From an uncultured Alphaproteobacteria bacterium (lineage in GTDB: Bacteria > Pseudomonadota > Alphaproteobacteria > CAAGCB01 > CAG-977): a stretch of DNA of 64,000 nt. Below, piece by piece: positions 1-64,000 of the stretch. The translations under genes were made by a program, and so were the position numbers. How positions within the stretch are numbered: the first letter of the stretch is position 1; the number at the start of each line of letters is the position of its first letter. The notes below the pieces were generated by a model, which did no database searches, was not told the origin of the DNA, and was given only the letters and a program-made list of their open reading frames with translations. The stretch covers positions 18,443 to 82,442 of the forward strand of contig CALXOZ010000007.1 in the NCBI GenBank assembly GCA_944390195.1. The letters are read 5' to 3'.

Positions 1-175
1 CCGCATTCATCAAACGGGCGGATTGGGCGGCGTAATTTGAAAATTGTTTTTCGCCTTTTTCTTGAAAAGCGGTGATAAAATCACGCCAATGAGCTCTGAT
101 TTGACCGTTCGTGTCGATTAGTTCATTATATCCGCCCGTCGGACAAAAAACCGGATAGGAAAAAAGGGGGTGCAT
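1..175 (-). CDS. Partial CDS, N-terminus only, running off the window start. Resembles COG2308-like circularly permuted ATP-grasp family proteins.
   Basis: Not in the ORF track. Reverse complement from the ATG (complement of 173-175) reads MHPLFSYPVFCPTGGYNELIDTNGQIRAHWRDFITAFQEKGEKQF... and continues to position 1 without a stop. The N-terminal pattern Y-E-L-D-x-G-x-R-x-H-W resembles COG2308 proteins, from memory. Confidence 0.35.
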   Translation of the reverse strand, partial: MHPLFSYPVFCPTGGYNELIDTNGQIRAHWRDFITAFQEKGEKQFSNYAAQSARLMNA

Positions 176-262
176 AAAAAATGCCTTTACTGTCTTTTTA
201 TTTTTAAGATAAAAAAATAAGAGGTTATTAATATTTTTCAACTTAATTTTTACGGAAAAGCC

Positions 263-1033
263 ATGAAGCTGAAAAGCGAAATCATATTTTTCATGTTTGT
301 TTCTTCAGGCTTGACAGTTTCTTTTTTTCATTGTTTCGGGACGAAAGCCCGTTTAATACTGCCTGTCTTGTTGCTCATCGCTTTTATAACAACGGTTTTT
401 GTTTCGTTTTTTTCTCCGGATTGGCGGAAAAAAATGTTTGATTTCTCTTTGAAAATGCAACCGCTGGCGGCTGTGGTCTTTTGTGTCGCTTTTATCTTGT
501 CTTTTTCAAAAGTGCCGATGGTTTTACCGATGCTGTTTGTTACGCTTGTTTTGAACACGATGTGTCTGTGCCGGTGTTTTGAAAATAAAACACGTTTATC
601 CGCTTTTGCTTTTTATTCTTGCTGTTTGGCAGGAGCGGTTCTTGGAGGAACGTTTTCTTGCTTCATTCCTGCGACATCCGGATTCATCTTTTTCGTTCTT
701 GCCGGTCTGCTTTGCCGTCCTTGTGAAAGGAATAGGACTTTTGAGGAAATCTGGAAAGATATTGCACTGCCTTTGTTCGTGTTGCTGTGTTCCTTCGCTT
801 TGTTCCTGACAACGAAACATTCGGACAATTTTCCGGATATCATCGCTGAATCGATTGTCATGGTCATGATTGGAATCTTTCTTATGCCTTCCAAAGTTTC
901 AGGACTCAGATTGATGTTGCTGACGGTCGTTTTGATGATATTCGGCAGTTATGTGTTCTCTTTGAAAAATCCGGCTTCCGTTTTTCACCAACAATTCCGG
1001 ACACTGCTCACAAGCAATTATAAGGCAATGTAG
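263..1033 (+). CDS. Hypothetical polytopic inner-membrane protein, about 8 predicted TM segments.
   Basis: 256-aa ORF that is very hydrophobic, Cys/Phe-rich and has multiple 20-aa hydrophobic stretches. I recognise no family. Confidence 0.4.
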   Translation: MKLKSEIIFFMFVSSGLTVSFFHCFGTKARLILPVLLLIAFITTVFVSFFSPDWRKKMFDFSLKMQPLAAVVFCVAFILSFSKVPMVLPMLFVTLVLNTMCLCRCFENKTRLSAFAFYSCCLAGAVLGGTFSCFIPATSGFIFFVLAGLLCRPCERNRTFEEIWKDIALPLFVLLCSFALFLTTKHSDNFPDIIAESIVMVMIGIFLMPSKVSGLRLMLLTVVLMIFGSYVFSLKNPASVFHQQFRTLLTSNYKAM

Positions 1034-1034
1034 C

Positions 1035-1508
1035 TTAATGTGTTTTCCGAAAATCCGCCGGATCTTGGAAATATTCGCAACGCCATAATCCGAGCTTGTT
1101 TTTCATGGCAAAAAGTTCTTCGTTGAAAAAACGGGTGTCATATTTTGAGCTTACAGCCCAGCCGTTTTCAACCATAAGAGCGTTAAGGCTGAATTCCCGA
1201 CCGTCTTTTTCAATAAAGCATTCAGCAATCAACCGACCGTAAAAATCACGACCGGTAGAACGGCATGAAACAGAGCGGGAACCGATTAAACGGTAAAGTT
1301 CTTTTTTCGCAACCAAACCGCAATCCGAATTTTCGCCGGCGCAACGGCACATTTGTTTTAATTCCGGAGCATCAATTCCGACCAGCCGGACTTTTTGTTT
1401 CCCGATAAAAAGCGTGTCTCCGTCAATGACCGATTGATACCGTTCGGCAAGGAAAGAAAAACTGATGCCGGCAAGAAAAACGACAACATACTTTATGATA
1501 CGCATCAA
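1035..1508 (-). CDS. Secreted thermonuclease / staphylococcal-nuclease-like (SNase) protein.
   Basis: 157 aa. N-terminal signal-like segment, then DGDTLFIGKQKVRLVGIDAPE, which matches the SNase D-G-D-T...R-L-x-G-I-D-A-P-E active-site motif. Confidence 0.65.
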   Translation of the reverse strand: MMRIIKYVVVFLAGISFSFLAERYQSVIDGDTLFIGKQKVRLVGIDAPELKQMCRCAGENSDCGLVAKKELYRLIGSRSVSCRSTGRDFYGRLIAECFIEKDGREFSLNALMVENGWAVSSKYDTRFFNEELFAMKNKLGLWRCEYFQDPADFRKTH

Positions 1509-1589
1509 AAAAACCGTTTCCGACTGGTTATTTAAAGGGATTTTGGTTAAACTGTTTTATCGGGCGATCAGAACACGGAGCCGTATGCA

Positions 1590-4500
1590 ATGTCAAAAAA
1601 AATTTTATGTTTACTGTTATTTTCGGGTATTGTCTTTTTCCATACTTCTGTTTATGCGGAATCTTCGCTGTTTGTCCGGCGTATGGTTCCCGAAGGAACA
1701 GAAGTCAAGCCCACGGATAAGATTGTTTTTGAATTCAGCGAACAGGTTGTCCCTTTAGGAAAGATGGAGCGTTCGGACAACCAAGTCCCGATTGACATCA
1801 AACCGCGATTGAATTGTCAGTGGCGTTGGTTGAACCAATCGTCATTGGGGTGTTTTTTGTCATCAAATGATGGTTTGAAGCCTTCGACTTCTTATCAAAT
1901 AGATGTTTTAAAAGGCTTTACGGCTTTATCCGGAGCGCAAATGGCAAGCAAACAGTCTTTTGTTTTGGAAACCGTCCGTCCCGAAATCAATCCGTCTTAT
2001 TCCCGTTTTATACGTTTTGTGAATCCCGAACGCCCTCAGTGGAAAATATACTTTAATACGGCGGCGGAACCGGAATCCGTTCAGAAACATATTTTTTTCG
2101 AGGTCGGGGATAAAAGGGTCGAAGTCCGTGTTACGCAAGAGCAATGTCAAACGGGAAAAAAGGACTGTTTTACGCAATACTTTGTTGAACCCGTTGAAGA
2201 TTTGGGGATAGACCGGTCTTATGAGTTGAGGTACGAAGCCGGCTTTAAATCCGTTCAAGGCGGTTCTTTGGACTCTCGGAAAGAAGGTGTGATCGGACGG
2301 GCGAAGACGTTGCCCGCATTTAAAGCCGAAGCATTGCAATGTTATGCAAAGGATTTTTCGTTAAAATCGTACACGCCGCAGGAAACAAGAGCAAACCCGC
2401 CGGAATGTTTGTTTGATTATCCTGTCAATATCGTGTTGTCCGGTGAAACGGTATTGGAAAATGTCGGGGATTTTTTAAAGACAAAGCCTCTATTGTCAAT
2501 TCAGGAAAGACCTCAAGTGTCGAACTTGATTTCGATGTATGCTCCGCAAGCGGAAAGTTTTTACAGTATTTCTCTGTCTGACCAATTGATTGACGTTTGG
2601 GGTTCGCCTCTTCAACAACCTGTCGAGTTTTTCTTCCGTTCCGGTTCGCGCAGTCCTCAATTGGATTTACCTTATTCTTCAGTGGTGTTGGAAAGCGGCG
2701 AAAAAACCAGAGCCGTTGGATATGCAACCAATTTAAATCAGGTCAAGATAGATTTTAAAGGGTTTGATGCGCAAAAAAGCATTTCCGGTTCATATGATAT
2801 CCCCGAGATTTCCTCTTTGATCAAAAATGAACCCTATCCGTTTGATTACGGCATTCGTTCCATGTTGAATGATAAAACAGGTTTTATAGCGGGGACTGTT
2901 AAATCTGTTCCTGAATTATCCGGCAATTATGTTTTTACGGCTTCGGTAACCCCGTGGCAGGTTGTCGCCAAAATCGGATGGAAAAACTCGTTGGTTTGGG
3001 TCGTCGATTTAAAAACCGGAAAGCCGGTTCGCGAGGCAACGGTCGAGTTATCCGCCCGTCCGCTTTTTTCTTCCGGTGACCACAAAGAGCAATTGCAACT
3101 GGTTCGCACGGATGAAACGGGGCGTGCCGTTTTAAAAGGATACGAAAAATTCGATCCGGAAGCTAAATTTTTAAACCAATGGGAACCGGATAAGGACTTT
3201 TTGTTTTTAACGGTTTCCAAAGGAAACGACATCGCCGTTCTTCCTTTGAAAAACGAGTTTTCCTTATCGGCGGGAAGCTTAAGCGATTGGGCTGTTTATA
3301 GTGTTTATTCTCCGGAACCTTATCTTTATTTGCGCGCTTTCGGCTTTACGCCGCAGGGAGTGTACCGTCCTGAAGATACAGTTGATTTTAAAATTTATGT
3401 TCGGCAAATAGACAATGAAGGAAAATCGGGGAAAGCCCCTGCAAGCGGTTATGATTTGATGGTAACGGATTCTTCTGGCAAAAGTGTTTACGAACAAAAG
3501 AATTTGTCTTTGTCGGAATTCGGAGCGTTTGACGGTGGTTTTTCATTGCCGTCGACGGCACCGAGTGGATGGTACAATGTTGTTTTAAAATATAAAGACG
3601 CTTCTTTGTATCCGATACGTTTTCTTGTTTCCGATTTTTCCGCTCCGTCATTCAAGTCTTCCACGGAAATCGATTCCGGTGTTGTGAATGCAAAGGAAAA
3701 AGTGGAAGTTGTTTCTCGCGCTTCGTTGTTTTCCGGTGGGGCGTATGCCAAAGCGAAAATGCGCCAAAGCGCTGTGCTGTCCTTTGCTTCCTTTTCTGTC
3801 AAGGTGGGGGATAAGGATTTCAGCTTCAATCCGGATCTGTCCAATGAAGATTATGCGTCGGAAATTCTGATTGATCAAGAAGGCAGCGGTGATGAAAAAG
3901 GAGAGTTAAGACAGACGTTCATTTTGCCTGTATCTGAAAAACCGCATGGGAAAATACGTTTTGAAACAAAAGTTTTTGATGATTCCGGACGTTCTGTTTC
4001 TTCTTTCGCCGTTGCGGATTATTTTGCCGTTGACAGGCTTGTCGGGTTGAGAAACGGAACGGAAACGGCTGTTGTCGGAAAGCCTGTCGATATGGAATAT
4101 GTCGTTGTCGATCCTCGAAAGAAACTTGTTGCTGGCGTTCCTGTCAATGTTGTTTTTTCTCGGAAAATAAACAAGCTGATACGCGAAAAGTCGGCAGGCA
4201 ACGCCTATTTGATGAAATATGTTCAGGAAGATCAAAAGGTCGCGGAATGTATGGGAATGAGCGCGACGGAAATACAAAAATGCTCTTTTATCCCTGAAAA
4301 AAGCGGCTTGTATAAGGCGACGGCGATTATTAACGGGTATTCTTCCGATTTGATGTTTTATGTCGACGGATCCGATTATGTTCCTTGGGCGTTTGCAGAA
4401 AACCGTTTGAAAATCGTTCCGGATAAAAAAGTGTATCAAACAGGAGACACCATTACTTTAACTGTGGAAAATCCTGTTCCGGGGGCTCAAGCGTTAATCA

Positions 4501-7112
4501 CTGTCGAACGTTACGGCGTTTTGGAATCGTTTGTTCAAAAACTCGATCAATCTGTGGATCAAATAAAAATTCCTGTAAAACCGGACTTTTTCCCTGGCGT
4601 ATATCTTTCCGTCGCAGTGTTTTCACAACGTGTGGAACCTTCCGGAAAATCATCTTCGCTTGATTTGGGAAAACCGGCTCAGTGGACGGGATATTTAAAG
4701 GTCGCCGTAGAAGATCCTTCCAACCGGATAAAAGTCGATATCCGTCCGTCAAAAAAGGAATACCGTCCCGGTGAAAAAATGACAGTTCAAATAAATGCGT
4801 CCGTCCAAACGCAAACGCGTCCACCGATCGAAGCGGCGGTCGTCGTTGTCGATGAAGCGGTGTTGTCTTTGCTTCCCGACGGAGTGAAGCGCTTTGATCC
4901 GTATGAAGGATTGAACAAACTTGGTAGTCTGGATGTTCGGACATACAGTTTGATACAACAGTTGATCGGGCGCCAGTCGGTGGAAAAAAAGGGAGCCGAT
5001 CAGGGCGGGGACGGCGGTTCCGATTTTGCTGTGCGCGATGTCTTTAAATTTGTCGGTTATTTCAATCCCTCTATCAAACTTGACGCGAACGGGACAGGGT
5101 CTTTTGAAATGACGATGCCGGACAATTTGACGGGATGGAAAATTATTGTCTTGGCTGTTAGTCCGGAAGATCTGAGTGGGATGGGACAAGCGGAAGTAAC
5201 CGTAACCCGCCCGTTGGAAATTAGGGCATTGTTACCGAACCGGTTGCGTACGGGGGATATATTTTATCCCGCCGTGTCCGTTTTTAACCGAACGAACCGG
5301 GACGCGGTATTGACGGTTTCCATGCAAGCTGAAGGTGATTTGGTTTCAACGGCGGTTGATGAAAAACAAATGAGGTTGCAAGCGTTTGAACGTAAAAAAG
5401 TTACATTTTCTCCTGTTAAGGCATATTTGAAACCTGAAGAAATGAAAGGGGCGGTTTCTTTGACATTCAAAGCTGATGACGGAGAAAATCGCGATGCTTT
5501 GAAACAACGGGTAGATGTTTTGAATTTGACGACACAACAAACGGCGGCATTGTTTGGCAGTGCGGAAGCGGGAAAAACAGAGATACCCGTTGATGTGCCT
5601 TCGGAAATCGAAAAATATGCGGGCGATTTGTCCGTATCGGTTTCTTGCAATGTTTTAAACGGTGTAACGCCGGTATTGCAAGCAATGCGCGATTATCCGT
5701 ATCCGTGCTGGGAACAGAAGATCAGTCGGGCAATTGCCGCAAGTGTTTATGTCGATCAACAAAACGCGATCGGATCGGGGGTATGGGACGATGCTCGAAA
5801 ATTCGTTTCGCAAATGTTGGATCAGGCGGCTTCATATCAAGCGCCGAACGGCGGAATGACCTATTTTGTTGCCCGAAATGATTTGGTCAGCCCTTATTTG
5901 TCGGCTTATACGGCGTATGCTTTTGATTTTCTGGAACGCCACGGTTACAGTATCCCACAGCAAGTCAAAGAAAAATTAACAGCATATTTATCGGACTTTT
6001 TTAAACGTACGGATGATTCCACAGATCGGAAAACGGTGTTGACGACACGGTTGTTATCTGCCGCCTTTTTAAAAAGGCAAGGGGTTGTCAAAGACGCTGA
6101 TATTATGGTTTTCGATCGTTCTGTGCCGTTGATGACGGCGTTTGACAAAGCTCTTTATCTGCAATTAGATCCGGATAATCCTTTGATTTTGAAAGACTTG
6201 ATGAATCAATCCCATCAAACTTCCGGCAGTCTGGTATTTAAAGAAACAGGTCAAAAAGATTATACGCTTTTGTCGTCTTCCTCAAAGACGACGTGTATGG
6301 CTTTGCTTGCCGTTTCCGATATCGACCTTGACATGGCGGAACGTTTGATGCGGGGGGCATACACTTTGCGAACTCCGGACGGGACATGGGAAAATACGCA
6401 AGCCAACGCCTTTTGTCTGATGGGACTTCAGACGTATGCCAAAAAAGCACAGTCCGGCAAGATCGATCTGGATATACAGGCTTTGTTTGATCGTAAAGAA
6501 CTTTTATCAGCATCATGTCGCCGCCAATCGGATCCTGCGTTTGAAAAGAAAATTTCCTTGTTACCCGATCAAGCCGGCAAAAAAGATCGACTGGAGTTGA
6601 ACGCCAAAGGGCAAGGGCGTTATTATTATTCAACAAATTTATCGTATCCGTCCGATCTGAATCAATCGGTGAATGCCGGTATCGAACTGAAACGGGAATA
6701 TTTTGTTTACCGTAATGGCGCTTATGTTCCGCTTGAGCGCTCCGATTCTTTGAAACAAGGGGAAAATGTCAAAGTAACGTTGACATTGAATAACCCTGTT
6801 CCTCAATATTTCATTGCTTTGACGGATCCGGTGGCAGGCGCTTTTGAACCTGTTAACGCCTTGCTGGCGATATCGTCTCAAAGCGATCAGGAAAGGGTGC
6901 AAGATCAAGACGGAACTTTTATAAAAGACATCGGTCATGATTTTGTCGGCTTTTATGCGCAATATTTGCCGGCGGGAGTGCATCAGGTTTCTTACTTGGC
7001 TCAAGTCGTTTGCGCCGGAGAATTTACAGCTTTTCCGGCGAAAGCGGAAGCAATGTACACTCCGGACATTTTTGGTTTGACAGCACGGGATATGATCAAG
7101 GTTGAACCGTAG
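1590..7112 (+). CDS. Alpha-2-macroglobulin family protein, large periplasmic thioester-type protease inhibitor.
   Basis: 1840-aa ORF with an N-terminal signal peptide (MSKKILCLLLFSGIVFFHTSVYA). CWEQ at nt 5706-5717 (YPYPCWEQ) matches the thioester CxEQ motif. It overlaps and is co-oriented with the downstream pbpC, which is the classic bacterial A2M-PbpC pair. Confidence 0.85.
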   Translation: MSKKILCLLLFSGIVFFHTSVYAESSLFVRRMVPEGTEVKPTDKIVFEFSEQVVPLGKMERSDNQVPIDIKPRLNCQWRWLNQSSLGCFLSSNDGLKPSTSYQIDVLKGFTALSGAQMASKQSFVLETVRPEINPSYSRFIRFVNPERPQWKIYFNTAAEPESVQKHIFFEVGDKRVEVRVTQEQCQTGKKDCFTQYFVEPVEDLGIDRSYELRYEAGFKSVQGGSLDSRKEGVIGRAKTLPAFKAEALQCYAKDFSLKSYTPQETRANPPECLFDYPVNIVLSGETVLENVGDFLKTKPLLSIQERPQVSNLISMYAPQAESFYSISLSDQLIDVWGSPLQQPVEFFFRSGSRSPQLDLPYSSVVLESGEKTRAVGYATNLNQVKIDFKGFDAQKSISGSYDIPEISSLIKNEPYPFDYGIRSMLNDKTGFIAGTVKSVPELSGNYVFTASVTPWQVVAKIGWKNSLVWVVDLKTGKPVREATVELSARPLFSSGDHKEQLQLVRTDETGRAVLKGYEKFDPEAKFLNQWEPDKDFLFLTVSKGNDIAVLPLKNEFSLSAGSLSDWAVYSVYSPEPYLYLRAFGFTPQGVYRPEDTVDFKIYVRQIDNEGKSGKAPASGYDLMVTDSSGKSVYEQKNLSLSEFGAFDGGFSLPSTAPSGWYNVVLKYKDASLYPIRFLVSDFSAPSFKSSTEIDSGVVNAKEKVEVVSRASLFSGGAYAKAKMRQSAVLSFASFSVKVGDKDFSFNPDLSNEDYASEILIDQEGSGDEKGELRQTFILPVSEKPHGKIRFETKVFDDSGRSVSSFAVADYFAVDRLVGLRNGTETAVVGKPVDMEYVVVDPRKKLVAGVPVNVVFSRKINKLIREKSAGNAYLMKYVQEDQKVAECMGMSATEIQKCSFIPEKSGLYKATAIINGYSSDLMFYVDGSDYVPWAFAENRLKIVPDKKVYQTGDTITLTVENPVPGAQALITVERYGVLESFVQKLDQSVDQIKIPVKPDFFPGVYLSVAVFSQRVEPSGKSSSLDLGKPAQWTGYLKVAVEDPSNRIKVDIRPSKKEYRPGEKMTVQINASVQTQTRPPIEAAVVVVDEAVLSLLPDGVKRFDPYEGLNKLGSLDVRTYSLIQQLIGRQSVEKKGADQGGDGGSDFAVRDVFKFVGYFNPSIKLDANGTGSFEMTMPDNLTGWKIIVLAVSPEDLSGMGQAEVTVTRPLEIRALLPNRLRTGDIFYPAVSVFNRTNRDAVLTVSMQAEGDLVSTAVDEKQMRLQAFERKKVTFSPVKAYLKPEEMKGAVSLTFKADDGENRDALKQRVDVLNLTTQQTAALFGSAEAGKTEIPVDVPSEIEKYAGDLSVSVSCNVLNGVTPVLQAMRDYPYPCWEQKISRAIAASVYVDQQNAIGSGVWDDARKFVSQMLDQAASYQAPNGGMTYFVARNDLVSPYLSAYTAYAFDFLERHGYSIPQQVKEKLTAYLSDFFKRTDDSTDRKTVLTTRLLSAAFLKRQGVVKDADIMVFDRSVPLMTAFDKALYLQLDPDNPLILKDLMNQSHQTSGSLVFKETGQKDYTLLSSSSKTTCMALLAVSDIDLDMAERLMRGAYTLRTPDGTWENTQANAFCLMGLQTYAKKAQSGKIDLDIQALFDRKELLSASCRRQSDPAFEKKISLLPDQAGKKDRLELNAKGQGRYYYSTNLSYPSDLNQSVNAGIELKREYFVYRNGAYVPLERSDSLKQGENVKVTLTLNNPVPQYFIALTDPVAGAFEPVNALLAISSQSDQERVQDQDGTFIKDIGHDFVGFYAQYLPAGVHQVSYLAQVVCAGEFTAFPAKAEAMYTPDIFGLTARDMIKVEP

Positions 7113-9225
7113 TTTGAAAAAACAAGTTGTTTTCGGTGTGGCGGCGGTTATCTTGTGCCTGAGTGTCATACTGGCGGCTGTTTTTATGAAAACAGCCGCT
7201 TTGCCGGATTCTTTCGACCGGTTGGTTGGCGAATCCGGTAAAACTCAATTTTTGGATTCATCGGGAGAAATACTGAATGCGTCTTATCAAAGCTATTGGA
7301 ATGTTCATGACCGGTTGAAGTTATACGAGATACCGCCGTTATTGGTGAAAATGTTCGTTTTTTCGGAAGATAAAAACTTTTATGAGCATTCCGGCGTTGA
7401 TTTTTTGGCAAAAGCGGCGGCATTTGTTCAAAATGTCAAAGCCTTGAAAATCGTTCGAGGAGCCAGTTCCCTAAGTGAGCAGGTTGTTCGCATGATCGTT
7501 CCCAGAACGCGGACTTTTTTTTCAAAGATCGTGGAAGGTGTTGATGCCGTTCGATTAGAACACCGGTTTTTAAAAAATGACATTTTAGAGTTTTATCTTA
7601 ATCAGGTTCCGTACTCTTCCAACAGACGGGGGATAAAACAAGCGGCTGCATATTATTTTTCAAAGACTCCCGATCGTTTGACAATACGGGAAATGGCGGC
7701 GTTGGTTGTTTTAATCAGAGCTCCGTCTTCGTATGACTTGTATCGTTTTCCTGAAAGGACTGAAGCTTTGATCGACCGGCAGTTGAAAAAATTTAAAGAC
7801 AACAGCCTTATCAACGAACAAGAGTATCAAAGCGCTTTGAAAGAACGGATACAGCTTGTCCCTCCCGAATTGATTGTGTCCGCCAATCATTTTTTGGAAT
7901 ATGTGCGTTTTCTTGAATTGCCCAGTGGACAAGCGATTGAAACGACGTTGGACGCTTTTTTTCAAAAAAAGATATCGGATCTGACACGTCAGCGTTTGAA
8001 AGATTTGCGTTACAGGCATGTGTCAAATGCAGCCGTTTTGGTTGTTGAACGTGAAAGCGGTCGTATTTTATCTTGGGGTGTTGAAAGCACGGATGAAAAA
8101 ACAGCGGCTATTAATGCAGTTTTGGTGGCGCGTCAACCGGCGTCCGCGCAAAAACCGCTACTATATGCTTTGGCGTTGACAAAAGGGATGAGAAGCTGGA
8201 CGGAGATAAACGACGCTCCTTTTTCAAGACCCGTCGGGCAAGGGATCCATCACTTTAAAAACTACAGCCGCACGCATTATGGAAAAGTTACAATGCGTGA
8301 AGCTTTGGGAAATTCGTTGAATATTCCCGCATTGAAAACGATCGAATTTACAGGGATAAAAACGTACTTCGATTTTTTGAAACGCACGGGGTTTTCAGGG
8401 TTGGACAAGCCGTTTGATTTTTATCGGGAAGGGCTGGCTTTGGGAAACGCCGAGGTAACATTGTTCGATTTGACGCGGGCTTATTTGATGTTGGCGAATG
8501 CGGGCGTGTTAAAACCTTTGAAGGCTTTTGAAGGGCAGGAAACCGAGCCTGAAAAACGCGTTCTGCCAGAAACGTCGGCGACTTTGATCGGTAATATCCT
8601 GTCAGATCCTTTGGCAAGGCAATTGGAATTCGGATCGGACAGCATTTTGAATTTTCCCGTACAGACTGCTGTAAAAACAGGGACTTCGACGGATTATCGG
8701 GACGCGTGGGCCATGGGATATAATTCGGATTTCGTTGTCGGTGTGTGGATGGGGAATTTGGACTATCGCCCGATGCTCAATGTAACAGGGGCGGTCGGAC
8801 CGGCGTTATTGCTCCGTTCCGTTTTCGGCGAGCTTAATAAAATGAAAAAAGGGAAGCCCCTTTATTTATCACCGTCTTTAAAAGAAAGGAAAATCGCCGG
8901 AAAGACGGAATATTTTGATCCTGATATTCCGGAAACCGTTTTTTTTGATGATGTCGATCCGGTTGTGGTTTCTCCTGCCGGATCCGTGTCAATAGCGTTG
9001 GATCCGCGTGTGCCGGAACAATATCAAGCTTATCCTTTTTCAATTTCTTTTTTGCCCGAAGGGGCGAGTGTTGTCTGGTCGGTAGACGGGAAAGAATGTA
9101 AAACCGTTCAAACAGACACTTTTTTGTGGCAACCTCGAAAAGGAAATCATACAGTGCAAGCCGAGATCATTTTAAATGATGGTAGGAAAATTATTTTGCC
9201 GCAACGCCGAATAAGCGTTCATTAA
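7102..9225 (+). CDS. pbpC: Penicillin-binding protein 1C, a bifunctional transglycosylase/transpeptidase.
   Basis: 707 aa. TTG start at 7102 overlaps the a2m stop. The glycosyltransferase motif EDKNFYEHSGVD is present, as are the transpeptidase SxxK (SAQK), SLN (SLNIP) and KTG (KTGTS) motifs. Paired with a2m. Confidence 0.85.
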   Translation: MNRSLKKQVVFGVAAVILCLSVILAAVFMKTAALPDSFDRLVGESGKTQFLDSSGEILNASYQSYWNVHDRLKLYEIPPLLVKMFVFSEDKNFYEHSGVDFLAKAAAFVQNVKALKIVRGASSLSEQVVRMIVPRTRTFFSKIVEGVDAVRLEHRFLKNDILEFYLNQVPYSSNRRGIKQAAAYYFSKTPDRLTIREMAALVVLIRAPSSYDLYRFPERTEALIDRQLKKFKDNSLINEQEYQSALKERIQLVPPELIVSANHFLEYVRFLELPSGQAIETTLDAFFQKKISDLTRQRLKDLRYRHVSNAAVLVVERESGRILSWGVESTDEKTAAINAVLVARQPASAQKPLLYALALTKGMRSWTEINDAPFSRPVGQGIHHFKNYSRTHYGKVTMREALGNSLNIPALKTIEFTGIKTYFDFLKRTGFSGLDKPFDFYREGLALGNAEVTLFDLTRAYLMLANAGVLKPLKAFEGQETEPEKRVLPETSATLIGNILSDPLARQLEFGSDSILNFPVQTAVKTGTSTDYRDAWAMGYNSDFVVGVWMGNLDYRPMLNVTGAVGPALLLRSVFGELNKMKKGKPLYLSPSLKERKIAGKTEYFDPDIPETVFFDDVDPVVVSPAGSVSIALDPRVPEQYQAYPFSISFLPEGASVVWSVDGKECKTVQTDTFLWQPRKGNHTVQAEIILNDGRKIILPQRRISVH

Positions 9226-9237
9226 AAAAGGAGTGCC

Positions 9238-10491
9238 ATGAAAAAACCAGAATTATTGTTACCGGCGGGATCTCCGGAAGCTTTGGAAACGGCTTTTTTA
9301 TATGGAGCCGACGCCGTTTATGCCGGATTATCCTCTTTGTCTTTGCGTACGACACGGGGGTTCAGCATGGAAACGCTTCGAGAGGCGATTGAAAAAGCGC
9401 ATCGGAAAAATAAGAAGATCTATCTGACGCTGAATCTTTTTTCAAAGAACAGCGATCTTGACAAGCTGTCCGGTTTTGCACAGACAGTGAATCTACTTGA
9501 TCCGGACGGTCTGATTGTTTCTGATCCCGGAGTGTTTATGTTTATGAAAAAACATGCGCCGTCCATACCATTACACATTTCCACCCAAGCCAATGTCGGA
9601 TCAAGCCTGACAGTTGACTTTTGGCGTTCTTTGGGGGCAAAAGCCTGTGTTTTATCCAGAGAAACGTCTTTTGCGGAGATTTGTGAGATCAAAAAACAAA
9701 TTCCCGACATGAAAATCGAGATGTTCATTCACGGTTCCATGTGTATGAGTTATTCCGGTCGTTGCCTTTTATCTTCTTTTTTGACGGGACGCAGCGCGAA
9801 TCGAGGGCAATGCGCGCATGTATGCCGTTGGAAATATAAATTGTTTTTACAAGAGGAAAGCCGTCCGTTTGAGTTTTTCCCGATACAGGAAGATGAACGC
9901 GGAACATATATCATGAATTCCAAAGACCTTTGTTTGATGCCGAAATTGGATTTGATTTTAAAGGCTGGAATTGATTTGTTAAAAGTCGAAGGGCGCAACA
10001 AAACGCCTTATTATGTCGCTCAAACGGCGAGAGTGTATCGCAAAGCCATCGACGATTGGTTTGAAAATCCGGATGATTGGGATTTCAAACCGTATCAAGC
10101 GGAGTTGGATACATTGCAAAACAGGGGGTATACGTTCGGTTTTTTTGACGGTGTTCCGGACGGTTGCGCACAAAATTACGAATCGACGCAAAGTGTGTCG
10201 GAATACCGTAATGCGGCGGTGATTTCCGATTGGACGGAGCAGGGGGCTGAAGCTGTCATTTACCAAAAAATAAACAGCGGAGACACATTGTCTTTTTTAT
10301 CACCGTATCATTTTTCTCCGGTCGATATAACCATTTCAAGGCTTATTGACGGTTTTTCTAAAAAAGAGGTTGACGTTCTTTCTCCGGGACGTGTCGGGCA
10401 AAGCATTTTCATACCGCGTTCTTTTTTCGGAAAATTCACTGCGGCGGAACTTCCCGTTTTCACAGTGGCACGCTTGAAAGTGAAAAGGTGA
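9238..10491 (+). CDS. Peptidase U32 family protein, collagenase-like (possibly RlhA/TrhP-type).
   Basis: 417 aa. N-terminus LLLPAGSPEALETAFLYGADAVYAG is typical of U32. Cys-rich C-terminal part CxxxxC...C. Confidence 0.8.
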   Translation: MKKPELLLPAGSPEALETAFLYGADAVYAGLSSLSLRTTRGFSMETLREAIEKAHRKNKKIYLTLNLFSKNSDLDKLSGFAQTVNLLDPDGLIVSDPGVFMFMKKHAPSIPLHISTQANVGSSLTVDFWRSLGAKACVLSRETSFAEICEIKKQIPDMKIEMFIHGSMCMSYSGRCLLSSFLTGRSANRGQCAHVCRWKYKLFLQEESRPFEFFPIQEDERGTYIMNSKDLCLMPKLDLILKAGIDLLKVEGRNKTPYYVAQTARVYRKAIDDWFENPDDWDFKPYQAELDTLQNRGYTFGFFDGVPDGCAQNYESTQSVSEYRNAAVISDWTEQGAEAVIYQKINSGDTLSFLSPYHFSPVDITISRLIDGFSKKEVDVLSPGRVGQSIFIPRSFFGKFTAAELPVFTVARLKVKR

Positions 10492-10518
10492 AATAGCATT
10501 TTGATTTCCGGCTTACTT

Positions 10519-10540
10519 TTGCTAAGATGGCTCTTAGCAG
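10519..10540. promoter_or_regulatory. Perfect 8-bp inverted repeat TGCTAAGA-tggc-TCTTAGCA in the U32 to lipoprotein intergenic region.
   Basis: Seen directly, 18 bp upstream of the ATG at 10558. No flanking U-run on the appropriate side, so it is not a canonical terminator. Possible operator or RNA hairpin. Confidence 0.25.
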
Positions 10541-10557
10541 AAAAATGAGGATCTTAA

Positions 10558-11229
10558 ATGAATACGGCGTTGAAAGTCTTTTGCCTGACAGTTCTTTTGG
10601 CATCTTGTACCATTGTCGAATATAAACATGAACCTACAAAAGTGCAGCCGATTGTAAAGCTGTCTTTGATTGATCGCATTCAAACACAAATTGTTGACAT
10701 GCAAAGAGACGTACTTGACGCGCTGCCTGATGAAATTGCGGGATTTAAATCGGTGGAACCCGCAGCGAACCGAGAACAAAACAAACGCGGGGCGGGGTAT
10801 ACGCGTGTTTATCTGGCAGGAGATATCGTTGCAACGGTTTTTGTTTATAATGATCGGGACTTTGATATCCCCGTAAAAATCGATTCAAAAGTGGAAAACC
10901 TGATGGACAAACATCTTGATACGTTTCAGGTCATGCAGTCCTATAAGAATGTTAAAACAGGCAAGGCAAAAAAACGCAATTTCCGTTGGCGTGGCGTGAA
11001 TTATCAAGTGTTGGAGGCGGATGTTGAATTTTCTCAACGCGATGAAGATAAAAAGTCTTTGCTTGTTTTGGGGACGAACAAGGATTTGATGTCGTATGTT
11101 CGTATTCATTATACTTATCCGAAGGCGAAACAAGCGGAAGTGAATAAAAAGAACATTGCTTTCACCCGTTCTGTTTTCGTGGCTTTGCATGATTTCGCCG
11201 TTGCTCAAAATTCACCTGTCGCGCAATAA
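10558..11229 (+). CDS. Hypothetical lipoprotein.
   Basis: 223 aa. Signal peptide plus lipobox LLASC. No recognisable catalytic motif. Confidence 0.5.
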   Translation: MNTALKVFCLTVLLASCTIVEYKHEPTKVQPIVKLSLIDRIQTQIVDMQRDVLDALPDEIAGFKSVEPAANREQNKRGAGYTRVYLAGDIVATVFVYNDRDFDIPVKIDSKVENLMDKHLDTFQVMQSYKNVKTGKAKKRNFRWRGVNYQVLEADVEFSQRDEDKKSLLVLGTNKDLMSYVRIHYTYPKAKQAEVNKKNIAFTRSVFVALHDFAVAQNSPVAQ

Positions 11230-11241
11230 ACCGATAAAGAG

Positions 11242-11670
11242 ATGTTTATGAAGAAATATATTGTTTTATTTTTGTTTTTTCTTTCCGGATGCACCGTAGA
11301 TCCTTCCGGAGAAATCAACCGGACACTGGATATGATGAATCAAGCTTATGAAAATAAAGATCTTGATGCTTTTATGTACTTTATCAGTCCGAATTATTTG
11401 GGGAAAAAAGATATTCTGCAGATCGGTGTTGAAAATGATTTCGCCGGCTTTACGGAAATAGATTATCAAACATCCGTTTTTCATACGGATATCGATCCTC
11501 AAAGCGGTATATATCAGGCGGATGTGTCTTATTCCCGTTCTTTGAAGTCCCCGCGTCATGGCGTCGATAATCAAGAAGGAAAAGCTTTTCTGACGTTTAT
11601 TAAAAAAGACGGCGAATTGAAACTGGTAGATATGTCTGATCCGACACTATACGGTATAATTGCTCCATAA
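11242..11670 (+). CDS. Hypothetical lipoprotein with an NTF2-like (SnoaL/DUF4440-like) fold.
   Basis: 142 aa. Lipobox LSGC. YENKDLDAFMYFISPNY resembles the N-terminal helix pattern of NTF2-like domains. This is inference. Confidence 0.4.
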   Translation: MFMKKYIVLFLFFLSGCTVDPSGEINRTLDMMNQAYENKDLDAFMYFISPNYLGKKDILQIGVENDFAGFTEIDYQTSVFHTDIDPQSGIYQADVSYSRSLKSPRHGVDNQEGKAFLTFIKKDGELKLVDMSDPTLYGIIAP

Positions 11671-11684
11671 AGTTGAAGAAGGTT

Positions 11685-14213
11685 ATGTTGAACGCTGAAG
11701 AAATTATGCAGATGTATGAATCTGCTTATGATGCGCCGCGCGCTTTCGATCCCTTGCATCCTCAGGACGGAACGCTGTCCAGAAAACAAGATGGTCTGCC
11801 GCCTTTGGCGTTGAATGCGGAACAGGTCAAAGCCTGTGTTTCATTGTTGGAACAGGGAAAACAAACACAAAAGATGTTGGACTGCCTGTTAAACCGCGTC
11901 TGTGCGGGTACGTCCGATGCCGCGGCGGTAAAAGCGGATTTTCTGGGACGTGTGGCAAAAAAACAGGTTTTGATTAAAGGCTTGTCCGAACGCGAGGCAA
12001 TCGATCATTTGGGGTATATGAAGGGCGGTCATAATATAGCCGTGTTGATTTCCTTGTTGCAAAATGATGAAACGGCGCCGGCTGCTGTTGCCGTCTTATC
12101 TGAATTGGTTCTTATTTATCAGGCTTTGGATAAAGTAAAATGCTTGTATGAAGCCGGCAACAAATATGCCGCCGCTTTGCTGGAAGCATGGGCAAGGGCG
12201 GATTGGTTCACCCATCGGCACGCATTGGAAGACGAAACGGAACTGGTCGTTTTTAAAATTCCTGACGATATAGAGGCTTCTACGGATTTTTTATCCCATT
12301 CAAAAGGGGGACATACCAGAACGGATATTCCCTTTCATGCCAAACATTATTTTATGAATGAAAAGCTGTTGACCGAATTGGAAGCTTTGAAGTCTGCACA
12401 TCCTGATACCCAAGTGGTTCTGGTCGCCGATAAAATCGGGACGAGCTCTTCCCGTAAATCCGGCATGAACAATATCGAATACAATATCGGTGTGGAAAAT
12501 GAGGATACGCGTTTCCAGCCGGATAAAAAAACACGGGCAATCATTTTCGCCGGAAGTGTTTTAGGACCGATTTTCGCCAAGACGGCTCAAGATATGGGTT
12601 CGATCATTGTTCGTGTGGATACGGACTTGTTCCATACGGGGGATAAAATCCGTGTCGTGTGGCGAACAGGGGAAATTTTATCGCAAACAAGGGAAAAGAG
12701 AGCTTCATTCGTTCCTTTGAAGCAAGAAGAGTTGGACAGTTTGCAAGCCGGCGGGGCGACGGTCTTCCGTATGGGAAAGATATTGACGGCGAAAGCTTCG
12801 GAAATCATAGGCAGAAAATTTCCTTTGCCTTATGGCGAACCGAAGGGTGACGACCAAGATCATCCTATGAGCGCTGCGCAAAAGATCATTGCGAAAGCAG
12901 CCGGATTGAAAAGTGTCCGTCCTTCTCAAACCGTTTATGCCAAAGTGGATACGGTGGCGTCCCAAGATACAACCGGAGCCATGACGGTGCAAGAATTACA
13001 AGGAACCTTAGCAGCGATGCAGTTGGCTGTTCCGTTATTCTTGCAATCGCAATGCCATAATGCCGCTTTGGGATTCAGAACCCCCGCCGTTGTGGAAGCG
13101 AACAAAAAACTGACGGACTTTATAAGAAAAACCGGCGGGATCACTTTGAACATGGGAGACGGTATCATTCATTCATGGCTTAATGAATTGGTCGTCCCGA
13201 ATACGATTGTCGTTGGGGGGGATTCCCATACACGGACTCCGCGAGCGTTGAGTTTTCCTTTGGGATCAGGGGGAATCGCTGAAGCCGCCGCTACCGGTAT
13301 AACGCAAATTACCATCCCCGAGAGTGTGTTGGTTCGTCTGAAAGGCGAGTTCATTCCGGGGATCACCGTAAGGGATCTGGTTAATTATATTCCTTATAAA
13401 GCTCAAAAGTTGTTCGGGAAAAACGTCTTTGAAGGGGCGATTATCGAATTTCAAAGAACCGGTTCCCCTTTTGAAATGATAGATGTTTTTAAAATGACAA
13501 ATTCTTCTGCGGAACGTTCCGCCGCTGCGGCTTATTTTGAACAAGACGCAACGATATTGGCGGACTATATCCGTGAACACAGCTTGCCATTAATCAAACG
13601 GATGATCGAAACGGGGTATGACAATCATTCTGTTTTAGAAAACAGGTGTCAAGCTTTACAAGCTTATCTGGACGATCCGCAAGAAGTTCATTTTGATGAT
13701 GAGTCTGTTTTCAAATATGTTTTAGAGATTGATTTGGAGGAAATCGACCAGCCTTACATTGCTTGTCCGCACACTCCCGATCATGTAAAGCCTTTATCTG
13801 AATTGGCGGGGATTCCCGTAGAGTTTTGTTTCGTCGGTTCATGTATGTCGGGACGGACGGATTTTGAAGATTTCGAGCGTGTAACACGTCCTGTTCAATC
13901 TTTACAAGCCGAAACATGGGTTGCGCCGCCTACTCGCATGATTGCATACGAGTTGCAACAAGCGGGGATATTGGATGCCTTGAAAGAACGGGGGGGTCGT
14001 GTGGAAATTTCCGGATGTTCTTTGTGCATGGGGAATCAAGAGCGTGTTCAAGGGCGACGTAATGTGTTGACGACATCGACACGGAATTTTAAAGGACGCA
14101 TGGGAGACGAAGCCAGTGTTTATCTGGTCTCGGCTTGTGTAGCGGCGACAGGGGCGTTGTTCGGTCGTTTCCCCGCGTTGGATGAATATTTTAAGGCGGT
14201 AAAAAATGGTTAA
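11685..14213 (+). CDS. acnB: Aconitate hydratase B (bifunctional aconitase / 2-methylisocitrate dehydratase).
   Basis: The track ORF begins with TTG at 11673. I favour the ATG at 11685 (MLNAEEIM...), which sits after the GAAGAAGG SD. The N-terminal HEAT-like region, GGDSHTRTP and SGCSLCMGNQERVQGRR match AcnB signatures (SDSHT, SCSLCMGNQARV). About 842 aa. Confidence 0.85.
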   Translation: MLNAEEIMQMYESAYDAPRAFDPLHPQDGTLSRKQDGLPPLALNAEQVKACVSLLEQGKQTQKMLDCLLNRVCAGTSDAAAVKADFLGRVAKKQVLIKGLSEREAIDHLGYMKGGHNIAVLISLLQNDETAPAAVAVLSELVLIYQALDKVKCLYEAGNKYAAALLEAWARADWFTHRHALEDETELVVFKIPDDIEASTDFLSHSKGGHTRTDIPFHAKHYFMNEKLLTELEALKSAHPDTQVVLVADKIGTSSSRKSGMNNIEYNIGVENEDTRFQPDKKTRAIIFAGSVLGPIFAKTAQDMGSIIVRVDTDLFHTGDKIRVVWRTGEILSQTREKRASFVPLKQEELDSLQAGGATVFRMGKILTAKASEIIGRKFPLPYGEPKGDDQDHPMSAAQKIIAKAAGLKSVRPSQTVYAKVDTVASQDTTGAMTVQELQGTLAAMQLAVPLFLQSQCHNAALGFRTPAVVEANKKLTDFIRKTGGITLNMGDGIIHSWLNELVVPNTIVVGGDSHTRTPRALSFPLGSGGIAEAAATGITQITIPESVLVRLKGEFIPGITVRDLVNYIPYKAQKLFGKNVFEGAIIEFQRTGSPFEMIDVFKMTNSSAERSAAAAYFEQDATILADYIREHSLPLIKRMIETGYDNHSVLENRCQALQAYLDDPQEVHFDDESVFKYVLEIDLEEIDQPYIACPHTPDHVKPLSELAGIPVEFCFVGSCMSGRTDFEDFERVTRPVQSLQAETWVAPPTRMIAYELQQAGILDALKERGGRVEISGCSLCMGNQERVQGRRNVLTTSTRNFKGRMGDEASVYLVSACVAATGALFGRFPALDEYFKAVKNG

Positions 14214-15987
14214 GTCTTTTGTCAATGTTGTTCTTCCTGAAGAAACGGCGGGGTTGGCTTATGAAATTGTAAAAAAGGAACTTATTGAGGCTTTCCCTGA
14301 TTTTGTCGGTCAAAACCGTTTGCGTGAACATGATTGGAGTTTGAAAAACAGGATTCAAACAAACGGGGAAGTGATCAAGGAAACATTGGAGCTGGTCGGC
14401 GGAGATGAAAACGCCGTTTTGATCAAAGGTCCGGGGATTACACCGACAAAAGAACAAACGCAAAGTGTTTTGACCATGCTTGATGATTCGCGTAAACCCG
14501 AAGAACTCGGGAAGTTGGTAACAGGGACGCCGAACGGGTATTTGCGCGGGCATTGGTTGGTGAAAGGTAACCTTGAACGTTATGAAAATCCCGGTTTGTC
14601 GGATTTATTGATCTCTTCTTTGCCGGTTTACGATGCGGCGCAAAAGCCCGACGTATTGTTTTTAGAGGGCGGCAGAAAAAAAGACGGTTTCTTTTTCATA
14701 TTGGATAAAGAGTGCGAAGTGCGTGTCGATTTTAACCGGCATACGGTACGGGAACCGGAAAAGTTATCCGCCGGTTCGGCTGTTTATGCTAAATTCACAC
14801 GCCGCAAAGATGTTTGTGATCTGTGCGATAAGGCGATCGCGAAAAGAAAACCGGTTGTTTTTATGTCGAAATATACTGTTCGCCCGCAATTGGACGGTGA
14901 AAAGAAAAAGATCTATAACGACCAAAGACAAAAAGCCGGATTGAAACGGTTGGAAGGCAATCAAGGGGATATTGTTGATGCGGCTTTTGCGCGGTTATTG
15001 GCTCGTCCTGAAAATCGCCCGATAACAGTTTTAGTTCCGGATCCCTCTTACGGTCCGAAAATAGCAACTGTTCTGAGTGCGGTCTATGGGCGAGGGGTAA
15101 AACGGCATTCGGGCGGATTTTCGGTGTGCCGTTTTTCCGCGGGCAAAAGTGAATATGGCGGATTGAACCACGTCGTTGATGTCGACGGGGAATACAAAAT
15201 CGTGATCGGTTCTCAGGAATATAAAATTCCGGTCAAAGCCGGTGATATGTTTGAAGAAATGCACTATGATTATGCGGATGCGAAACGTTATGTCAAACAG
15301 GTCTTTCATCAGGCGATGATCAAAAAGTATGATCGTGTCGTTTTCGCTTTTGATGAAGCGGATCCGTATGATACACCAGTGATCAAAGCTGTTCGGGAAA
15401 CCGCTTTGAAGTTGAAAAAAGTCGAAGGTGATGATTTCTTGATCATGAAGCCTGATGAGGCTGCTGTGATGATGTTTACCGCGCCTTTGCCCGGAGGCAC
15501 ATGTTATGCGTACGATAATTTATGGGGCGATATCGTTTCGGATGCCATAGATTTGGGAACCAGCATAGCTTCCATTGATTCTGTCATTTTATTGGCTGAC
15601 GGGCGCGTGTGGGTCGAAATGGGGGCGGCAGGAACGGCACCGGATTTGATGACTCTTTATAAAAAAGAAGGTCTTCTGCGTTATGACCCTATCCCTATCA
15701 TCGAAGCGTTCAGTATCGGTTTTACGCAAGCGGCTTTAAAAGAACCGGAAAATGAAAAGCTGGCGGTTTATGCCACAGCCCTGCATCAAGCTTATTTGAA
15801 TGTTTTGAAAAAAGGAATTGCCACGCCGGATCTTGTCGAAAAATTAAAACAAGAACATAAAACCGGTGTCGATACGCTGTCGTTCGTAAAGGCGGTCAAA
15901 GTGGAATTGTCAATTCTTTTGGGGTTGAAAGAACAGGAAGGTCTTTTCCGGTCGGATTTTGAAAAAACATTAAAGGAAATCAGATGA
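14206..15987 (+). CDS. Monomeric-type isocitrate dehydrogenase homologue, unusually short at 593 aa.
   Basis: Three segments resemble monomeric IDH (Azotobacter type): the N-terminus VVLPEETAGLAYEIVKKELIEAF, NAVLIKGPGITPT, and DNLWGDIVSDAIDLGTSIAS...EMGAAGTAPD, the last matching the IDH-family NLxxDxxSD...GTAP substrate loop. It overlaps the acnB stop (ATGGTTAA) and the gltA start (ATGA), giving an acn-icd-glt operon context. Confidence 0.5.
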   Translation: MVKSFVNVVLPEETAGLAYEIVKKELIEAFPDFVGQNRLREHDWSLKNRIQTNGEVIKETLELVGGDENAVLIKGPGITPTKEQTQSVLTMLDDSRKPEELGKLVTGTPNGYLRGHWLVKGNLERYENPGLSDLLISSLPVYDAAQKPDVLFLEGGRKKDGFFFILDKECEVRVDFNRHTVREPEKLSAGSAVYAKFTRRKDVCDLCDKAIAKRKPVVFMSKYTVRPQLDGEKKKIYNDQRQKAGLKRLEGNQGDIVDAAFARLLARPENRPITVLVPDPSYGPKIATVLSAVYGRGVKRHSGGFSVCRFSAGKSEYGGLNHVVDVDGEYKIVIGSQEYKIPVKAGDMFEEMHYDYADAKRYVKQVFHQAMIKKYDRVVFAFDEADPYDTPVIKAVRETALKLKKVEGDDFLIMKPDEAAVMMFTAPLPGGTCYAYDNLWGDIVSDAIDLGTSIASIDSVILLADGRVWVEMGAAGTAPDLMTLYKKEGLLRYDPIPIIEAFSIGFTQAALKEPENEKLAVYATALHQAYLNVLKKGIATPDLVEKLKQEHKTGVDTLSFVKAVKVELSILLGLKEQEGLFRSDFEKTLKEIR

Positions 15988-17279
15988 TGGCAAAAACAGT
16001 CAAACTGGAATACGATGGAAAACAGATTGAAATGCCGTTGGTGGAATCAACCACCGGCGAAATGTGTATAGATATTTCGGAACTTCGTTCAAAAACGGGA
16101 CTGACGACATTGGATCCTGGATTCGGAAACACGGCTTCATGTGTCAGCAGGATCACTTATGTCAACGGGGAAAAAGGCATACTTCGTTATCGTGGCATTC
16201 CGATTGAAACGGTTGCCGAAAAAATGACGTTTGTCGAAACAGCATGGTTGTTGATTTACGGGCGTTTGCCGACGATGTCCGAAATGAAAACATTCAGTAC
16301 GCGTTTGACTAATAATGAATTGTTGCATGAAGGCTTGTTGCATCATTTCGACGCTTTTCCACCCAACGGGCAACCCATGTCGATTTTATCAGCGGTTATT
16401 AATTCTTTAATCTGTTATTCTCCGGAAATCATGGATACGACAGATGAAGAAGCCATGCGTAACGCTGTCGCCGCCATCATTTCTAAAGTGCGCACGATTG
16501 CCGCATTTTCTTATCGTAAAGCAATGGGATTGCCTTTTGTTTATCCGGATCCCGCCAGAAGTTATTGTGAAAACTTTTTGCATATGATGTTTTCAATTCC
16601 GCATAAGCCGCATCAACCGACACCTGAAGCGATAAAGGCTCTGAACTTGTTTTTAATGCTACATGCGGATCATGAACAGAATTGTTCGACTTCAACTGTT
16701 CGCATTGTCGGATCGGCGGAAACGAATTTGTTTTCTTCGGTAGCCTCCGGTGTGTGCGCTTTATGGGGAAAATTGCACGGAGGGGCGAATGTCGCCGTTT
16801 TTGAAATGCTTTCCCGTTTGGCACAGGGGAAGGAAAATATTGACGATTTCGTTCAAAGGGTTAAAAACAAGCAAGTCCGTTTAATGGGCTTCGGGCATCG
16901 TGTTTATAAAACATTCGATCCGAGGGCGAAGATTTTAAAAAAAGCCGTTTTCGACCTTTTGGAAACGCAACGGATTGACGATCCTTTGATTGACATCGCT
17001 TTGAAGTTGGAAGAAAAGGCGTTGAATGATGATTACTTTAAAGAACGCCATCTTTACCCTAATGTCGATTTTTATTCTGGGATGATCTTAAGGGCGTTGA
17101 AAATTCCTTTGAACATGTATACGGTGATGTTTGCGATCGGTCGCGTTCCGGGCTGGATAGCGCATTGGCGCGAAGGCAATGAAGGAGCTCGCCGTTTGGC
17201 AAGGCCGAGACAGTTGTATCAAGGAGCCGTCGATACGCCTTTTGTGCCGATTGAACTGCGTCATGGAGACGAACTTTAA
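15984..17279 (+). CDS. gltA: Citrate synthase.
   Basis: 431 aa. KLEYDGKQIEMPLVESTTGE...LDPGF...GILRYRGIPIE and GFGHRVYK are classic citrate synthase motifs. The start overlaps the preceding gene. Confidence 0.9.
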   Translation: MMAKTVKLEYDGKQIEMPLVESTTGEMCIDISELRSKTGLTTLDPGFGNTASCVSRITYVNGEKGILRYRGIPIETVAEKMTFVETAWLLIYGRLPTMSEMKTFSTRLTNNELLHEGLLHHFDAFPPNGQPMSILSAVINSLICYSPEIMDTTDEEAMRNAVAAIISKVRTIAAFSYRKAMGLPFVYPDPARSYCENFLHMMFSIPHKPHQPTPEAIKALNLFLMLHADHEQNCSTSTVRIVGSAETNLFSSVASGVCALWGKLHGGANVAVFEMLSRLAQGKENIDDFVQRVKNKQVRLMGFGHRVYKTFDPRAKILKKAVFDLLETQRIDDPLIDIALKLEEKALNDDYFKERHLYPNVDFYSGMILRALKIPLNMYTVMFAIGRVPGWIAHWREGNEGARRLARPRQLYQGAVDTPFVPIELRHGDEL

Positions 17280-17387
17280 TCGTTCTTTGATTTTTGATAT
17301 TTTCCGGATCGTACCGGATATTGAAAGACAATCTGTTCCGGATTTCGCGAAAACAGGGGGCAGTTTTTCTTACTTGGAAATTTTTCT

Positions 17388-17425
17388 GAAAGCAGCTTTG
17401 GCTTTGGAAGGGCTTTCCTGTTTTT
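17388..17425 (+). terminator. Probable intrinsic terminator after gltA.
   Basis: GAAAGC...GCTTTC stem followed by CTGTTTTT, about 110 nt after the gltA stop. The stem is imperfect. Confidence 0.4.
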
Positions 17426-17990
17426 AACGGATAAATAGTGTCGTAATGCCTTCCTGAGAAAGCTCTCCTCCGAAATGCATAAAACAAAGCATCGACGGAT
17501 CATCTGTAAAGGATTGTTGTTTGTTTTATTGTAGGGCATATATTTCAGGAGGGCTGTTTAAATATTTGCGATTTTTGCGTCATTTTTGCAGATAATCACC
17601 GTTACTTTTTGAAAAGGCGGGGAAGGGGAAGCGTTCTGTCAATCTTGATGTCGAAAACAGTAAGGAAATTTATCAGACAGTGTTGATTTTTCCAGTTTGA
17701 AACGATATCAGCAATAAAGCTTTTTTATCAAGAAGTGATGTAAAAGCTTCACTTGATTTTTTCCGTCCAACAACTTGTTAAAATCCTTTACCTTTAAAAA
17801 ATACCTAATACATACCCCGTATGTTTTGGAACAAAATATTGAAAACGGCTTTTGTTAAATGATGCCTTCGTTTGTTAGACATGACCGGAAGGGTGTGGAC
17901 TTTTGTTTGATCGCCTAATGTCTTGATGTCGTTTTTGATTTTTTTGTGTACTGTTATTATATTGCCGGTATGATATTTCAGGAGAAGCCG

Positions 17991-18347
17991 ATGGCGGTAA
18001 ATGAGCAATTGATCGCAAAAAAAATGGCAAAGGCTTTAGCGTTTTTATGTTTGAATGAACATCTTCAAACGCCTTTGCATAACGGGGAACACCCCGTATC
18101 AAAAACAGGTGATTATTCCGATGTTTTCATCACCGATGCCGAAGGGCGTCAAATCGTTTGGTGCCAAGCTTGTCGTGTGTCATGCAAAGAACGCGAGAGA
18201 GTGTTTGATGATGTCGCAAAAGGGATTTATGATTTTTTACTCAACATTGAAACGGATTTTTATACCAGACGGTTGGAACGCGCATATCGTGCTTGCGTCC
18301 ATTGGAAAAAAGAAGGACTTAAAAAAAAGACAAAAAGGAGAATATAG
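17991..18347 (+). CDS. Hypothetical small protein, 118 aa.
   Basis: The track ORF starts at 17946. I prefer the ATG at 17991, preceded by the AGGAGAAG SD (MAVNEQLIAKK...). A candidate promoter TTGTGT-N17-TATTAT lies upstream. Lys-rich C-terminus. No family recognised. Confidence 0.35.
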   Translation: MAVNEQLIAKKMAKALAFLCLNEHLQTPLHNGEHPVSKTGDYSDVFITDAEGRQIVWCQACRVSCKERERVFDDVAKGIYDFLLNIETDFYTRRLERAYRACVHWKKEGLKKKTKRRI

Positions 18348-18423
18348 CTTTTTTTTGTTTCTTTTATAACGGATTCAAGGTAAAACAAAAATAAGTGTTT
18401 TAACCGATGGATCTGATTTTGAT

Positions 18424-19590
18424 ATGAAAAAATCTGCGTTTTCGGGATTGTTGCCTGTCGGTATGACAGATGTTCTTCCTCCCTTCGTCGATGACGAAGC
18501 CAAGGCTGTAGAAAAAATTATTAATGTGTTCCAAAATAACGGTTATCAACGTGTCGAACCGCCTTTATTGGAATTTGAAGAAACATTATTATCTGAAAAA
18601 TATGTCGATTTATCGCTTCAAACTTTTCGCTTAACGGATTCCGTTTCCGGAAAAATCATGGGATTGCGTGCGGATATGACACCGCAAATCAGCCGGATTG
18701 CCGTAACACGGCTGAAAGACGAACCGCGTCCGCTCCGCTTGGCTTATTTGGGGCACGTTGTGCGTGTTTTTGCCGATCAATTAAATCCATCGCGTCAAAT
18801 TTTGCAAGTCGGAGCCGAGTTGATCGGGGCGGATTGCGCAAAAGCGGACGGAGAAATCATTCTGTTGGCGGCGGAGGCTTTGAGACATTTGAAAATTTCT
18901 TCCGTCATTTTCGATTTGAATTTGCCGACATTATTTCCAGCATTATGTTCAGCAGTCGATATAAATCGTGAAGATCGTGAAAAAATGGTAGATTTTCTTA
19001 ACCGGAAAGACTTTTCCGCCGTGTTGTCGGTATTGGAAACGACAAACAGAAAGGCGCGGGAAGCAAAGCCTTTGTTTGAAGCTTTGTTCCAAGCGTTCGG
19101 GGATTGTCAGCGTGTTTTGGAAATCTTGCGCCCTTTGCGTTTACCACAAGAAGCGGCAGCCGAATGTCATCGTCTGTTTGATGTTATCGCTTTGTTGAAA
19201 AAAGAAGCTCCGGATTTGTCCGTAACAGTAGATGTTCTGGAAAACAGAGGGTTTGAATATCATACGGGGATAGGCTTTTCCGTCTTTTCCAAGCAAAACG
19301 AACATGAATTAGGGCGAGGCGGGCGTTATATCGCCGGTATGGATGGAGCTGTATCACAACCGGCGGTCGGAGTAACGTTGTTTGTTGCCGACATTTTGAA
19401 CGTCTTGAATGACAGGGAAGTGAAAAAAAGAGTGTATGTTCCTATGGATGTTTCTTTTTCACAAGCCGCTCAATTGCGTGAAAAAGGGTATGTAACGGTT
19501 TGTGCGTTAAAATCCGGAAACGATATAGAGGAGGCACGGCGTTTGTCGTGTTCTTGGATTTATTCAAGCGGATGTGTCCAACCGCTTTAG
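18424..19590 (+). CDS. hisZ: ATP phosphoribosyltransferase regulatory subunit HisZ (HisRS paralogue lacking the anticodon-binding domain).
   Basis: 388 aa, the size of HisZ rather than HisS. Class II aaRS-like core with RVEPPLLEFEETL and GLRADMTPQI motifs, and no C-terminal anticodon-binding domain. Confidence 0.6.
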   Translation: MKKSAFSGLLPVGMTDVLPPFVDDEAKAVEKIINVFQNNGYQRVEPPLLEFEETLLSEKYVDLSLQTFRLTDSVSGKIMGLRADMTPQISRIAVTRLKDEPRPLRLAYLGHVVRVFADQLNPSRQILQVGAELIGADCAKADGEIILLAAEALRHLKISSVIFDLNLPTLFPALCSAVDINREDREKMVDFLNRKDFSAVLSVLETTNRKAREAKPLFEALFQAFGDCQRVLEILRPLRLPQEAAAECHRLFDVIALLKKEAPDLSVTVDVLENRGFEYHTGIGFSVFSKQNEHELGRGGRYIAGMDGAVSQPAVGVTLFVADILNVLNDREVKKRVYVPMDVSFSQAAQLREKGYVTVCALKSGNDIEEARRLSCSWIYSSGCVQPL

Positions 19591-19604
19591 CTTTGTTTTT
19601 TTAA

Positions 19605-20906
<1,302 letters not shown>

Positions 20907-20942
20907 TAAAAATCTTTTTATTTAAAGCAAATCATGTAAAAT

Positions 20943-20976
20943 AAGGGAAAGAGCGGAAGCTTTTTCCCTTTTTTCC
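20943..20976 (+). terminator. Intrinsic terminator after purA.
   Basis: AAGGGAAAGAGC-ggaa-GCTTTTTCCCTT stem (one mismatch) followed by TTTTT. Confidence 0.5.
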
Positions 20977-20994
20977 GTACTTCGGAAGGCGAAT

Positions 20995-23043
20995 ATGGCT
21001 GGAAATGATACGTCAACAAATCAAGATCGGTCTTCGGAGTTATTAGCCCCTTTAAAAAATAAAGGGGAAGTGTGCTTTTTAAAAAACAGGTTTCGCATAT
21101 ATCCGGAATTGCCGCTTTTATCATTGGATATGCCTTGTGCAAAGGCGTTTCAAGCCGAAGAAACAAGTGTTTCGGATCGTAAGGTTTTCGCGTTGGTTTG
21201 CCGTCCCGATTTGCCGGTCAGAAAAGATCATATAAAGTCCAGATCCGGTTTGGAAATGGAAGGGATTTTAACTTTGGTTGATGCCGGTATAGCGTTTTGG
21301 GAACCGTTTAAATCCAAAACGATGATTTTGATTTATGAATTGCCTTTGGGCGGGCGTGTCGTGCAGTCTGGGACGTATGATAAGGTTTTACCGGAAGAGG
21401 AAACAGAAAAAATTTCACGCTGGATCCGTCCTTTATTAATGGGGATCAATAATCTGTCCTTGCAGGGGTTGACACATCGGGAAATCCGTCCGGACAATTT
21501 ATTTTATTTGGATGCGGAAAAAACAAAAGTTGTCTGGGGGGATTGCATTTCTTCCCCTGCGGGTTATGACCAGCCATCCTGTTTTGAAACAATTGAATCC
21601 TCGATGTGTTCTGCTGCCGGTAAAGGGAACGGTGTTACGGCAGATGATTTGTATGCTTTCGGGGCGACGCTGGTTTGTTTGGGATTGGGGTATAATCCGG
21701 TCGAACATCTATCCGATGATGAATTGCTGACGTTGAAAATTTATAAAGGATCTTATGCGGCTTTGATCGGAGAAGAACGCATTCCCTTGGCTTTGATCGA
21801 ATTGTTGCGAGGACTTCTGGCGGATAATGTTTCTCAACGCTGGGACATTTCATCAACGCAATTGTGGGCGGACGGAAGACGTTTGACTCCGATCCAATCA
21901 AAATCATTCAATTCGTCTCAACGCCCTTTTTTGTTTAATAATGTCGAATATTTTTCTTATCGTACATTGGCTTATGCTTTTTCTAAAAATTGGGATCTGG
22001 CTTCGGATGCTATCCGTTCCGAAAAATTATTGACTTGGGTTGTTCGGGGGTTCGATGATAAAACAACGGCTGAAGCGATAACGGCATCAATAAATATGGC
22101 ACTGGAACGCTTTTCAATCAAAGAAAAACAAGACGACTTTATCATTGCCAGAACTTGTATGCTTCTGGATTCCAATGCTCCTTTACGCATGCGTGAATGT
22201 TCTTTTATGCCTGATGCTTTGGGAACAATGCTTGCCTTGTATGCTCATGATGAAAAAATGACAAAAACGCTTATCGGTGTCGTGGCGGCCGGATATTTGG
22301 AAAGCTGGTATGAATTTCACCATGATAGAATTTCCGCTCAATATATTAAAAATATGCAAGTTGTTTTGCAAAAACCGGATCTGGGGATGGGGGCGGAAAG
22401 ATTGTTATATGATTTAAATGATAATCTTGCTTGCCAAAGCCCGCTTGTTATTAAAGACTATGTCGATGATATTAAAGATCTGATGCCGGCATTGGAGAAA
22501 ACGGCTAAAACCGTTTCTTATGAAACTTATCCGCTTGACCGGCATATCGCCGCCTTTATTGCCGTTAAATTCGGTTTAAGGTCGGCGGAAGCATTGACTT
22601 TATTAAATTCTCGCAAAGAATATGTTTCAATGCAAGGGATGTTAAATATATTTTCGGCGTTGCAAAGCGCTTTCGGACCCCAAAAACTGTATGCTTTTTG
22701 CGGCTGGATCGGAAAGTGGTTGTCTCCGATTGTTAAAAGCTATCATAGTATTGAAAAACGAATGATATTGGAAAAAAATTTGCCTCAGTTGCTCAAAAAA
22801 GGTAGCCTTCCGGACATTTGCGCCTTTTTGGATGATAAACAAGAGCGTTTGTTGGATACGAATTATTTTGAACAGGCTAAAAAGGAATATGCCAGACTAT
22901 CCGGTGAAATTGAACTCTTGTCAGAAAAGAGCGAAAAAAGAAAAAGTGAAAATATGATCTTAGGCTATCAAATAGCGGCTGTTTTTTGTTTCGGAACGGC
23001 TGTTTTGATGATGTCTTTTTTGCTGTTGTCCGAATTTTTTTAG
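20995..23043 (+). CDS. Atypical protein-kinase-like (PKL) protein, probable pseudokinase, with a long alpha-helical C-terminal region and a C-terminal TM anchor.
   Basis: 682 aa. HREIRPDNLFY resembles the HRDxKPxN catalytic loop with D changed to E. The DFG position, 21 residues downstream, reads WGD. There is no clear Gly-rich loop or VAIK lysine. SPAGYDQP...DDLYAFGATLVCLGLGYNP resembles the APE/activation-segment and helix-F region. The C-terminal hydrophobic stretch is IAAVFCFGTAVLMMSFLLL. Confidence 0.45.
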   Translation: MAGNDTSTNQDRSSELLAPLKNKGEVCFLKNRFRIYPELPLLSLDMPCAKAFQAEETSVSDRKVFALVCRPDLPVRKDHIKSRSGLEMEGILTLVDAGIAFWEPFKSKTMILIYELPLGGRVVQSGTYDKVLPEEETEKISRWIRPLLMGINNLSLQGLTHREIRPDNLFYLDAEKTKVVWGDCISSPAGYDQPSCFETIESSMCSAAGKGNGVTADDLYAFGATLVCLGLGYNPVEHLSDDELLTLKIYKGSYAALIGEERIPLALIELLRGLLADNVSQRWDISSTQLWADGRRLTPIQSKSFNSSQRPFLFNNVEYFSYRTLAYAFSKNWDLASDAIRSEKLLTWVVRGFDDKTTAEAITASINMALERFSIKEKQDDFIIARTCMLLDSNAPLRMRECSFMPDALGTMLALYAHDEKMTKTLIGVVAAGYLESWYEFHHDRISAQYIKNMQVVLQKPDLGMGAERLLYDLNDNLACQSPLVIKDYVDDIKDLMPALEKTAKTVSYETYPLDRHIAAFIAVKFGLRSAEALTLLNSRKEYVSMQGMLNIFSALQSAFGPQKLYAFCGWIGKWLSPIVKSYHSIEKRMILEKNLPQLLKKGSLPDICAFLDDKQERLLDTNYFEQAKKEYARLSGEIELLSEKSEKRKSENMILGYQIAAVFCFGTAVLMMSFLLLSEFF

Positions 23044-23056
23044 GAAAGGGCGAAAA

Positions 23057-23575
23057 ATGGTAAGTGATAAAAAAAAATCAAATGAAATTTTTTTCGCTTC
23101 GGCTCTTTCTTTTTTAATTTTATTCCCGATGCTGTTCTGGATGTTGCCGACTTTTGTTTTTTTCTGTCTTAGTATGTTGCCGACATTTATCGTTCTGATT
23201 ACTGAGATCCATTCAAAAACAAAATTAAAATACAAATGGCTATGTGTCGGCGGACTGAATTTTGCCGGAGCATTGCCTTTTTTGTTTCAATTATGGTTCG
23301 GCAATAATACGTTACAAGAAGCTGTTACGATATTTTTTTGTAACACGGCTTTTGTTATGATTTATTGCTCGGCTTTGGTCGGATGGTTCTTTTATCGTTT
23401 TATTCCTGCAATTGTTTCTGTTTTTTTAGAAATGTCGGATCAACGGCGCCTTGTTTATTTACAAGAGTTACAAACGAAATTAATTGCGAAATGGGGAAAA
23501 GAGGTTAGTTTTGAAGACAACCCTTTCCTGATTGTAAAAGAAAAAATTTCTTCTTCAAAAGACGATTTTTCCTGA
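23057..23575 (+). CDS. Small 4-TM membrane protein, probably co-transcribed with the PKL gene.
   Basis: 172 aa. It begins 14 nt after the upstream stop. Duplicated MLPTF segment (FPMLFWMLPTFVFFCLSMLPTFIVLIT) and four hydrophobic helices. Confidence 0.4.
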   Translation: MVSDKKKSNEIFFASALSFLILFPMLFWMLPTFVFFCLSMLPTFIVLITEIHSKTKLKYKWLCVGGLNFAGALPFLFQLWFGNNTLQEAVTIFFCNTAFVMIYCSALVGWFFYRFIPAIVSVFLEMSDQRRLVYLQELQTKLIAKWGKEVSFEDNPFLIVKEKISSSKDDFS

Positions 23576-23829
23576 TATTGTCTGATGAGCTATCTGTCAT
23601 ATTTACATTTTTGAACCTTTTTTACAAAAGCTTGAAAGGATTACTGTTTGTTTTTGTGAAATAACGAGCAAAACATGGCTTTGATTTATCTGTTTTTTTT
23701 ATCATAACATATCGTTTTATTTCCTTTTTGATGAAACATCTGTCTTGGTCTCTAATTGTCTTTGGAAATTTTTCAGTCGTGTAAGATGTTCTTGTTTAAT
23801 AAGGATTTGGAGTCATAGGAGGAAGCTTT

Positions 23830-23898
23830 ATGCATTCTGGTAAGTGTAAAATGCACCAGTTTAAATTCGTAAAACGTGTGGTTGTTTTTAGATTGTAA
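23830..23898 (+). CDS. Candidate small ORF (22 aa, MHSGKCKMHQFKFVKRVVVFRL) with a canonical AGGAGG SD.
   Basis: AGGAGG at 23817-23822, 7 nt before the ATG. Below the ORF-track size cut-off. Basic peptide in an otherwise empty 420-bp intergenic region. Confidence 0.2.
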   Translation: MHSGKCKMHQFKFVKRVVVFRL

Positions 23899-23995
23899 AG
23901 AGCACTTTTATTGATGCCGGAAAAATTTTTCACCGGTCAGGGTGAGTTCTTCTTGTTTTCCGAAATGAAACCGATAGAAGGGGTTCCCGTTATGA

Positions 23996-24505
23996 TCAAG
24001 TGTCAAGTTTGCAAAAATATAAGGTATTCGTATCCGTGTCGAATAACCCGATGGTAAGGTTGAAAGAAAATCTTTGCAAAATATCAACTTTTGATTCCGT
24101 GTTATTTTTAACCTGCCTGTCAATCAACAAATAATATCCGTTTCGGATTTCCGGAACCAAGGCGTTTCCGTTATTGTCGTTTAAATATGGTCCGTCGCTG
24201 TGTGTTTTATGCGAAATTCCATAAACCAATGTCCGGACGGTTTGATCAAGAGGAAAGGAACGCCAAAAAGGGTTGGATTTTATTTCTGTAACAACCGTGT
24301 TGTCCTCAAAACTGAAAGTAACGCAAGAGGTTCCATCTCCGTTTCCGCTATGAGTGTCATAATTTGAAATTTCTTTTCCGGCGGACACATCAATTCCAAG
24401 TTCTTTTGAGGCGGTATGTCGGACAGATTCCGGACTGCAGGCAATTAAAATAAAAAGTGAAAGAAGAAAAATACACCCAGCTGAAAAAACTTTTTTCATA
24501 AACAT
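23996..24505 (-). CDS. Hypothetical lipoprotein.
   Basis: Track ORF 23996-24538. The likely start is MFMKKVFSAGCIFLLSLFILIACS, with signal peptide and lipobox LIAC. No family recognised. Confidence 0.45.
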   Translation of the reverse strand: MFMKKVFSAGCIFLLSLFILIACSPESVRHTASKELGIDVSAGKEISNYDTHSGNGDGTSCVTFSFEDNTVVTEIKSNPFWRSFPLDQTVRTLVYGISHKTHSDGPYLNDNNGNALVPEIRNGYYLLIDRQVKNNTESKVDILQRFSFNLTIGLFDTDTNTLYFCKLDT

Positions 24506-25154
24506 ATTTATTTCCAATATATTTGCCTTTGTTGACAATTACGATCATATTATTATATGTTTTCTTGTTTTTTTCGACAAGTTCGGAAATTATATTGTAA
24601 GAATGTTATTATGCTTTGAATAAAAGACGCCGCCTGAACTGTAGCGTGCATGTAAAAAGCATATTATAGTCATTGAAACAGATGACAGCGTAAGAATAGT
24701 TCGGGCAGAATTTTTTTACTCTTTAAGATAATATTAAAAATTGATGTTGCTTCATTAATGCTTTTTTTTACATCACAACGGCATCGTATTGAAAATAAAA
24801 TTTTTATTATACAGTTTTTAATCGTTGCCATACGACATTATCGTTTTATCATAAAAAATATAAACGAATTTGCCATGGAATGGTGAAAATATCAGGGCAG
24901 TGTTTTTTTCTATGCTGTCATTTATAATTTCATTTTAGAATATTAAGTATTTCGTTTCTCTGTATTCAAAGCGATATCCGTTTTTTCTCGGGTATAAAAA
25001 ATACTTTCCGGATCATACTTTTTCCTTCTGATACATGAGGAACACTTGTCAGGCATAGAACGTCTTGCAAGAACCAAATGTCTAATTACTGAAGGTTTTT
25101 CCTCTTTAACAAAGCAGTCTTTTAAAAAGAATAACACCTTATGTTGCGATAAGT

Positions 25155-26630
25155 TTAAAAAGCAGTTGAACGCACGGATTTTTTTTCTTTTCGCCAAGCT
25201 AATGGCAAAAGGAGAACGAAAATCGTCATGTATTCCAATCGTCCCAGCATCATTCCGATGGAAAAGATCCATTTTCCCATATCTGGCAGATTGGCGAAAT
25301 GACCGCTTGAACCGATGACGGGACCGAATGCTATGCCGGTGTTCCCCAGAGCGCACAAAGTTCCGCTGATAACAGTCAGGAAATCAAGTCCCAGTAAAGA
25401 TAAAGACAAAACGGAGCACAAAAAGGAAATCAAAAAAATGGCAATGAAAACAAATACGTCAGAAGAAATTTCTTCTGTAATGGGTTTGCCGTTATATTTG
25501 GCGACGAAAATGCCGTGTGGCAGGATTTTCCGTCTAAGGTACTGTAAGGAAGACAGAAACATGATATTGAATCTGAAGATCTTGATGCCGCCGGAGGTTG
25601 ATCCGCTACACGCACCGACAGATAAGGATAAAGTAAGAAAAGTGATTGCGAAATTTCCCAATTGTTCCAAATCCGTATTGACGAAACCGGTTGAAGTGAT
25701 GATGGAAATGAAATTAAAAGCGGCTATGCGCAAGCTGTCAGCAAAAGACTTGTCTCTCATCAGGCAAAGGTAGGAGGTTAAGAGCAGGATGCAAATCAGG
25801 ACGCAAAAGACGTATGTTTTTATTTGCAGATCATTTTTCAAGCTTTTCCAATTTTTTTTGAACAATAGGTAAAAGGACAACAAAGGCATACCGGAAATAA
25901 ACATAAAAAACGCCAAAATCCATTGTGAAGAGTAATTCAGATCTATGGCCGACGTATTTCTGGGAGCCAATCCACCGGTCGGAATCGTTCCCATTGTAAA
26001 AATTAGTGATTCAAAAGAATCCAATCCTGAAAAGCACAGGCAAAGTGTACACAATATTGTCAATAGTGTATAAACGATCATGATTCTGGCTATGATCTGG
26101 GACGTTTTCGGTAAAGTCTTATCGGATTTGTCTGAAGATTCAGTCGCATACAATTGCATACCGCCGATCCGTAAAAGCGGTAATATTCCCAAAGCAATCA
26201 CGATAATTCCGATGCCTCCGAACCATTGCAACATACCTCGCCATAACAGGATGCCTCTGGGTTGAATGGACAAATCCCGTATGATTGTAGAACCTGTTGT
26301 TGTCAATCCGGACATGGCTTCAAAAAAAGAATCCGTATAGCTTAAAGGATATTGTGAGAAAAAGAAAGGCAATGCCGAAAAGCAACAAACCATCAGCCAG
26401 ACAAGCGATGTCGTCAAGTACATTTCCCGTACGGTTAATTTTTCATATTTATTGTAAAAAGTCGCCGTGAACAAAAGACCGAAGAAAACAGTTACAACCG
26501 AAGCCTGCCAAAATCCGTAAGCCGATATGACATTGTCATCAAAAAAATCAAGCATTCCCGGAATGATCATCGTAATTCCGAACAAAATCAGGATACATCC
26601 CGAAACAAAGAAAGTGATGCCGGCTCTCAT
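25155..26630 (-). CDS. trkH: Trk-type potassium uptake protein TrkH.
   Basis: 491 aa polytopic protein. SGLTTTGSTII and GxTTxG-like selectivity-filter repeats are typical of the TrkH/KtrB family. Confidence 0.85.
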   Translation of the reverse strand: MRAGITFFVSGCILILFGITMIIPGMLDFFDDNVISAYGFWQASVVTVFFGLLFTATFYNKYEKLTVREMYLTTSLVWLMVCCFSALPFFFSQYPLSYTDSFFEAMSGLTTTGSTIIRDLSIQPRGILLWRGMLQWFGGIGIIVIALGILPLLRIGGMQLYATESSDKSDKTLPKTSQIIARIMIVYTLLTILCTLCLCFSGLDSFESLIFTMGTIPTGGLAPRNTSAIDLNYSSQWILAFFMFISGMPLLSFYLLFKKNWKSLKNDLQIKTYVFCVLICILLLTSYLCLMRDKSFADSLRIAAFNFISIITSTGFVNTDLEQLGNFAITFLTLSLSVGACSGSTSGGIKIFRFNIMFLSSLQYLRRKILPHGIFVAKYNGKPITEEISSDVFVFIAIFLISFLCSVLSLSLLGLDFLTVISGTLCALGNTGIAFGPVIGSSGHFANLPDMGKWIFSIGMMLGRLEYMTIFVLLLPLAWRKEKKSVRSTAF

Positions 26631-26639
26631 GTGAAACCT

Positions 26640-28415
26640 TTATAAAACGACACAAGCTGTTTTCAGCCAACAGGCGGTTTGTTTGTCAACCAAAGGTGAA
26701 ATTGTGCTGTAAACCTGTTCATGATAATTATTCAGCCATGTTTTTTCAACTGGTGTCAAAGCGGTAAAGTCGATCAAGCGCTTATCGAACGGTGCCAAAC
26801 CGAGCGTAGATAAACCAAAAACTTTTATTTCGGCGTCTTTTGGCAAAGCAACAGGCTTCACCATGACGACGTTTTCCAAACGGATCCCGAATGCACCGGG
26901 CTTATAGTATCCGGGTTCGTTTGAGATCAGCATCCCGGGCATTAAAGGAATTTTACTGCAACTTCTGGCAATTCTTTGCGGTCCTTCATGAACGCTAAGA
27001 TAACTGCCGATGCCATGACCCGTTCCGTGAGCATAATCGACGCCGTCCTTCCATAAGAATTGACGTGCCAGAAGATCAAGCTGAGATCCCGTTGTTCCTT
27101 GACAGAAGACGGCAGATGCCAAAGCAATATGCCCTTTTAAGACTTGAGTATATCGTTTTTTTTCCAGATCGGAAACGATGCCAACGCAAATCGTCCGCGT
27201 AATGTCCGTCGTTCCGTCTAAATATTGGGCTCCGGTGTCGATCAGAAACATTGCGTTGTTTTTTATGCGAGCATTGTTTTTTTCATCTGTGTGGTAATGA
27301 ATGTAAGCGGCATTTTGCCCAGAGGCGGCAATTGTTGAAAAACTTTCTCCGCAATATAAATCGTTTTCCGCACGCAATTGAGCGATTTTATGCACGGCAT
27401 CCATTTCGGTAAGCTCTCCGGAGCTTGCATTAGCGTCAAACCAACATAGAAAACGGCATAAAGCGACACCATCTCTGATATGAGCATTGATAGCGCCGTT
27501 TTGTTCGGTTTTGTTTTTGCAGGCTTTTGGCATCAGACAAGGATCTTCTTTGATATGGATACGAGCGCCTCCTTGAGATAAACGTTCATATATCCAAGCG
27601 GAAGACGAATGTGTATCCAATTGCACTTGCGCTTTTTGAATACTCAAGGCATCCAAGGTCGCAGCCAATAAGTCAGGAGATTTGATATTGACGTTGGGAT
27701 TCAACCGTGTACGGAGACGATCCGTAATTTTTGCGGGATTGACGAACCAATCCAATGTCCCGTTTTTATAAAGGACGGCAAAAGATTGGACAACGGGAAT
27801 ATAAGGGATGTCTTGTCCGCGTACGTTTAACAGCCACGAAATCGATTCCGGAGAACAAAGTACTAATGCGTCGTCTTGATTTATTTTTAATGATTCGGTT
27901 ATGTTTTCAAGTTTTATGGCACTATCCATTCCCGTGTATGTTTCGGGTAAAAAGACAACCGGATTTGTTTTTGTTTCTGGCTTATCCGTCCATAGTTTGT
28001 CAATCGGATTACAGGGAAGGGGCATGATTTTTATTTTAAACGGAGAACAGATTTCCCTGAGGTGTTGGATTTCATCCGGGCTGTGAAGCCAAGGATCGTA
28101 TCCGATTACGGAATTTTCTGGCAAACCGGTTAATATGTTGTTTTGTACGCGGGCGGCAGGTGTTTGAATGACGGTAAATTCACAAGGATCTGTTTCTTTT
28201 TGTGCTTGCAAAGTATAACGCCCGTCAACAAACAGAAAGGCTTTTTTTGGCAAGATGAGCGCTTCTCCGGCGGATCCGGAAAAACCGGTTATCCATTGCA
28301 ACCGTTTTGATTCGGGAGCAACATATTCCCCTTGATATTCGTCTGCGGTCGGAACAAGCACGCCCGAAAAGCCGTTTTCAATCATCCATTGTCTGAGTGC
28401 GTTAAGTTTTTGCAT
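26640..28415 (-). CDS. pepP: Xaa-Pro aminopeptidase (aminopeptidase P), long three-domain form.
   Basis: The track ORF extends to 28532 and would overlap prmA. The ATG at 28415 (MQKLNALRQW...) gives 591 aa. The C-terminal pita-bread metalloenzyme motifs are present: HGTGHGIGSYLSVHE, ISNEPGYY and GIRLEN. Confidence 0.8.
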   Translation of the reverse strand: MQKLNALRQWMIENGFSGVLVPTADEYQGEYVAPESKRLQWITGFSGSAGEALILPKKAFLFVDGRYTLQAQKETDPCEFTVIQTPAARVQNNILTGLPENSVIGYDPWLHSPDEIQHLREICSPFKIKIMPLPCNPIDKLWTDKPETKTNPVVFLPETYTGMDSAIKLENITESLKINQDDALVLCSPESISWLLNVRGQDIPYIPVVQSFAVLYKNGTLDWFVNPAKITDRLRTRLNPNVNIKSPDLLAATLDALSIQKAQVQLDTHSSSAWIYERLSQGGARIHIKEDPCLMPKACKNKTEQNGAINAHIRDGVALCRFLCWFDANASSGELTEMDAVHKIAQLRAENDLYCGESFSTIAASGQNAAYIHYHTDEKNNARIKNNAMFLIDTGAQYLDGTTDITRTICVGIVSDLEKKRYTQVLKGHIALASAVFCQGTTGSQLDLLARQFLWKDGVDYAHGTGHGIGSYLSVHEGPQRIARSCSKIPLMPGMLISNEPGYYKPGAFGIRLENVVMVKPVALPKDAEIKVFGLSTLGLAPFDKRLIDFTALTPVEKTWLNNYHEQVYSTISPLVDKQTACWLKTACVVL

Positions 28416-28426
28416 GAATTTTCCCC

Positions 28427-29317
28427 TTATCTTCCGATAATTAATGTGCTCCAACCTTGCAGCCGGTAACGTTTTTTCAGATGCAATCCGACGCGGCGAT
28501 GCGCATCCAGAACCCAAGCTTCCTGCCGGCAAAGCAGACCGGACAGTACGGCGAGCCCGTCAGCAGCCAAAACGGAGGAAAGGTCTTTTGCCATCAGTGT
28601 CAAAGGACGAGCGAGGATGTTTGAAAAAACCAGATCATAAGGGGCTTTTGATCGTACAATGACAGGTTTGTAGCCGTTTCCGGCACAAGCTGTGATATAA
28701 CGCGCCAAGTGGTTTGTTTTGGCGTTTTCTTTTGTAACGCGGACTGATTCGGGATCAATGTCTGCGGCAAGAACGTTTGTTCTGAATGTTTTTGCGGCAG
28801 CCAAAGCCAAAATTCCGGAACCGCATCCCATATCTAAAATGTTACGGACTTTTTTAAAGCGTGAAATTTCCTGCATCGCCATCAGACACCCTTTTGTTGT
28901 GAAATGTTCTCCGGATCCGAAAGCGGTTGCGGCATCTATTTTTAAAGACAATTTTGTTTTTGGCGGAGGTGTTTGAATATGGGAACCATAGATGTAATAC
29001 CGTCCGACGGAAACGGGGGCAAAGCTGATGAGATTTTCCTTTAACCAATCCTTTTGGGCCAGTTCACTTAATTTATAATCCGGCAGATCCGTTTTTGCCG
29101 CCATAGCCGCCAAAGTTAACGACGTGTTTAATAAATTTTCATCGGGATGATTTTGAAAAATGGCGTCAAGTTTCCATTTTCCCTTATTTTCACCGCTTTC
29201 GATTTCAGATGCTAAGAGCGCGGTGTCCGGGGCATCAAGGGCGCGTTCAAAAAAAGGAACGGCTTGTGCGGGGAGGATGAAAGAAATTTGCCAGTTGCTT
29301 GCAGGTTTTGTATCCAT
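28427..29317 (-). CDS. prmA: Ribosomal protein L11 methyltransferase.
   Basis: 296 aa. The N-terminal W...I pattern and the SAM-binding motif DMGCGSGILALAA match PrmA. Confidence 0.8.
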   Translation of the reverse strand: MDTKPASNWQISFILPAQAVPFFERALDAPDTALLASEIESGENKGKWKLDAIFQNHPDENLLNTSLTLAAMAAKTDLPDYKLSELAQKDWLKENLISFAPVSVGRYYIYGSHIQTPPPKTKLSLKIDAATAFGSGEHFTTKGCLMAMQEISRFKKVRNILDMGCGSGILALAAAKTFRTNVLAADIDPESVRVTKENAKTNHLARYITACAGNGYKPVIVRSKAPYDLVFSNILARPLTLMAKDLSSVLAADGLAVLSGLLCRQEAWVLDAHRRVGLHLKKRYRLQGWSTLIIGR

Positions 29318-29318
29318 A

Positions 29319-31505
29319 TTATGCGCTTTCCAAATATTCAGATAAAATTGTTTTCACATTGCCGTCATTAAATGTAACACGGGCACTGTCAGTATTGACG
29401 GCAATCACTTTGCCATATCCGTAACGGCTGTGATAAACTTCGGATCCCACTTGAAAGGTCGGTTTTTTGCAAGATCCCAAATAGCCGGATTTTTTATTTT
29501 TATAAAAGTAAGTATATTCTCCGTTTTGATAGGCGGTGTTTTCATCATATTTATAATTATATGAAGAAATGTTTTGCATTTCCGCGTGTTCGACAGGAAT
29601 TTCGGAAATAAAGCGGGAAGGAGGATTGTTTTGCCATTGGTTGTAAGTCCGTCTGGATCCGGCAAAGCTGATATACACGCGTTTTTTTGCGCGGGTCAAT
29701 CCGACATAAGCCAGCCGTCGTTCCTCTTCTAAAGCTTTCGAGCCGTTTTCATTCAAGGATTTTTGATGCGGGAAGACGCCTTCCTCCCAGCCCGGAAGAA
29801 AAACGCAGTCGAATTCCAATCCTTTTGCGGCGTGCAAGGTCATGACGGAAATATGATCTCCGGTCAATGCGGTGGTTTCGTTGTCCATGATCAAGCTGAC
29901 ATATTCAAGATAGTCATTAAATGTGTCATACTTTTCTTTAAATTCTCCGATCAATTCGCGTAAATTTTCCATGCGTCCTTCGGATTCTGGGCTTTTATCC
30001 TCTTTGCGCATCTGCATATAGCCGCTTTCTTCCAATATTTTGCATAATAGCTGATCTGCTGGCATCCGGCTTTGTTGCATGCGCCATTGATCATAAATAT
30101 TGAAAAACTGTTCCAGTTTTTTTTGAGAACTCCCTTTTAATTTTTTTTCTTTCAGCAAAGATTGAGCGGCTTCATATAAAGAAATCCGATTTTCAACAGC
30201 TTCTTTGCGGATTGTTTGCAAAGTCGCGTCTCCTATCCCGCGACGGGGTTTATTAATGATACGCGAAAAAGCCATGTCATCTTTAGGTTGGACAAGCAGG
30301 CGTATATAAGCTGTGGCATCCCTGATTTCCTCGCGTTCATAAAAACGCATGCCGGCAATGATTTTATAGGCGATTCCGTATTGCAGCAAAGCTTCCTCTA
30401 TGGCGCGTGTTTGGAAGCTGGCACGAACCAAAACCGCCATTTGAGATAAGGCTGTGCCTGAACGAAGTTCTTTTTCAATTTGTTCACAAATTTTACAAGC
30501 TTCGTCTTCGGCATTCCATACGCCTGTAATTTTTACTTTATCTCCGATTTCCTTTTCGCGTCCTTGCGCGGGGTGCAAAGTTTTTCCCAACCGGTTTTTG
30601 TTGTGGGCTATTAATCCCGAGGCGGCGGCTAAAATATGTGCCGTTGAACGATAATTGCTTTCAAGGCGGATTAAAGTGGCATTGGGAAAGTCTTTTTCAA
30701 ACCGTAGAATATTGCCGATTTCCGCTCCCCGCCAAGAATATATGGATTGATCATCGTCTCCGACGCAACAAATGTTTCCGTATCCGCCGGCAAGCAAACG
30801 CAACCACAGGTATTGTAAAACGTTGGTGTCTTGATATTCGTCAACCAAGATGTATTTGAACTGGTGACGGTATGAATTCAAAATTTCGGGATTGTTCTGA
30901 AACAGCTCCAAGCAATACAATAACAGATCTCCGAAATCAACCGCATTCATGGCTTTCAATCGTTCTTGGTATAAAGAATACAATTGTTTGACATGCAGAT
31001 TGACGGGAAACGAGGCAAAATCCGTTTTTTCAGCACTAAGCCCTTGGTCTTTCAATCGTTGTATCTGATCCAAGATGATGTTGGGCGGGTTGTCTTTCAA
31101 ATCAATGTGTTGATCAAGCATGATTTGTTTAACCAAGCGCTCCTGATCGGAAGCATCCAAAACGTTAAAGCCGGAAGATAAACCGACTTTTTCATAATAT
31201 TGGCGTAAAATACGCAACCCGATGCGATGAAACGTTCCCAACCATAAAAAACGGCTGTCTTCTCCGATCAATCCGGATAAGCGTTCTTGCATTTGTGTCG
31301 CGGCTTTATTGGTGAATGTTACCGCAAGGCATTGGAAAGGTCTGGCTTTTCCTGTTTGAATGATGTAGGCAAGACGGGCTGTCAAAACAGTTGTTTTGCC
31401 GGTTCCCGCGCCGGATAAGACCAAAACAGGACCTTCTGTCGTTTCAACCGCTTGGCGTTGTTCCGGATTTAATCGTGTCAGATCGAAAGAATGTTGCATA
31501 TTCAA
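29319..31505 (-). CDS. uvrD: UvrD/Rep-family DNA helicase II.
   Basis: 728 aa with Walker A LSGAGTGKTTVL, DEYQDTN and helicase motifs III-VI. TTG start at 31505, or ATG at 31499. Confidence 0.85.
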   Translation of the reverse strand: MNMQHSFDLTRLNPEQRQAVETTEGPVLVLSGAGTGKTTVLTARLAYIIQTGKARPFQCLAVTFTNKAATQMQERLSGLIGEDSRFLWLGTFHRIGLRILRQYYEKVGLSSGFNVLDASDQERLVKQIMLDQHIDLKDNPPNIILDQIQRLKDQGLSAEKTDFASFPVNLHVKQLYSLYQERLKAMNAVDFGDLLLYCLELFQNNPEILNSYRHQFKYILVDEYQDTNVLQYLWLRLLAGGYGNICCVGDDDQSIYSWRGAEIGNILRFEKDFPNATLIRLESNYRSTAHILAAASGLIAHNKNRLGKTLHPAQGREKEIGDKVKITGVWNAEDEACKICEQIEKELRSGTALSQMAVLVRASFQTRAIEEALLQYGIAYKIIAGMRFYEREEIRDATAYIRLLVQPKDDMAFSRIINKPRRGIGDATLQTIRKEAVENRISLYEAAQSLLKEKKLKGSSQKKLEQFFNIYDQWRMQQSRMPADQLLCKILEESGYMQMRKEDKSPESEGRMENLRELIGEFKEKYDTFNDYLEYVSLIMDNETTALTGDHISVMTLHAAKGLEFDCVFLPGWEEGVFPHQKSLNENGSKALEEERRLAYVGLTRAKKRVYISFAGSRRTYNQWQNNPPSRFISEIPVEHAEMQNISSYNYKYDENTAYQNGEYTYFYKNKKSGYLGSCKKPTFQVGSEVYHSRYGYGKVIAVNTDSARVTFNDGNVKTILSEYLESA

Positions 31506-31641
31506 GCCTTCGTTGTTTTTTTTGTTTTACTCTGAAACGGGGGGAAATTTCAAGTATGGAAAAGTTTTGTTTTTCTGTAACGTTTCAGAACTTTTGAAAC
31601 AATGGAAAAATAACGGATGATCCTGTTAAAACGGGGCAATT

Positions 31642-31674
31642 AAAAAAATCCCCTTCTTGAATGAAAAGAAGGGG
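31642..31674 (-). terminator. Intrinsic terminator of ppiD.
   Basis: On the minus strand, the CCCCTTCTT / AAGAAGGGG stem with a 7-nt loop is followed by a 7-T run. It lies 10 nt after the ppiD stop. Confidence 0.65.
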
Positions 31675-31683
31675 AAAGGGGGA

Positions 31684-33591
31684 TCAATAATCCGTTTCGT
31701 TATCTTGTATCGTTTTAGTTAGATAAGAAAATGCCTTTTGAGCTGTGTTTTCATAGACCTTCAAGTTTAAATAGGACGCAAAATCGGATAAAAGGGCGTC
31801 TGATTTTTCATTGGCGGTTTGTTCTTGCATCAAACGGCGCAATTCGGTTATTCCCAGCTTGTCTTTTTCAGGATCGGCGGGGGTGATATCGACGGTTTTT
31901 ATAACAAGGTATTCAGCAGGGTCTGAAACGGTAATGATTTCAGTTGTCGGTTTGTTAAACAACTGATATGTCGCTCCTGGCGGCAATTGGTTGCCATAGC
32001 GTGTCAAATCTTTGATCCTCTTATGGGCAATTCCCGTTTTTTTGGAAACGGTTGCTACGGAAGCACCTTTTTCCAATTCTTCTTTTATTGTTTTTGAAAT
32101 TTGTTCGGCTTTTTCTTTTTGCTTTTGAATTTTCCAAGCTTCATTGATTTCTTTTTGAGCTTTTTCAATGGGTCTTAATGCAGGTTCCCTGATGTCGTCG
32201 ACACGCAGGACAAAATAATCCGATCCGTCTTCGATCATCGGGGATTCACGCCCCGGATCACTGACGAAAGCCGTAGCTAAAACGGTTTTAGAAACAGAGA
32301 CGGCTTGATTGTTTTCATTTTTCCCGCTGGGATCGACCAAGGTATAGGTTTTTACAGGGTAGCCGGTGGATTTCGCAATTTCTTCAATTGTTTCTCCGGC
32401 TCCGAAACGGTCGTCCAAAGCGACGACGGTTTCCGACAAGGTATCGTAAGCCATTGTGTCGATCATTTTTTGTTCGATTTCATCGCGGACTTCGTTGAAT
32501 TGTTTTTCAACACGCGGCGTGATTTTGTTGACACGCAAAATTTGCCAGCCGAAAGCGGTTTGAACTGGACCGACAAAATCTCCTTTTTTAGCGGCAAAAA
32601 CGACTTCCGACCAATCTCCCGTCGCCGTCGACGGGGTCAGTTCGCCCAACTTTGTTTGTTCTTCCGTCTGGTTTGCAAATTTTTTTGCGACATCCATGAA
32701 ATCTTGTCCGTCTTGTAAGGCATTGTAGGCTTTATCCGCTTCCTCTTTTGTCGTAAAGAGCATTTGATCAATGTCGCGGATTTCTTCTATGGCATAGGAA
32801 TCCTTGTTTTCGTTATAGATTTCCAACAGTTCTTCGTCAGAGATTTTAATCTTTTTCGCGACATCTTCCAATGTCAGATGCAATACCGTAAAAGTCCTGT
32901 ATTCAGGAGCCATTAATTGATCGGATAATGTTTTATAAATTTGTTCTTTTTCTTCTTTAGACGGTTTTTGCGTGATTTTTAAATCTTCCGGTTTGATGCT
33001 GAAAACATCGGCGGTGCGTTTTTCATTTTTCAAGCTGTATTTCGTTTCCACCAGCTTTGCCGGCTGAATGGAAACCGTTTGAGCCGCTCCGGTCAGTTGT
33101 TGAGCTTTCAAATCTAAAAAAGTGTCATGGATAAAGCGATTTTCGGTCATTCCCATGTCGCTGAGATATTCTTTATAAGCTTTCAGACTGAAAGAACCGT
33201 CGTAATCCGTAAAAACGGGCATATTTGAAATGGCTTGACGGACAGCTTCATCAGAAACGGCCAAATGTAAATCGTCCACAGCCGATTGCATGACGGCTTG
33301 AGAAATCATCTGGCTGAACAAAGAAAAAAGCATGCCGGATTCCAAGGCGTCTTGCACGTTGAAAGGTTTTTGCAAAATACGGCTCATGGAACGAACTTGA
33401 TGATCGAACTCGTCGATGTACTGAGCAACCGTAATCTTTTGACCTTTCAATTCGGCTACAGCCTTTCCTTCATCGGGAATTTTTGTTAAAAACCGATTCG
33501 AACCAAACAATGAAATAAAGCTTAATGCCGTTAAAATTAAAATGCCTTTGACCAACCAGCTGTTTTTTTGGTCGCGAAAAAATTTTAACAT
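31684..33591 (-). CDS. ppiD: Periplasmic chaperone / peptidyl-prolyl isomerase PpiD.
   Basis: 635 aa. The N-terminal single TM (MLKFFRDQKNSWLVKGILILTALSFISLFG) is typical of PpiD. SurA-like and parvulin-like regions follow. Confidence 0.75.
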   Translation of the reverse strand: MLKFFRDQKNSWLVKGILILTALSFISLFGSNRFLTKIPDEGKAVAELKGQKITVAQYIDEFDHQVRSMSRILQKPFNVQDALESGMLFSLFSQMISQAVMQSAVDDLHLAVSDEAVRQAISNMPVFTDYDGSFSLKAYKEYLSDMGMTENRFIHDTFLDLKAQQLTGAAQTVSIQPAKLVETKYSLKNEKRTADVFSIKPEDLKITQKPSKEEKEQIYKTLSDQLMAPEYRTFTVLHLTLEDVAKKIKISDEELLEIYNENKDSYAIEEIRDIDQMLFTTKEEADKAYNALQDGQDFMDVAKKFANQTEEQTKLGELTPSTATGDWSEVVFAAKKGDFVGPVQTAFGWQILRVNKITPRVEKQFNEVRDEIEQKMIDTMAYDTLSETVVALDDRFGAGETIEEIAKSTGYPVKTYTLVDPSGKNENNQAVSVSKTVLATAFVSDPGRESPMIEDGSDYFVLRVDDIREPALRPIEKAQKEINEAWKIQKQKEKAEQISKTIKEELEKGASVATVSKKTGIAHKRIKDLTRYGNQLPPGATYQLFNKPTTEIITVSDPAEYLVIKTVDITPADPEKDKLGITELRRLMQEQTANEKSDALLSDFASYLNLKVYENTAQKAFSYLTKTIQDNETDY

Positions 33592-33774
33592 ATCCGGATC
33601 CTCTGTTAGGAAAGTTGTAAGAACGCAAAAATAATAAAGATATGAAATTATTCTTGCAACAGCCTTTTTCTAAAAAAAGCTTAAAAAAGCAAATAAATGT
33701 TTTTTTCGATGCGGTGTTGTGTTAAACCTTGATGAAATTTGTTGAAACGTTTTTCGTATTGAGGAGAATATAAC

Positions 33775-34530
33775 ATGCAAAGGCGTCCTTTAATTGCCGG
33801 AAATTGGAAGATGAATTGTCTGAAAGAGGAAGCATACGCTTTGGCGAAAGGGGTCGCAGAAAAATATGCGGCTTGCACGGATCCCGAATGCGATGTGCTG
33901 GTTTGTCCGCCCGCAATCTGGATTTTGCCTGTCGTTGATGCTGTTAAGGGGCGCGTTGCCGTCGGTGCCCAAGATGCGCACGCTGCAAAGTCGGGAGCCC
34001 ATACGGGGGATGTCAGTGTTCCCATGATCAAAGATGCCGGCGCTCGTTTTGTCATTGTAGGGCATTCGGAACGCCGCGCGGATCACCATGAAACGGACGC
34101 CGATGTGAAAGCGAAGGCCAAAGCCGTTATTGCCGACGGATTGACGGCTGTTATTTGTATCGGTGAAACTCAAGATCAACGGGATGCGGGAAAAACAATT
34201 GATGTTTGCCGCACCCAGATACAAGGTTCCGTTCCAGAAGAAGCAAATGCTCAAAACGTTGTTATTGCTTATGAACCGGTTTGGGCTATCGGTACGGGGC
34301 GTACGCCGACAACAAAAGATGTTGAAGAGGTTCATGCGGCTGTTCGTGCTGAAATCGCGGCAAAGTTGGGACAGAAAGTTGCCGAAGAAATGCGCATCTT
34401 ATATGGCGGTTCCGTGAAACCTTCCAATGCCAAAGAATTAATGGCTCTGCAAGATGTTGATGGCGCTCTTGTCGGAGGGGCAAGTTTGAAAGTCGACGAT
34501 TTTTGGGCTATTGTCGAAACCTGTTTATAA
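33775..34530 (+). CDS. tpiA: Triosephosphate isomerase.
   Basis: 251 aa. PLIAGNWKMN, IVGHSERR, YEPVWAIGTG and YGGSV are classic TIM motifs. GAGGAG SD. Confidence 0.9.
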   Translation: MQRRPLIAGNWKMNCLKEEAYALAKGVAEKYAACTDPECDVLVCPPAIWILPVVDAVKGRVAVGAQDAHAAKSGAHTGDVSVPMIKDAGARFVIVGHSERRADHHETDADVKAKAKAVIADGLTAVICIGETQDQRDAGKTIDVCRTQIQGSVPEEANAQNVVIAYEPVWAIGTGRTPTTKDVEEVHAAVRAEIAAKLGQKVAEEMRILYGGSVKPSNAKELMALQDVDGALVGGASLKVDDFWAIVETCL

Positions 34531-34551
34531 TTCTGAAAGAAAGAAAAAGGT

Positions 34552-34878
34552 ATGCATACATTTATTCTGGTTGTTCACGTTATTCTGGCTGTCTGTCTGG
34601 TATGTGTGATTTTAATGCAACGATCCGAAGGCGGGGCTCTTGGCGGTCTTGGCGGCGGCATGGGAAGCTTTATGACGGGAAGGTCGGTCGGAAACATCTT
34701 GACTCGCACAACGGCAATTCTGGCAACTTGTTTTATGGTTACCAGCCTGACTCTGGCAATTATGAGTAAAGGCGAAGCTGCTAAAGCACAAAAGTCTTTT
34801 ATGGAAGAAAAGCCTGCTGTCGTTGAAACAGAAGCGAATGCAACCAAAGAGCCGGTCGTTCCGGTTTCTTCCAAATAA
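34552..34878 (+). CDS. secG: Preprotein translocase subunit SecG.
   Basis: 108 aa. Two TM segments with the [15 protein letters not shown] Gly-rich loop typical of SecG. Immediately downstream of tpiA. Confidence 0.8.
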
Positions 34879-34894
34879 ACAGAAAATCGGAAAT

Positions 34895-34927
34895 AAAAAC
34901 GGGAACATTTTGTTCCCGTTTTTTTAT
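34895..34927 (+). terminator. Intrinsic terminator after secG.
   Basis: ACGGGAAC-atttt-GTTCCCGT stem followed by TTTTTTT. A second T-run follows at 34938-34947. Confidence 0.7.
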
Positions 34928-35036
34928 GTATGATTCCCGTTTTTTTTACGGATTGATAAAATTTCTTTGGAAAGATAAAATTTTCCGATTAAAATGTTTT
35001 GTTAAATTAGTCTATTGTTCCTTTAGGAGAAATTTT

Positions 35037-37194
<2,158 letters not shown>

Positions 37195-37212
37195 TATTGC
37201 CACAAATTCCAT

Positions 37213-37244
37213 AAAAACAGAGAGGGGAGCCTCTCTGTTTTTTT
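37213..37244 (+). terminator. Intrinsic terminator after eno.
   Basis: CAGAGAGG-ggag-CCTCTCTG stem followed by a 7-T run, 19 nt after the stop. An A-run precedes it, so it could act bidirectionally. Confidence 0.8.
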
Positions 37245-37845
37245 ATGGGGAAGATATGGTCTTTCCTTGTTTTGCAAAAACAGACAAGTGATCCTTGCTT
37301 GTTGAAGATAAATAAAATGTCGTAACAGACGAAGCCTGAAAACGGAAAGCGGATTATTTATAAGGCAAAAAAATACTTGGAAAAATCTTTTTATTTGAAG
37401 TTATTTAAAATCATATTTTATGGATCGTTAAATGCGAATAGAATTCAATTTGTTAAATATTATAAGTTTGAAATTTATGGATACGAGAATTGTTGTTTAT
37501 CTTATGAATTTATAGAAGCCTGTTATTTTTGTTTTGAAATTTTTTATGGTAAGAGGCTTTTATAAATGTTCTAAAAAATCCGGAATTGAAGTGGGACGAA
37601 GAAAGGCGGCTTATTTTGAAATGTTTCTCTTGTTTGCTCCTGTTACTTAAGTTTTGATGCAGTGATCTTATTTGAAAATTAAAGGTTTTTCAAAAACTTT
37701 CTGGTTGCCCTTTTTCCTCCGACGGAAATTCTTGCCGGATTGGAACAAAGAGGTGTCTTTGTGTTTTTTGTAGAATATCATCAATTTTTTATGATTGGAA
37801 AAATGATTAAAAGGCGGGGCGATAATTTAAAAGCGCTCCGGAAAC

Positions 37846-37870
37846 GGGTGGAGAGGGGGAGGGAGAGGGG
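37846..37870 (+). repeat. G-rich tract matching a canonical G-quadruplex motif (GGG-N6-GGGGG-N1-GGG-N3-GGGG).
   Basis: GGGTGGAGAGGGGGAGGGAGAGGGG is conspicuous within a roughly 900-bp AT-rich non-coding region. Confidence 0.5.
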
Positions 37871-38097
37871 AGTTTGGAAAGGCCGTCCGTTATCATATTA
37901 CAACTGAGAATTGGAATGGAGTGTGTTATAGGCTTATTATGGAAAAGTTTTAAAAGAAAATGAAATATTCGGAGAAAAACGTCAAAATCATTTAAAAATC
38001 TTTTTGTTTTTTCCGGTTGATATTAGTCTTATGGCATATGTTGCAGTTCTTTTGAACTGTTTTGAAAAGCAATGGGTGTTACACAGTCTGTTTGGCA

Positions 38098-38124
38098 TGA
38101 AAAATCCCGCATTTTATGCGGGAT
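38098..38124 (-). terminator. Intrinsic terminator of the 38150-38602 lipoprotein gene.
   Basis: Minus-strand ATCCCGCAT-aaa-ATGCGGGAT stem followed by TTTTTC, 26 nt after the stop. Confidence 0.65.
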
Positions 38125-38149
38125 CTCTTTTCGGTAATTGAATGAAAAT

Positions 38150-38602
38150 CTATTCTTCGCTGAAAATACGATAAGCCTCTGCCGGATCGTCAGTGTCCTG
38201 TACTTTCAAGTCCATCGGGCAAAGTCCAGTTTTCGTCCGGTTGAGTATATTATCCAATACTTGGTCGGCGCTGTATTTTATACCATATTTTTCATAGATT
38301 TTAATTGCCGGCTTAGATATGACCGGTGTGTAAACTTCTTTGACTTGTCCGTAGACGTGTAATAACGCTGATGCTTTTCCAACAATGCGGTCTGCGACAA
38401 AAGCGTCTTTGAACGTGCCGTCATTCAAACGGATTAATAAAGGATCAAGGCCTCTTTCATCATAAAATGTTGTTTTTCCGTCTTTATATACGATAAGGGT
38501 ATGTTCCTTTAACTGATTACGAAGGAAATCCGTGTCAGGACGTTTTGACATTGAACAAGCTATTAATAAAATAGTCATCAAGCCGATAAAAAAAGATTTC
38601 AT
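38150..38602 (-). CDS. Hypothetical lipoprotein.
   Basis: 150 aa. Signal peptide plus lipobox LIACS. No family recognised. It has its own terminator and is flanked by long non-coding DNA. Confidence 0.5.
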   Translation of the reverse strand: MKSFFIGLMTILLIACSMSKRPDTDFLRNQLKEHTLIVYKDGKTTFYDERGLDPLLIRLNDGTFKDAFVADRIVGKASALLHVYGQVKEVYTPVISKPAIKIYEKYGIKYSADQVLDNILNRTKTGLCPMDLKVQDTDDPAEAYRIFSEE

Positions 38603-39090
38603 AATATCAACTCCATAAAAAAGGACATTAGAGAATACAAACCTAAAAAAGTTTTAAGTCAATACAAAAAAGTACATATTTTAAAGGTTTTTTTTACTGT
38701 TGAAAATCTGTTTTACGGATTTATGTAACAGAATAAAGAAAAAGCTATTTTAATCATTGTATGACAATAATGTAGAGACTGATTGATTTGCCATAAAGCG
38801 AAGGGGAAACATAATCTGAAAGAAGGGAAAAAGAAGTCTGTTTATGAAAGATTTCTTCGCCTATTTCCAGTTTTTAAGGTTAATAAAGGTATAAAATGAG
38901 TATAAAGAAGCTAGTTATAAATTTTAATTTTTTATAATATTGTCATCTTTAGCCTTAAAAAATCAATTTGATATAAAGCACTTTGTGGATTTCCATTCAT
39001 TTTTAAAAATCAGGAATGCATTGAAAATATTATTGAATTTTTGTGTGGGCAATGTCATTCAGTTAAAAAAATCTGTCATACGAAAAACGG

Positions 39091-39275
39091 TTTTTCATAT
39101 ATTTATTGGTCTGTATTTTTTGTTGCCGGTTTTATGGTAAAAATTGAACGCCTATGATAGGCATGACAACACGATCGTCTTTAAGCTGATTTAATTGTAG
39201 GAAATTGTTCTGTCATGTATTGGTGAATGTTAAAAATATAAAATAATACAGGATCATCTTTAAAGATGCTTTTTT
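39091..39275 (+). repeat. Copy 1 of a dispersed composite non-coding element, ending in palindrome plus T-run. Candidate sRNA or MITE-like repeat.
   Basis: Three blocks are nearly identical to the reverse complement of 49554-49681. Block A (39091-39134) is TTTTTCATATATTTATTGGTCTGTATTTTTTGTTGCCGGTTTTA. Block B (39215-39237) is ATGTATTGGTGAATGTTAAAAAT. Block C (39252-39275) is GATCATCTTTAAAGATGCTTTTTT. Copy 1 carries an extra 80-bp insert between blocks A and B. Confidence 0.6.
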
Positions 39276-39892
39276 AACAAAATATCCCAAGCTCAAAGCG
39301 AGAGACGCTTTTTATTTCCGTTCAGTCTGGCGGAGTGGCAACCTCTTTGGAGTTTGAACCGCAGGCACGATTTAAAAGACGCTTTCTTAACAAGTGTCTC
39401 CAACACAAGTTTACATCCATACTTTTCTTACATATATGGATATCACCGTATTTTTCTGTAAATCCCCCGTACTCCCATAAACCGGAAATTACCTTATTTA
39501 TCCGACTTTTCATTCCTCATTTTTCCCAAAAACGATCGAACAGAACGCGTTTAATAAATCACAACCGCTTAAAAAAGATGTGCTCGCCGCCTCACTGGGC
39601 TAAACAACCTCTCCATAAACATCAAAAAAACAAAATATACAAAATACTTTATCCCATTAATCTCAGAGAATATTTTCTCTCGATCATTCAATAAACAGGA
39701 ATATACCTAACCACTAAAACACTTCACACTCTTTCACAGGCAATACAAAAAAATGTTTTCTATTCTTTTTTATAAAAAACATCTCATCTCTGTTCATTCC
39801 TACTAAAAAAACATACCTAAGCTCATTCCTAAAAAATAAGGGCGAATCCTGTGAAACTTTTTTATTCTATAAAACCGCAGAATTGTTTTTCA

Positions 39893-39925
39893 CAAAAAAA
39901 ATCCTCCAAGACAGGAGGATTTTTC
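39893..39925 (-). terminator. Intrinsic (bidirectional) terminator, about 200 nt downstream of the pmm-like gene.
   Basis: AAAAAAATCCTCC-aagaca-GGAGGATTTTT. The 7-8 bp GC-containing stem has an A-run on one side and a T-run on the other. Confidence 0.55.
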
Positions 39926-40077
39926 GTTTTACGGATATAAAAAAACATTTAAGCCTTTTGAAATGATGAGTTATAGCCCACTTCTTTTATTGTTTCAAAA
40001 GATAAATATCTTTGCCAGTACTTTAAAAGACATATATCAAATGTAAATCTTTTAAATTTATTCTAGAATAAAGACAA

Positions 40078-40123
40078 AATATGGCAAAAATATGGTTTGA
40101 ATTATGGCGAATTATGGCAAGGA
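40078..40123. repeat. Iteron-like direct repeats (A/T)TATGGC(A/G)A, four copies at about 10-14 bp spacing.
   Basis: aaatATGGCAAAaatATGGtttgaaTTATGGCGAaTTATGGCAAgg, immediately 3' of the pmm stop (40132). Confidence 0.4.
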
Positions 40124-40131
40124 AGCCTTAT

Positions 40132-43159
<3,028 letters not shown>

Positions 43160-43290
43160 CTAAGAACTTTTAATAAGAATCATTGTTTAAGAATCATCTG
43201 AAAAATACTTTGTAACAGGATTACGAATCCGAGCCCGTCTGTCAAGAAAAGCTTGTTTTTAGCTTGTTTTATGCGGTATTAAAGCCGGTC

Positions 43291-44097
43291 TTACGAAGAG
43301 ATGTCTTCTCCTATTGCCTGCAAAATGGCGCGTAATTCTTGTCTTGCTGCGATGTGAGGCATTGACATTGAGATTCCCACCTTGGGTTTTCCGACATCAA
43401 GAAGCGTCAATCCTTTTAAAAAAAGTTCTCTGAACACGACCCGTTCCCCCAATCCGGACAAAGCTGTAAAATTGATTCTTTTACCCAAGGCTTCCAGCAA
43501 CTTCCAAATCAATTTTTCATTTCGTGTCGAAACATGCATCATACGGTTGCGCAAAACGAACCATCTTGTTTGAGGCTTTTTTTGCGAAGCGCGTTGTTGG
43601 CGTGCCTGCCAAACGGTTTGAGCATAATGTGCCGGAGATTTGATCGTCAGTGTTTCCGGTTCGATTTGAGCCAGAACATCCAAATCAATCAGACTGTCGT
43701 TCAACGGTGTAATCAAAACGTCTGCGACAACATGAGCCAAACGGAACAAATAGCTGTCTGCCCCCGGTGTGTCGATGATGATCACATCGTTTTCTTTTTG
43801 CAATTTGTCCAGTTGTTTTATAAAAGCGTCTTCATCTTCTTTTCTTTGTTGGGGATCGGGGTTTGCGCGCACAGTTACACTAAGGTGTACGGGCAGTTCC
43901 AAAGCGACATGATGCAATTCGGCATAATCCGCCCTGTTTTGAATATAATGAGTCAACGTCCCTTGACGCCCGTCCAGATCAATTGAAGCGACCGTCTTTT
44001 TTTGATGTAGCAACCAAGCTATCAAATGCATTGCCAACGTTGATTTTCCGGTACCGCCTTTTTCGTTACCGATTACAATTATTTTCCCTTTCGGCAT
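43291..44097 (-). CDS. mipZ: ParA/MinD-superfamily ATPase of the MipZ type (division-site positioning).
   Basis: Track ORF runs to 44145. The ATG at 44097 (MPKGKIIVIGNEKGGTGKSTLAMHL) gives a deviant Walker A GNEKGGxGKST, which is characteristic of MipZ rather than ParA (KGGVGKTT). About 268 aa. Confidence 0.7.
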   Translation of the reverse strand: MPKGKIIVIGNEKGGTGKSTLAMHLIAWLLHQKKTVASIDLDGRQGTLTHYIQNRADYAELHHVALELPVHLSVTVRANPDPQQRKEDEDAFIKQLDKLQKENDVIIIDTPGADSYLFRLAHVVADVLITPLNDSLIDLDVLAQIEPETLTIKSPAHYAQTVWQARQQRASQKKPQTRWFVLRNRMMHVSTRNEKLIWKLLEALGKRINFTALSGLGERVVFRELFLKGLTLLDVGKPKVGISMSMPHIAARQELRAILQAIGEDISS

Positions 44098-44176
44098 AAG
44101 TATCCCCGCTTTTTTTTGAACAGATCCTAACCAGCGGAAGACCAAAATTCAAGATTTTTAAATTCGATAAAAAAAT

Positions 44177-44206
44177 CACGATTTATTTGTTATTTTTTTC
44201 ACGATT
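44177..44206 (+). promoter_or_regulatory. Direct repeat TCACGATT(T/A)A, two copies spaced 22 bp apart, upstream of hydC.
   Basis: TCACGATTTA at 44177-44186 and TCACGATTAA at 44199-44208. The two-helical-turn spacing suggests a direct-repeat operator. Confidence 0.3.
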
Positions 44207-44213
44207 AAGACTT

Positions 44214-44257
44214 GCTTTTAACGCATCGAAAGTTTAAAACTTAAAATGCGTAAAAGC
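44214..44257 (+). promoter_or_regulatory. Nested 44-bp palindrome 60-100 nt upstream of the hydC start, either an operator or a 5'-UTR hairpin.
   Basis: GCTTTTAACGCAT-cga-AAGTTTAAAACTT-aaa-ATGCGTAAAAGC. The outer arms are complementary apart from one extra A. The inner 13-bp palindrome is perfect. Confidence 0.35.
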
Positions 44258-44315
44258 CGAAACAATCAAGACCGATTTTAACCGGCTACCCGTCATACTT
44301 TTTGGAGAAAGCTAA

Positions 44316-44822
44316 ATGAGTGAAACGACAGGGCATGAAATATCAGCCTTTGATAAAATAGAAAAGGTCAAGGAGATTTTGGATAAGAATGGTCGCCAAA
44401 GTTCTCGATTGATCCCCATTTTGCAGGAAGTACAGGAAGTTTACCGTTACCTGCCTAAGGAAATTATGAATTATGTTGCACAAGCGCTCGGCATTCCTGC
44501 CGGTCGTGTTTACGGTGTTGCGACGTTTTACGCCCACTTTTCTTTAGACCCTAAAGGGCGTTACTTAATCCGTTTATGCGACGGCACAGCCTGTCATGTA
44601 CGCGGATCGGAACCGATATTGCACGCTTTACGTGACAAATTGGGATTGAGCGCGGAAAAACCAACAACCGATGATATGATGTTTACAATTGAAACCGTTT
44701 CCTGTCTGGGCGCTTGCGGTTTGGCTCCGGTCGTCGTTGTGAACGAAGACGTTCATGGACAAATGACACCGGATAAAGCGGTTAAAATGATTGATGATAT
44801 TTTGCAGGCGGAGAATTCTTGA
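44316..44822 (+). CDS. hydC: NuoE-like [2Fe-2S] thioredoxin-fold subunit of a trimeric [FeFe] hydrogenase (HydC/HndA type).
   Basis: 168 aa. Cys pattern C...C-x35-CxxxC (RLCDGTACHVRGS...VSCLGACGLAP) typical of NuoE/HydC. The stop overlaps the hydB start. Confidence 0.8.
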   Translation: MSETTGHEISAFDKIEKVKEILDKNGRQSSRLIPILQEVQEVYRYLPKEIMNYVAQALGIPAGRVYGVATFYAHFSLDPKGRYLIRLCDGTACHVRGSEPILHALRDKLGLSAEKPTTDDMMFTIETVSCLGACGLAPVVVVNEDVHGQMTPDKAVKMIDDILQAENS

Positions 44823-46723
44823 TGACTGAAAATTTGGAAAAAATTGCTTCTGACTACAAAGCAATGCACGACACCGTAACCCGCCGTATGGTAATTTGCG
44901 CAGGGACGGGGTGTATTGCAAACGGATCGTTGAAACTGTACGAAGCCCTTTTAAAAGAAATTCAAAAAGCCGGTATCAATGTCGCTGTTGAATTGAAATC
45001 CGAAGACCATAATAAAAAATCTCTGTTATCCAAAAGCGGCTGTCAGGGATTTTGTCAGATGGGACCTTTGTTGACAATAGAACCGGACGGTATTTTATAT
45101 TGTCGCGCACATGCGGCGGATGCTGCTGAAATCGTAGAAAAAACACTTAAAAATAACGAATTGATTGACCGTTTGGTCTATAAAAACCCGACGGACGGTT
45201 CTCATTGCCGCGGGACGAACGACATTCCGTTTTATACACGCCAACGTCGTACCGTTTTAAAAGCCTGCGGTCATGTCAATCCGGAAGATATTCGCGAATA
45301 TATTTATCATGACGGTTATAAAGCTGCTCAAAAAGCCTATACGGAAATGAGTGATGAAGACGTTTGCAAAGAAATTTTGGATTCCGGTTTGCGCGGACGT
45401 GGCGGCGGCGGTTTCCCGACAGGTTTGAAATGGGATTTGACCCGTAAAGTCAAAGGTGAGAAAAAATACGTTATTTGTAACGCTGATGAAGGCGATCCGG
45501 GGGCTTTTATGGATCGTTCCGTTATGGAAGGCAATCCTCACTCCGTTATTGAAGGAATGATGATCGCCGCAAGGGGAATCGGTGCCGATGAAGGTTACAT
45601 TTATGTCCGTGCCGAATATCCCTTGGCTGTCAAGCGTATGCGTAAAGCCATTGAGGACGCTCAAAACATCGGCGTTCTGGGACACGACATCTTCGGTTCC
45701 GGTAAAAATTTCATCCTGCACGTCATGGAAGGGGCGGGCGCGTTCGTTTGCGGTGAAGAAACAGCATTAATGGCTTCCATTGAAGGCTCGCGCGGTATGC
45801 CGCGTCCGAAACCGCCTTTCCCAGCTCAGTCGGGGTTGTGGGGAAAGCCGACGGTCATTAATAACGTTGAAACTTTAGCAAGCGTTCCGATGATCATTCT
45901 GCACGGTGCCGCGAATTACCGCTCCGTCGGTACGCAAAAATCCCCTGGAACAAAAACATTTGCAGTAACGGGGCATGTCGCAAACACAGGCTTGATCGAA
46001 GTCCCCTTTGGAACGACTTTGCGTGAAATCATCTTTGATATCGGCGGCGGCGTCTTGAACGCAAAAGGCGAAGTCGATAACGATAGTTTCAAAGCCGTGC
46101 AAATCGGCGGTCCGTCCGGCGGATGCCTGACTGCGGAACATTTGGATTTGCCGATTGATTTCGATTCTTTGCGTTCTGCAGGCGCTATGGTCGGTTCGGG
46201 CGGTCTTGTCGTCATGAACAAAAACACTTGCATGGTCAGTGTCGCCCGTTTCTTTATGCAATTTACGCAAAACGAATCATGTGGCAAATGTACTCCGTGC
46301 CGTGAAGGAACAAAACAAATGCTCGCCCTGCTGGATGATATCATGGCGGGTCGCGCTACCGAAGAAACTCTGGATCTGTTGGAAGAAACCGCTAAAACCG
46401 TCCAAAAAGCCTCTTTATGCGGTTTAGGTAAGACAGCTCCGAATCCGGTATTGTCCACTTTACGTTATTTCCGGGACGAATATTTGGCGCATGTACGCGA
46501 TAAAACATGCCCAACCGGTCAATGCAAAGCTTTGGCAAAACCGGAAATCGATCCGATTCTGTGCCGCGGTTGTACCGCGTGCGCACGGAAATGTCCTGTC
46601 GGGGCCATATCTGGAACGGTTAAAAAACCACATGTTATTGATCCGACAAAATGTATTAAGTGCGGTGTTTGCGCCGCAACGTGTAAGTTCGGTGCCGTAA
46701 AAGGCATCGCTCCCCGTGCTTGA
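44822..46723 (+). CDS. hydB: NuoF-like NADH-binding flavoprotein subunit of a bifurcating [FeFe] hydrogenase (HydB/HndC type).
   Basis: The track ORF starts at TTG 44819, but the ATG at 44822 (TGATG overlap) is preferred. An N-terminal thioredoxin-like 2Fe-2S domain is followed by the NuoF core (GLRGRGGGGFPTGLKW FMN/NADH site; the CxxCxxC N3 cluster appears as ESCGKCTPCREG). Two 4Fe-4S ferredoxin motifs sit at the C-terminus. Confidence 0.85.
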   Translation: MTENLEKIASDYKAMHDTVTRRMVICAGTGCIANGSLKLYEALLKEIQKAGINVAVELKSEDHNKKSLLSKSGCQGFCQMGPLLTIEPDGILYCRAHAADAAEIVEKTLKNNELIDRLVYKNPTDGSHCRGTNDIPFYTRQRRTVLKACGHVNPEDIREYIYHDGYKAAQKAYTEMSDEDVCKEILDSGLRGRGGGGFPTGLKWDLTRKVKGEKKYVICNADEGDPGAFMDRSVMEGNPHSVIEGMMIAARGIGADEGYIYVRAEYPLAVKRMRKAIEDAQNIGVLGHDIFGSGKNFILHVMEGAGAFVCGEETALMASIEGSRGMPRPKPPFPAQSGLWGKPTVINNVETLASVPMIILHGAANYRSVGTQKSPGTKTFAVTGHVANTGLIEVPFGTTLREIIFDIGGGVLNAKGEVDNDSFKAVQIGGPSGGCLTAEHLDLPIDFDSLRSAGAMVGSGGLVVMNKNTCMVSVARFFMQFTQNESCGKCTPCREGTKQMLALLDDIMAGRATEETLDLLEETAKTVQKASLCGLGKTAPNPVLSTLRYFRDEYLAHVRDKTCPTGQCKALAKPEIDPILCRGCTACARKCPVGAISGTVKKPHVIDPTKCIKCGVCAATCKFGAVKGIAPRA

Positions 46724-46740
46724 ATGAAAGGTGAAGCTTG

Positions 46741-48723
46741 ATGACTGAAAAGAAAACTCTGTTCATTGACGGCAAAGAAGTCGTAATCGAAAATGAACGC
46801 AATATTTTAGAGCTGTGCCGTAAAGCGGGGATCGATATCCCGACGTTTTGCTACCAGCCGGAATTGAGTATCTATGGCGCATGCCGGCTATGCTTGGTTG
46901 AAATCGAAGGCAGAGGTATTTTGTCTTCGTGTTCCACACCTCCTGAAGCAGGCTTGAAAATAAAAACAAATACGGATGAAATCCGTCAATTGCGCCGTAC
47001 GACAATGGAATTGCTGTTGGCGTCCCATCCTCAAGATTGTTTGAAGTGCGGGAAAAGTACACACTGCAAATTGCAGGAAATCGCCCGTAAGGTGGGAGTA
47101 AAAGAAATCCGTTACAAACATTCGGTCAAAGACCTGCCGGTAGATAACAGTTCTTATTCTTTGGTGCGTGATCCCGCAAAGTGTATTTTGTGTGGCAATT
47201 GCGTGCGGATGTGCGCTGAAATTCAGGGAATCGGAGCCGTCAACTTTGCCAATCGCGGATCAAATAGTACGGTTATTACGGCGTTTGGTAAGGATATGGC
47301 TAAAACGGAATGTGTCAACTGCGGTCAATGTGCCGCCGTTTGCCCGACCGGAGCGTTACAAATCAAGTCTGAAATTGATGAAACAATGAAAGACATCAAC
47401 AATCCCGAAAAGATAACGGTTGTCCAAATAGCTCCGGCCGTCCGTGTCGCCATAGCAGAAGAATTTGGTCTGCCTGCCGGTGTGGATTCAACGAAAAAGA
47501 TTGTTTCCGCTTTAAAAAAGATCGGTGTCGATTATGTTTATGATACCAACTTTACAGCAGACATGACGATTGTCGAGGAAGCCACTGAATTTGTACAACG
47601 CTTACAGAACGGCGGCACATTCCCGATGTTTACCTCATGTTGTCCGGCATGGATCAAATATGCGGAAACGTATTATCCGTCTTTATTAAAGAACATCAGT
47701 TCCTGTCGTTCTCCGCAAGGAATGTTTGGCGCAATCGTGCGTAAAGCGATGCCTGGCGTTACCGGAAAAGACAACAAAGATATCGTTTCGATTTCCATTA
47801 TGCCCTGCACGGCCAAAAAGTTCGAAGCCCGTCGCGATCAGTTCATTCATGACGGCAAAGCGGAAATTGATCATGTCCTGACAACGCAAGAATTGGCTGA
47901 GATGTTGAAATCAGCCGGTATCAATCTGGCGGAAATCGATGATGTCGAATTGGATATGCCGTTAGGCATGTACACCGGTGCCGGCGTTATTTTCGGCGTT
48001 ACCGGAGGCGTGATGGAGGCCGTGTTGCGTTTTGCTGCGGAAAAAGTCGGCGGCGTCAAAGACGCAATTGAATTTAAAAACGTTCGCGGTTTTGAAGGCA
48101 TTCGTGAAGCTGAAGTCGAATTAAACGGCAGAACGTTCAAATTAGCGGTTGTTCATGGGTTGGCGAATGCCGGAAAAGTGGCTCAATCCGTTATTGATGG
48201 AACATGTAAGTATGATTTGATCGAAGTGATGGCTTGCCCGATGGGATGTGTCGGCGGTGCTGGACAGCCTGTCAGCGAAGGTTGTGTCAAAAAGAAACTT
48301 CGTGCTCAAGGATTATATAAGGCTGATGAATCGTGTGCATTGCGTAAATCTCAAGAGAACACAGCTGTTTATGACGTTTACGAAAAATACTTTGAAGGTG
48401 GTCCCGCAACACATGCGGCGCATGAGAATCTACATACGACATATGTTTGCCGACCGAAAACGGAAATGGAAATGAGCATCAATAAGGCTGATAAGGATGC
48501 TGTTCGAGTCGAGCTGAATTTATCAGGTGAAAATATGCGCAAAGGTGTTGAAAACCTGATGGGTGACGTTTTGGCGAAAATCCGTGAGAACGACTTGCAA
48601 AAACGAACAAAAGTCGTAGTTACTTTTGGACATACGGGAGAGGATCCGATGGTTTCAGTCGCTGGAAAAGCGGTTAATCCTGATGTGGACGATGTTATAA
48701 AAGCCATTATTGAGAATAAATAA
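46741..48723 (+). CDS. hydA: [FeFe]-hydrogenase catalytic subunit (group A, HydA) with N-terminal 2Fe-2S and 4Fe-4S domains.
   Basis: All three H-cluster motifs are present: L1 TSCCPAW, L2 MPCTAKKFE and L3 EVMACPMGCVGGAGQP. N-terminal plant-type 2Fe-2S (CRLC...C) and F-cluster CxxCxxCxxxCP motifs. Track ORF starts at TTG 46738; the ATG at 46741 sits after a GGTGAAG SD. Confidence 0.85.
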   Translation: MTEKKTLFIDGKEVVIENERNILELCRKAGIDIPTFCYQPELSIYGACRLCLVEIEGRGILSSCSTPPEAGLKIKTNTDEIRQLRRTTMELLLASHPQDCLKCGKSTHCKLQEIARKVGVKEIRYKHSVKDLPVDNSSYSLVRDPAKCILCGNCVRMCAEIQGIGAVNFANRGSNSTVITAFGKDMAKTECVNCGQCAAVCPTGALQIKSEIDETMKDINNPEKITVVQIAPAVRVAIAEEFGLPAGVDSTKKIVSALKKIGVDYVYDTNFTADMTIVEEATEFVQRLQNGGTFPMFTSCCPAWIKYAETYYPSLLKNISSCRSPQGMFGAIVRKAMPGVTGKDNKDIVSISIMPCTAKKFEARRDQFIHDGKAEIDHVLTTQELAEMLKSAGINLAEIDDVELDMPLGMYTGAGVIFGVTGGVMEAVLRFAAEKVGGVKDAIEFKNVRGFEGIREAEVELNGRTFKLAVVHGLANAGKVAQSVIDGTCKYDLIEVMACPMGCVGGAGQPVSEGCVKKKLRAQGLYKADESCALRKSQENTAVYDVYEKYFEGGPATHAAHENLHTTYVCRPKTEMEMSINKADKDAVRVELNLSGENMRKGVENLMGDVLAKIRENDLQKRTKVVVTFGHTGEDPMVSVAGKAVNPDVDDVIKAIIENK

Positions 48724-48739
48724 AAACGAATAGTGCAAT

Positions 48740-48772
48740 AAAGCCCTCTGTGCAAGTCAGAGGGCTTTTTGT
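48740..48772 (+). terminator. Intrinsic terminator of the hydCBA operon.
   Basis: AAAGCCCTCTG-tgcaagt-CAGAGGGCTTT stem followed by TTTT, 17 nt after the hydA stop. Confidence 0.8.
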
Positions 48773-49290
48773 ATATGGGACATTTTGTACTGAAAGGTGA
48801 TTATAAAACAAAAGAAGTCAACATACATTTTAGAGAAATATCTGAAGATAAATATTAAAGTTCAAAATAAAGAGTATGTTTAGGAAAAATGCGAAAGGAG
48901 ATAAAAAACATTTTTTTTCATTGTAGGTGGAATACAGTGATGTGTTTAAGCATATTCCGGTTTATCGAATAACTGTTTTTTTTTGAGACCGATTGGAAGA
49001 TTCGATTTTATATATTCCAGCTATGCCAGAGAGATTGTTTTGGCAAATGGTCGATGAGGAACACCTGATATTTCAAATCTTTTTTTAACGGTTGTGATTT
49101 GACAAATGTGGTTTATTCGATTGTTTTCATGATAATGAAGGATAAAAAAACAAATAAATAAGATGCATTTTCGTTTTAAGGGGTAAATTGTTTTCAAGTT
49201 TATGAAGGATGAAAGAGGATGGGGAAAGAGTCAGAAGTACGAGAATATCCGGAAATGCAAGAAACATATGAACAGAACCGTGCACTTGGG

Positions 49291-49548
49291 ACACCTTGTT
49301 AAGAAGGCGTCTCTTAAGGCTTTTGAATAATTCGAAAAACGTAACAGTTGAGAGCGAATAGTGGTCTTTAACTTTATATTCGGTACACCTTGTTAAGAAG
49401 GCGTCTCTTAAGGCTTTTGAATAATTCGAAAAACATAACAGTTGAGAGCGAACAGTGGTCTTTAACTTTATATTCGGTACACCTTGTTAAGAAGGCAGCT
49501 CTTAAAGCATTTGAATAATTCGAAAAACGTAACAGTTGAGAGCGAACA
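49291..49548. repeat. Tandem array of a 94-bp unit, about 2.75 copies, non-coding.
   Basis: Units begin at 49291, 49385 and 49479; the third is truncated after about 70 nt. Identity between units is 95% or higher. Each carries an internal palindrome TTAAGA-aggcgtc-TCTTAA and TTCGAA. The 94-bp period is not a multiple of 3. The track ORF 49374-49562 lies inside the array and is spurious. Confidence 0.9.
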
Positions 49549-49553
49549 AAGGG

Positions 49554-49681
49554 AAAAAGCATCTTTAAAGATGATCTTGCATTGTTTTAAACATTTTTAA
49601 CATTCCGCCAATACATAACCAAACACTTCCTTATATTAAAACCGGCAACAAAAAATACAGACCAATAAAATATATGAAAAA
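49554..49681 (-). repeat. Copy 2 of the dispersed composite element (blocks A, B, C), lying 83-210 nt downstream of the mutL stop on the minus strand and abutting the 94-bp tandem array.
   Basis: The reverse complement matches copy 1 blocks A (49637-49681), B (49593-49616) and C (49554-49576). Block C, read on the minus strand, is GATCATCTTTAAAGATGCTTTTT, a palindrome plus T-run. It could double as the mutL terminator. Confidence 0.6.
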
Positions 49682-49763
49682 GTCTGTTAAGCTGGATTAG
49701 GCGAAGACTGTCAATGCACCTATAACTTTCAATATGATTTCAAAACCGGAGTATTTTTAAAAT

Positions 49764-51596
49764 TTATTCTCTTCGTCCGAATAATTTTTCAATGTCTTTT
49801 AGTTTCAATTCAATATATGTCGGGCGTCCGTGAATGCATTGACCGGAATAGGGGACGGCTTCCATTTGCCGTAACAATGAGTTCATCTCTGAAACATCAA
49901 GCGTTTTGCCCGCACGAACAGAAGTATGACATGCCATTGTCGCCGCGATTTTCTTTATCCGTTCTGTAAGCGCCATATCACTGCCGAATTCGATCAATGT
50001 GTCTGCTATATCGGTAATTAACGTTTTAACGTTTGTTTCTCCTAAAATCGCGGGTATTGCTCGAACTAAAACGGCATCTGTTCCAAAAGGTTCAAACAGA
50101 AGCCCCGTTTTTTCCAATTCATTTTTTTGCTTGAGGAATGCATCGCATTTTTCACCGGATAATTCTACGATTTCGGGTAGTAAAAGGTATTGTGCCGGTG
50201 CGTTTCCCTCTTGCATATTTTTTTTGATTTTTTCATAAGTCAGACGTTCATGTGCGGCATGTTGGTCGACAATGGCAATTCCATCTTGTGTTTGTGAAAT
50301 AATATATGTTTTGTGCAATTGTGCTCTGGCTAATCCCAAAGGGGGAAAAATATCCGGTTCCGATTGTTGATGCTTGTCAATATCAACGGTTTCCTGACTG
50401 ATAGGAGCGGAAAATAACTCTTCAGCATTAAACAAAACTCTGGTTTCTTTTAAAGAAGGGGTTGATTTTGCATGATACCGGAACGATCCGTTTTTAAACG
50501 GTAGGGAAAACTTTTTTAATGACGTTGACGACGGTGAAGGAAAAACAGGTGGGGCTTCGACAGCGACTTTTAAGGCCGTATCGGACAAAGTTGACGAAGT
50601 GCGAAAAGCTGAACCCATTAAAGCTTGTCGTACAGCTGTGATAATCATTCCCCTGACAGCTTGAGAGTTTCTGAAACGGACTTCCGCTTTTGTCGGATGA
50701 ACGTTAACATCGACATCTTCCGGTGGAATCGTTAAAAACAGTACGACAACAGGGAAACGGTCTGATGCTATTAACTCTTGATAAGCAACTTTAATCGCAC
50801 TGAACAACACCTTATCGCGGACAGGGCGATTGTTAACAAAAAAATACTGAGATGCGGCGGTCGATTTGTTCAAAGTGGGAATTCCGATAAATCCGTTTAA
50901 ATGAATATCTTCCTTTTGAATATCCACCGGAACTGCGTTATCACTGAATTCTTTTCCGATGACATCGGTGATGCGTTCGATTTTATTGTTTGATAAAATG
51001 GGTTTTAATTCCAGACGTTTCTTCTTTTCGTCGGATAAAGTAAAACCAACATGAGGATGGGCTAATGCCAATTTTTCAATAATTTCTTGAATATAGCTTG
51101 TTTCCGTTTGTGCGGATTTCAAAAATTTCAATCGGGCAGGGACAGCATAAAACAAATCCCTTACCTCTACCCGTGTACCGACCGGAGCACTTGCCGGTTC
51201 GGGATCATATTTTTTTCCGCCTTCGACAAATAACGTCCATGCCGTATCCATTGTTGCGGTTCTGGACGTAATGCGCATGCGTGACACGGAGGCAATGGAG
51301 GGTAAAGCTTCGCCTCTGAATCCTAAAAAACGTATGTCGAATAAATCATCGTCCGGCAGTTTTGAGGTCGCAAAACGTTCGACTGCCAAATTCAATTCTT
51401 CAACCGTCATGCCTTTGCCGTTGTCTATGACCGTTAAAGCCGCTTTACCGGCTTCATTCAAAATGATGTCGATCTTTGTGGCTTGAGCGTCCAAGGCGTT
51501 TTCAATCAATTCTTTTACCGCCGATGCCGGACGTTCCAAAACTTCTCCGGCGGCGATGCGGTTGACCAATGTCGGCGGTAAAAGACGCAATGTCAT
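49764..51596 (-). CDS. mutL: DNA mismatch repair protein MutL.
   Basis: 610 aa. The GHKL ATPase motifs are LRLLPPTLVNRIAAGEVLERPASAVKELIENALDA, DNGKGM and GFRGEAL. The C-terminal dimerisation domain is present. Confidence 0.9.
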   Translation of the reverse strand: MTLRLLPPTLVNRIAAGEVLERPASAVKELIENALDAQATKIDIILNEAGKAALTVIDNGKGMTVEELNLAVERFATSKLPDDDLFDIRFLGFRGEALPSIASVSRMRITSRTATMDTAWTLFVEGGKKYDPEPASAPVGTRVEVRDLFYAVPARLKFLKSAQTETSYIQEIIEKLALAHPHVGFTLSDEKKKRLELKPILSNNKIERITDVIGKEFSDNAVPVDIQKEDIHLNGFIGIPTLNKSTAASQYFFVNNRPVRDKVLFSAIKVAYQELIASDRFPVVVLFLTIPPEDVDVNVHPTKAEVRFRNSQAVRGMIITAVRQALMGSAFRTSSTLSDTALKVAVEAPPVFPSPSSTSLKKFSLPFKNGSFRYHAKSTPSLKETRVLFNAEELFSAPISQETVDIDKHQQSEPDIFPPLGLARAQLHKTYIISQTQDGIAIVDQHAAHERLTYEKIKKNMQEGNAPAQYLLLPEIVELSGEKCDAFLKQKNELEKTGLLFEPFGTDAVLVRAIPAILGETNVKTLITDIADTLIEFGSDMALTERIKKIAATMACHTSVRAGKTLDVSEMNSLLRQMEAVPYSGQCIHGRPTYIELKLKDIEKLFGRRE

Positions 51597-51599
51597 AAG

Positions 51600-53255
<1,656 letters not shown>

Positions 53256-53271
53256 CTAAAGAATCATTTTT

Positions 53272-54675
53272 TTAAAGGTTAGCAGGTTTGCCGACGACAA
53301 CAAAGAACAAACTGTCCGGTAACAACAATTTTGCGGCTGTCTTTTTTGCTTGTGCCAATGTAACGGAGTTGATCAAATCATTGTATTTTTCCAGATAATC
53401 TATTCCCAAATCATAATATTGCATGCCGGCTAAAAAAGAGGCAAGATCGCCGCTGGATGTAAAAGCCATCGGAAAAGAACCTGTCATATAAGTTTTCGCG
53501 TCTTGTAATTCTTGAGCATACGGTCCTTCTTTTGCCATTTTTTTCCATTGTTCTTGTATGATTTCAATGGCTTGTGCCAGTTTAGCATTATCGGAACCGA
53601 CATATCCCACGATCATCGGAGCGTTTGGATTGACGTTCAATGTCGTTCCCACGCTGTAAGCCAGTCCTTTTTTTTCACGGACTTCGTCAAACAGGCGGGC
53701 GGAAAAAGATCCGCTGCCGAAAATGTAATTGACAAGAAGGGCTGCGTAAAAATCCGGATCGTTCCGTGCGATGCCTTTATGACCGAACAAGACGGCGCTT
53801 TGCGGCACATCCATTGATAAGATGTCGATCCTGCCGGAAAGTTCGGCTGTAAACGGTTCTGGAAATGTTACGCGGGATTTTTCGGGCAGATCTGCAAAAG
53901 TCTTTTCAATCAAGGGTTTCAGTTCCTCGGCGGAAATATTGCCGGCGACACCGATAATCATGTTATCACGCGCCAGCCTGTCGGAAACAAGAGTTCGCAA
54001 ATTTGACCGTGTGATTGAACGAACCGTCCTTTTTGTCGGCAACATATGTCCGTAAGGATGATCACCGTAAACAAGCCTTGCCCAGCGTTCCGCAGCGATG
54101 GCGTCGGGATTGCCTTTGCGCGCGTCGATACCGGCATACATTTGTTCTTTCATCCGTTGAATGGCTTTGCGATCAAAACGCGGAGAGTGCAAAGCAAGGC
54201 GGAACAGTTCGAAAGCTTCTTCCTTATTTGCGCGCAACGTTTCCAAAGAAGCGCTTAAAGTGTCCGAAGAGGCGCCGAATTGCATTGCAATGGCTTTTTC
54301 CGCCAAAATCTCTGTAAACTGTTCGCCGCTGTAACGTCCAGAGCCTTCGTCCATCAAAGACATTGCCAAGGTGGATAATCCTGTCAATCTTTTGGGATCG
54401 GACGCCTTTCCCCCTTTAAACAGGACGTTGACGGCAATGACAGGAGTGGATTTTTCTTCAATCAGCCAAGCTTCGATTCCGCTGTCCGTAACAACCTTTT
54501 GTACCGGAGGAATGTGAAAGGGAACCGGAGTGATTTTTGGCAATTCGACATTTTGTTCGACTTTTTGAACCGTTGCGGGTTTTTTGACGGTGATTTTGTT
54601 TTTTTTGACCGGCTGGGCGATGCTTGTCGAAGCGAATATCAAACACGTTACTAAAAAAACAATTTGTTTTTTCAT
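53272..54675 (-). CDS. M16-family zinc peptidase (pitrilysin/PqqL-like), probably the inactive or partner subunit.
   Basis: Track ORF runs to 54783. The ATG at 54675 gives the signal peptide MKKQIVFLVTCLIFASTSIA, and an ATGA overlap with the upstream M16 gene. Peptidase_M16 N- and C-domain architecture without an HxxEH motif. Confidence 0.7.
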   Translation of the reverse strand: MKKQIVFLVTCLIFASTSIAQPVKKNKITVKKPATVQKVEQNVELPKITPVPFHIPPVQKVVTDSGIEAWLIEEKSTPVIAVNVLFKGGKASDPKRLTGLSTLAMSLMDEGSGRYSGEQFTEILAEKAIAMQFGASSDTLSASLETLRANKEEAFELFRLALHSPRFDRKAIQRMKEQMYAGIDARKGNPDAIAAERWARLVYGDHPYGHMLPTKRTVRSITRSNLRTLVSDRLARDNMIIGVAGNISAEELKPLIEKTFADLPEKSRVTFPEPFTAELSGRIDILSMDVPQSAVLFGHKGIARNDPDFYAALLVNYIFGSGSFSARLFDEVREKKGLAYSVGTTLNVNPNAPMIVGYVGSDNAKLAQAIEIIQEQWKKMAKEGPYAQELQDAKTYMTGSFPMAFTSSGDLASFLAGMQYYDLGIDYLEKYNDLINSVTLAQAKKTAAKLLLPDSLFFVVVGKPANL

Positions 54676-55985
54676 AAAGCCTCCTGCGGCATCAAGTAGG
54701 TTGTTACCGATGAAGAAGTCAACATGTCCGCATAAGCTTTTTGAACTTCTTCCAAAGTTACTTTTTCTATATTTGACGCCCAATTGTTCAAATCTTTTAT
54801 GGTCAACCCCAACACATAAAAGCGTCCGATCAAATTAGCCGCCGTTTCCGGATTGTCATTCAGGTATTCCAAATCGGAAACCAAACGTTTCTTGGCTTTG
54901 TCGACATCTTTTTGGCGGATTGAGGAAGGATCCAGAAATTGATCCAACTGCTTTTCCAAATCCGCAAGAGGAATGCCTTCTTTTGCCGTCAATGCGATGG
55001 AAAAGGTGCCTCTGTCCAAAGAAAAGCCGGAATAACCGGCGCTTGCCGATCGGGCTGATTTCTTATTGACAATGAAATGCTTGTATAATTTCCCTAAATG
55101 ATATCGTCCCAATATTTCGTCCAAAACGGCGTAAGCATGGCTTTGTTCTTTGTTTTCGGACAGATATGAGGGGACAACGTAGACTCTGAGCAAGGAATGC
55201 AGTTGTGCTTGGGGATGGCGCATTTCTATTTTAGAACGCACGGGGTGGGGCAGAACGAATTGTCTTTTTGAGGTGGCGGTGCGACTGGGGGCGATTTTCC
55301 CGTAATATTTTTGAGCCAAGGGTTTGAGCTCTTTTGCGGTGATGTCTCCGGCGACCACCAAGATGGCGTTGTCAGGCGCGTAATGGGCGCGATAAAAGCG
55401 CTTTACATCTTCCAATGTCAAAGAGGACAACTCTTTTTTCGTTCCAATGATCGGACGGGAATAAGGGTGTTCCGACCATAACAGGTTATTTCTTCGTTCG
55501 CTTAATAAAGCCGAAGGGTTGTTTTCCGTACGCATGAGACGTTCTTCTTTGACGACTTCAAGTTCAGGATCGAATTGCTGTTGCGAAAAACGAAGGTTCT
55601 TCATACGGTCGGATTCTAAAAACATGACTAATTCCAACCGGTCACGTGCAATGTTTTGGTAATAAGCCGTGTAGTCGTACGAAGTAAAAGCGTTTTCACT
55701 GCCTCCGTTGCGCGCGATGATTTTTGAAAATTCTCCGTCGGGAACTTTGGACGTTCCTTTGAACATCATGTGTTCCAATACATGAGCCGTTCCGGATTTG
55801 CCTAAAGGATCATCAATTGATCCCGTCTTGTACCAAACCATGTGTGTAACAACAGGGGCTCGGTGATTTTCGATGACAACGACTTGCATACCGTTATCCA
55901 GTTTGAATGTCTCTGCATTGAAAACGGAACCAAAAGCCGGTGAAAAAAATAAAAACAATGTTAAAAAAAAGATTATGGGGCGCAT
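54672..55985 (-). CDS. M16-family zinc peptidase, catalytic subunit (HxxEH present).
   Basis: GTAHVLEHMMFKGT is the inverted zinc-binding HxxEH motif. Signal peptide MRPIIFFLTLFLFFSPAFG from the ATG at 55985. The track ORF starts with TTG at 56006. Confidence 0.75.
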   Translation of the reverse strand: MRPIIFFLTLFLFFSPAFGSVFNAETFKLDNGMQVVVIENHRAPVVTHMVWYKTGSIDDPLGKSGTAHVLEHMMFKGTSKVPDGEFSKIIARNGGSENAFTSYDYTAYYQNIARDRLELVMFLESDRMKNLRFSQQQFDPELEVVKEERLMRTENNPSALLSERRNNLLWSEHPYSRPIIGTKKELSSLTLEDVKRFYRAHYAPDNAILVVAGDITAKELKPLAQKYYGKIAPSRTATSKRQFVLPHPVRSKIEMRHPQAQLHSLLRVYVVPSYLSENKEQSHAYAVLDEILGRYHLGKLYKHFIVNKKSARSASAGYSGFSLDRGTFSIALTAKEGIPLADLEKQLDQFLDPSSIRQKDVDKAKKRLVSDLEYLNDNPETAANLIGRFYVLGLTIKDLNNWASNIEKVTLEEVQKAYADMLTSSSVTTYLMPQEAL

Positions 55986-56002
55986 TTGTTTCCTCGGCGG
56001 TA

Positions 56003-56293
56003 TCAATTATCCGCTTGAGCGTCAGTGTTTGTAAAAGGTTGCTTTTTCGTTTGAGTGTCAGTATTTGTAAAAGGCTGTTTTTTTGTTTGTTTCGATTTTT
56101 TTGTCGTCTTTTTTGTTTTTTTCTTGACCGTTTTTGCAGGTTTCGGTGCGCGTAACAAATAATCGGGCGGTAAAACCAGCGGGTTGTTCGTTGAAATACC
56201 TTCAGCTTCTGGACCTCGATCCTTGTCCAAAGAATAACGATCCGCACATCCTGAAAGGCAAAGCAACAAAAACAAACAAAATATTTTTTTCAT
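56003..56293 (-). CDS. Small lipoprotein, DUF3035-like, with an internal 12-aa tandem duplication.
   Basis: Start MKKIFCLFLLLCLSGC, with lipobox LSGC. PLVLPPDY resembles the DUF3035 motif, from memory. Lys-rich tail containing QTKKQPFTNTD(T/A) twice. Confidence 0.45.
   Translation of the reverse strand: MKKIFCLFLLLCLSGCADRYSLDKDRGPEAEGISTNNPLVLPPDYLLRAPKPAKTVKKKTKKTTKKSKQTKKQPFTNTDTQTKKQPFTNTDAQADN
56017..56088. repeat. 36-bp in-frame tandem duplication inside the DUF3035-like lipoprotein gene.
   Basis: Units 56017-56052 and 56053-56088 (GAGCGTCAGTGTTTGTAAAAGGTTGCTTTTTCGTTT and GAGTGTCAGTATTTGTAAAAGGCTGTTTTTTTGTTT). Together they encode QTKKQPFTNTD twice. Confidence 0.8.
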
Positions 56294-56303
56294 GATTCCC
56301 TCT

Positions 56304-56930
56304 CTACTTTTCAACCGGCAAAGCCATGATATTCGTACTGAGCATGACTTGTGCGTATTTGTCGGCTATGTTTGCCAAAGCCGTTTCTTGCATTTTCTTG
56401 CCGGATATAACTCTTGTTGCGTCCCATGAAACAACATCGCGGGATGCGGTCAGATCCGCAGCAAGCAAACAGGTGTATCCTAAATGACAAGCGTCGTGGG
56501 CGCTTGCCGAAATTGTCGACGGAGTTGACATACCGGTCAAAATCAATGTGTCAATCCCATGGGATTGCAGGACGGTATGTATTCCGGAACCTGAAAAAAT
56601 GCTGGAAGCGTATTTTGTTTCCACAAGATGATTTTTCCTTGGCACAACAGGAGGATAAAACTCGACCGCATTGCTTTGCGGGGCAAACACAGGGCTCGCC
56701 GGACTTTTTGCCAAATGGCGCACATGAATGCTTAAAATTTTGTGCTTATCCGCCCAATCCATCATTTTTACAGCGCAAGGTAATAGAGTCTCCGCTTCTT
56801 CGACAGGCAAGGCGCCTGTAAAATGTTCCGCTTGAAATTCAATCAATAATAAAGCCGTTTTCTTGCTTTTCAATTTTGTAATGTCCGCCGCACCGGACAG
56901 TTTGCGAAACGTGTTGGGAATTGACGACAT
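56304..56930 (-). CDS. Isochorismatase-family (cysteine hydrolase) protein.
   Basis: 208 aa. KKTALLLIEFQAEHF matches the isochorismatase N-terminal strand pattern (ALLxIDxQxxF). There is a conserved Cys region near the C-terminus. Confidence 0.55.
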   Translation of the reverse strand: MSSIPNTFRKLSGAADITKLKSKKTALLLIEFQAEHFTGALPVEEAETLLPCAVKMMDWADKHKILSIHVRHLAKSPASPVFAPQSNAVEFYPPVVPRKNHLVETKYASSIFSGSGIHTVLQSHGIDTLILTGMSTPSTISASAHDACHLGYTCLLAADLTASRDVVSWDATRVISGKKMQETALANIADKYAQVMLSTNIMALPVEK

Positions 56931-56931
56931 T

Positions 56932-57456
56932 TTAATTTTCCTTTTTTGTTGTCTGTTCTGGTTGTCTTTCTGGATCGGATAACTTTTCTATCGGAGCGAA
57001 AAATAAATTCCAAATTAAAATAAAACAAGCTCCGACACAAATGGCGGAATCTGCGATATTGAACGCCGGCCAATGGTAATCTCCGATATGAAAGTCCAAA
57101 AAGTCGATAACGGCGCGAAAACGAATGCGATCAATGACGTTGCCTAAAGCGCCGCCTAAAATCAGCCCGAAACAATTGATTGTCGATTGGTCTTTTTCCA
57201 TGGACATCCAATGTAAAACAACACCGCAAACCAATAAGGCGACGACCACTAAAACCCAAGGCATTGCCGGATGATCCGAATGGAGCATGGAAAAGCTTAC
57301 CCCTTTGTTCCAAGCAAGCACGAAATTAAAAAAAGGAGTGATCTTGACAGGTGAAACGTGGTCGGAAAAGTAAAACAAAACAAAAGCTTTGCTGATTTGA
57401 TCCGCCAATAAAACAGCTAAGCCGTAAAATAATCCTTTTTTCATTCCTTGTGTCAT
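56932..57456 (-). CDS. lspA: Lipoprotein signal peptidase (signal peptidase II).
   Basis: 174 aa with four TM segments. NxGxAF-like (WNKGVSFS) and FNIAD motifs typical of LspA. The start overlaps the ribF stop. Confidence 0.85.
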   Translation of the reverse strand: MTQGMKKGLFYGLAVLLADQISKAFVLFYFSDHVSPVKITPFFNFVLAWNKGVSFSMLHSDHPAMPWVLVVVALLVCGVVLHWMSMEKDQSTINCFGLILGGALGNVIDRIRFRAVIDFLDFHIGDYHWPAFNIADSAICVGACFILIWNLFFAPIEKLSDPERQPEQTTKKEN

Positions 57457-58370
57457 TTAAGAATCCTTTTGACTGTCTGAGTATCTTTCATAATTTGCAT
57501 TTTCAGTTCTTCCATCGAATTGAAGCGGACTTCCGGACGAATGAATGTCAATAATTTAACACGCAAACGTTTGCCGTACAGATCGCCGTTAAATCCTAAA
57601 ATATGCGCTTCTAATAAAAAACCTTCGCCGTTGACGGTCGGGCGTGTACCGATATTGGCAACCGCTTTGTAATGTTGTCCGTTCATTTCAACGCAAGCCG
57701 CGTATACGCCAATGCGCGGTAAAATGGATTCCTGAGGTTTTATATTGATGGTCGGAAAACCCAAAAGTCGTCCTTGCTGTTTACCGTGAATGACATAACC
57801 TTCGATTTCAAAAGGATGTTCCATCAATCCTGACGCCTTTTCCACTTCGCCGTCACGTAAAAATGACCGGATTCTTGAGGAAGAGATGATTTCTGCATTC
57901 TGATCCCTTAATTTGGGAACGGCGGTTACTGGTAATGACGGATAATGATTGCGAATGTAAGCTATATCGCCTTGCCGGTTTTTACCGAATCCGTAGTCTT
58001 CTCCGACAACGATATGCGCGGCATGCAACCCGTTGATTAAAACGTCATTAATAAAATCATCCGCGCTCATGTCGGCAAAAGAACGGTTGAAGGCAAAAAC
58101 AAAAAAACCGTCGATCGGCAATTGGCAAATGGCTCGGACTTTTGAACGAATCGGGGTGATCCTGAATGTTCTGCCTCCTGGACGGAAAAAACCGCTGGGA
58201 TGCGGTTCAAATGTCATCAAAACAACGGGGCGCTTTTCTTTTCGTGCTATTTTAACGGCTGTTTCCACTACAGCGCGATGACCTTTGTGAAAACCGTCAA
58301 AATTGCCGATTGCGACAACGGCGTTTTGAAATGAGGGCGGAACATTGCGCCATGAGTGAAAAAATTTCAT
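57453..58370 (-). CDS. ribF: Bifunctional riboflavin kinase / FAD synthetase.
   Basis: 305 aa. The N-terminal FMN adenylyltransferase motif is GNFDGFHKGH. The C-terminal riboflavin kinase region (GFPTINI, PRIGVYA) is present. Confidence 0.9.
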   Translation of the reverse strand: MKFFHSWRNVPPSFQNAVVAIGNFDGFHKGHRAVVETAVKIARKEKRPVVLMTFEPHPSGFFRPGGRTFRITPIRSKVRAICQLPIDGFFVFAFNRSFADMSADDFINDVLINGLHAAHIVVGEDYGFGKNRQGDIAYIRNHYPSLPVTAVPKLRDQNAEIISSSRIRSFLRDGEVEKASGLMEHPFEIEGYVIHGKQQGRLLGFPTINIKPQESILPRIGVYAACVEMNGQHYKAVANIGTRPTVNGEGFLLEAHILGFNGDLYGKRLRVKLLTFIRPEVRFNSMEELKMQIMKDTQTVKRILK

Positions 58371-58434
58371 TTCAATACTTGTCCTGAAAATTTATAATTG
58401 CCTAAATATAATATACTGTGAAAAAAGGTTAAAG

Positions 58435-59169
58435 ATGTCATTTGTTTTTCCTGTCGTCTTCGGTCATAGGGGAGCCAAAGCGGTTGAAATCGAAAACACA
58501 ATAGAAGCTTTCAGGTATGCTTGTCAATCGGGCGTTCGTTGGGTTGAATTGGATGCGATGCTTTCCAAAGACAAACAACCGGTGGTGTTTCATGATGAAA
58601 CTTTGGATCGCTTAAGCGGTGTACACGCCCGTTTAGACCAATTGACGTTAAAAGAATTAAAGGAAGTTTCTTTGATTAATGACAGACGGATACCCACTCT
58701 TGATGAAGTCTTGGACTGCTTGAACGGGTACGACGGCGGCGTTAATATCGAAATAAAACCTTCTTGCCGGCAAGCGGAGCGCGAAACGGCGCAAAAGGTC
58801 TGGCAAGTCGTTCGTCAAAAGGGGTTCGACGATCCGAAAAGAGTGTTCTTTTCAAGTTTCGCTTGGGATTCTTTGGAAGAAATCGGAAAAATAGCTCCCC
58901 ATATAAAAAGAGGACTGCTGCTTGAGGATCTTCGTCCTGATTGGCGTTTCTTCGCTCGTAAAATTCAAGCCTACTCGATTAACTGTGACGCTCGTTTGTT
59001 GACTGTATCATTAATCAATGAGATAAAAAAAGCGGGGTATCGTTTAATGGCGTATACCGTTAACGACCCCGCTCAAGCTGTTTATCTTTACCGTCATGGT
59101 GTTGACGGCTTTTTTTGCGATGATCCCGTTTCCATGATTGAGGTTTTGAAGAACGTTCAGCGCCTTTGA
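58435..59169 (+). CDS. Glycerophosphodiester phosphodiesterase (UgpQ/GlpQ family).
   Basis: 244 aa. The HRG motif (FGHRGA), ENT, VELD and the HDET-like motif (FHDETLDR) are characteristic of the GDPD family. Confidence 0.8.
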   Translation: MSFVFPVVFGHRGAKAVEIENTIEAFRYACQSGVRWVELDAMLSKDKQPVVFHDETLDRLSGVHARLDQLTLKELKEVSLINDRRIPTLDEVLDCLNGYDGGVNIEIKPSCRQAERETAQKVWQVVRQKGFDDPKRVFFSSFAWDSLEEIGKIAPHIKRGLLLEDLRPDWRFFARKIQAYSINCDARLLTVSLINEIKKAGYRLMAYTVNDPAQAVYLYRHGVDGFFCDDPVSMIEVLKNVQRL

Positions 59170-59885
59170 GCGATGACGCATTGGTACATATCTCCAAAAA
59201 ACGTCTTTTTCACCCAGATGAGTTTGTCTGTTTCAGGGGCAAAGTCCTTGATTTCGTTATACCAAAGGCTTTCAGCGAATGGCTCGTACAAACGGTTGAA
59301 CAACTTGACGGGATATTTTAACAAATGAAATTTTTGAGGGCGGGCATAGTCGATAAAAATCATTTTCCCTCTTGATTTTAAAGCGTTGAATGCTCTTTTC
59401 AATGTGGCTTTTTTGCGTGCGTCCGGCAGTTCGTGTAACACAAAATAGCCAAGCACGACATCATAACGGCAATCATTTTCTATTGTAAAATCCCGTTTTT
59501 TCATTTCCACATTCAACCAAGGCGAAACTCGCCGCTTTGCGGCTTGGATATGGGCGAAGGAAACGTCTTCAATGTGATAAACCCCCTGCGAATCCATTCT
59601 TGAAGCAACGTTTCTTTCAAATGAACCCGACGCTATCCCCAACTGCAAAACATCATTGCCGGGAACGATTTCGCTGGTAACGATTTTGGTTAATTTCCTG
59701 CCGTAAAAAAAATTCCCGAGTCCCGCGACCCATTCGTCATCGAAAAATTTTGATAAAAACGGATCCAGATAACGTCGTTTGTACACGGATTGTAAATATT
59801 CGGGAATGTGAGACTTTTCCTTTTTGGAAGAAAGTCCAGAGGAAGTTAATGAAGTAGAGGAAGTGTCGTTTTTATTTTCAGTCAT
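59157..59885 (-). CDS. Class I SAM-dependent methyltransferase with a low-complexity Ser/Thr-rich N-terminus.
   Basis: 242 aa. Rossmann-like methyltransferase core (VLQLGIASG..., DVVLGYFVLHELPD). The N-terminus MTENKNDTSSTSLTSSGLSSKKEKS is low complexity. Substrate unknown. Confidence 0.5.
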   Translation of the reverse strand: MTENKNDTSSTSLTSSGLSSKKEKSHIPEYLQSVYKRRYLDPFLSKFFDDEWVAGLGNFFYGRKLTKIVTSEIVPGNDVLQLGIASGSFERNVASRMDSQGVYHIEDVSFAHIQAAKRRVSPWLNVEMKKRDFTIENDCRYDVVLGYFVLHELPDARKKATLKRAFNALKSRGKMIFIDYARPQKFHLLKYPVKLFNRLYEPFAESLWYNEIKDFAPETDKLIWVKKTFFGDMYQCVIAQRR

Positions 59886-59888
59886 TAT

Positions 59889-60515
59889 TTAATCAATCAG
59901 TCCTAATTTCTTTCCGGCAATTACAGCTCCGGTCCGGTTGGCAACATTAAGGGTTTTTAAAATGGCGGTTACATGAAGTTTGACGGTTCCTTCAGATAAG
60001 TCCAGCTCTTTGGCTATGATTTTGTTGGATTTGCTTTGTCCCATCAAGCGCAAAACATCCAGTTGTCGCGGGGTTAACAGCCCCTTGTGTTCCAAAGGGG
60101 GGTGCGTATGTTCGGACAGATTCAACAATTCCGTGGGCAGGTACAAACCGCCCGATAAAATTAACTGTAATGCGCTTAAAATTAATTTGCTTGACGCGGT
60201 TTTGGGAATGAAACCCGAAGCGCCGATATCAACGGCTTGTAAAACATTTTCGGATTCCGTTACAGCCGATAAAATGACAACGGGTGTTTCCGGATTGTGT
60301 TCCTTTAATAAACGCAACGATTCACGCCAGTTCAATCCAGGCATTGCTAAATCGGTCAGAATGAGGTCGTAAAAAACGGTTCCGTCTGCTTTTTCCTGCA
60401 ATTCCTTGTGGTTGTGTACGGTATCAATAGCGATATTGCTATCCAAACCGGATAAAACCAAACGCAACCCGTCTAAAAACAATTCGTGATCATCGGCAAT
60501 TAAAATTTTCAACAT
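59889..60515 (-). CDS. Two-component response regulator, NarL/FixJ (LuxR-type HTH) family.
   Basis: Track ORF runs to 60560. The ATG at 60515 gives MLKILIADDHELF..., with phospho-acceptor DLAMPG and a C-terminal LuxR HTH (LTPRQLDVLRLMGQSKSNKIIAKELDLSEGTVKLH). No histidine kinase gene is adjacent. Confidence 0.75.
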   Translation of the reverse strand: MLKILIADDHELFLDGLRLVLSGLDSNIAIDTVHNHKELQEKADGTVFYDLILTDLAMPGLNWRESLRLLKEHNPETPVVILSAVTESENVLQAVDIGASGFIPKTASSKLILSALQLILSGGLYLPTELLNLSEHTHPPLEHKGLLTPRQLDVLRLMGQSKSNKIIAKELDLSEGTVKLHVTAILKTLNVANRTGAVIAGKKLGLID

Positions 60516-60577
60516 TGGAAACTCCGATCTGTTTAAGCTATAGTGTAATGGTAAAAACAATTTAAAAACAGGAAAAA

Positions 60578-61822
60578 ATGTTTAAAGGAAAAGTTTTTGA
60601 TCTAGGGCGCCAAGGAGACGGCGTATTGAAGCATGACGGTGAAAATATCTTCATACCGGGAGGGCTTTGGGGCGAAACGGTGGAATACGAGATTGTCGAC
60701 CGTCAACAGGGGCGTTTGACAAAAATTCTGGATCCTTGTGTGGACAGGGTTCAACCTGTTTGCTCTTTTTTTTATGAGTGTGGCGGGTGTAATTTACAAC
60801 ACTTGAATGTTGAAGCCTACTGTCGTTTTAAAATGAAGTGTTTGAAAGAGTTGCTCAAATCCGCAGAGATTGTAACGGATTTTGACGATCCGGTTTTTAT
60901 CAAACCGGAAAGTCGCAGACGTGCAACTTTCGCTTTTTCTTGGGACGGATCGAAACGGCGATTCGGTTTTAACGCAAAACACAGTACAAAAATTGTAGAA
61001 ATAAATTGTTGTACTGTTTTGGTTCCGGAACTGGAAAAGCTGATACCGGCTTTGCGTTCGTATTTAAAGGATCAAAAACATTTTTTCCCCAAAAAATCAG
61101 GTGCGGGAGACATATTTGTCCAGTTGACGGATAGCGGAGCGGATATTTTGATCACTTTTCCTTTCAAACCTGATTTGCAATGGCGCCAAAGTGCCGCCGT
61201 CTTCAGCCATGAAAATGATATTGCCCGTATTTCTTGGCGTACCGGTGTAAATCAAGAACCGGAACCTGTTGTCATGTTACATGTACCGGAAATAAAAATC
61301 GGCGATTTTATTTTGTGTCCTCCTGCGGGCGCTTTTTTACAGCCCAGTGTTGAAGGACAGCAGGTTTTAACGCAAACGGTCGTCGAATATGCCGGTAAGG
61401 CGAAAAGAATTTGCGATTTATTTTGTGGAACAGGAACGTTTGCCTTGTCTTTGCTTAAAAAGAAAAGAACTGTCGTCGGGGTGGACAATGTTTCTTGTGC
61501 TTTGTCGGCTTTGTATGCCGCTTCCTCAAGCAGAATAAAAACACATCTGCGCGATTTGTTTGAAACCCCTCTTTATCCTGATGAACTTGACGGTTTCGAT
61601 GCTGTCGTTTTCGATCCGCCCAGAGCCGGTGCAAAAGCGCAATGCGAACAACTCGCCTTATCGGACGTACCGCGTGTCATTGCTGTTTCTTGCAATCCAG
61701 TAACCTTTATACGGGACGCCCGTATTTTAATGCAGGGCGGTTACCGATTAAATCGGTTGCGTCCGGTTGATCAATTCGCTTTTACCCCCCATATGGAACT
61801 GGTCGCCTTGTTTGAAAAGTAA
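60578..61822 (+). CDS. 23S rRNA (uracil-C5)-methyltransferase, RlmD/RumA-like, with TRAM domain and 4Fe-4S cluster.
   Basis: 414 aa. N-terminal TRAM region, a Cys cluster (CSFFYECGGCNLQH...C), SAM motif DLFCGTGTF and a C-terminal catalytic Cys region (VSCNP). Confidence 0.75.
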   Translation: MFKGKVFDLGRQGDGVLKHDGENIFIPGGLWGETVEYEIVDRQQGRLTKILDPCVDRVQPVCSFFYECGGCNLQHLNVEAYCRFKMKCLKELLKSAEIVTDFDDPVFIKPESRRRATFAFSWDGSKRRFGFNAKHSTKIVEINCCTVLVPELEKLIPALRSYLKDQKHFFPKKSGAGDIFVQLTDSGADILITFPFKPDLQWRQSAAVFSHENDIARISWRTGVNQEPEPVVMLHVPEIKIGDFILCPPAGAFLQPSVEGQQVLTQTVVEYAGKAKRICDLFCGTGTFALSLLKKKRTVVGVDNVSCALSALYAASSSRIKTHLRDLFETPLYPDELDGFDAVVFDPPRAGAKAQCEQLALSDVPRVIAVSCNPVTFIRDARILMQGGYRLNRLRPVDQFAFTPHMELVALFEK

Positions 61823-61823
61823 T

Positions 61824-62459
61824 TTACTCTTCATCCTCTTTTTGTAAATTCCTGCAAGCGAACTGTAAAAAGCTGGCAATCAGATTTTCATTCCACACTT
61901 TAATATTATGAGGGACTTTTAAAACTGCCGGTGTGAAATTCCAAATATACTTTATATTGGAGTCGATCAAGAACTCGGCTGTTTTTTGCGCGCAAGCGCG
62001 TGGTACAGTTAAAATGGCCAGTTCTATTCCCAACCGTTGCATCAGATTGGGCAAACGGGAAATATGAAAAATTTGTTTGTTATTGACAGTCATGTCGACT
62101 TTTTGAGGGTCGTTGTCAAACAAAGCCAATATGTTCAGACCGTAGTCGTTAAAGGCACTGTATTTCGCCAAAGCCAGTCCTAAATGTCCGGCGCCGACGA
62201 TAACGGCATCTTTGGTCATCTTAAATCCCAAAGTGTCTTCAATCGAATCCTTTAGCGCGTGCACGCTGTAACCGACACGGCAACGACCGGCATTGTTGAG
62301 CAGCTTGAAATCCTTTCGCACTTGAGAATCGTCGATATTCAAGCGTGCGGCGATTTGCGGGCTGGAAATCGTGTCAATATCGTTATCAATGTATTCTATC
62401 AGAATACTGTGGTAAAGCGTCAAGCGTCCCAGTACTTTTTCAGGGATTTCTGTTTTCAT
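61824..62459 (-). CDS. rex: Redox-sensing transcriptional repressor Rex (NADH/NAD+ sensor).
   Basis: The ATG at 62459 gives MKTEIPEKVLGRLTLYHSIL... The winged-helix N-domain, the Rossmann motif AVIVGAGHLG, and the AILTVP and NFTP motifs match Rex. The track ORF starts at TTG 62477. Confidence 0.8.
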   Translation of the reverse strand: MKTEIPEKVLGRLTLYHSILIEYIDNDIDTISSPQIAARLNIDDSQVRKDFKLLNNAGRCRVGYSVHALKDSIEDTLGFKMTKDAVIVGAGHLGLALAKYSAFNDYGLNILALFDNDPQKVDMTVNNKQIFHISRLPNLMQRLGIELAILTVPRACAQKTAEFLIDSNIKYIWNFTPAVLKVPHNIKVWNENLIASFLQFACRNLQKEDEE

Positions 62460-62645
62460 GGCAATTCCTAAATTCAAATACCCTTTAAGATCGACAGTTT
62501 AGGCTGAAAAAGTAAAAAAATCCAGTCTGGATTTCATTTATTTGAGATTTTTTTCACTATTTCAAACGGCACAGAAATAAAGGATTTTTCTGAAAAATAT
62601 TTTCTGTAACGATTGATTTTTGTTCTTTGTTAAGCTAGATTTTGC

Positions 62646-62659
62646 GTGAACAAAATCAC
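62646..62659. promoter_or_regulatory. Candidate Rex operator (GTGA-N6-TCAC) in the divergent rex / ferredoxin promoter region.
   Basis: cGTGAacaaaaTCACt matches 8 of 10 positions of the TGTGA-N6-TCACA Rex consensus. It is centred about 30 bp upstream of the ferredoxin ATG (62683). Confidence 0.4.
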
Positions 62660-62682
62660 TAATTCCAAAGATGAGGAAAATA

Positions 62683-62955
62683 ATGTCCGAAAACGGGAAA
62701 ATAGCCATTACAGTGTGTATGGGAAGTTCATGTTTTGCACGCGGGAATGCGGAAAATCTGTCTTTTATTGAAAATTTTGTTAAAGAAAAAAAATTGGATG
62801 CTAAAATCGATTTGTGCGGGGCACGTTGTGAAAACAAATGTGCGACAGGGCCGCATGTGAAAATCAACGGTACGGTATATTGCGGTGTTACGCCGGAAAT
62901 GCTTAAAGCCGTCTTGAATAAAGCTGTGGAAGGAAATAAAGTTGTAGAAGGATAA
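62683..62955 (+). CDS. Thioredoxin-like [2Fe-2S] ferredoxin (NuoE/HndA-type), standalone.
   Basis: 90 aa from the ATG at 62683, preceded by an AGGA SD. Cys motif CMGSSCFARG...CGARCENKCATGP (Cx4C...Cx3C). Confidence 0.7.
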   Translation: MSENGKIAITVCMGSSCFARGNAENLSFIENFVKEKKLDAKIDLCGARCENKCATGPHVKINGTVYCGVTPEMLKAVLNKAVEGNKVVEG

Positions 62956-62959
62956 TTCA

Positions 62960-64000
62960 ATGGATAAATCCAGTCCCGTATATACCTTGGAAAATGAATG
63001 TCATGATTGTTATAAATGTGTACGCCAATGCAGTGTGAAAGCCATTCGTGTTAAAAACGGGCACGCATCGGTGATAGCGAATAAATGTATTGCTTGCGGG
63101 CATTGTGTTGAAATTTGTCCTTCAAAGGCGAAACGTGTCCGCGATGATGTCAATAAAGCCAGAGCCTTGTTGGCATCGGGAAAGGACGTTTATGTTTCTT
63201 TGGCTCCAAGTTGGGCGGGGTTACTGGATTGTTCCAAACATGAAATCGTATCGGCATTAAAGCAATTGGGGTTTAAAGGGGTTTCGGAAACCGCTTTGGG
63301 GGCGCAGGAAGTTTCCATAGAAACAACGAAAATCATTTCCAATTCTGAACGTAATTTGTTCATTTCAACCGCTTGCCCCGCCATTGTCGATTACATCCGT
63401 TATTATTTGCCGGAATATACTCCTTATTTAACACCGATTGCTTCTCCGGCATTGACGCATGCCATGTTTTTAAAAAAGACTTACGGTGAAGAAATCGGTG
63501 TCGTCTTCATCGGTCCGTGCATTGCCAAAAAAAACGAAGCCGACCGCCATCCCGATTTAATCAATGTTTCTTTGACATTTAAAGAATTAATGGCTTGGCT
63601 TGAGGAGGCGCGCATCACATTAAAAGCTCCGGTTGATCCTTGTGAAACTTTCGTTCCGTATGAAGCTGATGAAGGGGCTTTGTACCCCATAGAAGGCGGA
63701 ATGAACAAAACAATAGAGATATGCGGGGCTCCGAAAGATATCCAGCTCATTAACATCAGTCCGGTGCAACGGTTTAAAGCGGCTTTGAAAAATTTGGATC
63801 CCGACACCTTAAAACGCAAGGTGTTTATCGAGGCTTTGGCTTGTGAAGGCGGGTGCACGGCAGGACCGGGGGCGAATTCGTCCAAAGCCGGATTGGAAGT
63901 GGTTTCGGATATTTTAAATTATTCTCATTTGCGCGAACGGGTGCCGGATCAGCCAGAAGTCGTTGTTAATGAAAAGTTTGATCCCGCTCCGATCGAAAAA
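62960..64000 (+). CDS. Partial (3'-truncated) putative sensory-type [FeFe]-hydrogenase-like protein (group C/D, HydS-like).
   Basis: Not in the ORF track because it runs off the window. ATG at 62960 follows a GAAGGA SD. Two 4Fe-4S ferredoxin motifs sit at the N-terminus (CHDCYKCVRQC...CIACGHCVEICP). The H-cluster motifs are variant: L1 STACPAIV (TSCCP with the first Cys changed to Ala), L2 GPCIAKKNE, and L3 EALACEGGCTAGPG. Confidence 0.65.
   Translation, partial: MDKSSPVYTLENECHDCYKCVRQCSVKAIRVKNGHASVIANKCIACGHCVEICPSKAKRVRDDVNKARALLASGKDVYVSLAPSWAGLLDCSKHEIVSALKQLGFKGVSETALGAQEVSIETTKIISNSERNLFISTACPAIVDYIRYYLPEYTPYLTPIASPALTHAMFLKKTYGEEIGVVFIGPCIAKKNEADRHPDLINVSLTFKELMAWLEEARITLKAPVDPCETFVPYEADEGALYPIEGGMNKTIEICGAPKDIQLINISPVQRFKAALKNLDPDTLKRKVFIEALACEGGCTAGPGANSSKAGLEVVSDILNYSHLRERVPDQPEVVVNEKFDPAPIEK

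Follow-up and report, generated by a model that had tools for sequence, protein, structure and literature searches.

A phosphatase-linked operon for a putative sensory [FeFe] hydrogenase, probably under Rex control, in an uncultured gut alphaproteobacterium

What kind of hydrogenase locus lies divergent from rex in the genome of an uncultured gut alphaproteobacterium, and what is likely to control it? The genes stand at the end of a 64-kb stretch of DNA (the window, that is, the whole 64,000 nucleotides analysed), with rex on the reverse strand and fdx-hydS on the forward strand. The initial annotation had placed rex, a 2Fe-2S ferredoxin and a hydrogenase-like gene together in an alphaproteobacterial host; all three genes were recovered with slightly corrected coordinates, and both the presence of MipZ in the window and the nearest genomes support that host. 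We conclude that a phosphatase-linked sensory-hydrogenase operon (HydDB group C3, hfsABCD-type) probably starts at the window end, with its control region and its first genes, and that it encodes a putative H2 sensor, probably under Rex control. Clusters of this type are already known (HydDB group C3, HydS of Ruminococcus albus, hfsABCD of Thermoanaerobacterium saccharolyticum), a member from a gut alphaproteobacterium is the sole unusual point, and the locus implies neither a new mechanism nor a new protein family. The genes are:

61824..62459, reverse strand: rex, redox-sensing repressor, 211 aa plus stop (NF003994, PF06971, PF02629)
62683..62955, forward strand: thioredoxin-like [2Fe-2S] ferredoxin (HfsA-like), 90 aa (PF01257), preceding hydS in all related loci
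62960..64000, forward strand: HydS-type [FeFe] hydrogenase, first 347 codons (PF02906, two Fer4 motifs), cut by the window end

The rex product is a predicted Rex by both the domain and the equivalog models of the redox-sensing repressor. In the profile search it reached 224 bits with NF003994 (cut-off 130) and 196 with NF003996 (cut-off 138), and it contains the N-terminal winged-helix domain (PF06971, 56 bits) and the Rossmann NAD(H) domain (PF02629, 62 bits), with VGAGHLG as the GxGxxG motif. The orthology proposed earlier is thus upheld by NF003994, PF06971, PF02629 and this motif. The product has 211 aa, not 217, starts with MKTEIPEKV and is identical to P0121 on a public contig of the same species (L033). 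The 217-aa ORF, which begins at TTG, was rejected as the Rex product, there being no record of that form. Exact-sequence look-ups of the 217-aa Rex ORF and of a 94-aa ferredoxin ORF gave no match, since both ORF starts are too far upstream.

For the 90-aa ferredoxin, a GAGGA is found 6 nt 5' of the ATG, the PF01257 score is 41.5 bits (cut-off 24.8), and Cys12, 17, 45 and 49 (90-aa numbering) fit the pattern Cx4C...Cx3C. It had been described as a NuoE-type 2Fe-2S ferredoxin, which holds for the thioredoxin-like 2Fe-2S protein and fails for a NuoE or HoxE subunit proper: the protein scores 28-32 bits against equivalog cut-offs of 141-224, matching the C-terminal half of those models only, and is therefore NuoE-like in fold only.

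The hydS fragment matches PF02906 (E = 3e-43) and has two N-terminal 4Fe-4S motifs, with Fer4 families matched. In the alignment to CpI, ISTACPA in L1 corresponds to FTSCCPG, so that C299 is replaced by Ala138 and the ligand Cys300 is Cys139; GPCIAKKNE in L2 corresponds to MPCTSKKFE, with Gly185 for M353 and Cys187 retained; and EALACEGGCTAGPG in L3 corresponds to EVMACHGGCVNGGG, with Leu293 for M497 and both Cys295 and Cys299 retained. Loss of the H-cluster Cys ligands, raised in the initial annotation as a point against a HydS-type H-domain, was looked for here and is not the case, since 4/4 are kept (C139, C187, C295 and C299, equivalent to CpI C300, C355, C499 and C503), and together with the L2 lysine, K190, they align with the residues of CpI and TmHydA. 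Among sensory enzymes, Ala is found in ~43% at the C299 position and Gly in ~51% at that of M353, while M497 is not conserved (PMC10055695). The three substitutions Ala138, Gly185 and Leu293 fit these published statistics.

Groups B and A were rejected for the H-domain, since it scores 170-185 with TIGR04105 (cut-off 450) and 86-91 with TIGR02512 (cut-off 406), and the TSCCP and MPC motifs are altered. Group D (M2e), defined by the lack of a PAS domain and by Ser or Thr in place of M353 (PMC8163306), was rejected on account of the Gly at that position and of a PAS-like region. HydS shares Leu at the M497 position with the group D enzyme TamHydS, this position being conserved in neither group. 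A proton-relay Cys (C299) that is not conserved and a small residue for M353 are marks of group C (M2f), and both are found in HydS. The group is further marked by two 4Fe-4S motifs at the N-terminus, present in the window fragment, by a Cx2Cx4Cx16C motif at the C-terminus, present on the contig L033, and by a C-terminal PAS domain, to which the match is weak (see below). By its predicted residues, the H-domain is HydS-type (putative sensory) and not catalytic, as the initial annotation had it; even for characterised relatives, the literature terms the sensory role putative.

The region past position 64000, whose recovery the initial annotation had called for, was read from the conspecific contig L033 and not from the window. 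Over 4763 nt the two share 99.75% identity, and HydS differs in none of its first 347 residues. On this contig, HydS has a full length of 569 aa, and the operon runs in the order fdx, hydS, PP2C/SpoIIE phosphatase, second 2Fe-2S ferredoxin and group B [FeFe] hydrogenase, with a terminator-like hairpin 3' of hydB. The C-terminal part of the L033 HydS contains the Cx2Cx4Cx16C cluster motif (definition in PMC8163306) as NCGGCGYNTCHGLAKALLAGEAEPSMC, and the protein matches PF04060 with 40 bits (cut-off 23). Its match to PAS_8 is weak (16.8 bits, under the Pfam cut-off of 21.8). PAS_8 is matched by all 26 HydS homologues (E <= 0.05, best 7.8e-6) and PAS_9 by 19 of them, and a profile of the HydS C-terminal region finds the Aer2 PAS domain over ~110 residues (E = 0.017). 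In L033 the stop codon of hydS is overlapped by the SpoIIE/PP2C gene, a gene that all related loci share. Neither Pfam nor PDB gave a sequence match to the 160 residues at the C-terminus of its product. Linkage to a Ser/Thr (PP2C) phosphatase is what defines HydDB subgroup C3 (PMC5037454), and it is found here in the predicted PP2C gene that adjoins hydS. The hydB orthologue in the related locus L003 exceeds the TIGR04105 cut-off (509 bits, cut-off 450), and the downstream hydrogenase is therefore assigned to group B.

The same proteins could be read differently: the HydS-like protein would not be a sensor but a functional catalytic subunit in an Hfs hydrogenase of several subunits, to which the ferredoxins and the group B enzyme would also belong. 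All H-cluster ligands are retained, the relatives TmHydS and TamHydS have measurable, reversible H2 turnover (PMC10055695; PMC8163306), and hydrogenase activity in T. saccharolyticum falls when the hfs operon is deleted as a whole (PMC5707799). It rises when hfsB alone is deleted (PMC5707799). A catalytic subunit is also hard to reconcile with the replacement of the proton-relay Cys by Ala and of both framing Met, with scores under the group A and B cut-offs, and with the C-terminal cluster motif, the weak PAS match and the adjacent PP2C phosphatase. We regard this reading as improbable and retain the putative sensor.

In the 223 nt between rex and fdx, the following features were found (unstranded unless indicated):

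62460..62682: divergent rex / fdx-hydS control region, with conserved blocks in a 9-locus alignment
62646..62659: candidate Rex box A, GTGA-N6-TCAC, conserved and the sole match in the window, matrix score 13.0-13.4 bits
62544..62557: candidate Rex box B, GAGA-N6-TCAC, nearer rex, a candidate autoregulatory site, matrix score 16.0 bits
62613..62641, forward strand: inferred fdx-hydS promoter, TTGATT-17 nt-TAGATT, proposed from conservation only
62518..62534: conserved palindrome AAATCCAG-T-CTGGATTT, with an invariant A-run ahead of it

The conserved blocks stand out against a mean column identity of 73% in the alignment of 9 related loci. Box A, already noted in the shared promoter by the initial annotation, proved to be both unique in the window and conserved in relatives; it comes directly after the inferred -10 hexamer, 24 nt 5' of the fdx start codon. 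Shuffled sequences would give 0.58 GTGA-N6-TCAC sites per window, where 1 is found, and by our own arithmetic ~0.002 would be expected by chance in the intergenic region, so a chance occurrence was considered and rejected. Its right half, AAATCACTA, is invariant in the 9 loci, and the left half is GTGA or GGGA, the latter in 5 close relatives. The second box, overlooked earlier, becomes GAGA-N6-TCACTAT at 62544-62560 when the TAT extension is included, one mismatch away from GTGA-N6-TCACTAT, and it is a perfect GTGA-N6-TCAC in the related loci L002, L008 and L009; at its score of 16.0 bits, shuffles would give 0.2 sites. Searching the window for GTGA-N6-TCACTAT with <=2 mismatches shows no overall enrichment (9 sites, 10.6 expected), and with <=1 mismatch only 2 sites are left, which are boxes A and B.

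The inferred promoter is conserved in the 9 loci, with TTGATTTTT invariant and TA[GA]AT conserved, and the layout of TTGATT, 17 nt and a hexamer is also found ahead of the box upstream of adhE in L002. A generic scan of 62400-62750 for sigma-70 promoters and terminators returned nothing; it missed this promoter since only 8/12 positions match. The columns of the palindrome at 62518-62534 are invariant in 9/9 loci. We rejected it as an RNA element, since the fold of the region is no better than that of shuffles (z = 0.62) and no Rfam family matches. Boxes A and B are candidate Rex operators that have gained comparative support.

Similar boxes were sought elsewhere with a cross-genome matrix, built only from L002 sites and then run on the window. 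The four best window sites are boxes A and B and two sites upstream of hydCBA, a trimeric hydrogenase operon at 44316-48723, that is, just two hydrogenase control regions. The additional pair is:

44162..44206, unstranded: GATA-N6-TCACGAT and GTTA-N6-TCACGAT, a pair of Rex-like boxes between mipZ and hydCBA

With 16.6 and 16.0 bits in the L002 matrix, these rank first and third in the window, and they are probably, judging from sequence, operators of further members of the Rex regulon. Genes for the maturases HydE, HydF and HydG were not found among the scanned window ORFs. L002, L008 and L009 contain four perfect boxes, two of them upstream of adhE. A clade-specific candidate operator motif, GTGA-N6-TCAC[T/G]AT, precedes rex, the sensor operon, hydCBA and adhE. 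Two perfect boxes are also found in the rex-fdx region of an unrelated diderm lineage, whose Rex is 79% identical.

Could these boxes be operators of another regulator, such as a CRP/FNR-family protein, with Rex acting elsewhere? TGTGA-N6-TCACA is a spacing common to CRP-type sites, and the boxes equal it in core and spacing. Of the 14 specified positions of TTGTGAANNNNTTCACAA, the full Rex consensus, box A matches only 10 and box B only 11, and the left halves are degenerate. Moreover, the classical 18-nt consensus is not selective in DNA so rich in A+T: it has ~60 places in the window at <=4 mismatches and so cannot by itself single out boxes A and B. Against another regulator, the boxes adjoin rex in two separate lineages and stand ahead of targets typical of Rex, namely adhE and operons for hydrogenases (PMC6391272). 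In C. bescii, Rex is known to repress its own gene as well as those for hydrogenases (PMC6391272). The scanned window ORFs include no CRP-family gene, a weak point given the scope of 64 kb. We give control by another regulator little credence, and Rex stays the favoured candidate.

The cluster was found with the same flanks in 9 contigs of 8 related gut alphaproteobacterial assemblies, and the cluster is also conserved in Gastranaerophilales. A chimeric or wrongly binned contig, with the cluster coming from a Firmicute or a Melainabacterium, would suit the closest homologues outside the clade, which are in Gastranaerophilales and in Clostridium-labelled MAGs, but is very improbable and was rejected in view of mipZ (PF09140, 306 bits) and housekeeping genes in the same 64-kb stretch, of a G+C content (42%) that does not set the locus apart from the rest of the window, and of the same flanking genes (response regulator, RlmD, M16 peptidases and PGI) recurring in independently assembled Alphaproteobacteria-labelled MAGs.

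A horizontal origin of the cluster itself is likely, since the synteny with Gastranaerophilales extends over seven genes at 55-70% identity. The transfer would be old, because the G+C content of the locus is that of the rest of the window and the flanks are shared across the contigs. The initial annotation had suggested a module that was horizontally acquired and possibly rewired; the first part is retained, as a likely and old event, and the second is not, since the same divergent layout (rex on one side, fdx-hydS-pp2c-fdx-hydB on the other) with the same boxes is found in a different diderm lineage. The locus of this species is without a copy of adhE, which lies within the locus in some relatives.

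Taking these predictions together, we suggest the following course of regulation. At low NADH/NAD+, a Rex dimer would sit on box A, after the inferred -10, and on box B, near the rex promoter, and both the operon and rex would be repressed. Accumulation of NADH would take Rex off the DNA, allowing the operon to be expressed. The hydCBA operon is probably under like Rex control, and so, probably, is adhE in the relatives that have it in the locus. HydS would bind H2 at a slow, proton-relay-deficient H-cluster, with the small 2Fe-2S ferredoxin as its likely redox partner, and the signal may pass through the C-terminal cluster and the putative PAS domain to the PP2C phosphatase, which would alter the phosphorylation state of a target. 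As an outcome, the H2 partial pressure could tune the split of electrons between H2 production and other sinks.

A bolder proposal, which we consider unlikely, is that the rex-hfs module and the Rex-boxed hydCBA form a fermentative-H2 package, obtained from gut Firmicutes or Melainabacteria when the lineage became a strict anaerobe, and that within it the PP2C protein, through its uncharacterised 160-residue C-terminal domain, links the H2 signal to the Rex/NADH circuit. If true, this would be a two-input switch (H2 and NADH), mechanistically undescribed in any organism.

With these results, the range of the putative H2-sensing group C3 cluster, and of predicted control of hydrogenases by Rex, comes to include an alphaproteobacterial lineage that is uncultured and host-associated, and the clade motif GTGA-N6-TCAC[T/G]AT allows a direct test of the Rex regulon in these gut bacteria. 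In the same genomes the putative sensor is accompanied by a group B ('colonic-type') hydrogenase. Since it is mainly group B that drives gut H2 production according to a recent report (PMC12578642), the regulation is of some practical interest.

Several known systems resemble this locus. To our knowledge, Alphaproteobacteria are not among the taxa known for Rex, and our literature search found no paper joining Rex, Alphaproteobacteria and hydrogenase. A Rex gene is reportedly listed in the cluster of R. albus by Zheng et al. 2014, the primary description of its HydS. The HydS cluster of R. albus 7 and its H2 response have been described (Greening et al. 2019, PMC6776011), and a trimeric bifurcating hydrogenase is found in both organisms, here at 44316-48723. 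R. albus is a Firmicute and its linked catalytic enzyme belongs to group A1, whereas the present species is a gut alphaproteobacterium with a linked enzyme of group B and without adhE in the locus.

With the hfsABCD operon of T. saccharolyticum, likened by description, the shared order is Fe-S protein, HydS, regulatory protein and hydrogenase, corresponding here to fdx, hydS, pp2c, (fdx2) and hydB. We take HfsA, HfsC and HfsD to be the small Fe-S protein, the regulatory protein and the hydrogenase, respectively. Unlike hfsABCD, our locus has an additional 2Fe-2S ferredoxin gene that separates pp2c from the hydrogenase gene, and its rex is directly adjacent and divergent. In that four-gene operon, HfsB is a PAS-carrying HydS homologue, and both adhE expression and hydrogenase activity go up when hfsA or hfsB is lost, pointing to regulation (PMC5707799).

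TmHydS of Thermotoga maritima, compared via its published description (PMC10055695), has two N-terminal 4Fe-4S motifs, H-domain, Cx2Cx4Cx16C motif and PAS domain in the order predicted here, where the PAS match is weak. The two proteins agree in having Ala for C299 and Gly for M353, and they differ at the M497 position (Ser in TmHydS, Leu here). Rex regulons have been described for Clostridia and Caldicellulosiruptor (Ravcheev et al. 2012; PMC6391272). There, Rex represses adhE, its own gene and genes for [FeFe] hydrogenases via 18-20 bp palindromes of the TTGTGAANNNNTTCACAA type (PMC6391272), whereas the motif predicted here, GTGA-N6-TCAC[T/G]AT, is strong in its right half and degenerate in its left.

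At the end of the window, the divergent rex and ferredoxin-hydrogenase locus of the initial annotation was recovered by profile matches, with corrected gene starts:

61824-62459 (-): rex, 211 aa; NF003994 224 bits (NCBIfam cut-off 130), PF06971 and PF02629 matched
62683-62955 (+): ferredoxin gene fdx, 90 aa; PF01257 41.5 bits (cut-off 24.8)
from 62960 (+): hydrogenase-like gene hydS, cut by the window end after 347 codons; two 4Fe-4S motifs, PF02906 E = 3e-43

The 211-aa Rex product is identical to P0121, the Rex of L033, a public contig from a near-identical relative; a 217-aa ORF starting at TTG was discarded, this form being absent from the records. GAGGA lies 6 nt 5' of the ferredoxin ATG, and four bases separate this gene from the hydS start. 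The ferredoxin had been described as a NuoE-type 2Fe-2S protein, which agrees with the PF01257 match, but its scores against the NuoE and HoxE models are far under the cut-offs.

T. maritima HydA (7p5h), two further bifurcating enzymes and C. pasteurianum CpI served as alignment references for the HydS fragment; the top-scoring CpI entry is a chain with FTSACPG at the FTSCCPG motif. All H-cluster Cys ligands are kept, with three substitutions (CpI numbering). L1 is ISTACPA versus FTSCCPG, with C299 replaced by Ala138 and the ligand C300 retained as C139; L2 is GPCIAKKNE versus MPCTSKKFE, with M353 replaced by Gly185 and C187 and K190 retained; L3 is EALACEGGCTAGPG versus EVMACHGGCVNGGG, with M497 replaced by Leu293 and C295 and C299 of HydS retained. 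Among sensory enzymes, Ala occupies the C299 position in ~43% and Gly the M353 position in ~51%, the M497 position shows no conservation, and the TmHydS residues are A131, G177 and S267 (PMC10055695). With TIGR04105, the group B model, the fragment reaches 170 bits where 450 are required, and with the group A model 91 bits where 406 are required, which rules out a catalytic-type member; the proposed sensory-type H-domain was confirmed. In group D enzymes PAS is absent and the M353 position is Ser or Thr (PMC8163306), so HydS, with Gly there and a PAS-like region (PAS_8 sub-threshold), fits group C instead. In HydDB, C3 comprises phosphatase-linked putative sensors and B the colonic type (PMC5037454).

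L033 is 99.75% identical to window positions 59238-64000, including 347/347 HydS residues, and was treated as the same species. It extends the operon past position 64000, where output domains were to be sought:

L033:4686-5867 (-): pp2c, SpoIIE/PP2C phosphatase, 393 aa, start overlapping the hydS stop
L033, 3' of pp2c: fdx2, 2Fe-2S ferredoxin, 89 aa
L033, 3' of fdx2: hydB, [FeFe] hydrogenase, 483 aa
L033, 3' of hydB: GC-rich hairpin and T-run, terminator-like
L033, 3' of the hairpin: TonB-dependent receptor gene

The complete HydS has 569 aa and carries Cx2Cx4Cx16C as NCGGCGYNTCHGLAKALLAGEAEPSMC (PF04060, 40 bits), a motif by which PMC8163306 defines classes M2e and M2f. PAS matches are below threshold in this protein (PAS_8, 16.8 bits; cut-off 21.8). 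Its homologues are ~570 aa long and combine Fer4 with the H-domain and PF04060, some of them having PAS families as well; PAS_8 was matched in 26/26 tested homologues (best E = 7.8e-6) and PAS_9 in 19/26. The C-terminal profile hit the Aer2 PAS domain over ~110 residues (E = 0.017), as well as Fe-S regions of CFeSP and RnfB. The whole PP2C protein is 56-96% identical across alphaproteobacterial and Gastranaerophilales loci, its ~160-residue C-terminal region (residues about 235-393) being kept and having neither a Pfam family nor a PDB sequence match. The hydB orthologue of L003, a related locus, exceeds the TIGR04105 cut-off (509 versus 450 bits) and therefore belongs to group B.

The GTGA-N6-TCAC site noticed in the shared promoter (box A, 62646-62659) is the sole match in the 64-kb window, where shuffles predict 0.58; for the 223-nt intergenic region our own arithmetic gives ~0.002. 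Box B is GAGA-N6-TCACTAT (62544-62560), and only these two boxes lie within one mismatch of GTGA-N6-TCACTAT in the window. Across nine aligned related loci, the box A right half (AAATCACTA) and the box B TCACTAT are invariant, the box A left half being GTGA in 4/9 and GGGA in 5/9. L002 and L008, which are more distant, have GTGA-N6-TCAC without mismatch at both boxes, and there two additional perfect boxes precede adhE, one of them preceded by TTGATT-17-TACATA (compare TTGATT-17-TAGATT upstream of box A). A position matrix built from the four L002 sites only was scanned over the window, and the four best distinct sites, in order, were:

44162-44183: 5' of hydCBA
62540-62561: box B
44185-44206: 5' of hydCBA
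62642-62663: box A

Three window sites reach at least 16.0 bits, against 0.2 expected from shuffles. The operon preceded by two of these sites is a trimeric, bifurcating-type [FeFe] hydrogenase operon:

44316-48723 (+): hydCBA; hydC NuoE-like 168 aa, hydB NuoF-like 634 aa, hydA 661 aa (group A, 499 bits against TIGR02512)
43291-44145 (-): mipZ, divergent from hydCBA

Its two Rex-like boxes (44162-44206) are nearer mipZ than hydC in the 170-nt intergenic region (44146-44315). Rex binding at the candidate boxes is only probable, since they match the classical consensus (PMC6391272), unselective in this window, at only 10-11/14 positions and their spacing is also that of CRP-type sites. Box B and the rex start are separated by a palindrome, AAATCCAG-T-CTGGATTT (62518-62534), 3' of an invariant A-run; its arms are kept in 9/9 related loci, and its centre is variable. 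Read in the rex sense, it resembles a short hairpin with a U-run after it; the fold is unremarkable and an Rfam search gave no family match. A role as a second protein-binding site or as a leader element is possible.

The alphaproteobacterial host holds: the nearest genomes (HydS identity 75-90%) are MAGs from gut and rumen with the label Alphaproteobacteria or Rhodospirillaceae, and the window carries many housekeeping genes and mipZ (PF09140, 306 bits), typical of Alphaproteobacteria. In these MAGs the cluster has the same neighbours (response regulator, RlmD, M16 peptidases, PGI), and locus and window share the same G+C. The next relatives are Gastranaerophilales (54-59% identity), where adhE, rex, fdx, hydS, pp2c, fdx2 and hydB are co-directional, each 45-71% identical to its alphaproteobacterial counterpart. 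This seven-gene synteny across phyla indicates that the cluster probably spread by horizontal transfer, as had been suspected, in an old event; to our knowledge, Rex is absent from most Alphaproteobacteria, which strengthens this reading. The suspected rewiring found no support. A diderm MAG of another lineage, labelled Clostridium sp. (L034, L035), has the same divergent rex and hfs layout, so this layout is not a rewiring particular to the lineage of the window. Its Rex is 79% identical to that of the window (57-72% for Gastranaerophilales Rex), its HydS (P0035) 59%, and it has two perfect boxes with the same TCACGAT flank. Outer-membrane genes (OEP, AsmA) adjoin the cluster, which makes the Clostridium label doubtful. 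The position of adhE shifts between lineages: one alphaproteobacterial subclade (L002:14652-14871, L008, L009) has it 3' of hydB, together with two perfect boxes, and Gastranaerophilales (L012-L026) have it 5' of rex. In the species of the window the locus has no adhE, the hairpin and receptor gene following hydB. A literature search found no paper joining Rex, Alphaproteobacteria and hydrogenase.

Elsewhere in the window, G+C falls from ~43% to 36.6-36.9% at 22001-26000 and 32.9% at 38001-40000. A 682-aa ORF without Pfam match (20995-23043) runs into the former, and the latter contains a TM1506/DUF1893 gene (38150-38602, -). At 1590-9225 (+), a gene for a bacterial alpha-2-macroglobulin (1840 aa) comes immediately before one for a PBP1C-like bifunctional transglycosylase/transpeptidase, a pairing known in Gram-negative bacteria. 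A row of genes at 11673-17279 (+) encodes aconitase B, an isocitrate-dehydrogenase-like protein (weak partial monomeric-IDH match) and citrate synthase, which suggests an oxidative TCA branch within an otherwise fermentative-looking genome.

We propose that Rex, at low NADH, would repress the hydS operon, rex itself and hydCBA, and that HydS may sense H2 and reach the PP2C phosphatase with its signal via the C-terminal cluster and the PAS domain. Such a host was not expected, and the regulon motif can be tested; the proteins and the regulatory logic are not new. In R. albus, an eight-gene cluster encoding a ferredoxin-only hydrogenase, AdhE, a group C hydrogenase (H-cluster and PAS) and a Ser/Thr phosphatase is down 111-fold in co-culture with an H2 consumer, and direct H2 sensing was put forward as a model (PMC6776011). 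The T. saccharolyticum homologue of HydS is encoded by hfsB; deletion of hfsA or hfsB raises adhE expression, and that of hfsB raises hydrogenase activity (PMC5707799). The same parts are found in the present locus, and with hydCBA in the window the enzyme trio of R. albus is therefore matched in this organism.
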